From: Nitrospirota bacterium
GTDB lineage: Bacteria > Nitrospirota > Thermodesulfovibrionia > Thermodesulfovibrionales > UBA1546
Length of the DNA: 64,000 nucleotides
Assembly (NCBI GenBank): GCA_016195565.1
Contig: JACPZK010000011.1
Coordinates: forward strand, 13,097 to 77,096
Reading direction: 5' to 3'
Positions 1 through 64,000 of the stretch are shown one piece after another. A model generated the notes under the pieces. The model was not told the DNA's origin and did no database searches. It was given only the letters and a program-made list of their open reading frames with translations. The translations under genes were made by a program, and so were the position numbers. Positions within the stretch are counted from its first letter, which is position 1, and the number at the start of each line of letters is the position of its first letter.

Positions 1-124
1 TCGTGTTTAACAGGATGTTAATTGGTCTAATAATACAATAATCCTGTGAAGAATTACAAGTCATCAAGTCTATCGGTGTTATAGCTCTCATATACCTTCA
101 ATAGAAAATCCCTGTCAGAGAGCA

Positions 125-1381
125 TTAATGTGATTCTTTTACGTTGAAGACAGGGAATATCTTGGCAAATACCCAGAAAAGCACAAACGGCATGATAAAA
201 ATACTGACAGCTCCGCCCAGCCCTTCCTTAAACGTTTCCCAGTCATGCGGAATTATTGGCATATGATAGTGCATATATCCTGCGAAAGTTAAAGAGAATG
301 CCTGACCGCCGATAACGACATTATACCTCATCATGAAGACGCCGAAAAGCACGAGGATGACGCCGATGACGGCTCTTCTCAACGTGAGCCATGGCGTCAG
401 GAAGAGGATAAAGGGCACAAGGTTTCCGAGACCGTACTGTAGGATGAATATATCGGTAAAGTCCCTCCCGTAAATAACGCTTCTCAAGACATCCCATGAC
501 TTCACTGCTGTATATCCCCTGAAGATAAGGTCAAGAAGCTCAAGGCTTATGGCAAAGATCAGAAAGAACAGCAGATATTTTGCTGTCATTTTTATTACAT
601 GGATTTCGACGCTCTTTATCTCCTCCCTGGACTGATGATGCATTGCATAAGGCGCCTTGTTGCGGGACGCAAAGCGCTTTCTCAATTCCATAGTAACAAT
701 ATAAGTAAGCATACAGAGGGCAATCCCTGAAACAATTGCAGACATAATGAATATAACAGGCATGAGCGGCGTCATCCAGAGCGCATTTGCTTTAACAGAG
801 CCGAATATAAAACCTGCATAGCCGTGAAGGAAACAGGCAACAGGTATTCCTATCCCGGCAAGTATTTTTATTGCCTTTTCATCTCTTTTAAGTGACTCCT
901 CGCTTATGTCATAGACTCCGAGAGTGAGAGTGCAGAATATCACAAATTTTATCCACTCAAGCAGCGTCTTGTCTTTCTTTTCCTTAAGCGGAAGCGCTAC
1001 TTCAACAAAGTGCTTTCTGTATAAAAACCAAAGTTCAGAGGCAACAATGGCGCCGTATGAAAAAAACACGATGCCGAAAGCGGCGATGGCGGAGGTAAAA
1101 TGCGGGGTCATCATGACATTGATGCCCCTAAACGGGTGCTGGAGATGCAGAACAATGGGCATAGGCGCGGCAAAAAGAAGGGCAAAGGAAAAGACAAGCG
1201 CAAACCGTGCAATATCCTTCAGTTCCTTTATGCCGAAAACATGATAGAGGGATGAAAGGACAAAAGCCCCGGCAACGAGCCCCGTCATAAAAGGATACAT
1301 GACAATCTGAATACTCCAGTAAATATATTCATTCGGAGTGACGAACAACTCCTTTAAAGTCCAGACTTCTCCGTGAACCAT
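125..1381 (-). CDS. NrfD/PsrC-family polytopic membrane (quinone-interacting) subunit
   Basis: 418-aa multi-helix membrane ORF; last visible gene of an operon after a Tat FeS protein and two c-type cytochromes; abuts the upstream stop (1381/1384). Confidence 0.7.
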   Translation of the reverse strand: MVHGEVWTLKELFVTPNEYIYWSIQIVMYPFMTGLVAGAFVLSSLYHVFGIKELKDIARFALVFSFALLFAAPMPIVLHLQHPFRGINVMMTPHFTSAIAAFGIVFFSYGAIVASELWFLYRKHFVEVALPLKEKKDKTLLEWIKFVIFCTLTLGVYDISEESLKRDEKAIKILAGIGIPVACFLHGYAGFIFGSVKANALWMTPLMPVIFIMSAIVSGIALCMLTYIVTMELRKRFASRNKAPYAMHHQSREEIKSVEIHVIKMTAKYLLFFLIFAISLELLDLIFRGYTAVKSWDVLRSVIYGRDFTDIFILQYGLGNLVPFILFLTPWLTLRRAVIGVILVLFGVFMMRYNVVIGGQAFSLTFAGYMHYHMPIIPHDWETFKEGLGGAVSIFIMPFVLFWVFAKIFPVFNVKESH

Positions 1382-1383
1382 GG

Positions 1384-2172
1384 CTATCTTACCTCCTCAT
1401 CCAGACCTATGTAATAGACCTGCGGTTTTGTTCCGTACTCACTCTTCAACACCCCTACCCTCTCGGTCGTGATTATCCTGGTGACAGGGTCGTTCGGATC
1501 CTTTATATTCCCTATCATCCTTGCGCCAAAGGGACATGCCTGCACACAGGCTGTCTTCATCCCCTTTGTTATCCTGTGATAGCAGAAATTGCATTTCTCA
1601 GCAGTATGATGCACAGGATGAAAGAACCTGACGCCATAAGGACATGCCATAATGCAGTACCCGCATCCAATGCACCACTTCCTGTCAACGAGCACAACGC
1701 CGTCCTCTGTCTGATATGTAGCTCCGACAGGGCAGACCTGAACACAGGGAGGGTTCTCGCACTGGTTGCAGAGTTTCGGGACAAAGAAAGCCTTTTTTAT
1801 GTCCTCTTTTTTAATATCCTGATAGTTCCCTAAACCGAGATCAATCTTAGTGGTTATAAAACCATCCCGTGCGCCCTTCGGTGAATCGGCAAATAATCTT
1901 CCCTCCTTGGTCAGAACATATCTTTCAACCCATGTCCTCGTAACATTGGCATCGTAAGGAATCTCATTTTCGTTCTTGCAAGCTTTAACGCAGAGACCGC
2001 AGCCAACGCATTTGTATGTATCAACAAGGAACACCCATCTTACCTTGGACTTTTCTGATGACTTTGCTGCACGGAGCTTCCCCGGATTTATAATCTCGAT
2101 GGCTGCGAGAGGCACTGCCAATCCGGCTATACCTTTGACTGTATTCTTTAAAAATTCCCTTCTGTTTATCAT
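1384..2172 (-). CDS. Tat-exported 4x[4Fe-4S] ferredoxin-type subunit (NrfC/DsrO/HmcB-like)
   Basis: N-terminal RREFLK twin-arginine signal; Cys clusters CVGCGLCVKAC, CNQCENPPCVQVCP, CIGCGYCIMACP, CNFC..CVQACP. Confidence 0.85.
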   Translation of the reverse strand: MINRREFLKNTVKGIAGLAVPLAAIEIINPGKLRAAKSSEKSKVRWVFLVDTYKCVGCGLCVKACKNENEIPYDANVTRTWVERYVLTKEGRLFADSPKGARDGFITTKIDLGLGNYQDIKKEDIKKAFFVPKLCNQCENPPCVQVCPVGATYQTEDGVVLVDRKWCIGCGYCIMACPYGVRFFHPVHHTAEKCNFCYHRITKGMKTACVQACPFGARMIGNIKDPNDPVTRIITTERVGVLKSEYGTKPQVYYIGLDEEVR

Positions 2173-2642
2173 TTCATCCCCTCCAGAGAAGGCTTATGAG
2201 GATTGTGGCACATAACGCATTCGATATCAGGATTATGCTTCTCAGGGTCTATCCCTCTTATCTTCGCCCTTCCGCTTGTCGGATATGCCAGTGGGAAATG
2301 GCATCTGAGGCACTGCTGCATGGATCTGTCTATTGCTAACTTAGGTGGGTCTGATGGATGGTCTATTGCCGGGCCATGACAGTTTTCGCACTGTATAATT
2401 GCATGAGGCGTTTGTTTTATTAAAGAAACCTTATCGCTGTGGCAGTCCTTGCAATACTCTGAAGACCTGTATTTTACTTTAACTTCCTTCCAGAAATTCT
2501 CATTGGCTTTATTGTGCCAGCCATACATATAGCCCCTCTCATGTATGCCAAAGCTATCAGGCACGACAAATACTCTGATAACCAGCGCTAATAAAATTAT
2601 GCCGATTACAACATAAAGCGGCCGCCAAATATGACTCCTCAT
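2169..2642 (-). CDS. membrane-anchored tetrahaem c-type cytochrome
   Basis: N-terminal TM helix; four CxxCH motifs (CKDCH, CENCH, CLRCH, CVMCH). Confidence 0.8.
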   Translation of the reverse strand: MRSHIWRPLYVVIGIILLALVIRVFVVPDSFGIHERGYMYGWHNKANENFWKEVKVKYRSSEYCKDCHSDKVSLIKQTPHAIIQCENCHGPAIDHPSDPPKLAIDRSMQQCLRCHFPLAYPTSGRAKIRGIDPEKHNPDIECVMCHNPHKPSLEGMK

Positions 2643-2686
2643 TTACCGCCAGTCCTCCAAACGTCTTTATTTGTTAATCTCTGTCT

Positions 2687-3691
2687 TTATATGCCAATAA
2701 ATTTTGCCGGAGACTTATATTCATGACACTTTGTGCATTCTTTTTTCGCCTGCGCTTCGGATACTCTCCACAAATGCGGCTTATGGCAGTCTGTGCATTT
2801 CATGCTCAACGTCTTTACGTGTAGTTCATGCCTGCCGACCTGAAGCTGGTCGCTGTGACACTTTGTAAGACAGTCGCCCCAGTCAGGCCTTACTTTTTTA
2901 TGCGGTTTGTGACACTCGTAACAGTGGAACTGCATAGGAGCATCAGCAGACACCTTTATCTTTATAGCTTTTTTGATTGTTGCGGGTGACGGCTGGAAAA
3001 ACTTAACATCCATGGTTCCGTCAGCGATAAGCTCTTTTCTAATGGATTCGTCTCCATGGCAGAAAAGGCATTTCTTCCTTCCGGGCTTTAAATCCTTCGT
3101 GCGGTCTGTGTGACAGTTAAGACATGGAAGTTTTTCCATGCCTGTGCCATGAACCAGTTTATCCTTATGACATGAGATGCAGAATCTCTCCTCAGGCAAA
3201 AACTGATGTATTTTATAACCGTGACACTTAGAACATTCTATCTGCTCGGTAAACATATGTTTTGCATGGAAGCGGGAACGGTTGATTTTCTGCGCTTTAG
3301 GATACTTAGCGCTTGTCTCCCAGTGGCAGTTAACACAGAGTTTCCACGGCACAATAACCTTGCCGTGTCTCGGTTCAACTGTTTTCTGCCCTAAAACAGT
3401 AAATCTGAAAAGCTGAACAACCTGATCTTTCTTAGTGGAATGATGGCACTCATGACAGTTGACTATGTTATGTTTGCTCCTTGCCCACGCCTTGTTAGCG
3501 TCGTCATGAACATGGCAGAACATACATGCATTTGGGTCCTGCTCAAAATAAGCGTTTATTTTATATCCCACAAAACCCATCCCTATTAAAATAAATAAAA
3601 CAGACAGGACAGTAATTATTTTCGCCTTCCGCGAAAACCTCTCCAAATACCATTTAATTAACTTATCAAACAATTTGAATGGATTCAACAC
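2687..3691 (-). CDS. membrane-anchored multihaem c-type cytochrome (about 11 haem sites, NapC/NirT-like N-terminus)
   Basis: N-terminal TM helix; 10 CxxCH motifs plus one CxxxCH (CLTKCH) counted in the translation. Confidence 0.8.
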   Translation of the reverse strand: MLNPFKLFDKLIKWYLERFSRKAKIITVLSVLFILIGMGFVGYKINAYFEQDPNACMFCHVHDDANKAWARSKHNIVNCHECHHSTKKDQVVQLFRFTVLGQKTVEPRHGKVIVPWKLCVNCHWETSAKYPKAQKINRSRFHAKHMFTEQIECSKCHGYKIHQFLPEERFCISCHKDKLVHGTGMEKLPCLNCHTDRTKDLKPGRKKCLFCHGDESIRKELIADGTMDVKFFQPSPATIKKAIKIKVSADAPMQFHCYECHKPHKKVRPDWGDCLTKCHSDQLQVGRHELHVKTLSMKCTDCHKPHLWRVSEAQAKKECTKCHEYKSPAKFIGI

Positions 3692-3824
3692 CCAAAAAAA
3701 AACCTCCGCTCTACATAGGATATTAAATTTTTTACAGCTTAAAGGCTTTTAAACTTAACACAAGAAATGCACAAATGTCAAAAGATGGAAAGGGGGAATA
3801 AATTATGGTAGCATTGGTATAAAT

Positions 3825-5441
3825 ATGAGAGATTATCCGTCAGAATACAAAAATTTTTCCCTCTCAGCGCCTGAAAAGTTTTCTTTTCCGCTTGACGTCT
3901 TTGATAAATGGGAAAACAGGCCGGCGCTTTACTGGACAGACGGCGTTAATGACAGAACACTTTCATTCGCTGAATTAAAACTCCTCTCATCAAAAGGCGC
4001 AGGCGCTCTCAAAAACAGGAGAATTGTAAAGGGCGATAAAGTCCTTGTTATGCTCCCCGGCATTCCGGAGTGGTGGGAGATAATGCTCGCGCTTATGAGG
4101 ATAAACGCCATTCCGATACCTGCCACAACCCTGCTGACATCTAAGGACATAGAATACAGGCTTGCATCAGCAGACATAAAGGCAATCATCGCATCAGATG
4201 AAGATGCAGACAAAGTGGAAATCGCTGTAAATAAATCCTCTGCGCAACCCTCTCTTATCATTATTGGCGAAAGACAGAACTGGCATAACTACATAGAAGA
4301 AAGAAACAGCGCAGACGCCTTTGAAGGCGAGAGGGCGTTTTCATCAGAGCCTGCATTAATCTATTTCACATCAGGCACAACAGGCCCGCCGAAAATGGCG
4401 CTCCATACGCAGGCATCCTACCCTTTCGCACACCTGATAACAGGAAAGTACTGGCTTGACCTTAAGCCCGGCGATATCCACTGGAATCTCTCAGACCCCG
4501 GATGGGCAAAGGCGGCGTGGTCCAGCCTGTTTGGCCCGTGGCATATGGGAGCGGTAATATTTTCATTTTACAGAAAGGGGAAATTTGATCCTTCACTGAC
4601 AATGGAAATCCTGCAGAAATACCCTATAACAACATTCTGCGGGCCTCCGACAGCTTACAGGATAATTGTTAAAGAGATTCAATCCCGAAACTTATTCGGG
4701 ACAAAATTCAAGTTTAAATCTGCCCGGCATTTCGTTGCAGCCGGTGAGCCTCTTAACAAAGAGATAATTGGGATATGGAAAGAGAGAACAGGGCTGTATA
4801 TTTATGACGGTTACGGGCAGACAGAGACAGTGAATATTCTGGCAAATTTCAGATGTCTTCCAGTAAAGCCGGGTTCGATGGGAGTGCCGGTCCCTGGATT
4901 TTCTGTTGATATTATTGATGACAGCGGAAATCCGACTTCTTTAAATACCGAGGGCGATATAGCAATAAAAATAAAGCCTGAAAGGCCTGTAGGATTATTC
5001 AGGGAATATCTCGGAAACCCTGAGGCGACAGCTAAAACAGTAAGGGGCCAATGGTATATAACAGGCGACAGGGCCTATAAAGACAAAGACGGATACTTCT
5101 GGTTTGTCGGCAGGTCGGATGATGTTATACTCGCATCAGGATACAGGATAGGGCCTTTTGAGATAGAGAGCATCCTGATAGAACATCCTGCTGTAAAGGA
5201 ATCTGCGGTTGTTGCAAGCCCTGACAAAATAAGGGGCGAGGTTGTGAAAGCATTTATCGTCTTAACGCAGGGATTCAGCCCCTCGGATGCCCTCATAAAA
5301 GAACTACAGGAATTTGTGAAGAACCGCACAGCGCCGTATAAGTATCCGCGCAAGATTGAATTCGTTGAGGACCTGCCTAAAACCATAAGTGGAAAAATAA
5401 AGAGAAAAGAACTGAAAATGAAAGAATTCGGAAGGATTTAA
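3825..5441 (+). CDS. AMP-forming acyl-CoA synthetase/ligase
   Basis: YFTSGTTGPPK AMP-binding motif, DGYGQTE, C-terminal SGKIKRKEL. Confidence 0.85.
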   Translation: MRDYPSEYKNFSLSAPEKFSFPLDVFDKWENRPALYWTDGVNDRTLSFAELKLLSSKGAGALKNRRIVKGDKVLVMLPGIPEWWEIMLALMRINAIPIPATTLLTSKDIEYRLASADIKAIIASDEDADKVEIAVNKSSAQPSLIIIGERQNWHNYIEERNSADAFEGERAFSSEPALIYFTSGTTGPPKMALHTQASYPFAHLITGKYWLDLKPGDIHWNLSDPGWAKAAWSSLFGPWHMGAVIFSFYRKGKFDPSLTMEILQKYPITTFCGPPTAYRIIVKEIQSRNLFGTKFKFKSARHFVAAGEPLNKEIIGIWKERTGLYIYDGYGQTETVNILANFRCLPVKPGSMGVPVPGFSVDIIDDSGNPTSLNTEGDIAIKIKPERPVGLFREYLGNPEATAKTVRGQWYITGDRAYKDKDGYFWFVGRSDDVILASGYRIGPFEIESILIEHPAVKESAVVASPDKIRGEVVKAFIVLTQGFSPSDALIKELQEFVKNRTAPYKYPRKIEFVEDLPKTISGKIKRKELKMKEFGRI

Positions 5442-5483
5442 ACCCAAATCCCGATATAGGCTTTTCAATACCTTGTTTTGTCT

Positions 5484-5563
5484 GTCATTGCGAGTCCCGA
5501 TAAAATCGGGGCGTGGCAATCTTATCGTCAAAGGCGAGATTGCTTCGCTTCACTCGCAATGAC
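5484..5563. repeat. type-A palindromic REP-like element (GTCATTGCGAG ... GGCAATCT ... AGATTGCTTCG ... CTCGCAATGAC)
   Basis: terminal inverted repeats gtcattgcgag/ctcgcaatgac plus inner pair ggcaatct/agattgc; same family at 7 other loci. Confidence 0.85.
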
Positions 5564-5677
5564 AATTTTCTAAATCGGGATTTGACTTAAATTTTCCTCT
5601 TCCAAAATCATTGTAAATGTGATAGCATTAAAAATACTTTTCCTGCTTAATTCAAAACCCGGAGGGCTTTACATTTA

Positions 5678-6709
5678 ATGAATGGACTTACCTACAAAAA
5701 GGCCGGTGTTGATATTGATGAGGGAGACAGATTTATAAGCCTGATTTCTCCCTTGGCAAAAAAGACATTCAGGCCCGAGGTCATTACAAACATCGGCTCC
5801 TTCAATGCGCTCTTTAAACTTGACACTGATAAATACAAACAGCCCGTGCTTGTCAGCGGCACAGACGGTGTTGGAACAAAGCTGAAGATAGCGTTCATGA
5901 CGGACAAACACGACACAGTCGGTATTGACCTTGTTGCCATGTGCGTCAACGACATCCTTACAAGCGGCTCAGAGCCTTTGTTCTTCCTTGATTATTTTGC
6001 AACAGGCAAACTTAAACCTGAAAAAGCAGCAGAGGTCATCAAGGGGATAGCTGAAGGATGTAAACAGGCAGGCTGCTCTTTAATAGGCGGAGAGACTGCT
6101 GAGATGCCGGGATTCTACCCTGAAGGCGAATATGACCTTGCAGGCTTTGCTGTCGGAGTGGTTGATAAGGATAAAATAATAAACGGCTCTGATATAAAGG
6201 AGGGCGATGTTCTCATAGGGCTTGCGTCAAGCGGGCTTCACAGCAATGGATATTCCCTTGTAAGAAAACTGTTTTTTGACGTAAAGAAAATGGATGCTGA
6301 TACTTACATCTCAGAACTCGGAACCTCTCTTGGGGAAGAACTCCTTAAACCGACAAAAATTTATGTGAAGGCATTTAACACTATCAAAGATAAAATCTTG
6401 GTAAAAGGCATGGCTCACATTACAGGCGGAGGCATTTCAGGGAATCTGCCGAGGATATTCCCTGAGGGAGTAAGCGCCGTCATCAATGAACGCTCATGGA
6501 GTCCCCCCCCTATATTTCACATTATAAAAGAGATGGGCCAAGTGCCCCTTGACGACATGAGGATGACTTTTAATATGGGAATAGGGTATATTATTGCCAT
6601 CCCCGAGGCTGAATCAAAGAAGGCAATATCTATTTTAAATGCGGCTGGGGTTGCTTCTTTTGTGATAGGCAATATTGAGAAAGGAGGTCAAGGCGTAAGC
6701 TATGCATAA
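5678..6709 (+). CDS. purM: phosphoribosylformylglycinamidine cyclo-ligase (AIR synthetase)
   Basis: full-length PurM-like translation incl. SGTDGVGTKL motif. Confidence 0.95.
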   Translation: MNGLTYKKAGVDIDEGDRFISLISPLAKKTFRPEVITNIGSFNALFKLDTDKYKQPVLVSGTDGVGTKLKIAFMTDKHDTVGIDLVAMCVNDILTSGSEPLFFLDYFATGKLKPEKAAEVIKGIAEGCKQAGCSLIGGETAEMPGFYPEGEYDLAGFAVGVVDKDKIINGSDIKEGDVLIGLASSGLHSNGYSLVRKLFFDVKKMDADTYISELGTSLGEELLKPTKIYVKAFNTIKDKILVKGMAHITGGGISGNLPRIFPEGVSAVINERSWSPPPIFHIIKEMGQVPLDDMRMTFNMGIGYIIAIPEAESKKAISILNAAGVASFVIGNIEKGGQGVSYA

Positions 6710-7538
6710 GATAAGAATTTTACTTAAAAAGGCGTTTACTCCTTTAACTATAATGGTAATACCTCACAGCAGCAGAAAACCGTTCAATCTCAAGATACCT
6801 TCTATAGGCATATTCATTTCAATACTCCTCTGGCTCATTGGAACAGGATATGTCTTTTCAATAGCTATTGATACGCTTGAATATTACAGGATGCAGGATA
6901 AGCTCCAATACTATTCCGGCCAGTTTATGGAAATGAAGTCAACAATGTCAGCGCTTCAAAAGGCGGAGGCTGAGTTCAGAAAACTCTTTTCTCTGAAGTC
7001 CAAAGAGAAGGTCCTTGAAAACGTGGATACATCAGACAGCGGCGCAATTGACATGGAGGCTCTGAAACAGCAAATTAAAAAAACCGTTGAAGACGTTGGT
7101 GATATAAGAGATTATCTGAGCCAGCAAAGAGACCTCTTCATGGCAACACCCAAAGGCTGGCCTCTCATAGGGAATGTAACTTCATCCTATGGCAAAAGAA
7201 AACATCCTATAACCGGCGAAGAAGATTTTCACAACGGAATAGATATAAGCGCAGCTCCGGGCAATCCTGTTACAGCCACTGCTGACGGCATAGTGAGTTT
7301 TTCCGGATGGAACGGCGGCAGCGGCAATCTTGTGGTTGTTGAGCACGGTTTTGGATATTCAACGTTTTATGCTCATAACAAGATGACTGCGGTTAAGGTA
7401 GGCCAGCGTGTAAAGAAGGGAGAGGTCGTATCCTATGTCGGCTCGACAGGAAATACAACAGGGCCCCATCTTCATTACGAGGTATGGAAAAACGGCAGCC
7501 CTGTTAATCCTAAATCTTTTATCGAAGGGAGGAGTTAA
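6702..7538 (+). CDS. M23/LytM-family metallopeptidase, membrane anchored
   Basis: HNGIDI and GSTGNTTGPHLHYEV motifs; N-terminal TM; coiled-coil linker. Confidence 0.85.
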   Translation: MHKIRILLKKAFTPLTIMVIPHSSRKPFNLKIPSIGIFISILLWLIGTGYVFSIAIDTLEYYRMQDKLQYYSGQFMEMKSTMSALQKAEAEFRKLFSLKSKEKVLENVDTSDSGAIDMEALKQQIKKTVEDVGDIRDYLSQQRDLFMATPKGWPLIGNVTSSYGKRKHPITGEEDFHNGIDISAAPGNPVTATADGIVSFSGWNGGSGNLVVVEHGFGYSTFYAHNKMTAVKVGQRVKKGEVVSYVGSTGNTTGPHLHYEVWKNGSPVNPKSFIEGRS

Positions 7539-7541
7539 CAA

Positions 7542-7937
7542 ATGGGTTCAATTAATTCAATGTTTTCAAAAAACACAGAAAAGCTCGAATCATTTATCGG
7601 CATCAACAGCCACTTTAAAGGCGATATAAAAACACAGGGGACCCTGCGGGTTGACGGCACAGTTGAAGGCAATATTGAAACTGACTGGCTCATACTTGGA
7701 GAAACATCGCATCTTAAGGGCGATGCTACATCGAGAGGCATTATTGTCGGAGGCAGGGTTGACGGCAATCTAACCGCCAGAGAAATTATAGAGATTAAAA
7801 CTAAGGGACAGGTTACAGGCGAGCTTGCGACAAACAAACTCAACATTGCAGAAGGCGCAATGTTTGACGGCCGTTCTTCAATGCTCAGGGAAGAATCAAA
7901 CGTGATTGAACTGCAGGCCAAGGAAAAGGCGTCTTAG
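7542..7937 (+). CDS. bactofilin (polymer-forming cytoskeletal protein)
   Basis: repetitive beta-helix pattern G.I.T.G.L.V.G.V.GNI...; adjacent to the M23 peptidase as in known bactofilin loci. Confidence 0.8.
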   Translation: MGSINSMFSKNTEKLESFIGINSHFKGDIKTQGTLRVDGTVEGNIETDWLILGETSHLKGDATSRGIIVGGRVDGNLTAREIIEIKTKGQVTGELATNKLNIAEGAMFDGRSSMLREESNVIELQAKEKAS

Positions 7938-8897
7938 GGATTTTATTCTGCTATTCAGGAACCATCTCCTTACAACGAATTTTTCTCCTTTGCCAGCGCC
8001 CTTATAATCATTGGCAGGCTGCATTATTTCGCTGACAGCCCTGACTGCGCTTAGCAGATTTTTGACATGCACCCCTCGTGAGATAGCGCTCTCAATCACC
8101 TCTCTGCTGTTAAGGACTATTAACACATGCCTTTTATATACAATAATATCCAGCGGCTTGAGCTTCTTTGCTATTTCATCAGGAGACAGTCCTTTTACAT
8201 CAACAGGCCTCCCGAAAGAAAAAAGGGAATCTGTATTGCGGGGGGTATAGCCTCCGGTTGCTTCATAAAGAAGCCCTGAACAATCAACGCCTTTCAAGGT
8301 CCACCTCTTCAATACGTCATCGGGCAGGGTCCCTGACGGTTTATAAAACTCAAGCATCTCAGGAATTCCTTTTGAATAGTTGCCTCCCCACACATATATA
8401 GCGCCATCAGCAGAAAGCAATCTCTTTATTATCGTGTTTTTGTCAGGAAGTTTCCTTCGGCGCTCCTGCGGTTTTTCAAGCCTCTTCTCAACAAACCGGC
8501 TGTCTATATAGTAGCCGCTCACTGCATGATGCGGATAATCCTTTGTGCTTACTTTGAGTATCTCACGGCGGCCCTTTATAATTTCCTCTTCTATAATAAA
8601 GACTGTATGCGGCATGGCAATAAATTCAACCTCTTCTATGAGATTTTTTGCGGTGAGCTTTAAGGTCCTTCCGTCACTGCCTCCGAATACGGAACTGAAA
8701 TCAGGCGTGTTCAAAACAGGAGTCGGCAGAACTGCAACAGCGTAGCGCAAATCTTTCTTTTGCAGGGGCTGCTTATCATCGACTTTTCCATCACACGCTG
8801 CAAATAAAAAAAGCATTACAATTAATAGGTCAACAATGCATTGGCATAAAAAGGACGGGGTATAGTATTTGAGCGGTTTTATTTTGCCGATATTCAT
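7896..8897 (-). CDS. NlpC/P60-family (C40) cell-wall hydrolase lipoprotein
   Basis: GVDCSGLLYEA catalytic-Cys motif; start moved to MNIGK.. giving a lipobox-like LFLFAAC; the longest ORF (to 8930) is probably over-extended. Confidence 0.6.
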   Translation of the reverse strand: MNIGKIKPLKYYTPSFLCQCIVDLLIVMLFLFAACDGKVDDKQPLQKKDLRYAVAVLPTPVLNTPDFSSVFGGSDGRTLKLTAKNLIEEVEFIAMPHTVFIIEEEIIKGRREILKVSTKDYPHHAVSGYYIDSRFVEKRLEKPQERRRKLPDKNTIIKRLLSADGAIYVWGGNYSKGIPEMLEFYKPSGTLPDDVLKRWTLKGVDCSGLLYEATGGYTPRNTDSLFSFGRPVDVKGLSPDEIAKKLKPLDIIVYKRHVLIVLNSREVIESAISRGVHVKNLLSAVRAVSEIMQPANDYKGAGKGEKFVVRRWFLNSRIKSLRRLFLGLQFNHV

Positions 8898-8999
8898 ATA
8901 GTAAATTATATCAGATAAATAAAGAGGCAAAATACCTCGGAGTCCCGATTTTATCGGGGCGAGAATGAGCGAAAGTGCTATACCCCGTCCTTTAAAACC

Positions 9000-9314
9000 T
9001 TATTCTGTAACCTCTTTCAGCCACTTCAGATAATCCTCCGACCCTTCAACAATCGGCAGGGCAATAATCTCCGGCACAGAGTAACTGTGCAGTTCCCTTA
9101 CTTTTTGAGAAAGGCTGTTAAAAAGTTTCTTCTGCGTTTTAACAATCATCAGGACTTCTGATTCATCCTCTACCTGGCCCTGCCAGCTATATATGGACCT
9201 TAAATTCCTTACTATATTTACACAAGCTGCAAGCCTTCCTTCAACAAGCGCCCTTGCGATATTTGCTGCCTCATCCTCATTAGAAACAGTTATGAAGACC
9301 ACTATGTTTTCCAT
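9000..9314 (-). CDS. cutA: divalent-cation tolerance protein CutA
   Basis: 104-aa CutA1-like translation (RLAACVNI..., SIYSWQG..., YSVPEI). Confidence 0.85.
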   Translation of the reverse strand: MENIVVFITVSNEDEAANIARALVEGRLAACVNIVRNLRSIYSWQGQVEDESEVLMIVKTQKKLFNSLSQKVRELHSYSVPEIIALPIVEGSEDYLKWLKEVTE

Positions 9315-9450
9315 GAATTCCCTTTCATTATCGGGGACAGTCCCTACGTTACTTAATCCGTGCCCCTTAAACTATAACATCTTAAGGCCCCATGCTTCCA
9401 ATAGTTAACGCCTTTAAACAAAAAAATCAAATTGAGACTGCTGAAAAGGT

Positions 9451-9504
9451 GTCATTGTGAGCGAAGGCCCCTCGCCTGTCATTGCGAGGCGCAGCCGAAG
9501 CAAG
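9451..9504. repeat. type-A repeat, partial (two tandem GTCATTG[T/C]GAG heads)
   Basis: gtcattgtgagcgaagg...gtcattgcgaggcgcagccgaagc. Confidence 0.7.
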
Positions 9505-9545
9505 CTTAAAGCAAGCTCGGGTATAGAATAAAAGCTCTTGCCCTT

Positions 9546-9574
9546 TTGTCAAATTTAACTGCTTGTGATAAAAT
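9546..9574 (+). promoter_or_regulatory. candidate sigma70 promoter of the minor-pilin operon
   Basis: TTGTCA (9546-9551), 17-nt spacer, TAAAAT (9569-9574) preceded by TGa; the ATG at 9584 lies only 9 nt downstream, so the transcript may be near-leaderless. Confidence 0.35.
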
Positions 9575-9583
9575 CTAAACATA

Positions 9584-10183
9584 ATGAAAGTGTCAGGTAT
9601 CGGATTATTAAAAAAACTTTTCACTTTTAACTTTTCACCTCCCCATCCCCCCCTTACTAAGGGGGGGCGAGGGGGGGGCAACAAAGGTTTCACCCTCATA
9701 GAAACAGTAATCGTAATGGTCATTGCAGTTATCCTCGCTGCCGTGGTTGCCGTCGGATGGAGTCCTTTTGACACAATAAAACTCTACAATGCAAAGCGAA
9801 AAGTCGCCGCTGACATAAGATACTCCCAGAAACTTGCAATCTCATCACAGCAGAGGTGCGGAGTTTTCAGGAACAGCGCAACAGCTTACACAGTATTTGA
9901 ACAAGGCAGCACCGCTGACCCTGCGCCAAGTTCAGGGGATGGATGCTCCACAGATGCATCAAATAATTTTGTTGTTGATTTTAGCGCAGGCAGATGCAGT
10001 GATTACAGCGGAGTTACAACCACATTCACCACGTCCGTAGCAAATACAATATACTTCAACTCTCTCGGCACGCCTGTTGACGCCGCAGGAACAGCGATTG
10101 CAGGCAACCAGACTGTAACAGTCACTTTTAATGGCAGCAGGGATATAACCATAGACGCAGGCACAGGAAGGGTGAGTTACTAA
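9584..10183 (+). CDS. prepilin-type minor pilin/pseudopilin (GspH/FimT-like) with 35-aa leader
   Basis: KG|FTLIETVIVMVIAVILA cleavage/methylation motif; the leader contains a heptamer array plus C7/G7/G8 tracts. Confidence 0.75.
   Translation: MKVSGIGLLKKLFTFNFSPPHPPLTKGGRGGGNKGFTLIETVIVMVIAVILAAVVAVGWSPFDTIKLYNAKRKVAADIRYSQKLAISSQQRCGVFRNSATAYTVFEQGSTADPAPSSGDGCSTDASNNFVVDFSAGRCSDYSGVTTTFTTSVANTIYFNSLGTPVDAAGTAIAGNQTVTVTFNGSRDITIDAGTGRVSY
9616..9638. repeat. heptamer array (ACTTTTC ACTTTTA ACTTTTC ..), right-arm type only
   Basis: three or more tandem ACT-anchored 7-mers inside the prepilin leader. Confidence 0.8.
9647..9667. repeat. GC hairpin C7-TTACTAA-G7 (followed by CGA-G8)
   Basis: perfect 7-bp C/G stem; homopolymer tracts at 9647-9653, 9661-9667, 9671-9678. 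Confidence 0.85.
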
Positions 10184-10836
10184 TGAAAAAGTTAAGAGTT
10201 ATGAGTTTAGAGTTAAAAGTTAAAGACATCCTCAGAAAACTTTTCACTTTTAACTTTTCACTTTTAACTTCTAAAAGAGGTTTTACCCTCATTGAGATAT
10301 TGCTGATAATCATAGTTGTTTCAATCGCAATACCCACACTTTTAATTATGGTGGGGCAGGAAGCTAAGTTCGGGGTAGATGCTGAGATAAGAGTCACCGC
10401 AACAAATGTTGCACAGCAATTGCTTGAAGAGATAAAGGCAAAATGCTTTGATGAGACTTCCGTGTCCGGAACAACATGCATACAGACCGCAGCCGCTTCA
10501 ACAACGCTCGGGCCTGAGGCAGGAGAGACAGCGTTATCCTTATACGACGATGTTGACGACTTCAATGATTTGGCGCCGGCAAGTTTAGGAACTACTCCGT
10601 GCACCGACACAGTTACTGTCAATGGTATTGGATTCACAAGGCAGGCTGTGGCCTGCTATGTGAATCCCGGCAATCTCAACAGATGCGTGGATACTGCCCC
10701 TGTGGCGGGAAGCTGCAATAGGACCATTGCAAGCGGAAGCCAAACAGATTACAAAAATATAACCGTAACAGTCACCGCGCCTTCTGACTCCGGGGGCGGC
10801 TCTGTCACGCTGACAACAGTGATGACGAATTACTAA
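10183..10836 (+). CDS. prepilin-type minor pilin (PilV-like) with long leader
   Basis: RG|FTLIEILLIIIVVSIA motif; start overlaps the upstream stop (TAATG). Confidence 0.75.
   Translation: MKKLRVMSLELKVKDILRKLFTFNFSLLTSKRGFTLIEILLIIIVVSIAIPTLLIMVGQEAKFGVDAEIRVTATNVAQQLLEEIKAKCFDETSVSGTTCIQTAAASTTLGPEAGETALSLYDDVDDFNDLAPASLGTTPCTDTVTVNGIGFTRQAVACYVNPGNLNRCVDTAPVAGSCNRTIASGSQTDYKNITVTVTAPSDSGGGSVTLTTVMTNY
10190..10273. repeat. paired heptamer array: 5 x AGTTNNN, 14-nt spacer, 5 x ACTTTTN
   Basis: units phased by hand at 10190-10224 and 10239-10273; the arms are reverse complements. Confidence 0.9.
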
Positions 10837-10837
10837 G

Positions 10838-11413
10838 ATGAGAGTTAAAAGTTTAAAGTTTAAAGTTAAAAGTTCTTTGAAGAAACTCTTCACTCCTCAC
10901 TCTTCACTCTTCACTTGTAAAAATGGCGTTACGCTTATTGAGCTTGTCATAGTAATGGTTCTGGCAGCCATTGTTGCCGTTGTTGTGGCTAATGCCCTGT
11001 CAACGGGGGTTAAGGGAAACCTTGTGACAGACTACCGCAAAGAGGCGCTTGATCAGGCAAGGGTTGCGATGGAGAGGATGAGGAGAGAAATAAGGAATCT
11101 GAATAATAGCGCGAGCGTAACCACAGGAATCGCAACACAATTCTGTTTTACGGACACGGAATCATTGCTGATAGATTACAGTTATTCAAGTCCTAATATC
11201 ACCCGCGACACTGGCAATTGTGCTGCCGGAGGCGGGGCAACGCTTTCAACGAGTATAACTGCGTTTTCATTCGTTTATCTCAGGGCAGATGGAGTTACTG
11301 TTGATTCACCATTCTCCGCTGCAACCACAAAGCTTATAAGAATAATTTTGACCGCTAACATCTCAGGCGAAAGCGTTCAGCTTCAGACAGAGGTCTGGCC
11401 GCGGAATTTGTGA
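10838..11413 (+). CDS. prepilin-type minor pilin (PilW-like) with long leader
   Basis: NG|VTLIELVIVMVLAAIVA motif; EALDQARVAMERMRREIR region typical of PilW-like proteins. Confidence 0.7.
   Translation: MRVKSLKFKVKSSLKKLFTPHSSLFTCKNGVTLIELVIVMVLAAIVAVVVANALSTGVKGNLVTDYRKEALDQARVAMERMRREIRNLNNSASVTTGIATQFCFTDTESLLIDYSYSSPNITRDTGNCAAGGGATLSTSITAFSFVYLRADGVTVDSPFSAATTKLIRIILTANISGESVQLQTEVWPRNL
10843..10919. repeat. paired heptamer array: 5 x AGTTNNN, 7-nt spacer, 5 x ACTYYTC
   Basis: units phased at 10843-10877 and 10885-10919. Confidence 0.9.
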
Positions 11414-11425
11414 TATAATTTTTAT

Positions 11426-12445
11426 ATGAAACATAAACATTCAGGCAATTCCGGCATGTCCATCATTGCAACTGTCATGATTATGATGATACTTGCGCTT
11501 TTCGCCGCTATCGGAGTTTCGCTTGTAACAACCGGAAGCAATGTTGCGGTTCAGGAAGAGCGCGGGCTTGAGGCGTTTTACATTGCAGACGGAGGGCTTC
11601 AATACGCAATAAAGACATATAACTTTCCAAATTTTGTTGTTACTCCCAAGCCTCTCGGAGAAGGCTCATTTACCACAACAGTGCCTACGCTTTTAGCAGC
11701 TATAGATAATGCTGTGTTAACAATCACTGTGTCTTCAACAGACGGGTTTATTCTTAACCCCGGAGACGCAACCAGTTATTGGATAATGCTGTGTGATAAT
11801 AACGGCGCTGACAACCCGACTGCGACGCCGAATCCGAATCTTGACGCGGCAACGGCAAACTGTGAAAAAATAAGCTTTACAGGCAAAACAGCAACAACAT
11901 TTATAGGAGGCACAAGGGGAAGGGACAGCAGCACCGCAGACACCCATCAACTGGGCGCAGTTGTTCTTGGCTATTCGTGGGACCCGGCAAAAACAACGAC
12001 GATATCAACCCGTGATTTCACCACGGGTAATCGATGCACCAGTATTGCCACAACTTTATGTGTCGCCTCAACAGCGAATTTTGCAACCTCAGGCTTTGTC
12101 AGAATAGATGACAACAACCAAAACAACAGAGAGGATGTTTTTTATAACGGCATTGGCATTGGCGCAGCCCAATGCGGCGCGGGGTGCGCGGCGTGTCTGG
12201 GTTATACTAATCCTTTTCCCGCGGCGGGCAACTGCATAAGAAGGGCGTATGATGATAATAACAACACCACTGGAACCATCAATCACGACAGTTCCGACGC
12301 CGGCGGCGCCTACGGGGTGGTGGGCGCTCCAATCTATCAGTCTGAAATCTCTGTTCTTGCCACATCAACGGGCGTAGTTCCTGGTGCCATACTTACAGGC
12401 AACATACAGAGGGTTGTGCAGGGAAAAATAATGCCGCTGCAGTGA
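11426..12445 (+). CDS. PilX-like minor pilin / pilus-associated protein
   Basis: N-terminal hydrophobic helix GMSIIATVMIMMILALFAAIGV without FTLIE; position after the PilW-like gene. Confidence 0.55.
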   Translation: MKHKHSGNSGMSIIATVMIMMILALFAAIGVSLVTTGSNVAVQEERGLEAFYIADGGLQYAIKTYNFPNFVVTPKPLGEGSFTTTVPTLLAAIDNAVLTITVSSTDGFILNPGDATSYWIMLCDNNGADNPTATPNPNLDAATANCEKISFTGKTATTFIGGTRGRDSSTADTHQLGAVVLGYSWDPAKTTTISTRDFTTGNRCTSIATTLCVASTANFATSGFVRIDDNNQNNREDVFYNGIGIGAAQCGAGCAACLGYTNPFPAAGNCIRRAYDDNNNTTGTINHDSSDAGGAYGVVGAPIYQSEISVLATSTGVVPGAILTGNIQRVVQGKIMPLQ

Positions 12446-12462
12446 GGGATGGGAAATGGCCT

Positions 12463-12560
12463 GTCATTGCAAGGGCAGAATTTCTCGCTGTCATTGCGAG
12501 CACCTGAAAGGTGCGTGGCAATCTCATTGCAAAAGACGAGATTGTTTCGCTCGCAATAAC
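12463..12560. repeat. type-A palindromic element (with an extra head copy)
   Basis: gtcattgcaag..gtcattgcgag..tggcaatct..gagattgtttcgctcgcaataac. Confidence 0.8.
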
Positions 12561-12569
12561 CGGTAAAAT

Positions 12570-12857
12570 ATGGACAGACAATACTATCTATACATTATGA
12601 CAAATCAGAAAAATACAGTAATTTATACAGGTGTCACTAACAATTTAAAAAGAAGGGCTTATGAACATAAGGAGAAACTGGTTGAGGGATTTACAAAAAA
12701 ATATAACATTACAAAATTAGTTTATTACGAGATATTTAGTAATATAGAGTATGCTATTTTAAGAGAGAAACAGATTAAAGGCGGACCAAGAGCAAAGAAG
12801 ATTGCATTGATTAATAAAATAAATCATCAATGGAAAGACTTGTATGAAGACTTGTAA
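12570..12857 (+). CDS. small GIY-YIG nuclease-family protein
   Basis: YYLYIMTN...VIYTGVTNNLKRRAYEHK motif, 95 aa. Confidence 0.8.
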   Translation: MDRQYYLYIMTNQKNTVIYTGVTNNLKRRAYEHKEKLVEGFTKKYNITKLVYYEIFSNIEYAILREKQIKGGPRAKKIALINKINHQWKDLYEDL

Positions 12858-12879
12858 GGTTTGTCCCGAAAACAAGCAA

Positions 12880-12963
12880 GGGATTGCCCCGAACGGACAA
12901 GATTGCTTCGGGACTTCATCCCTCGCAATGACAGATAGGCGGAGTGTCTCTCCTCACAATGAC
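12880..12963. repeat. type-A element, right half with duplicated tail
   Basis: gggattgcc..agattgcttcggg..ctcgcaatgac..ctcacaatgac. Confidence 0.75.
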
Positions 12964-13005
12964 AAATGTATTGCTATCCAAAATTCCGTAAGGAACCGAA
13001 AACAT

Positions 13006-14697
13006 TTGCTCATAAGTTTACTGATAGCTGTCTCTCTTGTGTTTTTACTCCCTGACGGCGCCTCTGCCGGGCAAATTCCATTCACAGAACTTCAGATGCC
13101 TTCAGGACAGGACGGCACAACAGGACAAGGCGATTATGTAAGCTCAACCGGAGGCCTTAACACGTATCTCTCTTATTTTATTGAAGTCCCGCCGAGTTCA
13201 ACCACTCTGGTTGTTGACCTGTATGACGCAGATGTAGGGAATTTAGTCCCAAGCGATATAGGCGACAGGGTCCGTACTGCATATAATACATCCGTCACTT
13301 ACACCCTTTTAACACCTGCCGGGGCAACACAGGTTACAAAAACATGCGATTCCCTTCTTAATCTATGCATTCTTGAGAACGGCACATGGACAAACTTGGC
13401 TACAGTTGTTAATCCGGCTGCAGGGCACTGGGAGCTTCGGGTTGACATGGGCGCGGGTGACGACCTGAACGGTTTTGCGATAAGGGCGCATGACGGCGAC
13501 AAAACATCACGCGGAACAGAATACAATATATATGCGGACTCGTTTATTGACATTGGCGTCCATACCGCGGGCGGAAGCGGCGTCTATACAAATATATTTC
13601 CATTTATCACCTCAGGCTGTAACTTTTCAACCAGAGATTGGGATATGGACGGAGCAGGATCAATTTCAGTGACAAGCAGAACCGGCGCATTCACGCAGAC
13701 TAATTCTGCGGTTTCAGGCAGTACTGTATGGTTAACTACAACTGTGCCTGAAACAGGCTCCGGATGGACTACGGATGATTCAGCGGGTGATTACGGCATC
13801 TGGAGTTCCAATATGACAGTAAGTTTAGGCGCTAATTATACAACTATTTACCTTGGAACCTATAATTCAGGGGCAACTCCGCCAACAACACAGCCTCAGG
13901 CAAACACCTTTCGTATGTATTTTCCGACTGACGCCCTTTTAGGAGTAAATACCGCGCTCTCAGCCGGGAAGCTGATAGACGCCACAGCAAACTTTTCGGA
14001 TCCTGCCTCTCCGGTAATTATAGGTGATATTGTAAAAAATATATCACTGGGCACCGAAACAACGGTAACGTCAATAGACAGCGCCACACAGCTTGGACTT
14101 GCGGTTGATATTTTTACGGCCACACCGCAGAATTACTCTGTCAGCGGTTCAGCAACCGCCGCGCCTGTGAAGCCGTATCTTAGCCAGATATTACCAGACA
14201 TCCCGACGGTTATTACAGGCAAGACTACCCAGGTCAATATTCAGGTGACGATAACCAACCCGACTCCTTATAATATTACATTCTCTGCAGCAAACCTTGT
14301 TACCGCGAATGTGCCCGGCCCTACATGTCCGGCGGCTACAAATTCAGCCTGTTATGTGGGAAATTCCGCTTCCGTAACTCAGGGGGCTGTTAATTCCCAG
14401 CCCGCTGACGGGGCAACAGGGAACATAACATGGAACCCCGGAACGCTTTTAGCCGGCGCCTCTGCTTCTCTCACTTACACGGTAAAGGCAGCTCCGAATG
14501 CCGACGGCACTCGCATCCCTGTCACCGGCACCCCGGCGTCCAACGGAACCACAGCAAAATATGTTGATGAGACCGGCAATACCACACAGGCGCGCGCTAC
14601 ATATACCTACGGCCCTTTGTGCGAGCTTGCCGTAACATCAGTGTCGGGAGCCACAGGCGCAAAACGCTTTCTGAGATGGCGCGAGGTTATTCAGTAG
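13006..14697 (+). CDS. large secreted S/T/G/N-rich protein at the PilY1/tip-adhesin position
   Basis: proposed TTG start (AGGA 11 nt upstream) gives the signal peptide LLISLLIAVSLVFLLPDGASA; the longest ORF (from 12844) reads through repeat DNA and overlaps the GIY-YIG gene. Confidence 0.5.
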   Translation: MLISLLIAVSLVFLLPDGASAGQIPFTELQMPSGQDGTTGQGDYVSSTGGLNTYLSYFIEVPPSSTTLVVDLYDADVGNLVPSDIGDRVRTAYNTSVTYTLLTPAGATQVTKTCDSLLNLCILENGTWTNLATVVNPAAGHWELRVDMGAGDDLNGFAIRAHDGDKTSRGTEYNIYADSFIDIGVHTAGGSGVYTNIFPFITSGCNFSTRDWDMDGAGSISVTSRTGAFTQTNSAVSGSTVWLTTTVPETGSGWTTDDSAGDYGIWSSNMTVSLGANYTTIYLGTYNSGATPPTTQPQANTFRMYFPTDALLGVNTALSAGKLIDATANFSDPASPVIIGDIVKNISLGTETTVTSIDSATQLGLAVDIFTATPQNYSVSGSATAAPVKPYLSQILPDIPTVITGKTTQVNIQVTITNPTPYNITFSAANLVTANVPGPTCPAATNSACYVGNSASVTQGAVNSQPADGATGNITWNPGTLLAGASASLTYTVKAAPNADGTRIPVTGTPASNGTTAKYVDETGNTTQARATYTYGPLCELAVTSVSGATGAKRFLRWREVIQ

Positions 14698-14741
14698 AAG
14701 GAATCAGCGTACTTCAAAGTAATTTGTGTTATAATTTTTGT

Positions 14742-15155
14742 GTGAAAACAGATTTCTTAAAACAAATAAAAGATTATTTTAAGGACAGAGAAGAGGTTTC
14801 CGCTGTTTATCTGTTTGGCTCCACGGCAACCGGAAGTGAAACCGCTTCAAGTGATATTGACATTGCTATATTGCTAAAGCGCGGGGTTAATCCATACAAG
14901 CCGGACATCCAGTTAAAAATAATGTCAGACCTTGAATTGCTTTTAAAGAAACGCATTGATGTTGTTCTGCTGAACAGCGCAGACCCTATACTTGAACACC
15001 AGATACGCAAACATAGCAAAGTCCTCATTGATAAAAATCCGAAAATCAGAATGACTTATGAGTTAGAGGCAAGGAAAAAATACTTTGATTTTATATACAG
15101 GCACAACAACTATATGAAAATCCTGAAAAACAGGATTTTGCAGGTTTCACGATGA
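14742..15155 (+). CDS. mntA: MNT-type nucleotidyltransferase antitoxin
   Basis: LFGSTATGSETASSDIDIAIL (GSxxxG..DxD) motif; GTG 14742 or TTG 14724 start; TGtTATAAT extended -10 at 14727-14735; 4-nt overlap with hepT. Confidence 0.75.
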   Translation: MKTDFLKQIKDYFKDREEVSAVYLFGSTATGSETASSDIDIAILLKRGVNPYKPDIQLKIMSDLELLLKKRIDVVLLNSADPILEHQIRKHSKVLIDKNPKIRMTYELEARKKYFDFIYRHNNYMKILKNRILQVSR

Positions 15156-15601
15156 CAGATAAAGAAATTACAGACAGGCTGATTTCTCTGATTTCGGAAT
15201 ATACGGCTGATTTAAAAGAGGCCGCAGGGTCATACAGGAAATTTTCAGATTTCAGGGCTGACAAAAAAACCCAGAGATACGCTGAACGGACACTCCAGAT
15301 AGGCATTGAGGCGTGTCTTGACCTTGCCAATCATATTATTTCAGCAGAGGGTTTCCGGGAGCCTTCAAGCAATGCCGATGCTTTCTATGTGCTTTGTGAA
15401 AATAAGATAATTCCGACAGCCTTCTTCAATAAACTGAAAGACATGGCAAGTTTCAGAAACCTGATGGTCCATAATTACGCAAAGGTGGACATTGCAAAGG
15501 TTTACGGAATTCTGAAAAGGCATCTAAGAGATTTTGATATATATCTCGCCTATATCGTCAAGTTTCTTGAAAGAAACAAAACAGCAAAGAAAAAGAAGTA
15601 A
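15152..15601 (+). CDS. hepT: HepT (DUF86/HEPN) toxin
   Basis: RNLMVHNY matches the Rx4HxY HEPN motif; paired with MNT. Confidence 0.8.
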   Translation: MTDKEITDRLISLISEYTADLKEAAGSYRKFSDFRADKKTQRYAERTLQIGIEACLDLANHIISAEGFREPSSNADAFYVLCENKIIPTAFFNKLKDMASFRNLMVHNYAKVDIAKVYGILKRHLRDFDIYLAYIVKFLERNKTAKKKK

Positions 15602-15681
15602 AAGTAACTGTCACATGCTCCTCCAGAATTACAGCCACAGGCCAAAAACGCTTTCTGAGATGGCGCGAGGTCTTTCAGTAA
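15601..15681 (+). pseudogene. orphan 3' gene fragment (..VTVTCSSRITATGQKRFLRWREVFQ*) paralogous to the adhesin C-terminus
   Basis: no start codon in frame (stop at 15568-15570); compare ..LAVTSVSGATGAKRFLRWREVIQ* at 14629-14697. Confidence 0.45.
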
Positions 15682-15746
15682 GGCATTCTCATTTGACATG
15701 AAACAAACATGCCTCAAAAAGACATAAAGGGCAATGACACTGCAAT

Positions 15747-15811
15747 GTCATTCCCGCAAAGGCGGGAATCCAGAACAAATACACTGGATTCCGTGTCAAG
15801 CACGGAATGAC
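15747..15811. repeat. type-B palindromic element (GTCATTCC-hairpin-AATCCAG ... CTGGATTCC-hairpin-GGAATGAC)
   Basis: two hairpins attcccgc/gcgggaat and attccgtg/cacggaat joined by ccag..ctgg. Confidence 0.85.
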
Positions 15812-15892
15812 AGAATATAAAAATGTCATCTTACTTATGAACTCCTTATTGATACCTTTACTCTGTTAGAAATCTTTTATTTCTAACAGAGT

Positions 15893-17026
15893 TTATCCTG
15901 CATTGACAAATCTGCCGCCTTTTATAAGCGCTGTCCTGATGCCGCCTTTATGAATCAATGTCACGGTGGGCCTGAAGAACACAAAGTCCTGATGAAACGG
16001 CGTGCTGACATTTCCTCCGAATGAACTGTTGTCACCAAGCGCAATATGAATCGTGCCGAGGATTTTTTCCGATTCAAGAATATTGTCAGGCCTTTTCGCC
16101 ATATCATTGGTGCCTATGCCGAGTTCCGCTATATTTGCATTTTCAATGCGCTCTGACAGTTTTGCTCTCAGATAACCGGCGTATTCCTCATCACCTGATA
16201 CCTCTTTAACAAATCCGTTTTTTACTGTTAATGTCACAGGTGATTTTAATTGCCTCGTAGGCGCAAACTCAAGGACCAGCCGACCTTCTGCCGTGCCTTC
16301 CAACGGCGCAAGATATACCTCGCCTGCCGGAAGATTTCCGAATGAACCCGGCGCTGTGAGAAGCCCGGTGTCTGATTCTGCCTTCCTGCCTTTTTTTGAA
16401 AATGAAATAGAGGTGCCGTTAGGCGTCTCTATCTCTACAGCCTCAGCCTTATCTACAATTCTCGCAATGCCCCTGGTCCTTCTGTCAATCAGTCTCCAGT
16501 TTACGTTCATTGCGCCCTCAAGCATCGCCGCATCAAACAACGGCATGCTGGCATAACGTGTTTTGCATATCCTTGTCAGAAGGTCCCTGAACCTCGTATG
16601 GCTTGTAGAATAATTTGAAAGCGCAATGACAGCATTCACAGCATACTTTTTATGGCGGGCTATAATTTCTTCTGCCCTTCTCATATCCGAATCATCAGCT
16701 TTTTTATTTATGAGGCGGGCTGACAGCTTTTGCGCCTTCAGCTCATTGAATGCCTTTTCGCCGAATGCCATTGCCCATAGTTCTTTAGGAGGCTCTGCGC
16801 CGTGGCTGCCTGTGGCAGGATATTCATGATAAAGAATCTTTTTGCAGAAACCTTTCCCTGTCTCAGCGATAAGGATGGCTATGTCGCGCAGTCTTTCCCT
16901 TCTGCATCTGTCTGAATCCTCTATGAACTCTTCATTAAATGGCACATCTGTGAATACAAGAACACTCTCTGATTTTTTGACTCTTAGGTTAACGCTGAAT
17001 ATGTTCCTTAGCGTCTTTGTCGTCAA
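15893..17026 (-). CDS. aminopeptidase, probably M29 (AmpS/AmpT-like) family
   Basis: AELGIGTN and GTIHIALGDN..GGNVSTPFHQD regions resemble M29 motifs as I recall them. Confidence 0.5.
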   Translation of the reverse strand: MTTKTLRNIFSVNLRVKKSESVLVFTDVPFNEEFIEDSDRCRRERLRDIAILIAETGKGFCKKILYHEYPATGSHGAEPPKELWAMAFGEKAFNELKAQKLSARLINKKADDSDMRRAEEIIARHKKYAVNAVIALSNYSTSHTRFRDLLTRICKTRYASMPLFDAAMLEGAMNVNWRLIDRRTRGIARIVDKAEAVEIETPNGTSISFSKKGRKAESDTGLLTAPGSFGNLPAGEVYLAPLEGTAEGRLVLEFAPTRQLKSPVTLTVKNGFVKEVSGDEEYAGYLRAKLSERIENANIAELGIGTNDMAKRPDNILESEKILGTIHIALGDNSSFGGNVSTPFHQDFVFFRPTVTLIHKGGIRTALIKGGRFVNAG

Positions 17027-18450
17027 ATCTCTTCTGCTTTAATCCGCGGGGTTATGAATATGAGAAGTTCTGTTTTATCCTTTGTTTTAGTCTCTTTCTT
17101 GAACAGCCATCCAATCAGAGGAATCCTGGAAAGTAATGGTACTCCAGCCTCTCCCTCTGTTTCTGTCTCTGTATAGATGCCGCCGATAACTATTGTCTCG
17201 CCGTTTTTAACAATGAGATTGGTCTGCGTCTCACGTGTGTTCTTAGGCGGACTTCCCTGAACACTGCGGCTAAAGTCAAATACATCCCTGGATGTCAAAA
17301 TCTTCAGAGATATCTGGTCGTCATTTATCACCCTTGGAGTAACTTTTAACTGCAACAGAGCTTCTTTTTCCGTAACACTCGTAGTAGTAGTCGTTCCAGA
17401 CGTACTCGATGTAGGAATAAGTATGCCTGTGCCGCTCTTGATATAAGCCTCCTGATTGTCAAGAACCATCACCTTCGGGCTTGACAGCGTCCTTGCACTC
17501 CCCTGAGTTTCAAGGGCTGATATCTGGAGGTCAAGTATCGCATTTTTTGTAAGAATACCTATGCCTATTGCTCCGCCGGAACCAAACCCAACCGCAGCCG
17601 GCAGATTTACATTCAAAGCGCTCCCTCCAAAACCAGCGCCTCCTGTTAATGGGATTGTCCCTGTAGTTGTCGTGCCGGGACCTGTAGTGCTTGATGGCAG
17701 CACCCCTACAGTGCCGGTAGTACCTGTTGTGCCGCCACCGGATGTGCCGCCACCAAATATATATGCATCACCGTTCCGGTACATCGTGCCCCACTGTATG
17801 CCCAATTCCCTGCTTGCATTTGTGCTGACCTCAACAATCTTTGCCTCTATCATAATCTGCTTTGTCTTTACATCCACCTGTTTCAAAAGCTGCGTAACCC
17901 TCTCTATTGCAGACGGAATATCCCTTATAACTACCATATTGCTCTTCAGGTCAGAGGCAATGGAACCCCTCTTGCTTAAGACCTTTGTAATAATTCCCTC
18001 AATGTCTTTAGCATTAGCGTATTTAACGGTTGCCGTATAGGTCGCAAGGTCTTCGTCTGCTCCCGAAGAAATCACTCTCACAACATTCCCATCCTTTATG
18101 TATGCAAAGCCCTTGCCCTTTAATATAGAATCAATAGCATCCCATAGAGGGACATTCCTGAGGCTGACTGTCACCTTGCCCGTAACTTTTTCGTCAATAA
18201 TTATGTTTATGCCGTGCTCCTGTCCCAGCGCCCTCAAAACATCGCTCAGTTCAACGTCCCTTAATTCCATTGAGATAGGAGCGCCTTTTTCATTGGCGTA
18301 AGAAGGTGAGAAGTAAGAAGTAAACAGCAAAATAAGAGCAGTAGCGCAGAAGCGCAGAAGCGCAGCAGTAAAAGATTCCTTCACTAAAGACTGCTGCTCT
18401 ATTGCTCTATTGCTCTGTTGCACCCTTGACCCCTCTTTCTGCATTCTCAT
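17023..18450 (-). CDS. pilQ: type IV pilus secretin PilQ
   Basis: secretin C-domain (VPLLSRIPLIGWLFK, ELLIFITPRI); G/T-rich linker; an alternative GTG start at 18384 would give the signal peptide MKESFTAALLRFCATALILLFTSYFSPSYA. Confidence 0.85.
   Translation of the reverse strand: MRMQKEGSRVQQSNRAIEQQSLVKESFTAALLRFCATALILLFTSYFSPSYANEKGAPISMELRDVELSDVLRALGQEHGINIIIDEKVTGKVTVSLRNVPLWDAIDSILKGKGFAYIKDGNVVRVISSGADEDLATYTATVKYANAKDIEGIITKVLSKRGSIASDLKSNMVVIRDIPSAIERVTQLLKQVDVKTKQIMIEAKIVEVSTNASRELGIQWGTMYRNGDAYIFGGGTSGGGTTGTTGTVGVLPSSTTGPGTTTTGTIPLTGGAGFGGSALNVNLPAAVGFGSGGAIGIGILTKNAILDLQISALETQGSARTLSSPKVMVLDNQEAYIKSGTGILIPTSSTSGTTTTTSVTEKEALLQLKVTPRVINDDQISLKILTSRDVFDFSRSVQGSPPKNTRETQTNLIVKNGETIVIGGIYTETETEGEAGVPLLSRIPLIGWLFKKETKTKDKTELLIFITPRIKAEEI
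18306..18422. repeat. triple array: 4x7 (GTGAGAA-type), 4x8 (GCAGNAGC), spacer, 4x8 (CTNNTGCT)
   Basis: units phased by hand; covers the first ~48 codons of pilQ. Confidence 0.85.
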
Positions 18451-19010
18451 TCCTTCGCCTCCTTATCCTCTTTTTTATCTTTACCTTTGTCATCCTTTTT
18501 ATCTTTCACCTCATCATCCATGGCGCTATCTCTACGGGTATCCAGCGCAAACTTCTCTACTCCAAGATAAAACCTTTTGCCATTTTTTTCAAGCGAGACC
18601 CTGTCTTTCGCTATATCCACTATCAGAAAATCATTGACCCTTTCATTCTTCCTGTAAAATCCGCCGTTTATTATTGCCACCGCCTTCTTTCCGTCAGAAA
18701 TTATACCGGTAATCTTCAAGCCTACAAGCATATCTTCTCTAAACGTCTTGCCTTTTAGTTTTGCTATCTTGTCTTCATACCGGATAAATGGGTCCCTGCC
18801 CCACTTTTCTTTTATCGGTTGTTCCAGCGCGTCAAGTTTTATATCCGAGAGGCTCTCAGCATGTGCAAGTGAGAAGTGAAAAGTTAAGAGTAAGATGAGC
18901 CCAGTAGCCCAGTAGCTCAGTAGGGCAGCAGTTAAAGAGAAAGTCTTTGCAGTTGTATCTTCCTGCTGCTCTATTGCTCTACTGCTCTGTTGCTCTATCA
19001 ACCCCTTCAT
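18447..19010 (-). CDS. pilP: PilP-like pilus assembly protein
   Basis: GRDPF motif, beta-rich C-domain, position between pilO and pilQ; K/D-rich tail. Confidence 0.6.
   Translation of the reverse strand: MKGLIEQQSSRAIEQQEDTTAKTFSLTAALLSYWATGLILLLTFHFSLAHAESLSDIKLDALEQPIKEKWGRDPFIRYEDKIAKLKGKTFREDMLVGLKITGIISDGKKAVAIINGGFYRKNERVNDFLIVDIAKDRVSLEKNGKRFYLGVEKFALDTRRDSAMDDEVKDKKDDKGKDKKEDKEAKE
18869..18994. repeat. triple array paralogous to 18306-18422 (4x7, 4x8 GCCCAGTA-type, spacer, 4x8 CTNNTGCT)
   Basis: the last block is 30/32 identical to 18391-18422; the other blocks differ in sequence but keep period and unit number. Confidence 0.85.
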
Positions 19011-19555
19011 TCCTTTTTCCTCAGATACGTCACTGCTTTCAGCAAAGCTACGCCTGAAGGATACAGTGCAGCGTTTGTCTCAAATTTAAGTTCCTGTATA
19101 AGAAATAATTTATGCCTTGTTTCAAGAATCTTAATGAAATCATACAACTCCCTAAACTTTACCCTCAGTTCGATCTTTACCCTTAATTCTATAAATTTAT
19201 TTTTATGCTCAAAACCTTCAGGCGCTATGGATACAAAATCAACATTTGCAATAGTAGCCTCCCTGCTTATAGCCGCTAACATTCCTGAAAGATCTTCCGC
19301 CTCCGGAAGCGTAATCTTTTCTGCGACAGGTTCCTTCGGGAAAGCGGCCTGTGATGCCAATGCTGCATTTGCTGCCTCTATCTCTTTCTTTAAATTCTGA
19401 ATCGCCTGTTTTTTGTTCTTAACACTTACGGATGAAGGCGAATAAAGCAGCATGTATGGAACAATAACGATTATTACTGTAAGCGTTACTATAGCAATCA
19501 GCCTTTCCCTCTGCGAAAGGCTTTCTATCTTACTTTTAATAGCTTTTATGTCCAT
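19007..19555 (-). CDS. pilO: PilO-like pilus assembly protein
   Basis: single N-terminal TM plus coiled coil, operon position. Confidence 0.6.
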   Translation of the reverse strand: MDIKAIKSKIESLSQRERLIAIVTLTVIIVIVPYMLLYSPSSVSVKNKKQAIQNLKKEIEAANAALASQAAFPKEPVAEKITLPEAEDLSGMLAAISREATIANVDFVSIAPEGFEHKNKFIELRVKIELRVKFRELYDFIKILETRHKLFLIQELKFETNAALYPSGVALLKAVTYLRKKE

Positions 19556-19584
19556 ATCTCTAATTCTTAACTCTCAACTCTTTT

Positions 19585-20124
19585 TCATGTCCATCTCATC
19601 TTTGCCTTCAGTTCAAAAGAAATATCCTTGGCGCCTTTCTGCACAAAAACTATCTCAACATCATAGAAATAATGAGACAGCTCAAGCGCGGATATAAAAT
19701 TTGCAACGCCGAGTTGTGCCGCTGAAAATCCTTTTATGTTCATATGCTTTACACCTTTTTCTTCCCGCGATTCAATGGAGGAAAGCCATACATCCTCCGG
19801 CACAACAACTGAGATAGCGCTGAGTGTCTGACTCCATTTTGGAGCCTTCTCCATTGCAATCAATATTTCCTTGTCCACCAACAAAGACGGGGCAACAGTA
19901 ACAGCAGAGAGGGGCTTTATCTGCTGCTGCAGTCCTATTTTCTGTTTATTCAGCTTGTCCATCTCAGCGCCAAGCTTCCTGGCGTTAATAATATTCAAAA
20001 GCCAGAGTCCCATAATTACAACTATATAAACTGAAAGCCCTGCAAGCAGATAATAAAACCAGCCTTTCTTTGCAGGAGCGCCTGCCTTCACCTCAACCTG
20101 CAGAAGATTTAATGTTTCTTTCAT
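19585..20124 (-). CDS. pilN: PilN-like pilus assembly protein
   Basis: N-terminal LNLLQ (INLLP-like) motif, single TM, operon position. Confidence 0.65.
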   Translation of the reverse strand: MKETLNLLQVEVKAGAPAKKGWFYYLLAGLSVYIVVIMGLWLLNIINARKLGAEMDKLNKQKIGLQQQIKPLSAVTVAPSLLVDKEILIAMEKAPKWSQTLSAISVVVPEDVWLSSIESREEKGVKHMNIKGFSAAQLGVANFISALELSHYFYDVEIVFVQKGAKDISFELKAKMRWT

Positions 20125-21074
20125 GAAGCCCTCTTCGCAAGGCCGATTGCCACAGAGAATCGGGGGCCAAGCGGCCTCAGGCTTTCGTCCTTCATAATAA
20201 GGTTATCAAACGGGTTTGGAACACTAACAGGGATATCAAGCATTTGAGAAAAATAATCCCGAACAGCATGATTGATCGCAACACCGCCTGTGAGAATAAC
20301 CTCAGAAAATACCTTCTCTTTAAAAGTTGCCTTGTAATAATCTATTGAAAGGAAAATCTCTCTCAAAAACTGATTCAGCGCCTCTTTCATTCTCTCTGCA
20401 GGGCCGTTCATCATGATATCATCAATCTCTCCTTCAGGGAACCCTTCGCTTATAAGCTGGTTTTTTATTTGTTCGCCTCCCAGTTCAACCGTCCTTGTCA
20501 GCCGTACGGATTCCGACCTCATTATGTCTATCTCCATGCTTCGCGCCCCTATGTCAAGCACTATTATGTTGCCTGAACCGTGCAATGGAAGCGCCCTTAT
20601 AAGGCACAAAGGATTTACATCAACTGCCACAACCTTAAGGCCGGCTTCCTTAAAAGGAGATATATAGCGCCGGACATTTTTCCTCTCGGCAGAGGCAAAG
20701 GTAACAACAATGCCATCCGCAGCCGGGGCTGCTATATAATCATAGACAGCTTCTTCCTGCGGATAAGGCAGCTGCCGTTTTATCTCCCACTTAACAGCTT
20801 CTTTTAATTCGCCCTTGGGCATAGGAGGCAGGTTTATCGTCCTTATAAATGAAAGGTGTCCCGGAATATTAACTACTGTATCTTTGCCAACAATATTTAT
20901 TTCTTTGAAGAAATTTTTCAGTTTGTTTATCAGAAGAGCTTCTTCTTCCCAATCAGAGAAGGGGATATCCATAAATGCGGCGAGAGAAATTTTTTTACCG
21001 TTAAGTCCAATAACTTTAACCGAACCGTCGCCAAGATCCACCCCTAAGGGAGCAGGCTTGAACAATTCAAACAT
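20121..21074 (-). CDS. pilM: type IV pilus assembly ATPase-fold protein PilM
   Basis: actin-like fold translation (GVDLGDGSVKV.., LDIGARS.., LTGGVA). Confidence 0.85.
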   Translation of the reverse strand: MFELFKPAPLGVDLGDGSVKVIGLNGKKISLAAFMDIPFSDWEEEALLINKLKNFFKEINIVGKDTVVNIPGHLSFIRTINLPPMPKGELKEAVKWEIKRQLPYPQEEAVYDYIAAPAADGIVVTFASAERKNVRRYISPFKEAGLKVVAVDVNPLCLIRALPLHGSGNIIVLDIGARSMEIDIMRSESVRLTRTVELGGEQIKNQLISEGFPEGEIDDIMMNGPAERMKEALNQFLREIFLSIDYYKATFKEKVFSEVILTGGVAINHAVRDYFSQMLDIPVSVPNPFDNLIMKDESLRPLGPRFSVAIGLAKRAS

Positions 21075-21304
21075 TAACGCCCCTTAACCTTAAAATAATG
21101 CGCCATGAAAAACATAAAGAGCGAAATGAGGATGAGTGATACGCCAAATCCAATCCTGTAGGAAAACGTAGCAGTGTCAATCTGGGCTATCATCTTCTTA
21201 GAGTACTCATTGAATTTTCTTAAAACCCCGGGAGCAAACAGCAGCAAGAGCCCCATTACTCCGGCAAGAATAGCAATAATCGTAGAAAAATCACCCATTT
21301 TCAT
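21074..21304 (-). CDS. small two-TM membrane protein
   Basis: 76-aa hydrophobic ORF; stop overlaps the pilM start. Confidence 0.45.
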   Translation of the reverse strand: MKMGDFSTIIAILAGVMGLLLLFAPGVLRKFNEYSKKMIAQIDTATFSYRIGFGVSLILISLFMFFMAHYFKVKGR

Positions 21305-21427
21305 ACCTTCACCCTCCCACCTAAAGTTTTACTTTAAAAGTATAGCTATTACCGCATAGAATGTCAAGGTATTCCCCAAGTTTTGCCAGTCAAGACAAAA
21401 CTGCGGCGGATTGTATATAATGTAAAA

Positions 21428-21595
21428 ATGAAATGCAGAGAATGTGAAAGCGATTTAAAACTGCATACATACTGAAGAACAGTGGCTCTTCGCTGCATGG
21501 AATGCGGCAAAGAATACCCGCTAAAAGAGTATCTTGACGAGATAGACGAAGAGACATGGGAAAAGATATCCCTTCGTCCATGCAATAGAGTTTAG
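21428..21595 (+). pseudogene. 55-codon dual-CxxC zinc-ribbon ORF interrupted by in-frame TGA (pseudogene or recoded)
   Basis: MKCRECESDLKLHTY-TGA(21473-21475)-RTVALRCMECGKEYPLKEYLDEIDEETWEKISLRPCNRV*; the two CxxC pairs lie on either side of the TGA. Confidence 0.35.
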
Positions 21596-21630
21596 AGTGA
21601 ACGACTTAGATAAGTTGACAATGACAGCGT

Positions 21631-21694
21631 GTCATTGCGAACGAAGTGAAGCAATCTCAATAGATTGCCGCGTCGCTGCGCTCCTCGCAATGAC
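21631..21694. repeat. type-A palindromic element
   Basis: gtcattgcgaacgaagtgaagcaatctc..agattgcc..ctcctcgcaatgac. Confidence 0.8.
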
Positions 21695-21752
21695 AACTTT
21701 CTTTTGGCGTTGACTATAGTATCTAATCTCGCTATTACAAAACAACACTAAA

Positions 21753-21828
21753 GGGCGGTTAGCTCAGCTGGGAGAGCGCCACGTTCGCAACGTGGAAGTC
21801 GGGGGTTCGAATCCCCTACCGTCCACCA
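21753..21828 (+). tRNA. tRNA-Ala (anticodon CGC), CCA encoded
   Basis: hand-folded cloverleaf 7/4/5/5 bp; anticodon loop TTCGCAA; G3:U70 identity pair; TTCGAAT T-loop; T-run follows. Confidence 0.9.
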
Positions 21829-22030
21829 TTTTTTCTTGCGCCTATTGACCCCGTTAGAAAACAAGTCCTGTCATTATATGGCGGGGTATAAAAATATACT
21901 TGGACGGGGTTCAAGCTCCGCCCCAATTTTCTAACGGGGTTGACCTCTCTCATCTTAAACTCTATAATGTCTTAACCCGAATAATGCATTTTGGGGGTTA
22001 AAATTATCAGACAGAATGGAGGCGCTATTC

Positions 22031-22282
22031 ATGCAAAAAAAATTCTTTCTATTAGCAGTCCTGTCTATTCTTCTTGTCTTTAGTCCTGCCTTCTCCGCAG
22101 ACAAAGACAGCTTCCAGATAAAGAAACAGCCCGAGATACAGCAGGTAAAACCGAAGAAGCCTGTTAAGATAAAACTGAAGCGCTCTGCCGAAGGTAAATA
22201 TTCGTGGGAGCTTTCAGGAGATGATACTGATGAACTTGTGCGGGCGGATAAGAGGCTGAGAAAATTGTTGAAGATAGAATGA
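22031..22282 (+). CDS. small secreted Lys-rich protein
   Basis: signal peptide MQKKFFLLAVLSILLVFSPAFSA; chosen over the antisense ORF 21955-22287. Confidence 0.45.
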   Translation: MQKKFFLLAVLSILLVFSPAFSADKDSFQIKKQPEIQQVKPKKPVKIKLKRSAEGKYSWELSGDDTDELVRADKRLRKLLKIE

Positions 22283-22321
22283 AACACGTAATTATGTTAT
22301 ATTCACATTCGTGGAGGTTTT

Positions 22322-23515
22322 ATGAAAATAGTTCTTGCATATTCCGGAGGGCTTGATACTTCTGTTGCCATAAAATGGCTTAAGGAGACATACAATGCAG
22401 AAGTCATTGCCTTCTGCGCGGACCTCGGACAGGGAGAAGACCTTAATGCCGTAAAAAAGAAAGCATTGAGAACCGGAGCCTCAAAAGTATACGTTGAAGA
22501 CCTGAAAGAAGAATTCGTCAGAAATTATGTCTTCCCAATGTTACGGGCAAATGCAGTTTATGAAGGGGCCTATCTGCTTGGCACATCAATAGCAAGGCCG
22601 TTAATTGCTAAAAAACAAATAGAGATTGCAAAAAAAGAAAAGGCGGATGCGGTATCCCACGGCGCCACAGGAAAGGGCAACGATCAGGTGAGGTTTGAAC
22701 TCACCTACTATGCGCTGAAACCTGATATAAAAGTAATAGCTCCGTGGCGTGAATGGCCTTTTAATTCAAGGCAGTCGTTAATCAAATATGCAGCAAAGCA
22801 AAATATTCCTGTTCCTGTGACAAAGGCTAAACCTTACAGCACTGACAGAAATCTCTTTCATATAAGCTATGAGGGAGGAATTCTTGAAGATCCAGGGGCA
22901 GAGCCTCCAAAGGATATGTTTACCATGCTTGTCCCTCCTGAAAAGGCGCCGGATAAAGTTACGTATATTGAGATAAGTTATGAGAAAGGAAACCCGGTTG
23001 CCATAAACGGCAAAAAAATGTCTCCGGCAAAACTTCTTGAAAAACTTAATTCAATAGCAGGAAAGAATGGAATAGGCAGGGCTGATATAGTTGAAAACAG
23101 ATACGTCGGAATAAAATCACGCGGGGTTTATGAAACACCCGGCGGCACAGTCCTTCATATCGCACACAGGGCCATTGAATCAATAACGCTCGACAGGGAA
23201 GTTATGCATCTCAGGGATTCATTGACGCCCAAGTATGCCGAGCTTGTATATTACGGATACTGGTTTTCTCCGGAGAGAAAGATACTCCAGACGATGATAG
23301 ATGAAGCTCAGGAAGCTGTCACAGGCGCGGTGAGGCTTAAGCTCTATAAGGGAAACTGTCAGGTTGTCGGAAGAAAATCGCCGGAATCCCTTTATCAGCC
23401 CGAACTTGCGACTTTTGAGGCAGAGAAGGTTTATAACCAGAGGGATGCCGAGGGATTTATAAAGTTGAACGCATTAAGACTGAAAATAAATTCAAAGGTG
23501 AGAGGTTTAAAATAA
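22322..23515 (+). CDS. argG: argininosuccinate synthase
   Basis: AYSGGLDTS and full-length ArgG-like translation. Confidence 0.95.
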
Positions 23516-23516
23516 A

Positions 23517-23572
23517 ATTCAAGATTCAAGATTCAAGATTCAAGAATTTTGAGTTTTGAATATTGAATTCTC
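23517..23572. repeat. paired heptamer array: 4 x ATTCAAG then 4 x ANTNTTG (hairpin, no spacer)
   Basis: four perfect ATTCAAG units begin 2 nt after the argG stop. Confidence 0.9.
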
Positions 23573-23595
23573 ATGAAGTGAGTACTTATAAAATT

Positions 23596-24681
23596 ATGTC
23601 CGACCCTAAATTCTGGATTGCGCTGAGTGATGTGCCTGATATCGGGCCTGTGACGGCAAGAAAACTGCTTGCTATCTATAAAAAACCCGAGGCCGTCTTT
23701 AAAGCTCCGTATAAAGAACTGGCCAATATCCGCGGCATAGGCCCTGCAAAAGCAAAAAACATAAAAGGATATTCAGAATGGGGAAAGATAGATGTTCAGC
23801 TTAAAAAACTTGACGCCGGCGGAATAAAAATAGTTACTTTCAGCAATAAGGATTATCCTGAAACGCTGAAGAATATAGTGGACGCTCCGATTGTACTTTA
23901 CATCAAAGGGACCATCCAGAAAGAAGACAGATACGCTGTTGCGATTGTCGGTTCAAGAAAATACAGTTCGTATGGAAAGCTTGCCGCTGAAAAATTATCC
24001 TCTGAGCTTTCCTCTATGGGATTTACCATTGTGAGCGGTATGGCAAGAGGAATTGATACTCTGGCGCACACTGCCGCTATTAATTCAGGCGGCAGAAGCA
24101 TTGCTGTTCTGGGCTCAGGGATTGACGTGCCATATCCTCCTGAGAACAGAGGGTTAATGGAAAAATTAGCAGCTTCAGGATATGTTATAAGCGAATTTCC
24201 GCCCGGCACATCGCCTGAAAGAGAAAATTTCCCGAAAAGGAACAGGATAATAAGCGGATTGTCCCTGGGTGTGCTTGTTGTGGAAGCAACTGCTGACAGC
24301 GGCTCACTGATAACGGCAAGCTGCGCACTGGAACAGGGGAAGGAGATTTTTGCAGTGCCGGGCAATATAAACTCTGTAAACTCAAACGGCACAAATGAGC
24401 TGATTAAGAAAGGGGCAAAACTCGCGCAGAGCGCAGAGGATGTAATAGAAGAACTTGCGCCTGTCCTGAAGGGTTACATACGGACAAGAGAAAAGGCAAA
24501 CATAGAGCTTCCGGTTGAAGAAAAAAGACTTTGTGATATAATGACAGCAGAACCTAAGCATGTTGATATGCTTTCAAGGGAAAGCAAGATGCCTGCGCAA
24601 AAAGTGCTTGGAATCCTTCTCAGCCTTGAATTAAAAGGGATTGTGAAGCAAGCGGAAGGAAAGAAATTTTTTCTTGCATGA
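23596..24681 (+). CDS. dprA: DNA-processing protein DprA
   Basis: GMARGIDTLAH, Rossmann-like core, C-terminal wHTH; ATG 23596 preferred over the array-encoded TTG 23563. Confidence 0.85.
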   Translation: MSDPKFWIALSDVPDIGPVTARKLLAIYKKPEAVFKAPYKELANIRGIGPAKAKNIKGYSEWGKIDVQLKKLDAGGIKIVTFSNKDYPETLKNIVDAPIVLYIKGTIQKEDRYAVAIVGSRKYSSYGKLAAEKLSSELSSMGFTIVSGMARGIDTLAHTAAINSGGRSIAVLGSGIDVPYPPENRGLMEKLAASGYVISEFPPGTSPERENFPKRNRIISGLSLGVLVVEATADSGSLITASCALEQGKEIFAVPGNINSVNSNGTNELIKKGAKLAQSAEDVIEELAPVLKGYIRTREKANIELPVEEKRLCDIMTAEPKHVDMLSRESKMPAQKVLGILLSLELKGIVKQAEGKKFFLA

Positions 24682-24747
24682 ATATTGTGGAAAATAAGCC
24701 AAATATAATATTTTTGCTTATTTTCTCATGTGCGAAATCTCTCATTT

Positions 24748-24802
24748 GTCATTCCCGCTTGCCGGGAATCCTTCTGAAAGATTCCGGACAAGCCAGAATG
24801 AC
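24748..24802. repeat. type-B palindromic element
   Basis: gtcattcccgcttgccgggaatcc...attccggacaagccagaatgac. Confidence 0.8.
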
Positions 24803-24837
24803 AGAATTAAGCAGTAAATTAGGAGGTAATTGAATAA

Positions 24838-27345
24838 ATGAATTCCGTAGTTATTGTTGAGTCGCCTGCGAAGGCAAAGACAATAAATAAATTTCTTGGA
24901 AAGGATTTCACGGTGAAGTCTTCCATTGGTCATATCCGCGATTTGGTGGAGGGAGAACTTGGAGTGGATGTGAACAACAATTTTCGGCCCAAGTATGAGG
25001 TTCCCGCCGAGAAAAAAAAAGTGGTAGCCGAATTGAAAAAAATCGCCAAAGGCGCGGATGTGGTGTGGCTCGCAACAGATGAAGACCGCGAAGGCGAGGC
25101 CATCGCGTGGCATTTGTCGGAAGTGCTGGATTTGAGCGAGAATAAAACGAGACGCATTACTTACTCTGAAATTACGAAAGACGCAATTCAAAAAGCGATT
25201 GAAAATCCGAGAACAATTGATAAAAATTTAGTTGACGCTCAACAAGCGCGCAGAGTTTTGGACAGATTGGTTGGCTATGAGATTTCGCCGATCCTTTGGA
25301 AGAAAGTGAAGCCTGCGCTATCGGCAGGAAGGGTGCAGAGCGTTGCCGTGAGATTGATTGTGGAGCGGGAAAGAGAGATACAAAATTTCAAATCCGTTTC
25401 ATCTTACAAAGTGTCGGCTGTTTTTCTGAATGAGAAAAACGAGATGGTGAAAGCGGAACTGCCGAAAAAGTTCCAAACCAAAGAAGAGGCGAAATCATTC
25501 CTCGAAAAATGCAAAGGTGCGGAGTTCTCCATCGCCGGCATAGAGACAAAACCCGCAAAGAAATCTCCATCTGCTCCTTTTACCACTTCAACGCTTCAGC
25601 AGGAGGCGGGAAGAAAATTCGGATACTCGGTTGCGCAAACCATGCGGATCGCGCAGGGGCTTTACGAGAGCGGAAAGATAACCTACATGCGCACGGATTC
25701 GGTAAATCTCTCCGACACTGCGCTGGGCCAGGCGAAAACAGAGGTTGAACGATTGTACGGCAAAGACTTTGTGAATATCCGCCGTTACAAAACCAGGAGC
25801 AAAGGCGCTCAGGAGGCGCACGAGGCCATCCGCCCGGCATATCTAAGCGTTTACGAAATTGAAGGCGATGCGCAGGAGCGGCGCATCTATGATCTGATCT
25901 GGAAAAGAACCGTCGCCTCGCAGATGAGCGATGCGCTGCTGGAGAAAACCACAGCAACCATCCGCGTGTCAACAACTGAAGAAAAGTTCGTTGCCCAGGG
26001 AGAGGTTCTGAAGTTCGAGGGATTTCTCAAGGTGTATCTCGAAGGAAAAGACGAGGAAGACGAGGAAAATGCGGAAGGCATCCTGCCTCCTTTGAAGATT
26101 GGCGAGAAGCTCTCAAACAGAGAAATAACTGCCACGGAACGGTTCACTTATCATCCGCCCCGCTACACCGAAGCCACGCTGGTGCGCAAACTGGAGGAAC
26201 TCGGCATCGGCAGGCCTTCCACCTATGCTCCAACCATCTTCACCATTCAAAAGAGAAATTATGCGGTGAAAGAAGACCGCGACGGCGTGAAAAGGCATTT
26301 CAGTTGTCTCACGTTGAAGAACGGGAATATCATTGCAGAAGAAAAATCCGAAAACACAGGCGCTGAGAAATCAAAGCTCTTTCCCACGGACATCGGTATG
26401 GTGGTAAATGATTTTTTGATGGATAATTTCAAAGCCATTATGGACTTTAATTTCACGGCAAAGGTGGAGGAGGAGTTTGACGAAATTGCCGGGGGAAAAT
26501 TAGTGTGGACCAAGATGCTTGCGGAGTTTTACAAGCCCTTTCATAAAACCGTCGAGCATACAGCGGAAACATCCGCGCGCCAGAGCGGCGAGCGCGTACT
26601 CGGCAAAGACCCTGTGACGGGAAAACAGGTGCTTGTGCGGCTCGGAAAGTTTGGGCCTATAGTTCAAATCGGGCATCAGGATGACGAGGAGAAACCGCGC
26701 TATGCTTCGCTTCGCAATGGTCAGCGCATGGATACCATCACCTTTGAACAGGCCATGGAGCTATTTAATCTGCCGCGCAGCCTCGGCACGCATGAAGGCG
26801 ATGAGGTGATCGTGAATATCGGCCGTTTCGGCCCATACATAAAATATCAGGGCGGATATGTGTCCCTCCCGAAAGGCGAAGACCCGCACACGATTTCTAT
26901 GAAAAGGGTAAAGGAAATCCTGAACGAACCCCGTCTGCCCAAGATATTGGGCAAGTTTCGGGATGAAGACATCATCGCGGCCAAAGGGAGATTCGGCCCG
27001 TATGTGAAATACAAAAACATCTTTGCATCCCTCGGCAAAGGGGAAGACCCGCTTTGTGTAACGCTGGAGCGCGCCATTGAACTGGTGACAGCGAAGGAGA
27101 AGAAAGAGCTGGATAAAATCATTAAATCGTGGGATGAGGATGCGCGGGTGCGCGTGGTGAACGGCAGATACGGCCCGTGTATTCAGTCCGGGAAAAAATT
27201 CTTCCGCATCCCTACGAGCAAAAAGCCGCAGGATATTACGCTGGATGAATGTCTTGACCTGGCGGGATTAAACGAGGGAAAGAAAAAACCCAAAGTTGCA
27301 AGCGCAAAGGGAAAAACGAAAGCCAAAACCCGCAAGGCGGGATAA
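24838..27345 (+). CDS. topA: DNA topoisomerase I, zinc-ribbon-less type with GRFGPY repeats and Lys-rich tail
   Basis: Toprim VIVESPAKAKTI; catalytic ITYMRTDS; three GR(F/Y)GP(Y/C) C-terminal repeats; no Cys4 motifs. Confidence 0.95.
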   Translation: MNSVVIVESPAKAKTINKFLGKDFTVKSSIGHIRDLVEGELGVDVNNNFRPKYEVPAEKKKVVAELKKIAKGADVVWLATDEDREGEAIAWHLSEVLDLSENKTRRITYSEITKDAIQKAIENPRTIDKNLVDAQQARRVLDRLVGYEISPILWKKVKPALSAGRVQSVAVRLIVEREREIQNFKSVSSYKVSAVFLNEKNEMVKAELPKKFQTKEEAKSFLEKCKGAEFSIAGIETKPAKKSPSAPFTTSTLQQEAGRKFGYSVAQTMRIAQGLYESGKITYMRTDSVNLSDTALGQAKTEVERLYGKDFVNIRRYKTRSKGAQEAHEAIRPAYLSVYEIEGDAQERRIYDLIWKRTVASQMSDALLEKTTATIRVSTTEEKFVAQGEVLKFEGFLKVYLEGKDEEDEENAEGILPPLKIGEKLSNREITATERFTYHPPRYTEATLVRKLEELGIGRPSTYAPTIFTIQKRNYAVKEDRDGVKRHFSCLTLKNGNIIAEEKSENTGAEKSKLFPTDIGMVVNDFLMDNFKAIMDFNFTAKVEEEFDEIAGGKLVWTKMLAEFYKPFHKTVEHTAETSARQSGERVLGKDPVTGKQVLVRLGKFGPIVQIGHQDDEEKPRYASLRNGQRMDTITFEQAMELFNLPRSLGTHEGDEVIVNIGRFGPYIKYQGGYVSLPKGEDPHTISMKRVKEILNEPRLPKILGKFRDEDIIAAKGRFGPYVKYKNIFASLGKGEDPLCVTLERAIELVTAKEKKELDKIIKSWDEDARVRVVNGRYGPCIQSGKKFFRIPTSKKPQDITLDECLDLAGLNEGKKKPKVASAKGKTKAKTRKAG

Positions 27346-27499
27346 GAAAAACAGCCTGCTGAGCGCTTTTCCCCCTTGTGAAAAATATTCCAAAAAGACA
27401 GGCAAGGTAATCCAGTGCCATAAAAAAGATTGCGGACATAAAGTCAGAATCGACTCGCAACGAGAAGAGGTCCATCAATTAGAAGAGACAGAGGCATAA
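27346..27499 (+). pseudogene. possible decayed TopA-type zinc-ribbon stub
   Basis: ..PPCEKYSKKTGKVIQCHKKDCGHKV.. in a frame different from topA; ends in a TAA that overlaps the expected mobB-like start. Confidence 0.25.
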
Positions 27500-28107
27500 C
27501 TGATAAAAGACCGCTGATTATAGGCATCGGCAGCAGCCACAGCGGAGCCGGCAAGACAACGGTGGCAGAAGCGCTGCTTAAACACCTGACAAAAGAGCGT
27601 TCAGCGTTCAGCGTTCAGCGTTCAGAGGGAAAAAATAAAAATTCATCACTCGTCACTGATAAATGGGGCGCAATCAAATATACAAAAACTGCCATTTACG
27701 CCTCAATAATTGAGGACCCTGAGACATTAACGCAGGAAAGCAAAGATACTGCAAGGCTCATCAACGCAGGCGCCGAAAAAGTGCTGTGGGTTCAATCGCC
27801 TCCCGAAGAACTCAAAGAGGTTCTTCCCATGGCTGTTGACAGGCTTTCTAATCTCAGAGGGATAATAGTGGAAGGCAACAGCGCAATTGAGTTTTTGAAA
27901 CCTGATATTGTAATATTTGTATCTGGAAGACATGGCGGCTCTTTAAAGAAAAGCGCTGAAAGAGTTCTTGAAACTGCAGACATAATTTTATTTGAGGATG
28001 AACCTTCCATGAAATTGCCTGAAAAGGCAAAGAGATTTAAGGTTGTTTTTACACCGATGTCAGGATTTGGTGAATGCCTGGATTACATACAGAAATTGCT
28101 GAAATGA
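27496..28107 (+). CDS. MobB-like P-loop protein; expected start codon is ATA
   Basis: P-loop GSSHSGAGKTT lies upstream of the first canonical start (GTG 27562); frame is open from 27442; KDTARLINAGAEKV resembles the MobB core; 66-nt array insertion. Confidence 0.55.
   Translation: MTDKRPLIIGIGSSHSGAGKTTVAEALLKHLTKERSAFSVQRSEGKNKNSSLVTDKWGAIKYTKTAIYASIIEDPETLTQESKDTARLINAGAEKVLWVQSPPEELKEVLPMAVDRLSNLRGIIVEGNSAIEFLKPDIVIFVSGRHGGSLKKSAERVLETADIILFEDEPSMKLPEKAKRFKVVFTPMSGFGECLDYIQKLLK
27596..27661. repeat. paired heptamer array in frame: 4 x AGCGTTC, spacer, 3 x A(C/T)TNNTN
   Basis: 66 nt = 22 codons (RSAFSVQRSEGKNKNSSLVTDK) between the P-loop helix and the next strand. Confidence 0.85.
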
Positions 28108-28114
28108 GGAGCGA

Positions 28115-28291
28115 GTGAAAAACAGGATAGCAATAGAAGAAGAGATTAAGAGAAAGGCTGTCAAAGGCAGGCTTTCATGCAGCTCTGCAAGGAAAATCGC
28201 AGAGGAGGCCGGAGTGTCCTATAAAATTGTCGGTAATGCCGCTGACAGGCTCAAGATAAAAATCACAAACTGCCAGCTTGGTTGTTTTTGA
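28115..28291 (+). CDS. small conserved-looking protein ending NCQLGCF
   Basis: 58 codons, GTG start after GGAG, stop overlaps the next ATG (TGATG). Confidence 0.4.
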   Translation: MKNRIAIEEEIKRKAVKGRLSCSSARKIAEEAGVSYKIVGNAADRLKIKITNCQLGCF

Positions 28292-29106
28292 TGATTACAC
28301 TTTTCTTTGAACTTGCACTGACATTTTATTTTACAGCAACGATAATCAGCATTGTTGAACTCTTCAGGAGTTCAAAGACAACAACAAAAATAATGCTGCT
28401 CTTTGTTGCAGCCGGTTTTGTTCTGCACACTATAAGCATCGTCCTGCGTTATGCTGATGCAGGCCGTATGCCGGCAGTGAATCCGCACGAAGCAACATCT
28501 TTTTTTTCGTGGTGTACCGTACTTATATTCCTCATCCTTGAATTCAGATACAAGATCGGGCTCCTCGGTTCATTTATTATGCCTCTCGTCTTTGTCCTGA
28601 TGCTTTCATCTGCAATGCTGCCAAGAGAGATCAAGCCTTTAAGCCCTGAACTCCAGAGCTACTGGCTCAGCATTCATACGATACTCGCATTCATAGGCAA
28701 TGCAGCATTCGCAATGGCAGCAGGCATAGGAGTCATGTATCTGATTCAGGAGCGATATGTAAAATCAAAACATCCAAGCGGGCTGTTTCAGAGGCTGCCG
28801 AGCCTTCAAATCCTTGATGAGATAAACTACAGGCTGATAACAATCGGCTTCCCTCTGCTTACACTTGCAATTATAACCGGAGCGCTCTGGGCGCAGAGCG
28901 CATGGGGAAGCTACCTGAAAGGAGACTTCCGCGTGGTATGGGCCATTATCACCTGGCTTATATACGCCGTAGTTCTGCACACACGGCTTTTAGCAGGATG
29001 GAGAGGGAAAAGGGCTGCAATACTGTCTATCATCGGGTTCATTACAATCCTTATCGCATTCTTCGGGATTAAATTAATCAAAAAAGGTCTTCATGTCTTC
29101 CTATGA
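28291..29106 (+). CDS. CcsA/HemX-like cytochrome c assembly family membrane protein
   Basis: 8 TM helices; degenerate W-rich motif WAQSAWGSYLKGDFRVVW; directly upstream of hemA as in hemAX loci. Confidence 0.7.
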   Translation: MITLFFELALTFYFTATIISIVELFRSSKTTTKIMLLFVAAGFVLHTISIVLRYADAGRMPAVNPHEATSFFSWCTVLIFLILEFRYKIGLLGSFIMPLVFVLMLSSAMLPREIKPLSPELQSYWLSIHTILAFIGNAAFAMAAGIGVMYLIQERYVKSKHPSGLFQRLPSLQILDEINYRLITIGFPLLTLAIITGALWAQSAWGSYLKGDFRVVWAIITWLIYAVVLHTRLLAGWRGKRAAILSIIGFITILIAFFGIKLIKKGLHVFL

Positions 29107-30368
29107 ATATTCTTATTGTAGGGCTTAATCATAAGACTGCTGATGTAGACATCAGGGAAAGGCTTGCCTTTAACGGACAAAAACTTGAGGAAGGCCTGCA
29201 GAGGATTAAAACCCTTCCTGATGTAAAAGAGGCTGTCATCCTGTCAACATGCAACAGGGTTGAAATCTATGCTGCTGTAACCAACGCTGCAGCTGCGCAT
29301 GAGGCAATAAAAAATTTCATCTCTGAGTTTCATGGGATTGACAGGAGCGCACTTGAAACATCACTTTACGCATACGAAGACATAAACGCTGTCAGGCATG
29401 TCTTCAGGGTTGCATCAAGCCTTGATTCAATGATTGTCGGCGAACCTCAGATACTCGGTCAGATTAAAGATGCGTTTGATTTTTCACTCCAGAAAAAAAC
29501 AACAGGGATACTGCTCAATAAACTCATGAAAAAGACAATCTCTGTAGCCAAGCGGATACGCACAGAGACAAAGATTGCTGAAAATGCAGTGTCAATAAGC
29601 TTTGCTGCCGTTGAACTCGCAAAAAAGATTTTTACAGACCTCTCAACAAAATCTTTTATGCTCCTCGGAGCCGGTGACATGGCAGAACTTGCGGCAAGAC
29701 ACCTCATGAGCAGCGGAGTTAAGGATGTCCTCGTTGCAAACAGGACTTATGAGAGTGGAGAGAAACTTGCCAAAGAATTCAATGGCCGGGCTGTAAGATT
29801 TGACGATTTTATACATGAGATGGTCCATACGGATATTGTCATATGTTCAACAGGCGCATCAAAATACGTGCTCATGAAAGAACAGATGCAGAAGGTCATG
29901 AAAGAAAGAAGGCATAAGCCCGTTTTTATAATTGACATCTCTGTGCCAAGAAACATAGACCCTTCCATAAATGACATAGACAATGTCTATCTTTATGATG
30001 TTGATGACCTGCATGGGATTGTTGATACAAACAAGCTTGAGCGGCAGAAAGAGGCTGAGAAGGCCGAAGGCATAATAGCTGAGGAGATAGAAACCTTTCA
30101 AAAATGGCTGGCATCGCTTGACTCTGTTCCGACAGTCGTTGCCCTGCGCAACAGGGCGGACGCCGTCAAAAAAGAAGAGATTGAAAAACTTCTGAACAAA
30201 CTGCCTGCACTTGGAGAAAAAGAAAAAGAGGCTGTTGAATACATGGCAAATGCAATCATTAACAAGCTCATTCATCCACCCACTGCCGCTCTAAAAGAAG
30301 ACTCCGAGGACAAAGACATCCTCATCGCAGCAATCAGAAAACTTTACGGGTTGGATAAGGAGGAGTAA
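29103..30368 (+). CDS. hemA: glutamyl-tRNA reductase
   Basis: STCNRVEIY catalytic-Cys motif, NADPH domain GAGDMA. Confidence 0.95.
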   Translation: MNILIVGLNHKTADVDIRERLAFNGQKLEEGLQRIKTLPDVKEAVILSTCNRVEIYAAVTNAAAAHEAIKNFISEFHGIDRSALETSLYAYEDINAVRHVFRVASSLDSMIVGEPQILGQIKDAFDFSLQKKTTGILLNKLMKKTISVAKRIRTETKIAENAVSISFAAVELAKKIFTDLSTKSFMLLGAGDMAELAARHLMSSGVKDVLVANRTYESGEKLAKEFNGRAVRFDDFIHEMVHTDIVICSTGASKYVLMKEQMQKVMKERRHKPVFIIDISVPRNIDPSINDIDNVYLYDVDDLHGIVDTNKLERQKEAEKAEGIIAEEIETFQKWLASLDSVPTVVALRNRADAVKKEEIEKLLNKLPALGEKEKEAVEYMANAIINKLIHPPTAALKEDSEDKDILIAAIRKLYGLDKEE

Positions 30369-30408
30369 GACTCTATGTCATTTATCAAACCGGCAGTCTG
30401 TGTACCTT

Positions 30409-30504
30409 TCTAATCGCCAACCTAATCACCAACCATTATACAAGTACATAATAGACTGCCCGTCCTTACAATTGACAACCTAATTGACAACCTAATTGAC
30501 AACC
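30409..30504. repeat. 12-mer direct repeats CTAAT(C/T)(G/A)(C/A)CAAC: 2 copies, 36-nt gap, 3 copies
   Basis: ctaatcgccaac ctaatcaccaac ... (a)caattgacaac ctaattgacaac ctaattgacaac, between convergent hemA and fic. Confidence 0.8.
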
Positions 30505-30506
30505 AG

Positions 30507-31544
30507 TTAGACAAGCTCATAATACGCCCCCCTGCCTTTTCCCCTGAGACTAACAACCTTCAATCCGACCAGTTTGTTCATCTCCTTTAAAGCAGCCTGT
30601 CTTGAAATCTCAAATTCTTTCGCAACGTCACCAATAGTAATTTTTTTATCCCGGATTATTCTCTCCACAATCTTCATCTGCCTTTCAGTCAGAGCAATCT
30701 GCCCTTTCTTAGCCTTTCTCAGTCTTTCACTGCTGAGGCGGACAACGCTCTCCTTGACAGCAGCGATGCTCACCTTAACGCCTTCAACAAAATACTCAAG
30801 CCATGCGGTTAAATCAAGGGTTTTTTGATTCACGCTTTGAAGGGCACGGTAATACGATGGCCTGTCAGAATCATAATAATCATCCAGACAGAAGAATTGT
30901 TTTGCGTCAAAACCCCTCAAATAAAGTATCAGTGTGGCAAGGACACGGGCAGTTCTCCCATTGCCATCTATAAATGGATGAATTCTCACAAATTCATAAT
31001 GAGATATTCCGGCTTCAATAACAGGGTCAAGAACCTGTGCCTCAGAAAAATTCAGCCACATAATCAAAGCCTTCATTAATTTTGGGACATCTTCATTTGA
31101 AGGCGGCCTGAAAAAGACCTCCCCTGTCAATCTGTTTCCGACTATGACATAGCGGCTCCGATACACGCCGCAATCAGAAGGATTTTCAAGTGTATCTCTC
31201 GTTACCATTTTATGAATCTTGAGAATGTCTTTTTCAGTTATTTTTTTGCCGTCTGTCAACTTATCAATGGCCTGAAGAACTTTGAGATAATTCAAAACCT
31301 CCTGCTTGTCTTTTCGCGTTGCCATGATTTCACGGCCCTGTGCGAGATCGCTGACCTGTTCAAGAGACAGCCTGTTTCCTTCAATAGCAGTAGATGAATG
31401 GGCAGACCTGATAATAGCATCCCGCCGGAGCGAGACCTCCCATTTCGGAATAAAAGGAGAATTCAGCACGAGTTCCCTTGCAGCGGCTATCTGAGTAAGA
31501 GCACCGACAATTTTATTGGTATATTTAAAGTTTGGTTTAAACAT
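30507..31544 (-). CDS. Fic-family protein (class II, N-terminal inhibitory motif) with C-terminal wHTH
   Basis: HPFIDGNGRTARVL Fic motif; STAIEGN inhibitory (S/T)xxxE(G/N); start set to MFKPNFKY. Confidence 0.85.
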   Translation of the reverse strand: MFKPNFKYTNKIVGALTQIAAARELVLNSPFIPKWEVSLRRDAIIRSAHSSTAIEGNRLSLEQVSDLAQGREIMATRKDKQEVLNYLKVLQAIDKLTDGKKITEKDILKIHKMVTRDTLENPSDCGVYRSRYVIVGNRLTGEVFFRPPSNEDVPKLMKALIMWLNFSEAQVLDPVIEAGISHYEFVRIHPFIDGNGRTARVLATLILYLRGFDAKQFFCLDDYYDSDRPSYYRALQSVNQKTLDLTAWLEYFVEGVKVSIAAVKESVVRLSSERLRKAKKGQIALTERQMKIVERIIRDKKITIGDVAKEFEISRQAALKEMNKLVGLKVVSLRGKGRGAYYELV

Positions 31545-31806
31545 CTCCCGCCTCATCCTGCCAGTTGGGTTTGAACTCCACATTTTGTGATTCAACTGAT
31601 TTTAAAGGCATCTTATTGTCTGCAAGGGGATTATGAACAATATTAACCTCAACACCAATTTTATTAGGACGATTAACAACATTCATATATGAGTAAAGAA
31701 CGGCACTGATTCCTGCATAATCCTTATTCATAAAAATATCGGTCGGCACAGGACTGCCTTTTGCAGTTGTAACAGCATCCCTATATTGATGAAAAGAATT
31801 ATCCAT
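31537..31806 (-). CDS. 89-aa hypothetical protein, translationally coupled to fic
   Basis: AAGGA 4 nt before the ATG at 31806; stop overlaps the fic start (ATGTTTAA). Confidence 0.4.
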   Translation of the reverse strand: MDNSFHQYRDAVTTAKGSPVPTDIFMNKDYAGISAVLYSYMNVVNRPNKIGVEVNIVHNPLADNKMPLKSVESQNVEFKPNWQDEAGDV

Positions 31807-31835
31807 AATCCTTATTTCATCTCCCCACAGTCTCC

Positions 31836-32873
31836 CTACACCACCATCCACTGCTGGGGCAAAAATAATCTTTCGTAGGTCATCATCGCAAACCTGTCGG
31901 TCATCCCTGCAACAAAGTCACAAACCATCCTGTGCTTGTTCAGCTTCTTTTCAGCTGGAATATCCTTAAAGACCTCTTCAATATGTTCAAGGTAATATTC
32001 ATACAAATCGCCAAGTATCTTTTTTGCTTTCCTGAACTCTACTTTCGTAGTATCGCTCTCATACACACGCTCATAAAGAAAATCCCTGAGCATATATGTT
32101 GCTGATGATACCTCAGAGCTCATAGAGAGCTTTTCAAAGTCTGTTTCGAGGGATTGATATATGAAGTCCTTTACCATTCTGTCTATTCTTCCGGAATGTG
32201 TATCTCCGAGAATAGTTGCAATCTTTTTGGGAATGTCGGTTCTTTTTATAACCCCTGCCCTTATCGCATCGTCAAGGTCGTGGTTGACATAGGCAATGAT
32301 ATCCGAGACGCGCACTACCTGCCCTTCAAGCGTCTCTGCCCTGTCTGCCTTTGTTTCAGGAATAATCATTCCCTTGCCCTTTGAATGTTTTACAATGCCG
32401 TTCCTTACCTCATAAGTGAGATTCAGTCCTTTCCCGTTCTGCTCAAGAAAATCCACTACCCTCAGGCTCTGTTTATAATGGTCAAAACCTTCGGGATGTA
32501 TTTCCCTCAGTATTGCCTCGCCTGCATGTCCGAAAGGTGTATGACCGAGGTCGTGGCCGAGCGCAATCGCCTCCGTTAAATCTTCGTTTAATCTCAATGC
32601 GCGTGAAATAGTCCTTGCAATCTGCGACACCTCAAGCACATGGGTGAGCCGTGTCCTGTAGTGGTCGCCTTTAGGCGCAAGAAAGACCTGTGTCTTGTGT
32701 TTTAATCTTCTGAATGCCTTTGAATGGATAATCCTGTCACGGTCTCTCTGAAAGCAGGTCCGTATCTCGCCTTCTTTTTCAGGCTTCATTCTGCCTTTGC
32801 TGTTTGCGCTAAGACATGCCTTTGGATGAAGGGTCTTTCGCTCAATCTCCTCTGTCTGCTCACGAATGGTCAT
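31836..32873 (-). CDS. dgt: dGTP triphosphohydrolase-like HD-domain protein
   Basis: [27 protein letters not shown] motif. Confidence 0.85.
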
Positions 32874-32876
32874 AAC

Positions 32877-34112
32877 TCACACAATATACAAAAACCTCTG
32901 CTTAAACTCCATCACTCTCATATTTGCCGCGGCTGCTATTTTCTTTATATTCTCAGGCTTGAAATCTTCCTTCTCCAGCCTCATCATATATTCCCTTCCG
33001 ACAAGATACGGTTCAGAGGTTATGTCAACGTATCTCATCTTCGGCTTTCCTGTCTCAGGCTCAAACATCTCACAGAAAGGCACTGATTTAAGTTTGCCCT
33101 CGTAAAACACTATCATGGAGCCTGTGCCTCCCATTAAAAGAAATTTCACGGCGCCGTATCCGAGGTTTCTTGTATATTCAGCATCAAACGGAATCGGGTT
33201 TGCAGCCCTGAGTTCATACCCTATGTTTTTATCAACAATTGTGACTTTTATACCCCGGCTTTCAAGACTTTTATTCACAAGCATCTTCATCACCCTTCCA
33301 AGCTGAATCTCTGATAGCCTCACCCTGCCTGTCTCATCCTTCTCAACGCATTCATGCCTCAGAAGCTCTTCAGGAGCAAACTTGTTTGCAATCCCCTCTG
33401 CGAGCACTGCAACACCGTAATCTTTGCCTATCGAAAGCCTCTTGATGATAGAGCCTTCAAGTATGTCAGCGACTTTTTTAAATGAAAGCTTTTCTTCCTT
33501 AAATTCCTCGGGGATTAACGTGACTGTTGCTCCTGCCGCCTTCCCTATGCCGAGCGCAAGATGTCCGGTGTACCTGCCCATCGTTGTCACAAAATACCAT
33601 CTTCCTGTTGCCCTTGCATCTTCAAGGATGTTTTCTACGATTTCAACTCCCCAGTGCCTCGCAGTCTCATAGCCGAATGTCTGGATTCCGCCGGGCATAG
33701 GCAGGTCATTGTCTATTGTCTTTGGAACATGGACAACCGCAATGCTCCCCTTTGCCTCTTTTTCTATCCATCTTGCCATGTAGAGAGTTCCTTCGCCGCC
33801 GATTGTAATAAGATACCTTGTCTTTAGTGATTTCAGCGTTGACATGAGAACCCTGAAACGCTCTTTAGCTTTTTCAGGAAAATCTCTTGATGTTCTAAGG
33901 ATTGAACCGCCTGTGATGTGAATCTTGCTTACATTATCAAAAGTAAGCTCTAAAGCCTTCTTCTTATCTCCTGCAAAAAGGCTCTTGAATCCTCCGACTA
34001 TGCCGATGACCTTCTTGCCTTTCTTTATAGCCTCAATCGTAGCAGCGCTGATAACGCCGTTAATGCCCGGCGCCGGACCTCCGCCTACGATTATTGCAAT
34101 TGTCTCTTTCAT
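32877..34112 (-). CDS. 6-phosphofructokinase (ATP- or PPi-dependent)
   Basis: GGGPAPGINGVI, TIGGEGT, PKTIDND motifs. Confidence 0.85.
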   Translation of the reverse strand: MKETIAIIVGGGPAPGINGVISAATIEAIKKGKKVIGIVGGFKSLFAGDKKKALELTFDNVSKIHITGGSILRTSRDFPEKAKERFRVLMSTLKSLKTRYLITIGGEGTLYMARWIEKEAKGSIAVVHVPKTIDNDLPMPGGIQTFGYETARHWGVEIVENILEDARATGRWYFVTTMGRYTGHLALGIGKAAGATVTLIPEEFKEEKLSFKKVADILEGSIIKRLSIGKDYGVAVLAEGIANKFAPEELLRHECVEKDETGRVRLSEIQLGRVMKMLVNKSLESRGIKVTIVDKNIGYELRAANPIPFDAEYTRNLGYGAVKFLLMGGTGSMIVFYEGKLKSVPFCEMFEPETGKPKMRYVDITSEPYLVGREYMMRLEKEDFKPENIKKIAAAANMRVMEFKQRFLYIV

Positions 34113-34371
34113 GTGATATGCCTTGCAGAATTAATCGTGTCCATATTACTACGCTGTTGCTGAACCCTTTGAGCGATATTAGAGAATTTTTGATAACAAA
34201 TCTCGGCGAAGTGGAAGATAAGCAATTTCAACTGTTTGAGCCTGTCAGCCCCTCGGCTGATTCGCTGGGGCGAAAAAGGCGAGTTTTGAAATTGCCTGCA
34301 ACGAGCCATAGATTTGTCAAAAAGTCTCTGCAGATAGCGAAAGGGGTTCAGCAATAGGCACACTTTCATTT

Positions 34372-35733
34372 CTATAGTTCTTTCCATAAAAACTCAGGAA
34401 TCTCTTTCCTTACATTCATAGGTTTTACCGTCCTGTTGACTATCTCCTTTGTATTCCCGACTTTCAGCTTATCAAACAAAAGCCCGAACCTGTCCTCAAG
34501 CTCCTTTATTATCGGGCCTTTTACTTCTGACGGCAAGTTCCACCACTTTTTCTTTAAAGGGCCGAATCCTTTCTTCCTTGTACTGTATATAAACTGCTCT
34601 TCTGTCTGGCCTTCTTTCCATTCCTTTGCGTATTCTGTTTTTATGAACTGATATATTTCATCCCTGAATTCTGAAGGCATTGACTTGCTGTCATACATGA
34701 TATTTTGAAACCCTGTTGCAAGATGCACCTCTGATGTGCCTGTCTCCGGAAACATGTGGAACGCCTCTTCAGGCAGTGTTGATGCTCCGTGCTGAACACA
34801 TCCTGAAAGTCTGTATTCTTTCCTTGCCATGTCAGACAACGTTCTCAGAGTTTCAAAATCAATCTTTACCTTTGCGAGTGTGCCGTCAGGAAGCACAACT
34901 CCACCATGGGCTGTGCCTGTCTGAACACTGAGCTTGCTCAATCCCTTGCCCGCCTTAAATGTTTCCTTAAATCCTTCAAGATATGCCCTGAGTTCATCAG
35001 GGTTGCTGTTCTTCCCTCCTATCTCTCCTATCTCTCCTCCGATTGAAATATCAAAACCCTTCGGTTGAATTCCCCTGATATACGCCCCAAGCTCTGCTGT
35101 CTTTTCAAAATTCGGCCTCTGCTGTTCTTTGGTCGTCGGCCTTTCAAGGTCAACAAGCGTTGAAGAGTCAATATCAATGTTATAAAACTCCGCTTCTATC
35201 GCCTCTTTTATCAAGCCTTTCACATAGTCTGTTTCAGGTTTCGGGTCAGCAAGGTAGTTTTTTCTTACAAGCTGGAAATGGTCGCCCTGTATAAACACAG
35301 GCCCGCTGAATCCTTCGTTTACGGCAGCGGCAAGCACAACAGTGGAATATTCAAGCGGCCTTTGTTTTGTATAGCCTATCTCTGAACGAGCAATCTCAAG
35401 TATGACTGCGCCGACATTCATTGCATTTGCCTTTCTGAATATTGCCTTCGCAGTGTCATAGGTAAGCCCCCTGATATTGATTGCAGGCACGGTAAAACCC
35501 GGATAGCTTCTTCCCATTTCTTCATAGAGTCCCTGTATTGATGCGGGAAAAGAGCCTGCTGCCTTTGCAGCCTCTTTTATTAGAAGAAAAAGCGCAATCT
35601 GCCTGTCTTTATCTTCGGTGAATACCGCTTCATATATAAGCTCATCCATTACTTTTTTCAGCCCTGCTTTATCTTTCAATTCCAGAATGCCATTATTGAC
35701 AGAGAGAATGCCCTTCAGTTCTTTTAGATTCAT
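34372..35733 (-). CDS. fba: class II fructose-bisphosphate aldolase (long form)
   Basis: 453-aa TIM-barrel-like translation with IQGDHF and QTGTAHGG regions; next to pfk. Confidence 0.65.
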   Translation of the reverse strand: MNLKELKGILSVNNGILELKDKAGLKKVMDELIYEAVFTEDKDRQIALFLLIKEAAKAAGSFPASIQGLYEEMGRSYPGFTVPAINIRGLTYDTAKAIFRKANAMNVGAVILEIARSEIGYTKQRPLEYSTVVLAAAVNEGFSGPVFIQGDHFQLVRKNYLADPKPETDYVKGLIKEAIEAEFYNIDIDSSTLVDLERPTTKEQQRPNFEKTAELGAYIRGIQPKGFDISIGGEIGEIGGKNSNPDELRAYLEGFKETFKAGKGLSKLSVQTGTAHGGVVLPDGTLAKVKIDFETLRTLSDMARKEYRLSGCVQHGASTLPEEAFHMFPETGTSEVHLATGFQNIMYDSKSMPSEFRDEIYQFIKTEYAKEWKEGQTEEQFIYSTRKKGFGPLKKKWWNLPSEVKGPIIKELEDRFGLLFDKLKVGNTKEIVNRTVKPMNVRKEIPEFLWKEL

Positions 35734-35789
35734 TTTATCCTCCTGTGGATTTATGAAATAAATTATTAACTACGTTAAAAGTCAGCAGA

Positions 35790-37328
35790 TCATTCCGGAG
35801 CCAGTTTCGGTACGCCTTCAATATTTGAAAGTATAATCGCCGTTTCTTCATCAAGTTCCCCTGTCTTCCCGAGCCCTTCCCTTTCCTGAAATTTCATCAA
35901 GGCCTGTTTCGTCCTCGGCCCTAATTCCCCTGTCGCAGGATAATCGTACAGGCCGCGCGCCTTTAACTCCTGCTGGAGCAATAAAATCCTGTTATTGCCT
36001 CTATATCGATTTTTGTAAAATACCACTCCACCTGTAATCATATTCTTGAATGTTTTTAGCGGCAGGATATTCTTTCCTTCCCTTGGGTCTATCAGCATTG
36101 CATCATTTCCCACAACCCATCTGAGAACCACGCACTTGTTTGTCTTCCCATGCTTCATATAGAGGATAGACGGCATATTGAATTTCACCGCCTTATCAAT
36201 GTCGCTGCCGAATTTATAAACAGAAAAACCTCTCTTCGCCGGCTCCTTATCAGCCTCAACGCTGCCTTTTAAATCCTTTTCTCCCCAGATGTTCAGGAGA
36301 TTTAATGTGCAGGCTGCCTCAAAAAGTTCTTCATTGGATACCATATATATACCATCGCTTATGAAAAAACCACCCTCTATTTTCACCCCTTTTAACATAC
36401 TGCTAATCTTCTCAAAATAACTGTCCTCTCTGGATACACTGCCGTATGCAAGTATTACAATAAGAAGGAATATGGATACTCCTATTATTACAGGCTTTAA
36501 AAAATCTGTTGTTCCTTTGCTGTCAGGGGAGCTCAAATCCCTTACAGCCTTTCTCACCATGCTGTTATCAATATTGATATTTCCTTCTGAATAGGAAAAC
36601 AGCAGCGTCCTGTCACAAGCAAGGTTAATAAGCCGCGAGATACCGCGGCTGTATTTATAAATACGTCTTATGCCTTTAGGAGGGAATGTTATCATTCCGC
36701 CGCCTGCAAGCCTCAGCCTGTGATTTATGTATATAGTTGTATCATCGCGGCTTAACGGCTCAAGATGGTATCTGACGGCAATCCTCTGGTCCAGTTGTTT
36801 CAGCGGCTCGCTCGCAACAATCCTCTTTAACTCCGGCTGGCCGACAAGAATCACCTGAAGCAGTTTTTTTGTATTGGTCTCAAAGTTTGATAGAAGCCTG
36901 ATAAACTCAAGGCTTTCAAGGCTCAATTCCTGCGCCTCGTCTATTATGAGGACTGCCTTCTCATTTTTTGAAAATACGTCCAGCAGGAAATTGTTCAGCG
37001 CCTCAAGATGGTCCTTTTCTGTACTGCCTGCGGCAGTGACGCCAAAGTCATTATTTATAAGTTTGAGAAGCTCAAGAGGGTCAACCTTGGGATTGATTAT
37101 CAGAGAGGTATGAGTATCATGGCCCAGGGTATTAAGGAGATACCTTATCAATGTCGTCTTTCCGGAGCCCACTTCTCCCGTGAGCATAATAAAACCTTTA
37201 TTCTCTGAGATGCCGAAATTCAGATGAGCAATTGCTTCCTCATGCTTCTTGCTCATGTAGAGAAACTTAGGATTAGGCGTCAGGCCGAACGGCTCTTCCC
37301 TGAAACCGAAGAATTTATTGTATATCAA
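35790..37328 (-). CDS. ExeA/GspA-like AAA ATPase with C-terminal peptidoglycan-binding domain
   Basis: Walker A GEVGSGKTT, Walker B LIIDEAQ, TM segment, C-terminal PG_binding_1-like LQQELKARGLYDYPATGELGPRTKQALMKFQ. Confidence 0.8.
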   Translation of the reverse strand: MIYNKFFGFREEPFGLTPNPKFLYMSKKHEEAIAHLNFGISENKGFIMLTGEVGSGKTTLIRYLLNTLGHDTHTSLIINPKVDPLELLKLINNDFGVTAAGSTEKDHLEALNNFLLDVFSKNEKAVLIIDEAQELSLESLEFIRLLSNFETNTKKLLQVILVGQPELKRIVASEPLKQLDQRIAVRYHLEPLSRDDTTIYINHRLRLAGGGMITFPPKGIRRIYKYSRGISRLINLACDRTLLFSYSEGNINIDNSMVRKAVRDLSSPDSKGTTDFLKPVIIGVSIFLLIVILAYGSVSREDSYFEKISSMLKGVKIEGGFFISDGIYMVSNEELFEAACTLNLLNIWGEKDLKGSVEADKEPAKRGFSVYKFGSDIDKAVKFNMPSILYMKHGKTNKCVVLRWVVGNDAMLIDPREGKNILPLKTFKNMITGGVVFYKNRYRGNNRILLLQQELKARGLYDYPATGELGPRTKQALMKFQEREGLGKTGELDEETAIILSNIEGVPKLAPE

Positions 37329-37482
37329 CCCTGCTCTCCTTCCTTTTCTTTTCCTTATCTTCCTCTGTCTTTTCTTTAATAGTTACATCCCTTGCAAAGT
37401 CAGGACACCGTAGATCTTTGCCTGAGATGGAAAATTTTTTCTTGCATGTTTCCCTCCATGCACAGACTGCACATACATCCAT
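37315..37482 (-). CDS. 55-aa Cys-rich, Lys/Glu-tailed small protein
   Basis: MDVCAVCAWRETCKKKFSISGKDLRCPDFARDV..; 14-nt overlap with the exeA-like start; below the ORF-track cutoff. Confidence 0.35.
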   Translation of the reverse strand: MDVCAVCAWRETCKKKFSISGKDLRCPDFARDVTIKEKTEEDKEKKRKESRVDIQ

Positions 37483-37500
37483 TACCGCTCCTCATTTTCT

Positions 37501-37592
37501 GTCATTCCGCACTTGATGCGGAATCCAGATTCTCTGTTTTCATGGATTCCTGCTGGAGTTTATCCCGTACCTTGATACGGGGCAGGAATGAC
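37501..37592. repeat. type-B palindromic element (right hairpin carries a nested hairpin)
   Basis: gtcattccgcacttgatgcggaatccag...attcctgc[..cccgtaccttgatacggg..]gcaggaatgac. Confidence 0.8.
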
Positions 37593-37621
37593 ATAAAGCA
37601 AATCTTTATTATTTACAGCCT

Positions 37622-38458
37622 TCAAGCCCTCTCTTTTATGCTTGTCCTGAAATGCCAGCTTAACACCTTTTCTATGTTGCCTGCAACGCTGTCTTTAGAG
37701 TTTATTATAAAGGTTTTATTCCATATCTGGAAGAGTTCTTTTTCAATCCTCGTAACAGGAGGGGGAGAGGGGAACCTTTTTCTCAATTCCTCCTCAAACA
37801 TCGGCACAATCTTATCTTTCATTCTCAGTTCCGTATCCATGAAAAATACCGCTATTTCAGGGGAAAGGTCCAAGGTCCTGTCAAGAAAGGCGGCAATCTC
37901 ACTGTTATAAATCTGTTTGGGAGGAGAAGACTTCACCTCCATATACAGGATTGAGCCGTCAATCTTCGCAATGACGTCATAATCACCGCCTACTCCCGGC
38001 CTTTTGAATTTTACTCCCCATACTGCCTCAGCGGCAAATTCCCTTCTGAAGATTTCGCAAAGGAACCATTCAAGCGTCTCGCCAAAACTCTTTATGCGCC
38101 TTTTTATCAGCCTGAAGCCATCGCCTGCCGGTTCAACCACCTTCACAGAAAGAAGAAAACCAACATAGGCCTCCGTTACGCCGGACGCCGCATATCTTGT
38201 GACCTGCTCTTTCGTAAAATATTCCTGATGCTTTATCACATCTCTGATAAAAAGGCGGAAAGAGTATTTTTTCAGCATTTCATAGAAATCATCAAGGAAT
38301 CTCTTTGCGGGAAGCACAAGGTCTGCTGACGGCTCTTTTTTGTATATTCGGAATCCGCGGCGCTTAAGAAGCGCCTCAAGTGACGGCGTAAGTTTGGAAA
38401 GTGTCTTCCTTAATCTCTTTACCTCGCTGCGCAGGGCATGGATTTCTTCATCATCCAT
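37622..38458 (-). CDS. hypothetical protein with wHTH-like middle and PD-(D/E)xK-like C-terminal region
   Basis: GGDYDVIAKIDGSILYMEVKSS fits D-x12-E-x-K; N-terminal coiled coil. Confidence 0.45.
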   Translation of the reverse strand: MDDEEIHALRSEVKRLRKTLSKLTPSLEALLKRRGFRIYKKEPSADLVLPAKRFLDDFYEMLKKYSFRLFIRDVIKHQEYFTKEQVTRYAASGVTEAYVGFLLSVKVVEPAGDGFRLIKRRIKSFGETLEWFLCEIFRREFAAEAVWGVKFKRPGVGGDYDVIAKIDGSILYMEVKSSPPKQIYNSEIAAFLDRTLDLSPEIAVFFMDTELRMKDKIVPMFEEELRKRFPSPPPVTRIEKELFQIWNKTFIINSKDSVAGNIEKVLSWHFRTSIKERA

Positions 38459-38468
38459 TCTATCTGCT

Positions 38469-38870
38469 CTATTTATCAGCTATAAGCTTGAGTGTTACTC
38501 TTCTGTGGCGGGGGCCGTCAAACTCGCAGAAGTAAACTGCCTGCCATGTGCCGAGAACGAGCCTGCCCTCGTCAATAATAACAAGCTGTGATGTCCCGAT
38601 AATGCTCGATTTTATATGCGCATCGGCGTTTCCTTCCCTGTGGGAGTAATTCATCTCCTGCGGGACAAGTCTGGTCAATGCATTCTGTATGTCGCGGTGC
38701 ACTGAGGGGTCTGCGCCTTCATTTATTGTTACCGCCGCTGTTGTATGAGGCACATAGACATAGCATATTCCGCTGACAATTCCTGCCTCTTTAATGACCT
38801 CATTAACCTTTTCAGTTATGTCAATAAATTCGCTTCTCTGGCTGCTTCTTACATTTATATATCTAAGCAC
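38469..38870 (-). CDS. yjbQ: YjbQ/UPF0047 family protein
   Basis: HTTAAVTINEGADPSV.D, HREGNADAHIK motifs. Confidence 0.85.
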   Translation of the reverse strand: MLRYINVRSSQRSEFIDITEKVNEVIKEAGIVSGICYVYVPHTTAAVTINEGADPSVHRDIQNALTRLVPQEMNYSHREGNADAHIKSSIIGTSQLVIIDEGRLVLGTWQAVYFCEFDGPRHRRVTLKLIADK

Positions 38871-38931
38871 CTATCCTCCACTCAACAATTACTAAGGAGT
38901 TCATAAAAACCCCAATTAAACGCCCGTTTCT

Positions 38932-38990
38932 GTCATGCCGGCTTGTCCGGCATCTTTCTTAAAGAAGGATTCCCGACAAGCGGGAATGAC
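38932..38990. repeat. type-B palindromic element (variant head GTCATGCC)
   Basis: gtcatgccggcttgtccggcat...attcccgacaagcgggaatgac. Confidence 0.75.
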
Positions 38991-39073
38991 ATGCAAGCGG
39001 CTTTACTTATGGTCGTATTAGCAAAGTGCAGATGTCTGTTATAATTATACCTGAAACAACAGCACAAAAAACT

Positions 39074-39937
39074 ATGGTAAATTACCACAAAACATGGCGT
39101 CTTATCAATTCGGGTCCGGGCAGCGCATCCTGCAACATGGCGCTGGATGAGGCAATTGCTATTTCTGTCAGAAAAGGCAGTTCGCCGCCTGCACTGAGGC
39201 TGTATTCCTGGGACAGGCCCTCCGTAACTCTTGGCTGCTTCCAGAAAATCAGTGACATAGACACCGAATACTGCCGTGATGCATCAATCCCGGTTGTAAG
39301 AAGGCCCACCGGCGGAAGGGCAATACTTCACAATAAAGAACTTACTTACAGCTTCTCTGTAAAAACTGATAATGATTTATTTTCGAAAGGCATCTTTGAC
39401 AGCTATAAAAAAATAAGTGCGGCTTTTTATCTTGCCCTCTCAAAGATAGGTCTTTTGCCAGAATTAAAATTAATCAGGAAAACTCGTCACTTGTCACTCA
39501 TCACTCGTCACTCAAAAAGCCCGCTATGCTTTCAATCGGCATCTTATGGCGAGATAACCATTAACAGCAAAAAAGTGATAGGCTCCGCGCAGAAACGCTG
39601 GACTGACGGACTTTTGCAGCAGGGCTCAATACCGTATTGCATTGACGAGCCCGAAGTATTAAAAATCTTCAGGCTTCGCTCTATTCGGGATATAAAAGAC
39701 ACAATGGCAGGACTTATTGAGGCGGTCCCGGATTTAAGCGATGAAAAGTTCAGGAATATAGTAAAGATTTCTTTTGAAGAGGCATTCAATATAGAATTTA
39801 TCTCATCTATTCCTTCTCAGGAAGAGGATATCCTGGCTCAGAAGCTTGATTCTGAGAAGTATCGGACAGAGGAATGGAATTTCCGGAAACAGGTTCAGTC
39901 CCTTCCGCCTGAGGCGGAGGCGTTTCAGAGAGCTTAA
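39074..39937 (+). CDS. lipoate/biotin protein ligase family (LplA/LipB-like) protein
   Basis: WRLINSG..NMALDEAI, RRPTGGRAILH, KKVIGSAQKR; start set to MVNYHKTWRLI. Confidence 0.75.
   Translation: MVNYHKTWRLINSGPGSASCNMALDEAIAISVRKGSSPPALRLYSWDRPSVTLGCFQKISDIDTEYCRDASIPVVRRPTGGRAILHNKELTYSFSVKTDNDLFSKGIFDSYKKISAAFYLALSKIGLLPELKLIRKTRHLSLITRHSKSPLCFQSASYGEITINSKKVIGSAQKRWTDGLLQQGSIPYCIDEPEVLKIFRLRSIRDIKDTMAGLIEAVPDLSDEKFRNIVKISFEEAFNIEFISSIPSQEEDILAQKLDSEKYRTEEWNFRKQVQSLPPEAEAFQRA
39482..39516. repeat. heptamer array in frame: 5 x ACTNNTC (ACTCGTC ACTTGTC ACTCATC ACTCGTC ACTCAAA)
   Basis: encodes TRHLSLITRHSK inside the ligase. Confidence 0.85.
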
Positions 39938-40844
39938 CCTCAGCCTCTGTATGACAATAATATATAAATATTACGGCAACTATAACCAGCCCTAAATAGC
40001 TCTGAACCGCATAAGAAACAATCTGATATGGGATAGCTATTATAGCGCCGATTAGAGGTATCAGGCTAAACGGCGTTCCAAGAAGGAGAAGAAAAAAAGT
40101 TGCAAGGAAGTATCCTCCAAAAACAAGACAATAAAGCCATAATGCGGCAGGGTTGCGATATAGATATTTTATGGTGTCTTTTGTAGCCTGCCACGGCCCT
40201 GTTCCCTTAAGGACAATAGCGGCAATCCCATACAATGTAAGGGCAATTGAGGAAATAATAAGAGCAAGTCCTATGCAGAACAACAAAAGTGAAAGGAATA
40301 TCCCCAAGACAACAGCCAGTGTCGTTTCATACCCTTTGGCGATAGATATGATAACTCCTATTCCTCCTGCAAAAACACCAAGAACAAAGGCAACCCCTAA
40401 AAATATAATTCCTATTATCGCAGTGAATCCGGCCAGCGGCCAAAAAAGCCGTTTACCCTCGGAAAAAAAGGTATTCATATTAAATCTGGCGGCGCTGTTC
40501 CTTACAGCCCTGCCTATCATGCCCGCGGAACCTCCAAAAACATAAAGTCCTACCGAAGCCGCAACAAATAAATAGACAACAAAACTCACCACCAGCACAA
40601 TAATGAATCCGAGATATTTTGTTATGATTTCCGAGACATCCTTCATCGTCCCGAGGAGATTTTTTAGCTCTGTCATCTCTGTAAAGTCAAGTCCGAATAT
40701 CACAAAGGCGACTGCAAGCGGGATACCGACAAATACAAAAAACCCTATGCAGTTTACAAGCATCATGCCAAATTGAATAAGCACAAGCTGCCAGTTCTTG
40801 TTTATAAGTTTAAATCCGTTTTTTATCGCATCGCTGTAGGTCAT
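39807..40844 (-). CDS. polytopic membrane protein of unknown function
   Basis: about 8 hydrophobic helices; low-complexity tail overlaps the ligase 3' end by 131 nt. Confidence 0.5.
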   Translation of the reverse strand: MTYSDAIKNGFKLINKNWQLVLIQFGMMLVNCIGFFVFVGIPLAVAFVIFGLDFTEMTELKNLLGTMKDVSEIITKYLGFIIVLVVSFVVYLFVAASVGLYVFGGSAGMIGRAVRNSAARFNMNTFFSEGKRLFWPLAGFTAIIGIIFLGVAFVLGVFAGGIGVIISIAKGYETTLAVVLGIFLSLLLFCIGLALIISSIALTLYGIAAIVLKGTGPWQATKDTIKYLYRNPAALWLYCLVFGGYFLATFFLLLLGTPFSLIPLIGAIIAIPYQIVSYAVQSYLGLVIVAVIFIYYCHTEAEVKLSETPPPQAEGTEPVSGNSIPLSDTSQNQASEPGYPLPEKE

Positions 40845-40907
40845 GATTTTTATATTTTACACTAATTGACGAAATAGTTTACAAACAATTATACTTTTAA
40901 CAATATA

Positions 40908-40996
40908 AGATTGCCACGCTGGAGCCTGCCCTGAACGATAAAACGAGATTGCTTCGCGACGCTCGCAATGACAAAAGTGAAGGGGCTCGCAATGAC
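40908..40996. repeat. type-A element (right half with duplicated tail)
   Basis: agattgccacgc..gagattgcttcgcgacgctcgcaatgac..ggctcgcaatgac. Confidence 0.75.
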
Positions 40997-41041
40997 AGAG
41001 AATAAACGGCTCTTAATGAATGCCGTTAGGGGTTTTTTAAG

Positions 41042-41806
41042 ATGAATGCATCAACAAAAAAGACAATACTCAAGATTAGCGGAAATTCTGTCACAAAGGC
41101 AGATGACGCGGTAGCCGTTGAAAAGAGGCTGAGAATACTTATAAACAGGGAAGAGGTTATAAGCCTTTACTGCACTCCTTTTATGATAAGAGAGCTCGTG
41201 GTCGGCATACTCATGACAGAGGGTATTATTAAAGGTGAATGGTGCGCTGACAGGATGAGCATAGAATACGGTGATGATATTGTTGTCAACATAAATTCAG
41301 CAGACGCAGTCATCCCTAAAGAGAACAGGGTTATAACATCAGGCTGTATAGGCGGTATCACATTCGTAAAAAAAATGGAGAATGAAAAGATAACAGATGA
41401 ATTTTCAATCGAGGCAAAGAGTCTTCTCAGCATCTTCAAGGAATTTCAGCTCCGCTCTGATCTTTACAGGCTTACAGGCTGTGTTCACAGCGCTGCGCTT
41501 TCAGACGGCAGGCATATTATTGCATTCGCAGAGGATATAGGAAGGCATAATGCGGTTGACAAGGTCATAGGATACTCCGTGCTTGAAAACATAGGGCTCG
41601 CAGGAAAACTGATGCTCGCAAGCGGAAGGCTTTCATCTGAGATTGCGTCAAAATGCTCAAGATGGGGCATCCCGATAGTTGCAAGCAGGACCGCGCCAAC
41701 GCATCTTGCGATTGAGATCGCAGAATTAAGGGGGATTACGCTTGTCGGATTTGTCCGGGGGGACAGGCTCAATGTTTATACACATCCGCAACGAGTTAAA
41801 AGTTAA
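41042..41806 (+). CDS. fdhD: formate dehydrogenase accessory sulfurtransferase FdhD
   Basis: GCVHSAAL, GRHNAVDK, LASGRLSSE motifs. Confidence 0.85.
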   Translation: MNASTKKTILKISGNSVTKADDAVAVEKRLRILINREEVISLYCTPFMIRELVVGILMTEGIIKGEWCADRMSIEYGDDIVVNINSADAVIPKENRVITSGCIGGITFVKKMENEKITDEFSIEAKSLLSIFKEFQLRSDLYRLTGCVHSAALSDGRHIIAFAEDIGRHNAVDKVIGYSVLENIGLAGKLMLASGRLSSEIASKCSRWGIPIVASRTAPTHLAIEIAELRGITLVGFVRGDRLNVYTHPQRVKS

Positions 41807-41872
41807 TAGTTCAAAATTAAAAGTTAAAAGTTTTAAAACTTCACACTCTCAACTTTTAACTCTTAACTTTAT
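41794..41872. repeat. paired heptamer array: 6 x AGTTNNN, 2-nt spacer, 5 x ACTNNNN
   Basis: the first units encode the last fdhD codons and its TAA (41804-41806); the array ends 6 nt before the kinase ATG. Confidence 0.9.
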
Positions 41873-41877
41873 ATAAC

Positions 41878-42921
41878 ATGTTTTCATTTGAGGCGCTAAT
41901 AAACAGTATTGAAGACGCCATTGTTCTGTTTGACAGAAAGGCTGTGATAAAATTCGTGAACAGAACCGGTGAGGAGCTTTTAGGGAAAAGCCTGAAAGAA
42001 GTAACCGGGAAAAAGCTAAAAGAATTAGAATTATTTTCGGAAGAAAAAACCATAGCAGGATTGATAAGGAAGTCCATATCTGAAGAACGTTCTTTCAGCG
42101 GCAGGGGGGTAAATATAAACATCGGCAAAATGATAAACGCTGACTTTAACATCTCACCATTTTTTGTTCAGGGAGAAACTCAGGGCGCGGTCCTTTCGCT
42201 TAAGGAAAACACCGCCATCGTCGAGAGAGAAGATTATCAGTTTGATTCCCTGATATACCTTCTCGGCACTTTAGCCCATGAGATTAAAAACCCTCTCGGA
42301 GGCATAAAAGGAGCGGCGCAGCTCCTGCGTGAAAGGACACAAACAGAAGGTATTGCTGAATACACTAATCTTATAATCAAAGAGACGGACAGGTTGAATT
42401 CAGTACTGCAGAATTATCTGACAATTTGCAAAAAACCGTCATTCCACTCGCTTAATATCCATGAGGTCTTAGAAAAGGCATTATCTATCATGGACCTTCC
42501 AATGAAAGACAAGGGCATCGTCTTGCAGAAAATGTATGACCTGAGTCTTCCAAAGGTTATGGGAGATGAAGGGAAACTGCTTCAGGCATTTCTGAATATA
42601 ACCAAAAATGCCATAGAGGCGATGAAAAAAGGAGGAAGCCTGACAGTCCTGACAGGCGTATCAAGAGAATATGTGCGGCAGAAGGGCAAACCAAAACGCT
42701 GGGCTGTCACTTCCGTAAAGGACACCGGCGGGGGAATTCCTTCCGAAGATATACCAAAAATATTTCTTCCGTTCTATACTAAGAAGAAGCACGGAACAGG
42801 CATAGGGCTTGCCCTGTCAAAAAAAATTATCCTTGACCACAAGGGATTCATTAAGGTTGAAAGCCATCTTGACAAAGGAACCACATTTAATGTTTATATA
42901 CCTTTTGTCGCAGACTCGTAG
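41878..42921 (+). CDS. PAS-domain sensor histidine kinase (NtrB-like, cytoplasmic)
   Basis: H-box HEIKNPLGGI; HATPase N/G boxes. Confidence 0.8.
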   Translation: MFSFEALINSIEDAIVLFDRKAVIKFVNRTGEELLGKSLKEVTGKKLKELELFSEEKTIAGLIRKSISEERSFSGRGVNINIGKMINADFNISPFFVQGETQGAVLSLKENTAIVEREDYQFDSLIYLLGTLAHEIKNPLGGIKGAAQLLRERTQTEGIAEYTNLIIKETDRLNSVLQNYLTICKKPSFHSLNIHEVLEKALSIMDLPMKDKGIVLQKMYDLSLPKVMGDEGKLLQAFLNITKNAIEAMKKGGSLTVLTGVSREYVRQKGKPKRWAVTSVKDTGGGIPSEDIPKIFLPFYTKKKHGTGIGLALSKKIILDHKGFIKVESHLDKGTTFNVYIPFVADS

Positions 42922-42942
42922 AGAGGGGAATAAGAAACGCTA

Positions 42943-44328
42943 ATGAGCAAAGAAGTTCTGATAATTGACGATGATGAAAGCATAGCGTGGGTCATAGAGA
43001 AGGCTCTTGAACCGCAGGGCTACAAGATCGTCTCGCATACAAAACTCTCTTCAGGCATGAAAGCCGTAAAAGACGGGCCGCAGGTCGTATTGCTTGACCT
43101 TATCCTTCCTGACGGAAACGGCCTTGACGGACTCCGCGAAATTAAATCATCAAATCCCGAGGCAACAGTGATAATGATAACAGCTCACGGGAAAATGGAA
43201 AGCACAATAGATGCGATGAAAGAAGGCGCTTATGACTATATTGAAAAGCCCTTTGATATTGAGGAACTCAAGATAGTCGTTGAAAAGGCATTTAAGGACA
43301 TGGCTCTGAGGGAAGAACTCAAAAAGTTCAAGGAGACAGAGGCAGAAGCGCCTGAGATAGTGGGAAGAAGCGAAAAGATACTTAAGGTATTCAAAGAAAT
43401 AGGAAGGGTTGCAGCAAAGGACATCACAGTTCTCGTCACAGGCGAAAGCGGAACAGGCAAAGAGCTTGTTGCAAAGGCAATACACCACAACAGCAAAAGA
43501 AGTTCCGGCCCTTTCATTGCCATAAACTGCGCCTCAATGCCAAAAGACCTCATTGAGGCAGAGCTTTTCGGATGGGAGAAAGGCGCATTCACAGGGGCCA
43601 AAGACAAACGCATCGGAAAAATAGAATCAGCAAGCGGCGGCACATTGTTCCTCGATGAGATATCGGAACTTGACATGAACCTTCAGGCAAAACTTCTGCG
43701 GTTTTTGCAGGACAATGAATTCAGTCCTCTTGGGAGCAACAAGGTGACAAAGGCAGACGCAAGGATAATAGGCGCAACAAACAAAAACCTGAAAGATGCC
43801 GTAAGCAAGGGGTTATTCAGGGAAGACCTTTATTATAGATTTAATGTTGTGCAGATTAAACTGCCTTCATTAAGAGACCGCAGGGAAGATGTCCTTCTCC
43901 TCGCAAAGCATTTCCTCAAAGAGGCGCAGAAAAAATTCAATACAGGCCAAAAAGACCTCTCAAAAGAGGCAAAAGATTTCATAGCCAAGTATGACTGGCC
44001 CGGCAATGTCAGAGAGCTGGAAAACACAATAAAAAGCGCCTGTATCCTGTCAAACGGGACGACAATAGAAAAGCGCGACCTCCATGTGGAGGAAGGGAAT
44101 TCTTATTCAATAAAGGAATTCCTTGAGGATAAATTAAAGAGATACCTGAAAGACATAACACAGCTTGAGACAGCGAACTTGCACACAACTGTAATGTCCG
44201 AGGTTGAAAAGGCTGTGATAAGTATTGTCCTGAAAGAGACAAAGGGCAATCAGCTCAAAGCAGCAAAAACTCTCGGCATTAACAGAAACACGCTGAGGAC
44301 AAAGATAAAAGAGTATAAGATAAAATAG
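42943..44328 (+). CDS. sigma54-dependent response regulator (NtrC family)
   Basis: receiver domain; GESGTGKE Walker A; GAFTGA; C-terminal Fis-type HTH. Confidence 0.9.
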   Translation: MSKEVLIIDDDESIAWVIEKALEPQGYKIVSHTKLSSGMKAVKDGPQVVLLDLILPDGNGLDGLREIKSSNPEATVIMITAHGKMESTIDAMKEGAYDYIEKPFDIEELKIVVEKAFKDMALREELKKFKETEAEAPEIVGRSEKILKVFKEIGRVAAKDITVLVTGESGTGKELVAKAIHHNSKRSSGPFIAINCASMPKDLIEAELFGWEKGAFTGAKDKRIGKIESASGGTLFLDEISELDMNLQAKLLRFLQDNEFSPLGSNKVTKADARIIGATNKNLKDAVSKGLFREDLYYRFNVVQIKLPSLRDRREDVLLLAKHFLKEAQKKFNTGQKDLSKEAKDFIAKYDWPGNVRELENTIKSACILSNGTTIEKRDLHVEEGNSYSIKEFLEDKLKRYLKDITQLETANLHTTVMSEVEKAVISIVLKETKGNQLKAAKTLGINRNTLRTKIKEYKIK

Positions 44329-44390
44329 CAAACATTCCCCCTTGCCCAAACCTGCCTCAGCACTTATAATGAAAACAATGATGCGCACAG

Positions 44391-44523
44391 GTCATTGCGA
44401 GGAATAAAATGACGAAGCAATCTCAGAGCAGAAAGATTGCCACGCGGAGTTTATCCTGAGCGTAAAGGCAAGATTGCTTCGCCTTCGGCTCGCAATGACA
44501 GAAAGCGAAGGGCTCGTAATGAC
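44391..44523. repeat. type-A palindromic element, compound
   Basis: gtcattgcgagg..gaagcaatctc..agattgccacgc..agattgcttcgcc..ctcgcaatgac..ctcgtaatgac. Confidence 0.8.
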
Positions 44524-44538
44524 AAGGGACACTGATTT

Positions 44539-45228
44539 ATGAACAACGAAAAGATTCTCATAGTTGAAGACGAAAAGAAAATATCTGACATCGTAAAGTC
44601 CTATCTTGAAAGAGAGGGCTTCGATGTCACTACTGCCGAAACAGGCAGGGAAGCGCTTAAGTTAATTAAAGACAGATTTGACCTCATAATCCTGGACCTT
44701 AAACTCCCTGACATTGAAGGAGAAGAAATCTGCCGTTCAATAAGAGGAATATCCGATGTCCCGATAATCATGCTCACTGCAAAAAGCTCAGAAGACGAAA
44801 GAGTGAAAGGGCTTGGAATCGGCGCCGACGACTACGTTATCAAACCTTTCAGTCCGAGAGAACTCGTTGCAAGGGTAAAGGCACATCTGAGGAGAACAAA
44901 GAAAGGAGAGAAAAAGGTTCTCTCTTTTAACAAAGGCATCCTTATAGTAGACACCACTTCAATGGAGGTTAAAAAACGAGAAGCGCCTGTTTCCCTTACC
45001 ACAACTGAATTCAGGATACTGCTCTGCCTTGCAGAAAGGCCCGGCGCTGTCCTGAACAGGCTCCAGCTTACGAATACGGTTCAGGGATATGATTTTGAAG
45101 GCTATGACAGGGTCATTGACGCACATATAAAGAATATCAGGCACAAGATAGAGGATAACATCCAGAAGCCTGTTTTCATAAAAACTGTTTATGGGGCTGG
45201 ATATAAATTTATAGGGGTGCGGGATTGA
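44539..45228 (+). CDS. OmpR-family response regulator (CusR/CopR-like by context)
   Basis: receiver plus winged-helix (TVYGAGYKF). Confidence 0.85.
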   Translation: MNNEKILIVEDEKKISDIVKSYLEREGFDVTTAETGREALKLIKDRFDLIILDLKLPDIEGEEICRSIRGISDVPIIMLTAKSSEDERVKGLGIGADDYVIKPFSPRELVARVKAHLRRTKKGEKKVLSFNKGILIVDTTSMEVKKREAPVSLTTTEFRILLCLAERPGAVLNRLQLTNTVQGYDFEGYDRVIDAHIKNIRHKIEDNIQKPVFIKTVYGAGYKFIGVRD

Positions 45229-45241
45229 AGACATTTTCGGT

Positions 45242-45311
45242 GTCATTGCGAGGGACAGAGTCCCGTGGCAATCTCAAAGGGATGGGATTGCTTCACTCCG
45301 TTCGCAATGAC
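45242..45311. repeat. type-A palindromic element (intercistronic)
   Basis: gtcattgcgaggg..gtggcaatctc..gggattgcttcac..ttcgcaatgac. Confidence 0.85.
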
Positions 45312-45328
45312 AGAAAGGGCATGCTAAC

Positions 45329-46687
45329 TTGAAAACAAAAATATTTCTCGCCTTCATAGCAATAATCCTGGCAGCGCTTTTTTCAAACTTCATCTTTGAA
45401 TGGCTGATAATCAGGGATTTTGACAATTATGTCAGCGGAGTGAGGGAAGACCAGTTTTACTGGACCCTTGCATCTGTTGAGGGAAGCTATTCTGACGGGA
45501 AATGGAACAAGGGCTCTCTCTCTGAATCCATACACTGGGCCATGATGCTCGGACTTAACGTGAAGGTTCTTGATAATGCAGGGAAAGAAATCATCTCATC
45601 TCACGAGGTGATGGAATCCCTTTCTGAATCCATGAAGCGAAGAATGGATGAGCACTTCCATGTTCACGCGCACGAAGCAGAGGGAAAATTCACTGACTAC
45701 CCGCTTTATGCAAAGGGCAAAAAAATCGGGACGCTTCTTTCACAGCCATTTCAAAAACAGGAGATACAGGAAAAGGAATCCATATTCAAAAAAAGGACAA
45801 AAAATTTCCTTTATGTATCGTTTCTGATTGCAGGCGGAGGCTCGCTGCTTATAGCCTTCCTTCTGAGCCGCTATCTTTCAAAGCCGATAATGAACTTAAA
45901 AATGGCAGCAGAGAAGATTGCAGACGGAGATTTCATGGTAAGGACAAGCGCCTCATCCCATGATGAGATAGGAAAATTGTCAGCAGCTTTCAACAAAATG
46001 GCAGAGTCTCTTCAGAGGGAAGAGGAACTCAGGAAACATCTTTTTTCCAATATTGCGCATGAACTAAGAACACCCCTGACAATCCTTAAGACCCATGCAG
46101 AGGCTATAGCTGATGGAGTGATAGAAAGAGAAAAAGGACTGGAGAACATCAAAAACGAGATTGACAGGCTGATAAAGCTCGTCAAAGGCATAGAAGATAT
46201 TACGATGGCAGAGGCGAGTTTTTTTACTAAAGGAGAGACCGCAGAGATAAACCTCATGGAATTTCTCTCTGGAATCTGCGATGAGATGCTTCCTGCATTT
46301 AAACAAAAAGGACTTGGGATAAAGATTCTAAGGGCAGACGGCCTTCTTATTTCCACAGATATTGAAAAACTTGAAAGGATAACAAGAAACATAATCTCCA
46401 ATTCCCTGAAGTTCATGGAAAAAGGCGGTGTCCGTATTGACTACGGAACCGAAGGAGAAATGTTCTTTATTGAGATAAGAGATTCAGGCAGGGGAATACC
46501 TGAAAACGAGATTCCTTTGATATTCAACCGTTTTTACAGAGGGGCCAAATCAGATACCGAGAGTCTGGGGCTTGGCCTTGCAATAGTCAAGGAGCTCGTT
46601 GAAGTGATGGCTGGCAGGATTGAGGTAAAAAGCACGATAGATAAAGGAACGACATTCAGGGTGTTCCTGCCGATAAAAGGCGCCTGA
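45329..46687 (+). CDS. HAMP-domain sensor histidine kinase (CusS/CopS-like by context)
   Basis: two TM segments, HAMP, H-box HELRTPLT, HATPase; TTG start. Confidence 0.8.
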   Translation: MKTKIFLAFIAIILAALFSNFIFEWLIIRDFDNYVSGVREDQFYWTLASVEGSYSDGKWNKGSLSESIHWAMMLGLNVKVLDNAGKEIISSHEVMESLSESMKRRMDEHFHVHAHEAEGKFTDYPLYAKGKKIGTLLSQPFQKQEIQEKESIFKKRTKNFLYVSFLIAGGGSLLIAFLLSRYLSKPIMNLKMAAEKIADGDFMVRTSASSHDEIGKLSAAFNKMAESLQREEELRKHLFSNIAHELRTPLTILKTHAEAIADGVIEREKGLENIKNEIDRLIKLVKGIEDITMAEASFFTKGETAEINLMEFLSGICDEMLPAFKQKGLGIKILRADGLLISTDIEKLERITRNIISNSLKFMEKGGVRIDYGTEGEMFFIEIRDSGRGIPENEIPLIFNRFYRGAKSDTESLGLGLAIVKELVEVMAGRIEVKSTIDKGTTFRVFLPIKGA

Positions 46688-46760
46688 GAACAGCGCCCAA
46701 TGAACTACCCAGCGGCAAGACCGCAGGGTATCTAAATCAAAACAACTTTAGTCATATGTC

Positions 46761-46827
46761 GTCATTCCTGCGAAAGCAGGAATCCAGAAAAAGAAAAAAC
46801 TGGATTCCGCATCAAGTGCGGAATGAC
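46761..46827. repeat. type-B palindromic element
   Basis: gtcattcctgcgaaagcaggaatccag..ctggattccgcatcaagtgcggaatgac. Confidence 0.85.
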
Positions 46828-46935
46828 AGAAATAAGGAGCCCCAGCCTCCTTGTAAGTTTTCGTTTCAAAAAATCTCTCCATAATTTTTCTTTTCTCTTC
46901 ATAATTCCTTCATTATTGAATGCTATGTTTTAACC

Positions 46936-47262
46936 ATGACAAAATGGTTATTCATAGTTGCCCTGAGTGGAATTCTAACAGCCAATATCCATGCAGAAAC
47001 GAAAAAAGAGGAGCCGGAGAAAGGCGTTACACCCTATGGCGTTTCATGCCCCATCTGCGGTGAATACGGGTATTGTAAAAAAGAGGTAAAGCATGAAGAG
47101 GCAGTCAAAGCGCTTGAAAAATATTACAAAGAAAAAGGGATGACTATTGCCATAACGAAAAAAGAAGGACGGTTCATAGAGGCAGAGATTTACAAAGACA
47201 AGGATTTAGTTGACAGGGTTGTCCTTGACTGTAAAACAGGAAAGATAAGATCAATATATTAG
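46936..47262 (+). CDS. small secreted PepSY-like protein with CxxC
   Basis: signal peptide; CPICGEYGYC; C-terminal ..VVLDCKTGKIRSIY resembles a PepSY fold end. Confidence 0.45.
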   Translation: MTKWLFIVALSGILTANIHAETKKEEPEKGVTPYGVSCPICGEYGYCKKEVKHEEAVKALEKYYKEKGMTIAITKKEGRFIEAEIYKDKDLVDRVVLDCKTGKIRSIY

Positions 47263-47275
47263 AGGAGGTGAGTTT

Positions 47276-47680
47276 ATGAAGTGGAATGTATTAACAGCGT
47301 GGGTGATTATTATCGCAATGACTTTGCTGCTCGGTTCTGATATAGCGGCAGCCCAGACCATCAAGAAAGACGAATCTCTGAGAATGGGGGAAAAAAGACC
47401 CACCCTTGATCCAAACATCTTTTCCGATAACGCTAAAATAAAAAAGGCGTATCAGATTGCGAAAGAGATCCCATGGGTTCTTGACAGCATTTACTGCTAT
47501 TGCTATTACGAGGAGTCTCCGGCATTCAAACATAAGAGCCTTTTAAGCTGTTATGTTGACAACCATGCAGCGATGTGAGACATTTGCATGGGGGAGGCCC
47601 TGCGGGCTTCCGAACTTTACAAAAAAGGCTATTCTGTTAAAAAGATAAAGGAAATAGTTGAAAAGGAATACAAGAGATAA
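47276..47680 (+). CDS. PCYCGC/CYCxC-motif family protein with in-frame UGA (candidate selenocysteine, U-x-x-C)
   Basis: strong RBS GAGGAGG; signal/TM; ..IYCYCYYEESPAFKHKSLLSCYVDNHAAM-UGA(47576-47578)-DICMGEALRASELYKKGYSVKKIKEIVEKEYKR*; the frame stays open 34 codons past the TGA with family-like sequence. Confidence 0.65.
47593..47611 (+). promoter_or_regulatory. candidate SECIS-like hairpin
   Basis: GGAGGCC-CTGCG-GGCTTCC, 7-bp stem (one G:U), starting 14 nt after the UGA. Confidence 0.35.
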
Positions 47681-47693
47681 AGGAGAAAAGTCT

Positions 47694-47761
47694 GTCATTC
47701 CGTGCTTGACACGGAATCCAGACATGGAAAGATACTGGATTCCCGCTTTCGCGGGAATGAC
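47694..47761. repeat. type-B palindromic element
   Basis: gtcattccgtgcttgacacggaatccag..ctggattcccgctttcgcgggaatgac. Confidence 0.85.
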
Positions 47762-47780
47762 AAATTATAGGAGGAAAAAT

Positions 47781-48056
47781 ATGAAAAGATTGGCTGTATT
47801 TACATTGGCGCTACTTTTGGTTGCAGGAGTTACTTATGCAGCGGAACAGGCAAATACCACTGAGCAGGTAAAAAAGGCAGAAGCAGTTGGGAATAAAATC
47901 TGTCCTGTAAGCGGCGAAAAAATTGATGAAAAGACGAAAGCAACATACGAATACAATGGCAAAATCTACAATTTCTGCTGTCCGATGTGCGTTGAAGAGT
48001 TCAAAAAAGACCCTGAGAAATATAATGGTAAAAATAAACAATTGGAGGTAAAATGA
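47781..48056 (+). CDS. secreted YHS/TRASH-type metal-binding protein
   Basis: RBS AGGAGGA; signal peptide MKRLAVFTLALLLVAGVTYA; ICPVSGEKI..YNFCCPMCVEEFKKDPEKY; the longer ORF from 47658 reads through repeat B. Confidence 0.75.
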   Translation: MKRLAVFTLALLLVAGVTYAAEQANTTEQVKKAEAVGNKICPVSGEKIDEKTKATYEYNGKIYNFCCPMCVEEFKKDPEKYNGKNKQLEVK

Positions 48057-48445
48057 TGAAAAAGTTTGCTGTATTCAGTTTAATCATGCTTTTAATAGCG
48101 GGCATTGCTTATGCAAAAGATTATGAAGTAAAGAAAAAGGCAGGGGAATACGATGTGGAGATAAAAATCGACAAAAACCCGCCTGTAGTGGGCGACAATA
48201 ATATCACAGTAGAAATTAAAGATGCATCGGGTAAATATGTGACCGATGCAAAGGTGAAGGTTGAATATTCCATGCCTGCCATGCCTGGTATGCCTGCCTC
48301 GAACTACAAGACAGACACAGAACTCAAAGGCTATGAATACAAGGCAAAGATGAATCTCTCCATGTCAGGTGCGTGGAATGTCGCAGTAAAAATAACAAGG
48401 AGCGGTAAAACCACAACGGTAAAATTCAATGCGGATGCGCACTAA
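48053..48445 (+). CDS. secreted YtkA/FixH-like Met-rich metal-binding protein
   Basis: signal peptide; MPAMPGMPAS; Ig-like beta pattern. Confidence 0.55.
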   Translation: MMKKFAVFSLIMLLIAGIAYAKDYEVKKKAGEYDVEIKIDKNPPVVGDNNITVEIKDASGKYVTDAKVKVEYSMPAMPGMPASNYKTDTELKGYEYKAKMNLSMSGAWNVAVKITRSGKTTTVKFNADAH

Positions 48446-49835
48446 GATAGAAGATAAGAGGATAAGAAGTTTGGAAGATAAGAATATTACCTCCAATGCA
48501 CAACTTCTCAACTTCTCAACTTCTCAATTTCTAATTCTTTTACTGTTTACTGTCTACTGTTTACTGTCTACTGAAAATGCTTTTGCCGAAGAACTGAAAC
48601 TTCAGCCCCTGATAGACGAGGCGCTGAAGAGCAATCATGACCTCATTGTATCAGGATTAAAGGTATCCACTTCAAAATACAAGATACCTCAGGTACAGAG
48701 CCTTCCTGACCCCATGTTCATGTTCGGCTATCAGAATGAAGGATACGACAGATACACTTATGGCGAGATGCAGGGCGCACAGTGGATGTTCTCTGCATCT
48801 CAGATGTTCCCATTCCCCGGGAAGCTATCGTTAAAGGGAGAGATGGCTCTTAGAGATTCTGAAAGCCTAAAGGCATTATACGAATCCGCAAAGCTCACAA
48901 CAATAGCGAGAATAAAAGAACTTTACTATGACCTGTTCCTCACCTATAGAGACATTGACATCATTAAAGACAAGAATTCGCTTTTCTCAAGGATAGAGGA
49001 TGCAGCCATTGCAAGATACTCATCAGGCATGGCGCCGCAGCAGGAAGTATTAATGGCTCAAACAGAAAAATACATGCTGCTTGAAAAAGAGGAGATGCTG
49101 AAACAAAAGCTGCGATCCATAGAGGCGATGCTAAACACAACCGTTGGCCGGGATGTTAATTCGCCTCTCGGAAGGCCTGTTGAACCTGTTTATGTTTCGT
49201 ATAACCCAAGCATGGATGAACTTCTTAAAATGTCATACTCAAATTCTCCTCTGATAAAATCCAGAGAAAAGATGATTGCCTCGGCAAAGGCAAAGGTTAA
49301 TATGGCTGAGAAGGAATATTATCCTGATTTCACCATTGCCGGCTCAGTCTTTGAGCGGAGGGGAGAGTTCAAAGATATGTGGAGCCTCACAACCACAATC
49401 AACATACCTATTTTTTATAAAACAAAACAGAAAATGGCTGTGCTTGAGGCAGAATCAGCCCTTTCAGAGGCAAAACACGAACTTGAGGCGGTTAAGTTAA
49501 TGCTGTCATCCAATATAAGAGAAAACTACTCTATGATTAAGGCTGCGGAAAAATTAACGGAGCTGTACAGGAATGGACTTATACCCAAGGCATATCAGGA
49601 TTTTGAACTCGCAATTGCCGGATATGTAACAGGAAAAGTCGAGGCAATAACTGTCATAACAAGGCTGAAATCACTTATTGACTATGAGCTTTTATACTGG
49701 GGGCAGTTTACGGAAAGAGAGAAGGCAACAGCGAGGCTTGAGGCGATAACAGCAGTCAGCAATCAGCACTCAGTACGCCCTGCTCTTCAGAATAAAATTG
49801 AGGCGAGCGTCATTCAGGGAGAAAAAGAAAAATGA
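48429..49835 (+). CDS. TolC-family outer membrane efflux protein (CusC position)
   Basis: two OEP repeats; the N-terminal 55 aa are encoded by arrays. Confidence 0.8.
   Translation: MRMRTKIEDKRIRSLEDKNITSNAQLLNFSTSQFLILLLFTVYCLLSTENAFAEELKLQPLIDEALKSNHDLIVSGLKVSTSKYKIPQVQSLPDPMFMFGYQNEGYDRYTYGEMQGAQWMFSASQMFPFPGKLSLKGEMALRDSESLKALYESAKLTTIARIKELYYDLFLTYRDIDIIKDKNSLFSRIEDAAIARYSSGMAPQQEVLMAQTEKYMLLEKEEMLKQKLRSIEAMLNTTVGRDVNSPLGRPVEPVYVSYNPSMDELLKMSYSNSPLIKSREKMIASAKAKVNMAEKEYYPDFTIAGSVFERRGEFKDMWSLTTTINIPIFYKTKQKMAVLEAESALSEAKHELEAVKLMLSSNIRENYSMIKAAEKLTELYRNGLIPKAYQDFELAIAGYVTGKVEAITVITRLKSLIDYELLYWGQFTEREKATARLEAITAVSNQHSVRPALQNKIEASVIQGEKEK
48444..48576. repeat. triple array: 5 x 8 (AGATAAGA-like), 16-nt spacer, 3-5 x 8 (ACTTCTCA), 5 x 7 (ACTGNNT)
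   Basis: units phased at 48444-48483, 48503-48541, 48542-48576. Confidence 0.9.
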
Positions 49836-51067
49836 AAAAAATAAATCTCATAATTATAATCGGACTGATTTTGACAGCAGGATTAATATTCTATCTCTTA
49901 AAGCCGGAGTTCCTGAAAAGCCCTGTAAAAAACAAACCGCCGGCATCTGTGCAATCAGCGGCTCCTGCACATCAGGGACATACCGCAGAGAGTAAAGAGC
50001 CGCAGGCTCGGGTTGAAACGCAGCAGAAAGAGCAGACAGAGGAAGCCCCAACTGTCGAGATTCCTCTTGAAAAACAGCAGTTGATAGGCGTAAAAACAGT
50101 TGCGGCGTCTGTGAAGCCGCTGCAGAAAATTATCAGAACAGTTGGCCGTATTGAATACGATGAAAGAAGGCTTGCGACTGTCAATACAAAGTTCGAAGGC
50201 TGGATTGAAAAACTTTATGTGAACTACACAGGAAAGTATGTCAAAAAAGGCGAGCCGCTTGCAGAGATTTATAGCCCTGAGCTTGTCGCAACTCAGCAGG
50301 AATTCTTAAACGCGCTTAAGTGGGCAAAACCGGGCGCAGACAAAGACAGCGCCTTAGGCAAAATGCTTTCAAAGGATGCTGAGGCAATAATTGAAGCGGC
50401 AAAACAGAGGCTGAGGTTATGGGACATAAACGATGCGCAGATTAAAAAAATTGAAGAGGCAGGAAAACCTATAAGAACATTAACCATATACAGCCCTGCA
50501 AGCGGCTATGTCGTGCAGAAAACAGCATTGCAGGGAATGCGCGTTATGTCAGGTGAAAAGCTATTTGATATTGCAGACCTTTCCACGGTCTGGATAGTAT
50601 CGGATATATACGAATATGAAGTGCATTTAATGAAAACAGGGCAGACCGCAAAGATAAGCCTGAGCTATTTCCCCGGCAGGGAATTTTCATCAACAATTGA
50701 CTACATCTACCCTTCACTTGCAGGAGAAACAAGAACAGCAAAGATAAGGTTCACAATAGCAAACCCGGGCGGACAGCTCAAACCACAGATGTTTACCAAC
50801 GTAGAGGTAAAAATCAACTTAGGCAGTAAACTTGTTATACCTGAAAGCGCTGTGATTGATACCGGAATAAGGCAGATAGTTTACGTTGATAAGGGAGAAG
50901 GGTATTTTGAGCCGAGAGAGGTTATGTTAGGGCTTAAGGCAGAGGGCATGGCAGAAGTTCTCAAAGGAATAAAGGCAGGGGAAAAAGTGGCGTCGTCAGG
51001 CAACTTCCTTATTGACTCAGAGGCTCAGTTAAAAGGGATAAAGCCGCTTGAAGGGCATAAACATTGA
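49832..51067 (+). CDS. cusB: RND efflux periplasmic adaptor (CusB-like)
   Basis: HlyD/MFP-type translation; between the OMF and cusA. Confidence 0.75.
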   Translation: MKKINLIIIIGLILTAGLIFYLLKPEFLKSPVKNKPPASVQSAAPAHQGHTAESKEPQARVETQQKEQTEEAPTVEIPLEKQQLIGVKTVAASVKPLQKIIRTVGRIEYDERRLATVNTKFEGWIEKLYVNYTGKYVKKGEPLAEIYSPELVATQQEFLNALKWAKPGADKDSALGKMLSKDAEAIIEAAKQRLRLWDINDAQIKKIEEAGKPIRTLTIYSPASGYVVQKTALQGMRVMSGEKLFDIADLSTVWIVSDIYEYEVHLMKTGQTAKISLSYFPGREFSSTIDYIYPSLAGETRTAKIRFTIANPGGQLKPQMFTNVEVKINLGSKLVIPESAVIDTGIRQIVYVDKGEGYFEPREVMLGLKAEGMAEVLKGIKAGEKVASSGNFLIDSEAQLKGIKPLEGHKH

Positions 51068-51072
51068 AAGAA

Positions 51073-51166
51073 AGTGAAGAGTGACAGTGTACAGTGCCAG
51101 TGAACAGACTCAGAAAACTGAACATTGACACGGAAAAAACTGACACTAATCACTGACACTGATACT
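51073..51166. repeat. paired array: AGTG-anchored 6-7-mers x6, spacer, ACTG/ATTG-anchored units
   Basis: agtgaag agtgac agtgtac agtgcc agtgaac .. actgaac attgaca .. actgacac .. actgacac; fills the cusB-cusA intergenic region. Confidence 0.85.
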
Positions 51167-51174
51167 AAACAACA

Positions 51175-54100
51175 ATGATTGCTAAAATAATAGAACTAAG
51201 CGCAAGGAACAAATTCATAATCTTTCTGCTGGTATTTTTCCTCTTAGCATGGGGATACTGGGCGCTTAAGAATACTCCGCTTGATGCAATACCTGATTTA
51301 AGCGACACTCAGGTAATCATCTATACGGAGTGGCCCGGAAAAAGCCCTGACCTTGTTGAAGACCAGATAACTTATCCGATAACATCAACGCTCCTTGCAG
51401 CGCCAAAGGTTCAGGTTGTAAGAGGGTTCTCTTATCTCGGAAGCTCGTTTATCTATGTAATCTTTGAAGAAGGGACAGATATCTACTGGGCACGCAGCAG
51501 GGTGCTTGAATACCTTCAGTCAGTAAAAAATAAAATCCCTGCTGAAGTCAATCCTGTTTTGGGGCCTGACGCAACAAGCGTGGGATGGGGATTCTCTTAT
51601 GCTGTAGTTGATGAGACAGGCAGGCACGACCTCTCAGAACTTCGCTCTGTGCAGGATTACAACATAAAACTTGCACTTGAGGGTGTGCCGGGTGTCTCTC
51701 AGGTTGCAAGCATTGGCGGGTTCGTAAAGCAGTATCAGATAACAATAGACCCTAACAAGCTTCTTGCATATAACCTTCCGATAACCACAGTTATGGATGC
51801 AATAAGGAAAAGCAATAAAGATGTGGAAGGCAGAGTGCTTGAATTCTCGGGCATTGAATATATGGTAAGAGGAAGAGGTTATATCAAAACACTTGACGAC
51901 CTCAAAAACATTCCTGTTGGTACAGGCGGCGCGGGAACGCCTGTATTCCTGAGAGACATAGCGAACATACAGCTCGGGCCTGAGATACGAAGAGGGCTTG
52001 CTGAGCTTGACGGAAAAGGCGAGGTGGCAGGAGGCATTGTAGTTATAAGATTCGGCGAAAATGTCCTCAATGTCATAGACAGGGTTAAAGAAAGGATTAA
52101 GAATGATATTGAGCCGAGCCTTCCGAAGGGAATGAAGATTATCACAACCTATGACAGGACTGACCTTATACACCGCTCCATTGACACACTCAAAGAAGAA
52201 ATCATAAAGCTCTCCATAGCAGTCAGCGTCGTATGCATAGTATTTTTATTCCATCTTCCGAGCGCGCTCGTTGTCATTCTCACTCTGCCTATTGCAATCA
52301 TCATCTCATTTATATGCATGTATTATCTCGGCGTCACTTCAAATATCATGAGCCTGAGCGGCATTGCAATTGCAATCGGCGCAATGGTGGATGCATCAAT
52401 AATAATGGTTGAGAATGCGCATAAAAAACTTGAAGAGTGGGAACTGCACGGCAGCCATGGCAGCAGGGTGGAAGTGATTATCGATGCAGCGAAGGAGGTC
52501 GGCCCTTCTCTCTTCTTTGCGCTGCTTGTAATCACCGTAGGATTTCTGCCTGTATTTACGCTTCAGGCACAGGCAGGAAGATTATTTAAACCACTGGCAT
52601 ACACAAAGACCTTTGCAATGCTTTTCTCATCTTTCCTTGCGATTACGTTGACGCCTGTGTTGATGACGCTCTTCATACGCGGGAAGATAAAGCCGGAAGA
52701 TAAAAATCCTATAAGCATTATCCTCCACAAAATCTATGAGCCTGTCGCGGCCCTCGCGCTCAGATTCAAAAAAAGCGTTATTGTCATTGCAATAATCATC
52801 ATGGCGATTACTGTCTATCCATTTATAAAACTCGGCTCGGAATTCATGCCTCCGCTTTATGAGGGGACATTGTTTTATATGCCTGTCACAGTGCCGGCGG
52901 CTTCAATAACTGAAGTGTCAAAACTCCTTCAACTGCAGGATAAGATTCTGAAGAAGATTCCCGAAGTTGAGCAGGTATTCGGAAAAGCAGGCCGCGCAGA
53001 GACGGCAACAGACCCTGCACCATTAGAGATGTTCGAGACAGTTATAAATCTTAAACCCGAAAAAGAATGGCGAAAGGGGATGACAGTTGAAGGGTTAAAG
53101 AATGAGATGAACGACGCATTGAGCATTCCGGGAGTTGCAAATTCCTTCACAATGCCGATAAAAGCCCGCATTGACATGCTCTCTACAGGCATAAGAACTC
53201 CTGTAGGAATCAAGGTTTTAGGCCCAAAGCTTGAGGAAATAGAGAAACTCGGACTGGAGTTGGAGAACCTCATTAAAGATATTCCGGGCACAAGAAGCGT
53301 CTATGCGGAAAGAGTGACAACAGGATATTTTCTGGACTTTAATATCAAGCGTGAGGAAGCCGCAAGGTATGGAATAAATGTTGATGACATTCAGGAAGTA
53401 GTGCAGACTGCTGTAGGAGGCATGAACCTGACAATTACTGTTGAAGGCAGGGAACGCTATCCTGTGAATGTCCGCTATTCAAGGGAATTGAGAAATGACA
53501 TTGATAAACTCAAAAGGGTTCTCGTGCCTGTTATGAATCAGCCTTCAGCATTCCCCTCCTCAGGCGGATTCGGCGGCCAACAGTCAGGTATGGGAGCAGT
53601 GCAGCCCGTATCCATGAAAACACTTCAGGTTCCTCTCGGCGAGCTTGTTGACATAAAAATTGTAAAAGGCCCCACACAGATAAAGAGTGAAGAAGGGCTT
53701 TTGACCGCCTATGTATATATAGATTTCACAGGAAGGGATATCGGAGGTTATGTCAATGAGGCAAAAAAGAAAGTCGCCTCTATGAAAATCCCGGAAGGCT
53801 ACCGCCTTGAATGGAGCGGTGAATACGAGCACCTCGTAAAAACACATGAAAGGCTCAAACTTGTCATCCCGCTTACAGCGCTGATAATCTTTGTGCTTAT
53901 ATACCTGAACACAAAGTCAGTGACTAAGACATTTATAGTGCTTCTTGCGGTTCCATTCTCCCTTGTAGGCTCATTCTGGCTTCTTTATCTTTTAAATTAC
54001 AACATGAGCATTGCCGTATGGGTCGGCATCATCGCTCTTGCCGGGCTTGATGCAGAGACAGGCGTTGTCATGCTCCTGTATCTTGAGCTTGCATACGAAA

Positions 54101-54378
54101 AATGGAAAAAGGAAGGCAAGCTTAATTCCATTATTGATTTAAAAGAAGCAGTAATGTACGGCGCAGTAAAAAGAATACGTCCGAAGATAATGACTGTAAG
54201 CGTAATCCTTGCAGGCCTTATCCCTATCATGTTCAGCCACGGAACAGGCGCGGACGTTATGAAACGCATTGCAGCCCCGATGGTAGGCGGAGTTATCACT
54301 TCAACAATTCTGGAACTGGTTATCTATCCCGCGATCTATATGATATGGAAAGGAAGGGAGTTTAGAGAGAAAAAATAA
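51175..54378 (+). CDS. cusA: heavy-metal (Cu/Ag) efflux RND pump CusA
   Basis: collinear with E. coli CusA as I recall it, incl. the three Met-site contexts (LFYMPVT, APLEMFET, RIDMLSTGI). Confidence 0.9.
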   Translation: MIAKIIELSARNKFIIFLLVFFLLAWGYWALKNTPLDAIPDLSDTQVIIYTEWPGKSPDLVEDQITYPITSTLLAAPKVQVVRGFSYLGSSFIYVIFEEGTDIYWARSRVLEYLQSVKNKIPAEVNPVLGPDATSVGWGFSYAVVDETGRHDLSELRSVQDYNIKLALEGVPGVSQVASIGGFVKQYQITIDPNKLLAYNLPITTVMDAIRKSNKDVEGRVLEFSGIEYMVRGRGYIKTLDDLKNIPVGTGGAGTPVFLRDIANIQLGPEIRRGLAELDGKGEVAGGIVVIRFGENVLNVIDRVKERIKNDIEPSLPKGMKIITTYDRTDLIHRSIDTLKEEIIKLSIAVSVVCIVFLFHLPSALVVILTLPIAIIISFICMYYLGVTSNIMSLSGIAIAIGAMVDASIIMVENAHKKLEEWELHGSHGSRVEVIIDAAKEVGPSLFFALLVITVGFLPVFTLQAQAGRLFKPLAYTKTFAMLFSSFLAITLTPVLMTLFIRGKIKPEDKNPISIILHKIYEPVAALALRFKKSVIVIAIIIMAITVYPFIKLGSEFMPPLYEGTLFYMPVTVPAASITEVSKLLQLQDKILKKIPEVEQVFGKAGRAETATDPAPLEMFETVINLKPEKEWRKGMTVEGLKNEMNDALSIPGVANSFTMPIKARIDMLSTGIRTPVGIKVLGPKLEEIEKLGLELENLIKDIPGTRSVYAERVTTGYFLDFNIKREEAARYGINVDDIQEVVQTAVGGMNLTITVEGRERYPVNVRYSRELRNDIDKLKRVLVPVMNQPSAFPSSGGFGGQQSGMGAVQPVSMKTLQVPLGELVDIKIVKGPTQIKSEEGLLTAYVYIDFTGRDIGGYVNEAKKKVASMKIPEGYRLEWSGEYEHLVKTHERLKLVIPLTALIIFVLIYLNTKSVTKTFIVLLAVPFSLVGSFWLLYLLNYNMSIAVWVGIIALAGLDAETGVVMLLYLELAYEKWKKEGKLNSIIDLKEAVMYGAVKRIRPKIMTVSVILAGLIPIMFSHGTGADVMKRIAAPMVGGVITSTILELVIYPAIYMIWKGREFREKK

Positions 54379-54406
54379 ATCTAAAGGTAGAAATAAGGGG
54401 GCAACC

Positions 54407-54709
54407 ATGAAATTAATTATAGCGATTATAAAGACAACATCCGCAGAAAAGGTTATAAAAGACCTTGAACATATCGGCATTAAAAACATATCTCTTTCAG
54501 AGGTCAAAGGCATAGGTGAACAGGTTGAAGCATTCAAACAGTATGCCGTTCACAAGAGGCTTGAGATTATTGTTCCGCAGGAAAAGGCCGCCGAAGTCTC
54601 GGATATAATTCTAAAAAATGCCCATACAGGGCTTGCAGGCGACGGCATAATAGCTGTCTGCCCTGTTGACCATCTCATAAAAATAAGGACTATGGAGAAG
54701 ATAAAATAA
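54407..54709 (+). CDS. P-II (GlnB-like) family small protein
   Basis: 100-aa MKLIIAIIK...VKGIGEQ.. ferredoxin-like fold pattern. Confidence 0.7.
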   Translation: MKLIIAIIKTTSAEKVIKDLEHIGIKNISLSEVKGIGEQVEAFKQYAVHKRLEIIVPQEKAAEVSDIILKNAHTGLAGDGIIAVCPVDHLIKIRTMEKIK

Positions 54710-54762
54710 CAACAATAAGCCATCAAAGTGCATATCTTCTTTAAATCCACCCGTCTTTCCTG

Positions 54763-54792
54763 TTGACCTCACTGTTTTCTACACTCTATAAT
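54763..54792 (+). promoter_or_regulatory. candidate sigma70 promoter of the R-M gene
   Basis: TTGACC (54763-54768), 18-nt spacer, TATAAT (54787-54792). Confidence 0.4.
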
Positions 54793-54818
54793 GTCTGAAA
54801 TATCCGGTTCTGTTAAAT

Positions 54819-57800
54819 ATGGCAGACATTAATTCTTTTAGAGAAAAACTCCAGTCCTTGATCGCAAAGTTCGAGAAGGACAAAGCCCACTATGTCTCGA
54901 AAGGCTACCCCGAAGCTCAAGTAAGGCTGGATTTCCTTAATCCATTTTTCAAAGCCCTCGGCTGGGACATAGAAAACAAGGCGCAGAAGCCTCCGCATGA
55001 AAGGGATGTTATAGTTGAGCTTTCTCCTGAAACAACAGGAAGGCCGGATTATAATTTCAGGATTAACGGGGCAACAAAATTTTTTGTCGAGGCAAAGGCC
55101 CCGTCTGTGGCCCTTGATGACATAAACCACATACTTCAGGCAAAGAGCTATGCGTGGTCCACAAAAGAGGTCTATTTCGTAGTCCTCACTGATTTTGAAG
55201 AGTTCAGGCTTTATGACGCATCTTTAAAGCCAAATCCGAAATTCCCTGATGAAGGATTAATCCTCGGCCTCAAACATACTGATTACCTCAATAACATAGA
55301 AAAACTTTGGGAGCTTTCAAAAGAGCGCATTGAACAGGGTTCTTTGGAAGCCCTATTGCCAAAAGACACAAAGAGCAAGAGGCTCAGGATTCCGCCTGAC
55401 AAATCATTCCTTGAAGATTTAACAGAATGGAGGACAGAACTCGCAAAGGACCTTCATAAGAGGAATCCAGAATTCGATGTGAAGTTATTGAATGATGTGG
55501 TCCAGAAACTCCTCGACAGGATTATCTTCATAAGGATTGCAGAGGACAGAAGGATACGGCCTGATAAGGAATTAATGGAGATTGTGGCCCTCTGGAAAGA
55601 AGAAGGCAAGAGAAAATCCATAATGAGCCATCTCCTTGACCTCTTCCATGAAGTGAACGATGATTTAAACGGCGATATTTTTAAACCTCACGCATGTGAG
55701 AGAGCAGATGTTGATTCAAACCTCATTGCAGAGATTATAGAGAACCTCTATTTCCCGAAGAGCAGATACAGGTTTGACGCCATCGGCGTTGAACTCTTGG
55801 GAAGCATATATGAGCGTTATCTTGGAAGCACGATAAGGGTAACTCCGCAGAGGGTAAAGGTTGAGGAAAAGCCTGAGGTAAGAAAGGCAGGCGGCGTTTA
55901 TTATACTCCGAAATACATTGTTGATTACATTGTCAAAAATACAGTCGGAAAACTCATCGAGGGCAAGACACCGAAACAGATAGAAAAGATTAAGATACTT
56001 GACCCTGCTTGCGGCTCAGGTTCTTTTTTGCTTGGCGCATATCAATACCTGCTGGATTATCATCTTGAATATTATCGTAAGCATACCAAAGAGGCACAGA
56101 CACAATTCTTTGACTTTTACCATAAAGTAGGGCCGGAGGACCTGGCGCTTCCCTTACGCACAAAGGCGATGATTTTAAGAAACAACATCTTCGGAGTTGA
56201 TATTGACCCGCAGGCTGTAGAGATAACAATGATGAGCCTATACCTGAAAGCCCTCGAAGGCGAGCGTGGAATGCTTCCAAAAAAGCAGCACCTTCTTCCT
56301 CCTTTGAGCAACAATATCAAATGCGGGAACAGTCTTATCGGTTATGACATATTGGATCAGGGAAATCTTTTTGACGATGAAACAAAGAGCAGGATTAATC
56401 CCTTTGACTGGAATTCAAAGTCAGTTGGGTTTGGGGAGATAATGGAGAGCGGAGGGTTCGATGTGATTATCGGCAATCCGCCGTATGTAAGAATTCAGGC
56501 AATGAAAGAATGGGCACCGGATGAAGTCGCACATTATAAACAGCATTATGTTTCAGCAAGCAAAGGGAACTATGATATTTATGTGATTTTTGTCGAGAAG
56601 GGATTAAGTCTTCTCAATCCGAAAGGCCGCTTCGGCTTTATCTTGCCGCACAAGTTTTTCCAAACTCAATATGGAGAGCCTCTGAGAGGCATCATTTCTA
56701 AAGGAAAGCATTTATCAGAGGTCGTTCATTTCGGCGATCAACAAGTATTTGAGGGTGCAACGACCTATACCTGTCTGCTTCTTCTCGATAAATCACCCAC
56801 CAAAAAGTTGAATTTTGTGAAGGTTCAAGACCTGTCACTCTGGCGTGTTACTGGTCAAGCCATTAGAGGAACCATTCCTTCCGCTGATATCGGTGCATCG
56901 GAGTGGAATCTTGCGATAGGGGATGCAGCTACGATATTCAACCGTTTAAAGAAAATGCCCGTAAAACTAAAAGACATTGCAGATATATTTGTCGGGCTTC
57001 AGACGGATGCAGATGATGTGTACATCTTAGAAGAAAGACAAAGAAAAGACGGACAGGTGTTGTGTTATTCCAAGGCAACCGGACAAACCCATTGGCTTGA
57101 AGACAATCACTTGAAAATGTTTGTCAAAGGATCGTTGAATGTAAGAAGGTATGAGCTTGTTAATGTTAATAAGCGCCTAATATTTCCATACAAAATAGTT
57201 GATGGGAAATCCCAGCTTATCGATGCTGTTCAATATGGAAAGGACTTTCCATTGACGTGGCAATACTTAGTCGATAATAAACCGCTGCTCATACGGCGGA
57301 ATAAAGGGAAAATTCAGCGCACTGAATGGTATGGATACGTTTATAAGAAAAATCACACGCGATTGGCAACACCTAAGCTCCTTGTGCCTTCAATTGGAAC
57401 AGGTAGTTGTTTTGCAGCCGACATAAGTGGAGAATACTATTTTGTCGGGAGCGGAGGCGGTGGCGGTGGCGGCTATGGCATTTCCTTGGCAGCTACACAG
57501 AACATATCTTATTCTTATCTATTAGGTCTCCTAAACTCTGCCCTCTTAAGCAACTATTTAAAATCGATTAGTACGACTTTTAGAGGTGGCTACATTGCTC
57601 TAAATCGTCAGTACATAGAGCACCTTCCCATCCGCACCATTGACTTCAATAACCTCACTGAAAAAGCCATTCACGACAAACTCGTCTCCCTCGTTGACCG
57701 TATGCTCGACCTGCACAAAAAGAAAAACGCCCTTCCGCCGTCCTCAGAGCGCGAAAAGATAGAGCGTGAGATTGCAATTACCGATGAGAAAATTGATGAT

Positions 57801-57878
57801 ATTGTGTATGGTCTTTATGGGGTGACGGAGGAGGGAAAAAGGATAATTCAAGATTCAAGATTGAAAATTCAAAATTAA
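54819..57878 (+). CDS. single-chain Type IIG restriction-modification enzyme (PD-ExK nuclease + N6-adenine MTase + TRD)
   Basis: N-terminal RPDY..x13..VEAK; motif I LDPACGSGSFL; motif IV IGNPPYV; long C-terminal specificity-like region. Confidence 0.8.
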   Translation: MADINSFREKLQSLIAKFEKDKAHYVSKGYPEAQVRLDFLNPFFKALGWDIENKAQKPPHERDVIVELSPETTGRPDYNFRINGATKFFVEAKAPSVALDDINHILQAKSYAWSTKEVYFVVLTDFEEFRLYDASLKPNPKFPDEGLILGLKHTDYLNNIEKLWELSKERIEQGSLEALLPKDTKSKRLRIPPDKSFLEDLTEWRTELAKDLHKRNPEFDVKLLNDVVQKLLDRIIFIRIAEDRRIRPDKELMEIVALWKEEGKRKSIMSHLLDLFHEVNDDLNGDIFKPHACERADVDSNLIAEIIENLYFPKSRYRFDAIGVELLGSIYERYLGSTIRVTPQRVKVEEKPEVRKAGGVYYTPKYIVDYIVKNTVGKLIEGKTPKQIEKIKILDPACGSGSFLLGAYQYLLDYHLEYYRKHTKEAQTQFFDFYHKVGPEDLALPLRTKAMILRNNIFGVDIDPQAVEITMMSLYLKALEGERGMLPKKQHLLPPLSNNIKCGNSLIGYDILDQGNLFDDETKSRINPFDWNSKSVGFGEIMESGGFDVIIGNPPYVRIQAMKEWAPDEVAHYKQHYVSASKGNYDIYVIFVEKGLSLLNPKGRFGFILPHKFFQTQYGEPLRGIISKGKHLSEVVHFGDQQVFEGATTYTCLLLLDKSPTKKLNFVKVQDLSLWRVTGQAIRGTIPSADIGASEWNLAIGDAATIFNRLKKMPVKLKDIADIFVGLQTDADDVYILEERQRKDGQVLCYSKATGQTHWLEDNHLKMFVKGSLNVRRYELVNVNKRLIFPYKIVDGKSQLIDAVQYGKDFPLTWQYLVDNKPLLIRRNKGKIQRTEWYGYVYKKNHTRLATPKLLVPSIGTGSCFAADISGEYYFVGSGGGGGGGYGISLAATQNISYSYLLGLLNSALLSNYLKSISTTFRGGYIALNRQYIEHLPIRTIDFNNLTEKAIHDKLVSLVDRMLDLHKKKNALPPSSEREKIEREIAITDEKIDDIVYGLYGVTEEGKRIIQDSRLKIQN

Positions 57879-57926
57879 AGATTAAGAATTCAAGGTTCAA
57901 AATAAATTTAAAATTCAAGATTCAAG
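57846..57926. repeat. direct heptamer array, about 12 x ATTCAAG-like units
   Basis: attcaag attcaag attgaaa attcaaa attaaag attaaga attcaag gttcaaa ... attcaag attcaag; the first units encode the R-M C-terminus and TAA. Confidence 0.9.
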
Positions 57927-57939
57927 AAAGGAGAAAAAC

Positions 57940-58386
57940 ATGGCGAGGTCTTTTGAGGAGATTGATGTATGGAAGAAGGCAAGAGAGTTGGTTAATTTCA
58001 TCTATCGCCTCACTAAGAATAAAGAATTCTCAAAAGATTTCAGCCTTACAGACCAAATCAGAAGAGCGGCTGTTTCCGTCATGTCGAACATCGCGGAAGG
58101 TTTTGAGAGGGGCTCAAATACTGAATTTATCCAATTCCTTTATATCGCCAAAGGTTCTGCAGGAGAAGTCAGGACACAGCTGTATGCTTCTCTTGATCAA
58201 GGCTACATAACAAAAGAGGAATTTCAAGAAGGGAGAGACCTCTGCATTGATATTTCCGGCCAGCTTTCGGGGTTAATTCAATATCTGAAAGGCTCAAGGC
58301 TTAAAGGCGAGAAATTCAGGACAGAGCATAAGAGTTTTCGTGACGAAGCAGCGGAAGTTGTGCGTGAATTCTACGAAAGGAAATAA
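57940..58386 (+). CDS. four-helix-bundle protein (23S rRNA-intervening-sequence / Avd-like family)
   Basis: DVWKKARELV..IYRLT, QIRRAAVSVMSNIAEG, AKGSAGEVRTQLY signature; RBS AAGGAG. Confidence 0.85.
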   Translation: MARSFEEIDVWKKARELVNFIYRLTKNKEFSKDFSLTDQIRRAAVSVMSNIAEGFERGSNTEFIQFLYIAKGSAGEVRTQLYASLDQGYITKEEFQEGRDLCIDISGQLSGLIQYLKGSRLKGEKFRTEHKSFRDEAAEVVREFYERK

Positions 58387-58442
58387 ATTCAACATTCAAA
58401 ATTTAAAAATCAAAAATTGAATATTGAATTTTGAATATTGAA
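58387..58442. repeat. paired heptamer array: 4 x ATTCAAN then 4 x NATTGAA (hairpin)
   Basis: starts 1 nt after the stop; attcaacattcaaaat is the reverse complement of attttgaatattgaat (15/16). Confidence 0.9.
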
Positions 58443-58489
58443 TCTGCTTTGCAGCCCTTATGCTATAATCAATCAAAAGGAGGCATCCA

Positions 58490-58732
58490 ATGGAAATATC
58501 GGTCAAGATACCAGAAAAAATAACCGAGCATATGAAGGAGCCTTATGACAGGTTTGTCAGTGAAACCCTTGTGGTTGAGCTATACAGGGAGGGTTCATTT
58601 ACCCTCAGGCAGGCGGCTGAGGCGTTGGGTATCGGGCTAAAGGAGATGCTCTCTATCCTGACAAAGAGGAAGACATACATAAACTACGGCACGGAAGAGC
58701 TTGACGAAGATATATCCTATGCGCGTAGTTAG
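58490..58732 (+). CDS. UPF0175-family antitoxin
   Basis: 80 aa; ..LYREGSFTLRQAAEALGI.. pattern; overlaps the downstream PIN gene. Confidence 0.65.
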   Translation: MEISVKIPEKITEHMKEPYDRFVSETLVVELYREGSFTLRQAAEALGIGLKEMLSILTKRKTYINYGTEELDEDISYARS

Positions 58733-59204
58733 CGACTCCGATGTTTTGATCCACCTTTTAAAACTCGAAAAACTCTCTCTCCTTCGATCTCTTTACAGAG
58801 AAGTTGCTATCCCCGAATATATAAAATCTGAAATCCTTATCAAAGAGGATTTCGAACTGCAAAAAGCTTTGAATTCTTTTCTCAAAGTATTTGTAATCTC
58901 AAAGGACAAGGCGCGTGATATTGCAAAAAGGCACCATATCCATGCCGGAGAAGCCCATGTAAAAGCTCTCGGAGAGGAGTTGAAGGCAACTTTATTTCTA
59001 TCCAATGAGAAAAAGGTAAGAAAAGCTGCAAAAGAAGAAGGATTTGCTGTTGCCGGTACAATAGGTATTATTTTAAAGGCAGTGAAGGACAGAATAATAG
59101 ATAAGACGGAGGCAAAATCTCTGTTTGAAAAAATGAAGGCTAAGAACTTCAGGATTCATCCTGATATTTTGCAGAAAGCGATTAATACGGTTGAAGAAAT
59201 ATAA
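58719..59204 (+). CDS. PIN-like (DUF3368-type) toxin
   Basis: MRVVSDSDVLIHL N-terminal acidic motif; GEAHV; usual partner of UPF0175. Confidence 0.65.
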   Translation: MRVVSDSDVLIHLLKLEKLSLLRSLYREVAIPEYIKSEILIKEDFELQKALNSFLKVFVISKDKARDIAKRHHIHAGEAHVKALGEELKATLFLSNEKKVRKAAKEEGFAVAGTIGIILKAVKDRIIDKTEAKSLFEKMKAKNFRIHPDILQKAINTVEEI

Positions 59205-59374
59205 AAGTGCTTGAACGCTACAAAAAAACTCAATCCCTCCATCAGTAGAAAGAGAAATTACAGTTGCAGATGAGGAAGGAAGATAATCAAGGAGATTATA
59301 ACTAAACCTTGCAAAAACAAGGGGAAAATTAGTAGAATTACTCGTATTCAGAGCGATTTTCCGACAGGAGACTT

Positions 59375-60445
59375 ATGGGAGAGATTGAAAAGCTAAGAAA
59401 TGAGATTGACGCTGTTGACGAAGAGACACTTAAACTTCTCAATAAACGGTCGCGGATTGTCCTTGACATTGCAAATATAAAACGCAACACCAAGTCAAAG
59501 TTTTACTCGCCTGAACGCGAGCGGCAGATACTTGAAAGACTGACATCCCTGAATAAAGGGCCTTTCCCCAATGATGCGCTGAAGTCAATTTACAGGGAGA
59601 TACTCTCAGCCTCTTTATCGCTTGAAGAACTTCTAAAGATAGCTTATTTTGGCCCGGTTGCCACATTCACACACCTTGCAGCGTTAAGGCATTTCGGCTC
59701 TTCAGCCGACTTTGTGCCTGTTGAGAGCATAAAAAACGTATTTGAAGCGGTTGATTCAGGGAAAGCAGAATTCGGAGTTGTGCCCATAGAAAACTCCACG
59801 GAAGGAGTGGTGAGTTACACCCTTGATATGTTCATAGATTATGACCTCATGATAACAGCCGAGGTTATGCTTGAGATATCGCATAATCTGCTTTCTTTGA
59901 CAGGCAGCAAAAAAGACATTAAAAAAATATATTCGCACCCGCAGCCGACAGCGCAGTGCAGGTGCTGGCTTGAAAGAAATCTTCCGAATGTAGAGATAGT
60001 TGAAGCTACAAGCACAGCCAAAGCCGCAGAGCTTGCATCGAAAGACCAGTCATCGGCCGCAATTGCAAGCGAACTTGCCGCAAAGATATACAGCCTTAAT
60101 TTTGTGGAGCGAAATATAGAAGACAATAAGCACAACTACACACGGTTCCTTATAATCTCGAAAAACATCGCCCCGAAAACAGGAAAAGACAAGACATCAA
60201 TTATGTTCTCCATTAAGGATAAGCCGGGCGCCCTTTATGATATCCTTCAACCAATTAAGAAGGCGAAGATAAATCTTACGAAACTTGAATCCAGGCCTTC
60301 CAGAAGAAAGGCATGGGAATACATATTTTTTGTGGATATGGAAGGACATATAGAAGACAAAAAAGTCAAAAAAGCCATAGAGAATATAAAAGATGGATGT
60401 CTCTATCTTAAATTCCTCGGCTCTTATCCGCATGGTGGCCAGTAG
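59375..60445 (+). CDS. pheA: bifunctional chorismate mutase / prephenate dehydratase
   Basis: CM helix region, PDT core, C-terminal ACT with ESRP motif. Confidence 0.9.
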   Translation: MGEIEKLRNEIDAVDEETLKLLNKRSRIVLDIANIKRNTKSKFYSPERERQILERLTSLNKGPFPNDALKSIYREILSASLSLEELLKIAYFGPVATFTHLAALRHFGSSADFVPVESIKNVFEAVDSGKAEFGVVPIENSTEGVVSYTLDMFIDYDLMITAEVMLEISHNLLSLTGSKKDIKKIYSHPQPTAQCRCWLERNLPNVEIVEATSTAKAAELASKDQSSAAIASELAAKIYSLNFVERNIEDNKHNYTRFLIISKNIAPKTGKDKTSIMFSIKDKPGALYDILQPIKKAKINLTKLESRPSRRKAWEYIFFVDMEGHIEDKKVKKAIENIKDGCLYLKFLGSYPHGGQ

Positions 60446-61524
60446 TGATAAAGGCTCCGGAACATATCAGTGCGCTCAGGCCCTACATCCCCGGCAAACC
60501 CATAGAAGAACTTGAAAGGGAACTTGGGATAAAAAACTCCATAAAGCTTGCCTCAAATGAAAACCCTATAGGCCCTTCTCCCGCGGCTGTCAGGGCCATA
60601 ACAGCAGGGTTTAAAAAAACACTGAACAGATACCCTGATGGAAACGGGTATTATCTCAAAAATACACTGGCAGAAAAACTCTCTGTTAAACCTGAAGAGA
60701 TTATAATCGGAAACGGCTCAAATGAACTTCTTGACATAGCGGTAAGGACCTTCTTAGCTCCGGGTGATGAGGCTGTTATGGCACACCCTTCTTTTGTTGT
60801 TTACTCTATGGCCGTTCAGGCAGCAGGCGGAAAGGCAATTCACGTGCCGCTCAGGGATTACAAGCATGACCTGGACGCAATGTTGAGCGCTGTAACGCCA
60901 AAGACAAAGATGTTGTTTATAGCAAATCCGAATAATCCGACAGGCACAATGAATACAAAGGAAGAATTTGACAGGTTGATGAGCAAAATCAGGGACGGCA
61001 TACTTGTAGTTGTTGATGAGGCATACTATGAATATGTTACAGATACCGGATACGCCGACAGCTTTAAATACTTCAGGGACAGCAGGGATATATTAATTCT
61101 TAGGACCTTCTCCAAGATTTACGGACTTGCGGGACTCAGGATCGGCTATGGCATTGCACCTCAGGAAATAATTACTGAAATGAACAAGGTGCGCGCGCCG
61201 TTCAACACAAACTCTATTGCGCAGAAAGCCGCAATAGAGGCCTTAAAGGACAAAGGCCATATCAAAAAATCAAAAGGAATAAACGACAAAGGCAAAAAAT
61301 ATCTCTACAAAGAACTTTCTTCACTCGGAATAAGGCCTGTGCCCACAGAGGCAAATTTCATCTACATGCCTGTTGCCGATTCAATGAATATTTATAAAAA
61401 ACTTCTTCATGCCGGAGTTATTGTCAGGCCCATGGGGCCTGATGCAATACGGGTGACCATTGGTCTGCCTGAGGAAAATAAAAGATTTATAAACGCATTA
61501 AAGAAGTTAAAAGTTGAGAGTTAA
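60445..61524 (+). CDS. hisC: histidinol-phosphate/aromatic aminotransferase
   Basis: class II aminotransferase; RTFSKIYGLAGLRIGY PLP-Lys motif. Confidence 0.85.
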   Translation: MIKAPEHISALRPYIPGKPIEELERELGIKNSIKLASNENPIGPSPAAVRAITAGFKKTLNRYPDGNGYYLKNTLAEKLSVKPEEIIIGNGSNELLDIAVRTFLAPGDEAVMAHPSFVVYSMAVQAAGGKAIHVPLRDYKHDLDAMLSAVTPKTKMLFIANPNNPTGTMNTKEEFDRLMSKIRDGILVVVDEAYYEYVTDTGYADSFKYFRDSRDILILRTFSKIYGLAGLRIGYGIAPQEIITEMNKVRAPFNTNSIAQKAAIEALKDKGHIKKSKGINDKGKKYLYKELSSLGIRPVPTEANFIYMPVADSMNIYKKLLHAGVIVRPMGPDAIRVTIGLPEENKRFINALKKLKVES

Positions 61525-61576
61525 GAGTGAGCAGCTTTGTAATTTTTAACTTTAAACTTTTAACTCTTCACTTAAT
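61505..61576. repeat. paired heptamer array: 5 x AGTNNNN, spacer, 4 x ACTNNNN
   Basis: the first units encode the hisC C-terminus (KLKVES) and TAA 61522-61524. Confidence 0.9.
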
Positions 61577-61589
61577 GCTGGAGGAATAA

Positions 61590-62615
61590 ATGGACATAAT
61601 AGTTTTAAACCGGAAGGCTACTGAAAAAAACATCGACCACCTGCTCAAAAAACTTGAAGGCAAAGGGCTGAAGGCAACTATCTCACGAGGCACCGAAAAA
61701 ACAGTTATAGGCGTCATAGGCGATACATCACGGATAACAGAGGAAGAAGAGAATGCTGTTCGGGTTATGAAAGGTGTTGAGGATGTGGTGAGAATCCTCA
61801 AGCCGTATAAACTTGCAAGCAGGGATTTCAAGGCCCAGAACACGATAATAAAAGTCAAAGGGAAAGTTATCGGAGGCAAAAAAATACCTGTTATTGCAGG
61901 GCCGTGTGCTGTTGAAAACAGAACTATAATGATAAACATAGCCGAGAAGGTTAAAGCAGCAGGGGCGTCGTTTATAAGAGGAGGCGCTTATAAACCAAGG
62001 ACCTCGCCTTATTCATTTCAGGGCCTTGGAGAGGAAGGGCTTCAGTACCTTGCCGAGGCGAGCAGGAAAACAGGGCTCCCCGTTGTCACAGAGATAATGG
62101 ATCCGAGAGATCTGGATACAATACTTCAATATACAGACATAATTCAGATAGGGGCAAGGAATATGCAGAATTTCAGGCTGCTCCTTGAGGTCGGGATGTG
62201 CAATAAACCGGTTCTTCTCAAGAGAGGGCTTTCAGCCACAATCCAGGAATGGCTTATGGCAGCAGAGTATGTAATGTCAAAAGGCAATCAGGAGGTTATC
62301 CTCTGCGAAAGAGGCATAAGGACCTTTGAGACAGCAACAAGGAACACCCTTGACCTCAGCGCTGTGCCTGTGCTGAAACAAAAAACGCATCTGCCTGTTG
62401 TAGTGGACCCGAGCCACGGCGTCGGCAAATGGGATCTGGTTGCTCCTATGGCAAAGGCTGCTGTTGCAGTCGGCGCAGACGGCCTTCTCATAGAAGTGCA
62501 TACGAACCCTGAAAATGCAATGTCAGACGGAGAGCAGTCCTTAAAACCCGATGCATTCAAAAAATTGATGTCTGAATTAAAACTGATAGCAAGGGCTGTT
62601 GGACGAGAGATATAG
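61590..62615 (+). CDS. 3-deoxy-7-phosphoheptulonate (DAHP) synthase, type I-beta with N-terminal regulatory domain
   Basis: [23 protein letters not shown] motifs. Confidence 0.9.
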
Positions 62616-62619
62616 AACA

Positions 62620-62654
62620 AATTGAAAGTTGAAAGTTTAAAATTAAAAGTTAAT
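62620..62654. repeat. single-arm heptamer array, 5 x A(G/A)TTNAA
   Basis: aattgaa agttgaa agtttaa aattaaa agttaat; the last unit contains the tyrA ATG. Confidence 0.8.
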
Positions 62655-63510
62655 GAAGGATATAAAGTTCAATAAAGTCACTATTATCGGCGTGGGCTTA
62701 ATCGGCGCATCATTTGCCCTTGCCATGAAGAAAAGAGGGCTATGCAGTCACATCACAGGCTGCGGCAGAAGAGAAAACAACCTCAAGATAGCAATGGAGA
62801 TGAAAATAATTGATTCTTTTGAGGTTGACGCATCAAAGGCATGCGCTGACTCTGACCTCGTTTTATTCGCTATTCCTGTGGGCTGTTTTACAGAGACGGC
62901 AAAAAGAATAAACGGCTCATTTAAAAAAGGCGCAATTGTAACAGATGTCGGAAGCGTCAAAGGAAAACTTGTCAGGTATATGGAAGCCCTGATGCCTGAA
63001 GGTGTAAGTTTCGTAGGCGGGCATCCGATAGCAGGAAGCGACAGGACCGGGATAGCCACAGCAACAGCGGATTTATTTTCAGGCGCAAGGTGCATATTAA
63101 CACCAACGGAAAAAACGGATAAGGCTGCTCTGAAAAAAATCACCGCATTATGGGAGTCGCTCGGCGCAGCAGTTTCTGCTATGGATGCAGAGGAGCATGA
63201 CAGGATATACGCTGCCGTAAGCCACCTCCCACATATTATTGCCTATGCAATCGTCAATACAGTAGCTGACATAAACAGCTCGTATCTCGGATATGCAGGC
63301 AACGGATTTAAAGACACAACCCGGATTGCGGCGAGCTCCCCTGAACTATGGCGCGATATATCCCTGATGAACAGAGAGAATATTCTTGAGTTCATAGAGC
63401 TTTTTAAAAAAAATCTCGACGGCCTCAGCGGTTACTTAAAGAAATCAGATTCTGAGGCTATTGAAAAGGAATTTAAAAAAGCCAGGGCGCTGAGGGAAGA
63501 TGTCAGATAG
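62653..63510 (+). CDS. tyrA: prephenate dehydrogenase
   Basis: [13 protein letters not shown] fold; HPIAGS; operon context. Confidence 0.85.
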
Positions 63511-64000
63511 GATTGAATTAAGAAGGGCAAAAAGATTAAAAGGCGAAATTATTCCTCCTCCTGATAAATCCATATCTCACAGGGCAGTCATCCTCTCCTC
63601 TTTGGCAAAAGGCAGAAGCATTGTCAGAAATTTCCTCAGGGCTGAAGATACAATGAGCACGGTTAATGCATTCAGAAAACTCGGAGTGAAGATAGATGAA
63701 GGCAGGGGTCAAGGGGTCAAGGGGTCAAGGGGTCAAGAGAAAGAAAATGACATGGTAATTCACGGCAACGGCATACATGGGTTAAAAGAACCTGAAGATG
63801 TAATCGACTGCGGCAATTCAGGCACGACAGCAAGGCTGATGTCAGGCATACTTGCAGGGAATCAGTTTTTTTCCGTGCTTACTGGAGATGATTCTTTAAG
63901 GCAAAGACCCATGGCAAGGGTTATAAATCCCCTTAAAGAGATGGGCGCAGAGATTTCCGGAAGAGACGGTGATAAATATCTTCCGATGGCAATAAAGGGA
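63500..64000 (+). CDS. aroA: 3-phosphoshikimate 1-carboxyvinyltransferase (EPSP synthase), 5' partial, runs off the window
   Basis: PPDKSISHRA, GNSGTTARL, LRQRPM motifs; not in the ORF track because it is open-ended. Confidence 0.9.
   Translation, partial: MSDRIELRRAKRLKGEIIPPPDKSISHRAVILSSLAKGRSIVRNFLRAEDTMSTVNAFRKLGVKIDEGRGQGVKGSRGQEKENDMVIHGNGIHGLKEPEDVIDCGNSGTTARLMSGILAGNQFFSVLTGDDSLRQRPMARVINPLKEMGAEISGRDGDKYLPMAIKG
63705..63736. repeat. octamer array in frame: 4 x GGGGTCAA
   Basis: perfect tandem copies encoding GQGVKGSRGQ within aroA. Confidence 0.9.

What the first reader, a model, noticed from the sequence alone, without database searches (positions are those of the whole stretch)
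18306..19010. pilQ and pilP-like genes start with paralogous triple arrays that encode an N-terminal extension plus the signal peptide
Both genes begin with the same architecture, read on the plus strand as 4x7, 4x8, a spacer of about 21-32 nt, then 4x8. The block nearest the start codon is 30/32 identical between the two loci (CTGCTGCT CTATTGCT CTA[T/C]TGCT CTGTTGC[A/T]). The middle blocks differ in sequence (GCAGAAGC-type versus GCCCAGTA-type) but keep period and unit number. Translated, they give (Q)QS(N/S)RAIEQQ...F.TAALL...AT.LILL.T..FS..(Y/H)A. So the hydrophobic core of each signal peptide is array-encoded. pilQ has an alternative GTG (18384) in the spacer that would give a normal-length signal peptide. 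The pilP-like gene has no such alternative. Either a repeat element has been co-opted as a signal-peptide source, or an intercistronic hairpin has been absorbed into ORFs.
Basis: seen in the sequence. Interest (0 to 1): 0.55.

Follow-up and report, generated by a model that had tools for sequence, protein, structure and literature searches.

The report
Repeat arrays encode pilus-gene signal peptides
In this groundwater Nitrospirota genome, the short 7- and 8-base repeat arrays that fill many gene junctions have been absorbed into the starts of two pilus genes, where they now encode the cleavable export signal, which sister strains have rebuilt from quite different repeats.

Summary
pilQ (17023-18450, minus strand) and the pilP-position gene (18447-19010, minus strand) each begin with the same roughly 140-nt element. 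It has a purine-rich octamer array, a 20-31 nt loop, a partly complementary pyrimidine-rich octamer array, and then a pyrimidine-rich heptamer array. The two copies are about 72-80% identical, and 30/32 in the block nearest the start.

The element is one member of a genome-wide class. The window holds 27 arrays of period 7-8, against 0-2 in shuffles, and most begin at the stop codon of the upstream cistron.

Where the next start codon overlaps that stop, the array lies inside the ORF. This is so for pilP, pilQ, three prepilins and a TolC gene. There the purine arm codes a polar extension and the pyrimidine arms code the hydrophobic core.

PilQ, PilP and TolC orthologues keep the start codon (for PilQ and PilP also the ribosome-binding site) and the mature N-terminus. 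The leader between them is rebuilt from many unrelated arrays and is almost always in frame. Array-free distant relatives have plain short signal peptides.

In the relatives' pilQ leaders, two alleles have array-unit changes that break the frame, which resembles the Neisseria opa coding repeats.

I read this as junction repeats co-opted as leader peptides. It is a new variant of known kinds and is moderately interesting.

The parts
17023..18450 (-). pilQ secretin ORF (475 aa). The family model matches from residue 56 onward, so the first 52 residues are the leader.
   Evidence: TIGR02515 IV_pilus_PilQ scores 353.9 bits against a cut-off of 284, matching residues 56-470. The ORF is 100% identical to an NCBI Nitrospirae MAG PilQ.
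18458..18464 (-). Shine-Dalgarno sequence AAGGAGG ahead of the pilQ ATG (18450-18448). That ATG overlaps the pilP stop as ATGA.
   Evidence: Read from the sequence. GGAGGCGAAGGAATG is conserved in most clade loci, whatever leader follows it.
18391..18433 (-). pilQ arm 1: a purine-rich octamer array (GGGGTCAA / CAGAGCAA / TAGAGCAA units). It is translated as GSRVQQSNRAIEQQ.
   Evidence: Only one of the three frames is free of stops, and it is the frame in use. The TAG of the unit reads CAG at exactly the in-frame positions.
18371..18390 (-). pilQ loop, carrying the in-frame alternative start GTG 18384-18382. No Shine-Dalgarno sequence precedes it.
   Evidence: The same loop type occurs in pilP of L028 and L030.
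18336..18370 (-). pilQ arm 2: a pyrimidine-rich octamer array (CTTCTGCG units), 72% complementary to arm 1. It is translated as TAALLRFCATA.
   Evidence: (pair I2).
18298..18323 (-). pilQ heptamer array (ACTTCTT / ACTTCTC). It is translated as FTSYFSPSY. The predicted signal-peptidase site is SYA|NEKG, with the A52 codon at 18297-18295.
   Evidence: The mature N-terminus NEKGAPISMELRDVE is conserved in orthologues.
18447..19010 (-). ORF at the pilP position (187 aa). Its ATG 19010-19008 overlaps the pilO stop as ATGA, and GAGGAAAAAGGA lies upstream.
   Evidence: It sits between pilO and pilQ. It has only sub-threshold similarity to the GspC HR region and no Pfam PilP hit.
18963..19005 (-). pilP arm 1: a purine-rich octamer array, translated as GLIEQQSSRAIEQQ.
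18932..18962 (-). pilP loop (GAAGATACAACTGCAAAGAC...). It contains no start codon.
   Evidence: The same loop is found in pilQ of L028, L029 and L091.
18897..18931 (-). pilP arm 2: an octamer array (CTACTGRG units), 82% complementary to arm 1. It is translated as TAALLSYWATG.
   Evidence: pair I4. The RNA fold is -38.3 kcal/mol with z = -3.6.
18863..18896 (-). pilP linker and heptamer array (ACTTTTC / ACTTCTC), translated as LILLLTFHFSLAH. The predicted cleavage site is AHA|ESLSD, with the A51 codon at 18860-18858.
   Evidence: The mature N-terminus ESLSDIKLDAL is conserved.
10187..10274 (+). Same class: a heptamer hairpin (AAAAGTT x5 / AACTTTT x5) forming the roughly 33-aa leader of a prepilin (PilV-like).
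   Evidence: The N-methylation motif lies at residues 30-49 or from residue 32. There is no alternative start before G|FTLIE.
10843..10915 (+). Same class: heptamer arrays (AGTTAAA / ACTCTTC) forming the leader of a second prepilin.
9616..9638 (+). Same class: a pyrimidine heptamer array (ACTTTTC) in the leader of a third prepilin (GspH/ComGD-like).
48444..48573 (+). Same 8-8-7 triple architecture (AAGATAAG x5, CAACTTCT x4, TTTACTG x5) forming the leader of a TolC/OEP outer-membrane protein.
   Evidence: The OEP domain starts at residue 58. Orthologue leaders are hypervariable.

Best explanation
**What the elements are.** The two elements are paralogous copies of a lineage-specific junction repeat. 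This Thermodesulfovibrionales-type lineage carries many short tandem arrays of 7- or 8-nt units. They are usually arranged as a purine-rich array followed by a partly complementary pyrimidine-rich array, which makes an RNA-level hairpin. They begin at or just after the stop codon of a cistron.

**How they came to be coding.** At the pilO/pilP and pilP/pilQ junctions the next start codon overlaps the stop as ATGA, with the Shine-Dalgarno sequence inside the upstream gene. There is therefore no intergenic space, and the repeat lies inside the downstream ORF. It is tolerated there because the N-terminus of an exported protein is a leader that is cut off.

**How it works (inferred).**
1. Translation starts at the coupled ATG.
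2. The purine-rich arm and the loop give a long polar, net-positive n-region.
3. The pyrimidine-rich arm and the pyrimidine-rich heptamer array give the hydrophobic h-region.
4. The end of the heptamer array gives the c-region (SYA| or AHA|).
5. Signal peptidase I then releases the conserved mature proteins.

This hydropathy pattern follows from the genetic code. Codons with A in the second position are polar, and their complements with T in the second position are hydrophobic. A hairpin that runs purine-rich to pyrimidine-rich therefore reads like a signal peptide in any frame.

**How it evolves.** The leader changes by gain and loss of units, by exchange between the two copies 560 nt apart, and by recombination with other alleles. 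Selection keeps the frame open.

**Shown versus inferred.**
- Shown: the anatomy, the paralogy, the junction rule, the hypervariability of orthologues with the frame kept, and the hydropathy pattern.
- Inferred: which start codon pilQ uses, cleavage at the predicted sites, and any RNA-level role of the hairpin.
For: **Class and placement.**
- The window holds 27 arrays of period 7-8 with at least 3 copies, against 0-2 in 20 Markov shuffles.
- 11 of 16 window clusters begin within 40 nt of the stop codon of the upstream same-strand ORF, against 8% for random positions. In 13 other clade loci it is 21 of 41 against 9%.
- 9 of 9 paired clusters have the purine-rich arm first in the sense of transcription, on both strands.
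- Intergenic members fold well, with z from -3.0 to -4.8.
- Array density is about 2-10 per 10 kb in clade loci, against mostly 0-1 in loci of distant PilQ relatives.

**Translation of the arrays.**
- pilP has no start codon after arm 1. The prepilins have none before G|FTLIE.
- Each ATG has a strong Shine-Dalgarno sequence and an ATGA stop/start overlap.
- In about 28 clade loci the conserved Shine-Dalgarno sequence and ATG stay in frame with the conserved mature protein. This holds across 15 or more unrelated leader variants for pilQ and likewise for pilP.
- In arm 1 only the frame in use is free of stops. The unit's TAG reads CAG exactly where it would be in frame.
- L030 pilP carries an extra 24 nt, which is three octamers and stays in frame.

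**The signal peptide has been replaced.**
- Distant orthologues have short classical signal peptides.
- Some clade members have a core that is not array-coded, KILLLSFSLILALAFLSA.
- TolC orthologues show the same hypervariability. They include the KTVMR...THYALRIT type also seen in PilQ, and an SSRAVEQQ...ALLLSCAAAL type.

**Hydropathy.** Arm 1 averages a Kyte-Doolittle score of about -0.1 to -3.0, and arms 2 and 3 average +0.1 to +2.0, in nearly every frame.

**Paralogy and exchange.** The two loop types swap between pilP and pilQ among the window, L028 and L030.
Against: - The hairpin is weak in pilQ (z = -1.1), in the prepilins (-1.9 and +0.7) and in TolC (-0.7). Across orthologous pilQ leaders, z ranges from +2.7 to -4.0. 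RNA structure is therefore not a conserved requirement inside ORFs.
- pilQ could start at GTG 18384. In L028 and L029 the pilP ATG is out of frame, and only the loop GTG is in frame. NCBI annotates the TolC gene from an internal start that lies after arm 1. Translation of arm 1 is thus not proven for every gene.
- No SignalP run, proteomic data or expression data were available.
- My count of exported proteins rests on inspection and a hydropathy scan.
- About half of the exported proteins in the window have ordinary leaders with no arrays.
Confidence: 0.7

Rival explanations
1. The arrays are selected contingency (phase-variation) tracts. Slipped-strand gain or loss of 7- or 8-nt units in the leader-coding region would switch PilQ and PilP, and hence the pilus, on and off. 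This is how the CTCTT repeats work in Neisseria opa. A plausible advantage would be escape from pilus-dependent phages.
For: - The units are not multiples of 3 and lie in the 5' coding region.
- Unit numbers differ between relatives. The CTGTTCA-type array has 5 units in L007, 4 in L028 and 3 in L087.
- The L087-L089 pilQ allele was recovered on 7 contigs from at least 3 samples. It is exactly one heptamer unit short of an open frame.
- L004 has 2 GGGGTCAA units where L086 has 4, plus two extra heptamers, and its frame is broken.
- The opa precedent is described in PMC3960869.
Against: - The window's own arrays are short and degenerate, with only 2-3 perfect units. That is poor substrate for frequent slippage.
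- Most alleles are in frame.
- Other broken frames have ordinary causes. L090 looks like long-read homopolymer errors, L025 has 2x coverage, and L091 has a 1-nt loss outside the arrays.
- The same arrays are common at junctions of cytoplasmic genes, where no frame can be switched.
- L004 is more than one unit change away from an open frame.
Confidence: 0.15
2. This is partly a start-codon artefact. The arrays would be untranslated intercistronic hairpins, the real starts would lie downstream (for example GTG 18384), and the long N-terminal extensions would be open by accident.
For: - There is an in-frame GTG in the pilQ loop.
- L028 and L029 pilP can use only the loop GTG.
- NCBI's TolC model starts after arm 1.
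- Gene callers favour long ORFs.
Against: - The pilP-like gene and the three prepilins have no downstream start codon.
- Even from GTG 18384, the hydrophobic core is still coded by arm 2 and the heptamers.
- No Shine-Dalgarno sequence precedes the GTG, whereas AAGGAGG precedes the ATG.
- Fifteen or more unrelated leader variants all stay in frame with the upstream ATG. If they were untranslated, about one third would be expected to be in frame, before stop codons are even counted.
- Stop-capable triplets are altered only at the in-frame units.
Confidence: 0.1
3. The hairpin is retained for an RNA-level function inside the operon, and the coding role is secondary. That function could be enforcing translational coupling, setting the PilO:PilP:PilQ ratio, or acting as a processing or stability site.
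For: - The pilP element folds at -38.3 kcal/mol with z = -3.6, starting about 10 nt after the ATG.
- Intergenic relatives fold strongly.
- Arm polarity follows the direction of transcription in 9 of 9 pairs.
- The arrays track cistron ends.
Against: - Structure is weak or absent in pilQ, the prepilins, TolC and many orthologous leaders.
- Arm 2 differs between the two copies while arm 1 does not, with no compensating changes.
- There is no Rfam match.
- There is no terminator-like tail.
Confidence: 0.2
4. The similarity is due to chance or to an assembly artefact.
For: - Metagenome-assembled genomes can mis-assemble repeats.
- Some contigs end at the pilP/pilQ junction.
Against: - The same element was recovered in independent assemblies: L028, L029, L030, L091 and P0002-P0005.
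- The motif count is 6 against 0.1 expected.
- The arrays are shorter than a sequencing read.
Confidence: 0.02

Closest known systems
Neisseria opa genes: CTCTT coding repeats in the leader-peptide region (PMC3960869)
   Same: - A tandem repeat whose unit is not a multiple of 3 lies in the 5' coding region of an outer-membrane protein gene and itself encodes the hydrophobic part of the signal peptide.
- Changes in unit number shift the frame. Frame-broken alleles exist here in relatives (L087-L089, L004).
   Different: - opa has one long perfect pentamer tract with measured high-frequency switching.
- Here there are three short, degenerate 7/8-nt arrays, two of which form a hairpin.
- They belong to a genome-wide junction-repeat class that mostly lies outside ORFs.
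- Switching has not been shown.
Cyanobacterial STRR (short tandemly repeated repetitive) heptanucleotide arrays. This comparison rests on my own knowledge. Their use for fingerprinting appears in PMC5088731.
   Same: They are lineage-specific, multi-copy families of tandem heptamers scattered through the genome, mainly between genes, and their function is unknown.
   Different: - The phylum is different (Nitrospirota) and so are the unit sequences.
- Here 8-nt units are used as well, and the arrays are paired as purine/pyrimidine hairpins.
- The arrays are tied to cistron ends and are translated in several genes.
REP/BIME-type intercistronic palindromes of enterobacteria (own knowledge)
   Same: They are repeated hairpin-forming elements placed after stop codons within operons.
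   Different: - REPs are single imperfect palindromes of about 35 nt with a conserved consensus. They are not arrays of 7/8-nt units.
- I know of no case where a REP supplies a signal peptide.
Extended signal peptides: the ESPR of autotransporters and the long leaders of type IVb prepilins (own knowledge)
   Same: The architecture is a 25-30 aa polar N-terminal extension ahead of an otherwise normal signal or leader sequence on envelope proteins.
   Different: - ESPR is a conserved motif inherited with the protein.
- The extensions here are unrelated between close orthologues and are coded by repeats.
Poly-G tract in the signal-peptide-coding region of Neisseria pilC (own knowledge)
   Same: It is a slippage-prone tract in the leader-coding region of a type IV pilus component.
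   Different: It is a homopolymer, not a set of 7/8-nt arrays, and no hairpin or junction-repeat family is involved.

Membership tests
Sec signal peptide cleaved by signal peptidase I | A net-positive n-region | tested here: met
   In PilQ, residues 1-26 carry 5 K/R against 3 E. In PilP, K2, R11 and K22 precede the core. This was judged by inspection only.
Sec signal peptide cleaved by signal peptidase I | A hydrophobic h-region of about 10-20 residues | tested here: met
   The maximum 12-residue Kyte-Doolittle mean is 2.27 at residue 30 in PilQ and 2.18 at residue 37 in PilP.
Sec signal peptide cleaved by signal peptidase I | Small residues at -3 and -1, with the mature protein starting directly after | tested here: met
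   The sites are S-Y-A|NEKG and A-H-A|ESLSD. Conservation among orthologues begins exactly there.
Sec signal peptide cleaved by signal peptidase I | Cleavage or export demonstrated, or a trained predictor's score | not testable with these tools
   No SignalP and no proteomic data were available.
Slipped-strand phase-variable (contingency) locus, opa type | A tandem unit that is not a multiple of 3, inside the 5' coding region | tested here: met
   Arrays of 7 and 8 nt lie within codons 5-51.
Slipped-strand phase-variable (contingency) locus, opa type | Unit-number differences between strains that change the reading frame | tested here: inconclusive
   L087-L089 are one heptamer short and out of frame, and L004 is broken. 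For the window's own element type, the only length variant seen is +24 nt in frame, in L030.
Slipped-strand phase-variable (contingency) locus, opa type | A long, near-perfect repeat tract | tested here: not met
   The window arrays have 3.2-4.0 copies at 83-94% matches, with at most 2-3 perfect units.
Slipped-strand phase-variable (contingency) locus, opa type | Reversible, high-frequency switching within a population | not testable with these tools
   This needs raw reads or cultures.
Cyanobacterial STRR repeats | Dispersed multi-copy families of tandem heptamers, mostly intergenic | tested here: met
   There are 27 arrays, and the unit families AGTTAAR/ACTYTTM, AATTCAAG and AGTGACA each occur at several loci.
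Cyanobacterial STRR repeats | Cyanobacterial host and the STRR unit sequences | tested here: not met
   The host is a Nitrospirae/Thermodesulfovibrionales MAG, and the units differ.
REP/BIME elements | A hairpin placed after the stop codon of a cistron | tested here: met
REP/BIME elements | A conserved REP consensus and an associated RAYT transposase | not tested
   I did not search for a RAYT gene. The units are arrays, not a single palindrome.
Type IV pilus secretin PilQ | A match to the family model above its curated cut-off | tested here: met
   TIGR02515 scores 353.9 bits against 284.35, and the Secretin, Secretin_N and STN Pfam domains are present.
PilP | A match to the PilP family model | tested here: not met
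   There is no Pfam PilP hit at E <= 0.01. The only hits are sub-threshold GspC matches at E = 0.006-0.008.
PilP | A lipoprotein signal (lipobox with Cys) | tested here: not met
   There is no Cys before the predicted cleavage site, which is AHA|E.
PilP | A gene between pilO and pilQ in a pilMNOPQ operon | tested here: met
Any Rfam RNA family | A match at the family's gathering score | tested here: not met
   The only match in the window is a tRNA at 21753-21825.

The most novel reading that the evidence does not exclude
In this Thermodesulfovibrionales-type lineage, junction hairpins built from a purine-rich array followed by a pyrimidine-rich array would act as a recurring de novo source of signal and leader peptides. 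The purine arm would give the n-region and the pyrimidine arm the h-region. These leaders would be repeatedly replaced across unrelated envelope proteins: PilQ, PilP, minor pilins and TolC. As a side effect, single-unit slippage in them would give heritable on/off switching of the type IV pilus secretin in a free-living groundwater bacterium.
Probability: 0.35. Interest if true: 0.75.

Novelty: new variant of a known kind. Interest (0 to 1): 0.6.

Why it matters
**What it shows.** Signal peptides are usually thought of as slowly drifting parts of their proteins. Here the whole leader of several envelope proteins has been rebuilt, repeatedly and recently, from non-coding junction repeats, while the mature proteins stay 80-90% identical. 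The genetic code makes this easy, because a hairpin that runs purine-rich to pyrimidine-rich reads as polar and then hydrophobic in any frame.

**What it makes testable.**
- It gives a concrete route for the birth and turnover of targeting sequences.
- It raises the possibility of repeat-mediated switching of pili outside pathogens.

**Practical consequences.**
- Start-codon calls and signal-peptide predictions in these genomes need care.
- Assemblies can break at these repeats.

Tried and rejected
- **Database search with the 49-aa leader peptide.** I used it to look for other proteins that start with the same element. It returned a single 55-aa fragment, P0121, which is a frameshifted pilQ leader, so it says nothing about spread.
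- **Truncated PilQ models as "off" alleles.** Some do not hold up. P0013 (L090) shows homopolymer indels typical of long reads, and neighbouring genes are split too. P0268 (L093) is in fact in frame. P0249 (L091) has a 1-nt loss outside the arrays. L025 has 2x coverage.
- **RNA structure as a conserved feature of the leaders.** I rejected this as a general rule, because z-scores run from +2.7 to -4.0.
- **Known RNA families.** None matched.
- **Intrinsic terminators at the arrays.** Only one weak pattern match inside arm 2 of pilP, and the overall count does not exceed the shuffles.
- **Other copies of the ATAGAGCA element.** There are none in the window. In the fetched loci it occurs only at the same two genes.
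- **Literature searches.** Searches for heptanucleotide or tandem repeats in Nitrospirae or Thermodesulfovibrionales found nothing in the held library.
Full report
**1. Setting**

The window has 43.8% G+C. Its PilQ is 100% identical to a protein of a Nitrospirae (Thermodesulfovibrionales-type) metagenome-assembled genome (MAG). Related loci all come from Nitrospirae/Nitrospirota MAGs, several of them from groundwater.

The minus strand carries pilM (20121-21074), pilN (19585-20124), pilO (19007-19555), a 187-aa gene at the pilP position (18447-19010) and pilQ (17023-18450). A promoter-like site lies upstream of pilM at 21367-21339.

PilQ passes the curated TIGR02515 cut-off, and the match begins at residue 56. 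The pilP-position protein has no PilP model hit and no lipobox. It has only sub-threshold similarity to the GspC HR region, so it is "PilP-like" by position.

Both the pilO/pilP and the pilP/pilQ junctions are ATGA stop/start overlaps. The Shine-Dalgarno sequences (GAGGAAAAAGGA and AAGGAGGCGAAGGA) sit inside the upstream gene.

**2.

On the coding strand, each gene starts with the following parts in order:
- a purine-rich octamer array, in which GGGGTCAA-type units grade into CAGAGCAA/TAGAGCAA;
- a loop of 20 nt (pilQ) or 31 nt (pilP);
- a pyrimidine-rich octamer array, CTTCTGCG in pilQ and CTACTGRG in pilP;
- a pyrimidine-rich heptamer array (ACTTCTT / ACTTTTC / ACTTCTC).

The second array is 72% (pilQ) or 82% (pilP) complementary to the first, so the first two arrays are the arms of an imperfect hairpin. 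The two elements align at 72-81% identity, and at 30/32 in the block nearest the start. The shared motif occurs 6 times against 0.1 expected, and only at these two loci.

GTG 18384 is in frame in pilQ. The pilP-like gene has no start codon after TTG 19001.

**3. The elements belong to a genome-wide class of junction repeats**

TRF finds 27 arrays of period 7-8 with at least 3 copies in the window, against 0-2 in shuffles. They fall into a few unit families that each recur at several loci: AGTTAAR with its complement ACTYTTM, AATTCAAG, AGTGACA and GGGGTCAA. The heptamer array of pilQ and pilP belongs to the commonest pyrimidine family.

Eleven of 16 window clusters begin within 40 nt of the stop codon of the upstream same-strand ORF, against 8% for random positions. 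In 13 other loci of the clade it is 21 of 41 against 9%.

In all 9 paired clusters the purine-rich arm comes first in the direction of transcription, on both strands. Intergenic members fold significantly better than shuffles, with z from -3.0 to -4.8.

Loci of close PilQ relatives carry about 2-10 such arrays per 10 kb. Loci of distant relatives carry mostly 0-1. No Rfam family matches.

**4. Where arrays lie inside ORFs, the proteins are exported**

Six clusters lie in the first 55 or so codons of a gene. The genes are pilQ, pilP-like, three prepilins and a TolC/OEP gene.
- The prepilins have their N-methylation motif starting at residues 28-35 and no start codon between the arrays and G|FTLIE.
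- The TolC/OEP gene has the same 8-8-7 triple architecture, and its OEP domain starts at residue 58.

Only one cluster lies inside a cytoplasmic ORF, a P-loop protein at 27596. By my inspection, about half of the exported proteins in the window have ordinary array-free signal peptides. The arrays are therefore not a general export device. Leaders are the places in ORFs where the arrays persist.

**5. Orthologue comparison**

For PilQ, the Shine-Dalgarno sequence with its ATG (MRMQ...) and the mature protein from NEKGAPISMELRDVE onward are conserved at roughly 75-95% identity. The 40-80 codons between them differ completely among close relatives. Examples are QQSNRAIEQQ...TAALLRFCATA, KTVMRKTSSVMRF...THYALRIT, GSRGQGVKGSRG, KIQNSKFKIQ, DKRCKMQDARCK and KVSECQSVRAS. 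There are also in-frame insertions of other hairpin repeats of the SLRG...LAMT and PPL.KGG types.

PilP shows the same pattern ahead of ESLSDIKLDAL. So does TolC ahead of AEELKLQPLIDEAL, and one TolC leader type is shared with PilQ.

Distant, array-poor relatives have short classical signal peptides such as MKKLFAAMLLLFVLSHAAYA.

**6. The arrays are translated**

- pilP and the prepilins have no alternative start codon.
- Fifteen or more unrelated leader variants keep the conserved upstream ATG in frame with the mature protein. Untranslated spacers would do so about one time in three, before stop codons are counted.
- In each in-ORF purine arm only one frame is free of stops, and it is the frame in use.
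- The octamer's TAG reads CAG exactly at the in-frame units. The prepilin heptamer's TAA reads TTA at its in-frame unit.
- L030 pilP has three extra octamers, 24 nt, and stays in frame.

For pilQ, the loop GTG remains a possible additional start. No Shine-Dalgarno sequence precedes it. In L028 and L029 pilP, the loop GTG is the only in-frame start.

**7. Why a hairpin reads like a signal peptide**

In nearly every frame, the purine arms translate to hydrophilic peptides, with mean Kyte-Doolittle scores of about -0.1 to -3.0. The pyrimidine arms translate to hydrophobic peptides, at +0.1 to +2.0.

This follows from the genetic code. Codons with A in the second position are polar, and their complements with T in the second position are hydrophobic.

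With the purine arm first, translation gives a polar, positively charged n-region followed by an h-region. The heptamer array ends in SYA| or AHA|, which fits the -3/-1 rule, and conservation of the mature protein begins exactly there.

**8. Turnover**

- The two loop types are exchanged between pilP and pilQ in different strains. The window has loop A in pilQ and loop B in pilP. L028 has the reverse. L030 has loop A in both. This points to exchange between the copies 560 nt apart.
- The window's pilQ leader combines the SRAIEQQ-type 5' part with the 3' heptamer part seen in L086.
- Unit numbers vary between lineages.
- L087-L089 carry a pilQ allele found on 7 contigs from at least 3 samples. 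It is exactly one CTGTTCA-type unit short of an open frame. L004 is broken after losing two octamers and gaining two heptamers.
- Other truncated gene models have trivial causes.

Slippage therefore does make and break frames here. The window's own arrays are short and degenerate, however, and within-population switching has not been tested.

**9. Verdict**

The most likely account is that junction array hairpins have been absorbed into ORFs where starts overlap stops. There they are tolerated and used as cleavable leaders, and they are being replaced rapidly.

The closest known parallels are the following:
- the Neisseria opa CTCTT coding repeats in the leader-peptide-coding region (PMC3960869);
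- cyanobacterial STRR heptamer arrays (own knowledge);
- REP-type intercistronic hairpins (own knowledge);
- extended signal peptides (own knowledge).

None of these combines these features. I found no description of this in the held literature. I rate it a new variant of known kinds, with an interest score of about 0.6.

Noticed in passing
window 27596-27625: A heptamer array (AGCGTTC x4.3) lies in frame inside a cytoplasmic P-loop ORF (GAGKTT motif, MobB-like), coding ...KERSAFSVQRSEGK.... It is the only in-ORF array in the window that is not in a leader peptide.
   Followed up: partly
window 9640-9680; also PilQ P0030 and TolC P0126, P0128, P0133 and others: A G/C-rich hairpin (CCCCCCCTTACTAAGGGGGGG) is translated as PPLTKGGRGG inside the leader of the prepilin at 9584. 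The same peptide type (PPQSPLVKGGSKGG) recurs in the leaders of PilQ and TolC orthologues. It is a second repeat class found in leaders.
   Followed up: partly
L009, L041 (pilQ); L033, L030, L038, L041 (pilP); window ORFs starting at 12844 and 47658: Larger hairpin repeats are inserted in frame in leader regions. They translate as SLRG...LAMT, IPAFAGMT or FWTSQNDK. In the window they extend two ORFs upstream of their likely signal peptides.
   Followed up: no
window 57846-57927: This is the longest array, about 12 copies of ATTCAAG. It starts inside the 3' end of ORF 54819-57878, so that protein's C-terminal tail is array-coded.
   Followed up: no
window 18461-18519: The K/D-rich C-terminal tail of the pilP-like protein (KDKKDDKGKDKKEDKEAKE) is itself a 24-nt tandem repeat of 2.5 copies. 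Its length varies among orthologues.
   Followed up: no
window 21753-21825 (+) and 21367-21339 (-): A tRNA gene lies just upstream of the pil operon. A near-consensus sigma-70-type promoter (11 of 12 matches) faces pilM.
   Followed up: no
L092, L093, L094: Three metagenome contigs end at or near the pilP/pilQ junction. This suggests that the paralogous arrays break short-read assemblies.
   Followed up: no
L091 positions 547-800: In a strain with the same SRAIEQQ-type leader, pilQ is split by a 1-nt loss (CAAATG to CAATG) just after the signal peptide. The protein occurs on contigs from two samples, but only one of them covers the site, so it may be a real pseudogene or off allele. The change is not array-mediated.
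   Followed up: partly
window 63704-63737: Four perfect copies of AGGGGTCA lie in an intergenic region. The same unit forms the PilQ leader of L086 (GSRGQGVKGSRG), and its remnants start arm 1 of both window elements.
   Followed up: partly

What the first reader, a model, noticed from the sequence alone, without database searches (positions are those of the whole stretch)
47276..47680. Candidate selenoprotein: PCYCGC/CYCxC-motif protein with UGA at a Cys position (U-x-x-C) and a downstream hairpin, inside the copper island
The track ORF stops at TGA 47576-47578. The same frame stays open for 34 more codons to TAA 47678-47680, and the extension is clearly protein-like: ..CYCYYEESPAFKHKSLLSCYVDNHAAM-U-DICMGEALRASELYKKGYSVKKIKEIVEKEYKR. 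As I recall the PCYCGC-motif family (Pfam PF13798), the conserved pattern is CYCGC...HKSL..C......H...C..C..EA followed by a K/E-rich helix. If so, the UGA replaces the first Cys of the distal CxxC, the classic place for Sec. A 7-bp hairpin (GGAGGCC CTGCG GGCTTCC, 47593-47611) starts 14 nt after the UGA, a plausible bacterial SECIS position. TGA is an ordinary stop elsewhere in the window (22280, 28105, 51065), so this is not a code reassignment. A Sec form of this family sitting between CusRS and CusCBA would tie selenium to periplasmic or membrane copper handling.
Basis: partly seen in the sequence, partly recalled or inferred. Interest (0 to 1): 0.7.

Follow-up and report, generated by a model that had tools for sequence, protein, structure and literature searches.

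The report
Known CYCXC selenoprotein gene, mis-called truncated
The in-frame TGA is a genuine selenocysteine codon in a small exported Cys-rich protein encoded beside a copper/silver efflux pump, but this selenoprotein family (CYCXC / OS_HP4, PF13798, UxxC) is already catalogued and has a curated NCBI model, so the finding is correct but not new.

Summary
The ORF 47276-47578 stops at TGA, and the frame continues to TAA 47678-47680. All 86 relatives examined carry TGA at the same codon. In 82 of them the roughly 33-codon extension is open and conserved. Purifying selection continues past the TGA (pN/pS 0.20 downstream, 0.175 upstream, 1.2-1.6 in the off-frames). Distant full-length homologues have a nearly invariant Cys at that column (HAAxCxIC). 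The hairpin at 47593-47611 is paired in 98.3% of cells across 74 distinct sequences, shows compensatory changes, has invariant four-fold-degenerate stem sites, and is much weaker in six Cys-form genes.

The family is already known. NCBIfam equivalog NF041379 "CYCXC family (seleno)protein" scores 121 bits on the read-through (cut-off 90), and two reviews list OS_HP4/PF13798 as a UxxC selenoprotein.

One result I did not find in the papers searched. The Sec clade is linked to YtkA-like, TolC, CusB and CusA genes, or to other copper genes. Four of six Cys forms sit in cytochrome c maturation (ResB/CcsA) operons.

Sec machinery in this genome could not be tested. The function (periplasmic Cu(I)-handling or thiol-redox protein) is inferred.

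The parts
47276..47680 (+). Full CYCXC-family selenoprotein gene (134 aa including Sec101). N-terminal signal peptide, then CxCx(C->Y) ... H ... C ... H ... UxxC, then a K/E-rich C-terminal helix.
   Evidence: Translation. NCBIfam NF041379 scores 121 bits against a cut-off of 90 on the read-through and 74.5 on the truncated form. Pfam PF13798 scores 38.5 against 19.3 bits. The signal peptide is read by eye (hydrophobic N-terminus, AAA|Q) and was not tested with a predictor.
47576..47578 (+). In-frame UGA read as selenocysteine, the first residue of UxxC.
   Evidence: TGA sits at this codon in 86 of 86 related sequences. Cys occupies this column in distant full-length homologues.
47593..47611 (+). 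SECIS-like hairpin: a 7-8 bp G+C-rich stem (47593-47600 paired with 47604-47611) and a 3-5 nt loop, starting 14 nt after the UGA.
   Evidence: The centroid fold. 98.3% of cells paired over 74 distinct sequences, against 23-68% for slid controls. Pair 27-39 occurs as GC 37, GU 24, AU 12. Pair 24-42 occurs as GC 66, CG 2, AU 1. Four-fold-degenerate sites in the stem have zero entropy. Local energy is -14.0 kcal/mol against 0 to -9.3 in Cys forms.
47579..47677 (+). The 33 codons after the UGA (DICMGEALRASELYKKGYSVKKIKEIVEKEYKR), translated as part of the protein.
   Evidence: pN/pS is 0.20 in frame and 1.2-1.6 out of frame. The extension adds 19 bits to Pfam and 46 bits to NCBIfam. The internal ATG at 47588 is not conserved: it is Leu, Ile or Gln in relatives.
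47505..47510 (+). The third Cys of the CxCxC motif is replaced by Tyr in this window only (TAT TAC = Tyr-Tyr; the TAC at 47507-47509 is a Cys codon in all relatives).
   Evidence: this Cys is nearly invariant to invariant everywhere else.
46936..47262 (+). Upstream 108-aa exported hypothetical protein with a CPICG motif. It co-occurs upstream in 9 of 55 loci.
   Evidence: (no family hit).
47781..48056 (+). YHS-domain protein gene, present between CYCXC and YtkA in 13 of 70 loci.
   Evidence: Pfam YHS 45.5 bits.
48053..48445 (+). YtkA-like periplasmic protein gene, the most conserved downstream neighbour.
   Evidence: Pfam YtkA 68.7 bits. It lies downstream on the same strand in 37 of 58 loci.
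48429..54378 (+). Heavy-metal RND efflux genes: TolC-like outer-membrane factor (48429-49835), CusB/CzcB-like adaptor (49832-51067), and CusA/CzcA-family pump (51175-54378).
   Evidence: TIGR00914 scores 1111 bits against a cut-off of 701. RND_mfp passes its cut-off. Conserved downstream in 28 of 45 loci (TolC) and 19 of 27 (CusB).
44539..46687 (+). OmpR-family response regulator and sensor kinase upstream. A generic two-component system, not demonstrably CusRS.
   Evidence: the heavy-metal models TIGR01387 and TIGR01386 score below their cut-offs. Conserved upstream in 11 of 32-34 loci.

Best explanation
47276-47680 is one gene for a 134-residue selenoprotein of the known CYCXC (OS_HP4, PF13798, NF041379) family, from a Nitrospirota/Thermodesulfovibrionales-type bacterium. 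Gene callers truncate it at codon 101. That codon is a UGA decoded as selenocysteine, directed by the conserved G+C-rich hairpin 14 nt downstream (47593-47611), which acts as a bacterial SECIS for SelB and Sec-tRNA(Sec). The recoding is shown by comparative evidence. The molecular agents (SelB, tRNA-Sec) are inferred. The product has a signal peptide and is exported. Its conserved domain is a small helical fold carrying CxCxC, two His, one further Cys, and the U/CxxC at the N-terminus of a long helix. That is the position of the nucleophilic residue in redox-active CxxC proteins. Function is inferred from gene neighbourhood. It is most likely a periplasmic Cu(I)/Ag(I)-handling thiol/selenol protein that works with the YtkA-like and YHS proteins and the CusCBA-type pump. 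It could act as a metal-binding accessory (a CusF-like role) or as a reductase that keeps metal-ligand thiols reduced.
For: - Conservation of the TGA: 86 of 86 relatives have it, at 53-90% protein identity and from many independent assemblies.
- Translation past the TGA: pN/pS is 0.20 downstream, 0.175 upstream, and 1.2-1.6 in the off-frames.
- Cys at the aligned column in distant full-length homologues.
- Hairpin: 98.3% of cells paired, compensatory CG and AU swaps, A27 only ever opposite U39, and zero entropy at four-fold-degenerate stem sites where such sites elsewhere reach about 1.9 bits. Cys-form genes lack a comparable hairpin.
- Curated family model NF041379 is passed only by the read-through. 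NCBI names a relative 'CYCXC family (seleno)protein' (P0307).
- Reviews list OS_HP4/PF13798 as a UxxC selenoprotein.
- TGA is otherwise a normal stop in the window.
- Context: YtkA in 37 of 58 loci, TolC in 28 of 45, CusB in 19 of 27. Other contexts are an HMBD P-type ATPase, multicopper oxidases, TlpA-like redoxins and a YHS-flavoprotein. The pump is CusA/CzcA family.
- Structure model of a Cys form: pLDDT 94-99 over the domain, with C102 immediately before helix 103-117.
Against: - No selA, selB, selC or selD lies in the 64-kb window or in the fetched flanks. Sec machinery in this genome is therefore untested and known only for the lineage.
- No Rfam SECIS family matches, and the single-sequence folding energy is not significant.
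- The stem codes for conserved residues (E-A-L-R-A-S/F), so part of its conservation is protein-level.
- The window copy lacks the otherwise invariant third Cys of CxCxC. It may be a variant or an impaired copy.
- Function is inferred only from neighbours. Four of six Cys forms sit in cytochrome c maturation operons rather than metal-efflux operons. No solved structure or experiment exists for the family.
Confidence: 0.88

Rival explanations
1. The gene is the same and the UGA is recoded by the same hairpin and SelB, but the amino acid inserted is cysteine, or a Cys/Sec mixture that depends on selenium supply. The agent would be a SelC*-type tRNA(Cys), as described in Thermodesulfovibrio and Nitrospirae.
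For: PMC5389517 reports selC* tRNA-Cys genes in Thermodesulfovibrio and in contigs that are probably Nitrospirae, alongside complete Sec systems. Cys is functionally acceptable at this position, since it is the residue in all distant homologues.
Against: No selC* gene was seen in the window or flanks. Retention of UGA plus a hairpin in 86 of 86 relatives, with no TGC/TGT reversions in this clade, argues that something other than plain Cys is being selected.
Confidence: 0.06
2. The protein is primarily a thiol-disulfide (selenylsulfide) oxidoreductase, CcmH-like, that reduces periplasmic client cysteines such as apocytochrome c or metallochaperone thiols. It would draw on the CcdA/DsbD and TlpA/ResA pathway. 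It would not be a metal carrier. This concerns function only; the Sec recoding is unchanged.
For: Four of six Cys forms lie in Rnf -> PCYCGC -> TPR_CcmH_CycH -> ResB -> CcsA -> redoxin (-> DsbD) operons. TlpA-like redoxins sit immediately downstream of Sec forms in L030, L048 and L069. The U/CxxC lies at a helix N-terminus. There is a weak fold hit to the CcmH N-domain 2kw0 (TM 0.52 on the target, probability 0.33), and hhalign gives 58% probability over 26 columns.
Against: The CcmH similarity is not significant and does not cover the CxxC. The six Cys/Sec plus two His invariant residues are more than a redox pair needs. The Sec clade is mostly linked to metal efflux, not to cytochrome maturation.
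Confidence: 0.3
3. The TGA is a true stop: either a 100-aa truncated protein or pseudogene, or two separate products (a 100-aa protein plus a 30-aa peptide starting at ATG 47588).
For: Gene callers and GenBank annotate about 100-aa proteins. The window has an ATG at 47588. Open extensions after TGA are common by chance, in 5 of 23 ORFs.
Against: In-frame purifying selection continues across 75 distinct sequences, and the extension ends at the same place in relatives. The ATG is not conserved: it is Leu, Ile or Gln elsewhere. The truncated form fails both curated family cut-offs. Full-length Cys homologues are collinear.
Confidence: 0.02
4. The TGA is a sequencing or assembly error, or the organism reads TGA as a standard amino acid (genetic code 4 or 25).
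For: One database protein (P0017) shows Trp at this position.
Against: P0017's codon is TGA, and the Trp comes from the gene caller's code. 86 independent assemblies agree. TGA ends 22 other long ORFs in the window. Homologues have Cys here, not Trp or Gly.
Confidence: 0.01

Closest known systems
CYCXC family (seleno)protein = 'hypothetical protein OS_HP4' (NCBIfam NF041379 OS_HP4_CYCXC; Pfam PF13798 PCYCGC). Attributed to Zhang & Gladyshev 2007 (Olavius symbiont metagenome) in reviews PMC9312934 and PMC13188914.
   Same: The same family by a curated equivalog model (121 bits against a cut-off of 90). The same UxxC Sec motif as listed in the reviews. Both Sec and Cys forms exist.
   Different: This copy comes from a Nitrospirota/Thermodesulfovibrionales-type lineage, where database entries are truncated 'hypothetical proteins'. 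It has Tyr in place of the third Cys of CxCxC. The conserved linkage to the YtkA-like/CusCBA operon was not mentioned in the papers I could search.
Other predicted metal-related bacterial selenoproteins: YHS-domain selenoprotein NF041384, CopZ-like (2Fe-2S)-binding selenoproteins, SO_0444-family Cu/Zn efflux selenoprotein, and the MerT/MerP-like and Sao proteins listed in PMC13188914.
   Same: Sec occupies a metal-ligand or redox Cys position in small proteins encoded with heavy-metal resistance genes.
   Different: The fold and family differ. The YHS protein next to this gene is a Cys form, not a selenoprotein (16.6 bits against a cut-off of 70).
E. coli CusF, the periplasmic Cu(I)/Ag(I) chaperone encoded in cusCFBA (general knowledge, not tested here).
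   Same: A small exported protein encoded with a CusCBA-type pump. The role proposed here is analogous.
   Different: No sequence or fold relationship was found. CusF uses Met/His/Trp ligands in a beta-barrel (from memory), whereas this is a helical Cys/Sec/His protein. The analogy is functional only.
CcmH N-terminal domain, the periplasmic helical-bundle CxxC apocytochrome c reductase (PDB 2kw0).
   Same: A helical periplasmic domain with a redox-type CxxC. Cys forms are encoded next to a TPR_CcmH_CycH protein in cytochrome c maturation operons. There is weak fold and profile similarity.
   Different: The similarity is below significance (Foldseek E = 2.1; hhalign 58% over 26 columns that exclude the CxxC). 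No Pfam CcmH hit was found in any of 65 members.

Membership tests
Bacterial selenoprotein (Sec-encoding gene) | In-frame UGA conserved among orthologues | tested here: met
   TGA in 86 of 86 relatives.
Bacterial selenoprotein (Sec-encoding gene) | Cys-containing homologues align Cys to the UGA (the Sec/Cys pair criterion of Zhang & Gladyshev 2007) | tested here: met
   Nearly invariant Cys in 39 distant full-length homologues. Invariant C102 in 65 Cys forms.
Bacterial selenoprotein (Sec-encoding gene) | Sequence downstream of the UGA is translated and conserved | tested here: met
   pN/pS 0.20 in frame, 1.2-1.6 off frame. The extension adds 19 bits (Pfam) and 46 bits (NCBIfam).
Bacterial selenoprotein (Sec-encoding gene) | SECIS stem-loop immediately downstream of the UGA | tested here: met
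   A conserved 7-8 bp hairpin 14 nt after the UGA, with covariation, synonymous-site constraint, and a much weaker counterpart in Cys forms. No dedicated bSECIS predictor was available, and no Rfam match was found. SelB binding is not shown.
Bacterial selenoprotein (Sec-encoding gene) | selA, selB, selC and selD present in the same genome | not testable with these tools
   None in the window or flanks. Only lineage-level literature is available (PMC5389517; PMC9312934).
Bacterial selenoprotein (Sec-encoding gene) | Selenium demonstrated in the protein | not testable with these tools
   Needs 75Se labelling or mass spectrometry.
CYCXC family (seleno)protein, NF041379 / PF13798 | Score above the curated equivalog cut-off | tested here: met
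   121 bits against 90. PF13798 38.5 bits against 25.
CYCXC family (seleno)protein, NF041379 / PF13798 | C-Y-C-x-C motif | tested here: not met
   The window reads CYCYY, with the third Cys replaced by Tyr. All relatives have CxCxC. The model cut-off is still passed, so this is a variant copy rather than a non-member.
CYCXC family (seleno)protein, NF041379 / PF13798 | Distal U/CxxC motif as listed for OS_HP4 (UxxC) | tested here: met
   U-D-I-C at residues 101-104. The reviews list UxxC.
Cus-type copper/silver efflux operon (context) | CusA/CzcA-family RND pump with adaptor and outer-membrane factor | tested here: met
   TIGR00914 1111 bits against 701. RND_mfp 129 bits against 95, and a TolC-like protein. 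Monovalent (Cus) versus divalent (Czc) specificity was not resolved.
Cus-type copper/silver efflux operon (context) | CusRS-type heavy-metal two-component system | tested here: not met
   TIGR01387 169 bits against 279, and TIGR01386 117 against 293. The best hits are generic OmpR/BaeS-type systems.

The most novel reading that the evidence does not exclude
In this Nitrospirota clade the CYCXC selenoprotein would be a dedicated periplasmic Cu(I)/Ag(I) selenolate-thiolate carrier. It would be a functional analogue of CusF, acting with the YtkA-like protein to feed the CusCBA pump, which would make copper/silver resistance selenium-dependent. The family's ancestral Cys forms would serve cytochrome c maturation (ResB/CcsA operons). 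That would imply a shift from a CcmH-like thiol reductase role to metal handling, coinciding with the Cys-to-Sec change.
Probability: 0.25. Interest if true: 0.5.

Novelty: already known. Interest (0 to 1): 0.25.

Why it matters
Practically, this gene and hundreds of orthologues in public MAGs are annotated as 100-aa hypothetical proteins that lack their C-terminal third and their Sec/Cys redox or metal site. A read-through-aware annotation fixes that. Biologically, the family has no known function. The gene-neighbourhood data gathered here point to periplasmic copper handling or thiol redox chemistry: Sec forms are linked to YtkA-like/CusCBA genes, P-type ATPases and multicopper oxidases, and Cys forms to ResB/CcsA cytochrome c maturation. 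This gives a concrete, testable hypothesis for an orphan selenoprotein family. It does not open a new category, because Sec in metal-resistance proteins is already a recognised theme (PMC13188914).

Tried and rejected
I used P0017 instead.
- Rfam at gathering and permissive thresholds gave only noise and no SECIS family.
- Single-sequence folding energy was not significant.
- tRNA scans of the window and 38 loci found no tRNA-Sec. This is uninformative, because selC is normally elsewhere in the genome.
- A scan for a second read-through candidate in the window found nothing credible.
- The CcmH homology test was inconclusive. Pfam on 65 members showed no second family.
- The 2007 paper's main text does not mention OS_HP4, so the attribution rests on the two reviews and the NCBIfam model name.
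- Rejected readings: a separate 30-aa ORF (its start codon is not conserved), a pseudogene, a sequencing error, and code reassignment.

Full report
**Observation.** An ORF with a good Shine-Dalgarno sequence starts at 47276 and reaches TGA at 47576-47578. The same frame then runs 33 more sense codons to TAA 47678-47680. The hairpin GGAGGCC-CUGCG-GGCUUCC is at 47593-47611, 14 nt after the UGA. An eighth C-G pair is possible, and this hairpin alone forms the centroid structure. An open extension of at least 25 codons follows 5 of the 23 TGA-terminated ORFs in the window. The folding energy of the 65-nt segment is no better than shuffles (z = -0.34). TGA is otherwise a normal stop here, ending 22 of the other 60 long ORFs.

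**Family signal.** With Cys substituted for the UGA, Pfam PF13798 (PCYCGC) scores 38.5 bits. The truncated ORF scores 19.3, below the gathering score of 25.

**Comparative evidence for recoding.**
- A protein search returned 515 relatives. Nearly all are about 100 aa long and end at exactly ...CYVDNHAA(M/L/V), which is what a gene-caller artefact would look like.
- I fetched DNA for 5 genome loci (Nitrospiraceae/Thermodesulfovibrionales MAGs), 80 metagenome loci and one Logan contig.
- All 86 have TGA at this codon. This includes P0017, whose database translation shows Trp only because TGA was read under another genetic code.
- In 82 of the 86 the next 33 or so codons are open, conserved (DIC-LGEALRA(S/F)ELYKKGY-VKKI...EKE(Y/F)KR), and end at the same place.
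- The four exceptions are L081 (1-nt deletion), L005 (only the post-TGA fragment remains) and two loci cut by contig ends.
- Across 75 distinct sequences, Nei-Gojobori pN/pS is 0.20 downstream of the TGA and 0.175 upstream. The two off-frames give 1.6 and 1.2. Translation therefore continues through the TGA.
- The ATG at 47588 is Leu, Ile or Gln in relatives, which excludes a separate small ORF.

**Sec/Cys pair.** An exhaustive search of 1.84 billion representatives with P0017 found 893 relatives. Most of the best-scoring 150 listed are full-length proteins. In an alignment of 39 of these, the column aligned to the UGA is a nearly invariant Cys: HAAxCxIC, the first Cys of CxxC. In 65 Cys forms, C102 and C105 are invariant, together with C77, C79, C81, H87, C93 and H98.

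**The hairpin.**
- In an indel-free alignment of 74 distinct sequences (A3), the 8-bp helix is paired in 98.3% of cells. Slid controls give 23-68%, and 0 of 500 shuffles reach the observed pairing or covariation score.
- Pair 27-39 occurs as GC 37, GU 24 and AU 12, and A27 is never opposite C. Pair 24-42 shows double changes to CG (2 sequences) and AU (1).
- The four-fold-degenerate third positions of Ala GCC and Arg (C/A)GG inside the stem have zero entropy. Such sites outside the stem reach about 1.9 bits. Overall pS is lower downstream than upstream, 0.67 against 0.85.
- As a negative control, six Cys-form genes give local energies of 0 to -9.3 kcal/mol at the equivalent position. The Sec forms average -14.0.
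- No Rfam family matches. The comparison with published bacterial SECIS rules (distance to the UGA, G in the apical loop) is from memory and from a figure legend. I could not run a dedicated predictor.

**It is already known.** NCBIfam equivalog NF041379, 'OS_HP4_CYCXC - CYCXC family (seleno)protein', scores 121 bits on the read-through (cut-off 90) and 74.5 on the truncated form. NCBI already uses that name for a relative, P0307. The 2022 review PMC9312934 lists 'Hypothetical protein OS_HP4, UxxC'. [quoted passage not shown] Both cite Zhang & Gladyshev 2007, whose main text names only OS_HP1-3.

**Sec machinery.** Literature places complete selA/B/C/D sets, and also SelC* tRNA-Cys genes, in Thermodesulfovibrio and Nitrospirae (PMC5389517). 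Two reviews note selC embedded in or overlapping selB in Nitrospirae. This supports the lineage, not this genome. It leaves a small possibility that Cys is inserted at the UGA.

**Context and likely function.**
- In the window the gene follows an OmpR-type response regulator and kinase. These are not demonstrably CusRS: the heavy-metal models score far below their cut-offs. A 108-aa exported hypothetical protein lies immediately upstream.
- It precedes a YHS protein, a YtkA-like protein, a TolC-like factor, a CusB/CzcB-like adaptor and a CusA/CzcA-family pump (1111 bits against 701).
- This order is conserved. Among loci with enough flank, a YtkA-like gene follows in 37 of 58, TolC in 28 of 45, and CusB in 19 of 27, all on the same strand, down to about 55% identity.
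- Where the order is absent, the neighbours are an HMBD-type P-type ATPase, multicopper oxidases, TlpA-like redoxins, Met-rich proteins, or a YHS-fused flavoprotein disulfide reductase.
- The Cys forms differ. Four of six lie in Rnf -> PCYCGC -> TPR_CcmH_CycH -> ResB -> CcsA -> redoxin (-> DsbD) operons, i.e. cytochrome c maturation System II. The other two lie beside a YHS-P-type ATPase or an OEP/CusB pair.
- An AlphaFold model of Cys form P0278 is confident (pLDDT 94-99 over residues 41-135) and all-helical. C102, the Sec-equivalent, sits immediately before helix 103-117, the usual position of the nucleophile in redox CxxC motifs.
- No solved structure is related by sequence or by fold (best Foldseek E = 1.8). 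A weak hit to the CcmH N-domain and an hhalign match of 58% probability over 26 columns that exclude the CxxC are leads only.
- I therefore commit, as inference, to an exported Sec/Cys/His-rich protein that handles Cu(I)/Ag(I) or the thiols that bind them, alongside the Cus-type pump. The main functional rival is a CcmH-like thiol reductase.

**Verdict.** This is a real selenoprotein gene, mis-called as truncated, and a member of a curated known family. The conserved copper-gene neighbourhood and the cytochrome-maturation context of the Cys forms are the only elements I did not find in the searched literature. Interest is low to moderate.

Noticed in passing
window 47505-47510: The window's protein reads CYCYY, whereas all 86 relatives and all Cys forms have CxCxC. 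The otherwise invariant third Cys is Tyr here (TAC at 47507-47509, one G->A change away from TGC). It could be a real variant, an impaired copy, or a base error.
   Followed up: partly
window 46754-46830 and 47691-47768; also 44391-44499 and 45242-45311: REP-like hairpin elements occur almost only between genes, usually as head-to-head pairs: GTCATTCC-N-GGAATCC (12 copies in the window) and GTCATTGCGA-N-GCAATC (14 copies). One pair and its inverted twin bracket the two-gene unit hyp108 + CYCXC, and another pair brackets the response-regulator gene. The same element follows the CYCXC stop codon in L008, L011 and L014.
   Followed up: partly
L005 5591-5695: Only the post-TGA part of the gene survives here (TGA, hairpin and 34 codons), with unrelated sequence upstream. 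It lies just downstream of a multicopper oxidase gene. It could be a deletion remnant or an assembly chimera.
   Followed up: partly
L087, L088, L089, L092 (Cys-form loci), genes at 4001-4450 and flanks: Cys forms of the family sit in a conserved Rnf -> PCYCGC -> TPR(CcmH/CycH-like) -> ResB -> CcsA -> TlpA/ResA-like redoxins (-> DsbD) operon. This suggests a role in System II cytochrome c maturation. The PCYCGC + TPR gene pair resembles the two domains of E. coli CcmH.
   Followed up: partly
L081 1430-1460; L046 536-600: L081 has a 1-nt deletion in the G-run right after the TGA that frameshifts the extension. L046 has an extra A in the A-run. Both sit in homopolymer runs and are probably assembly errors, though they could be rare pseudogenes.
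   Followed up: no
window 47781-48056 versus related loci: The YHS-domain gene between CYCXC and the YtkA-like gene is present in only 13 of 70 loci with enough flank. It is a variable insert in an otherwise conserved operon. It is a Cys form, not the known YHS selenoprotein (NF041384 scores 16.6 against a cut-off of 70).
   Followed up: partly
window 54407-54709: A P-II family signal-transduction protein gene (Pfam P-II, 62 bits) lies directly after the CusA-family pump gene on the same strand, an unusual partner for a metal-efflux operon.
   Followed up: no
window 46936-47262: A 108-aa exported protein with a CPICGEYGYC motif and no family match in Pfam or NCBIfam. It lies immediately upstream of the CYCXC gene and recurs there in 9 of 55 loci.
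   Followed up: partly
public protein databases (P0001-P0120): Hundreds of orthologues are deposited as roughly 100-aa 'hypothetical proteins' truncated at the Sec codon. One Logan entry (P0017) reads the TGA as Trp. This is a systematic annotation error for the clade.
   Followed up: yes
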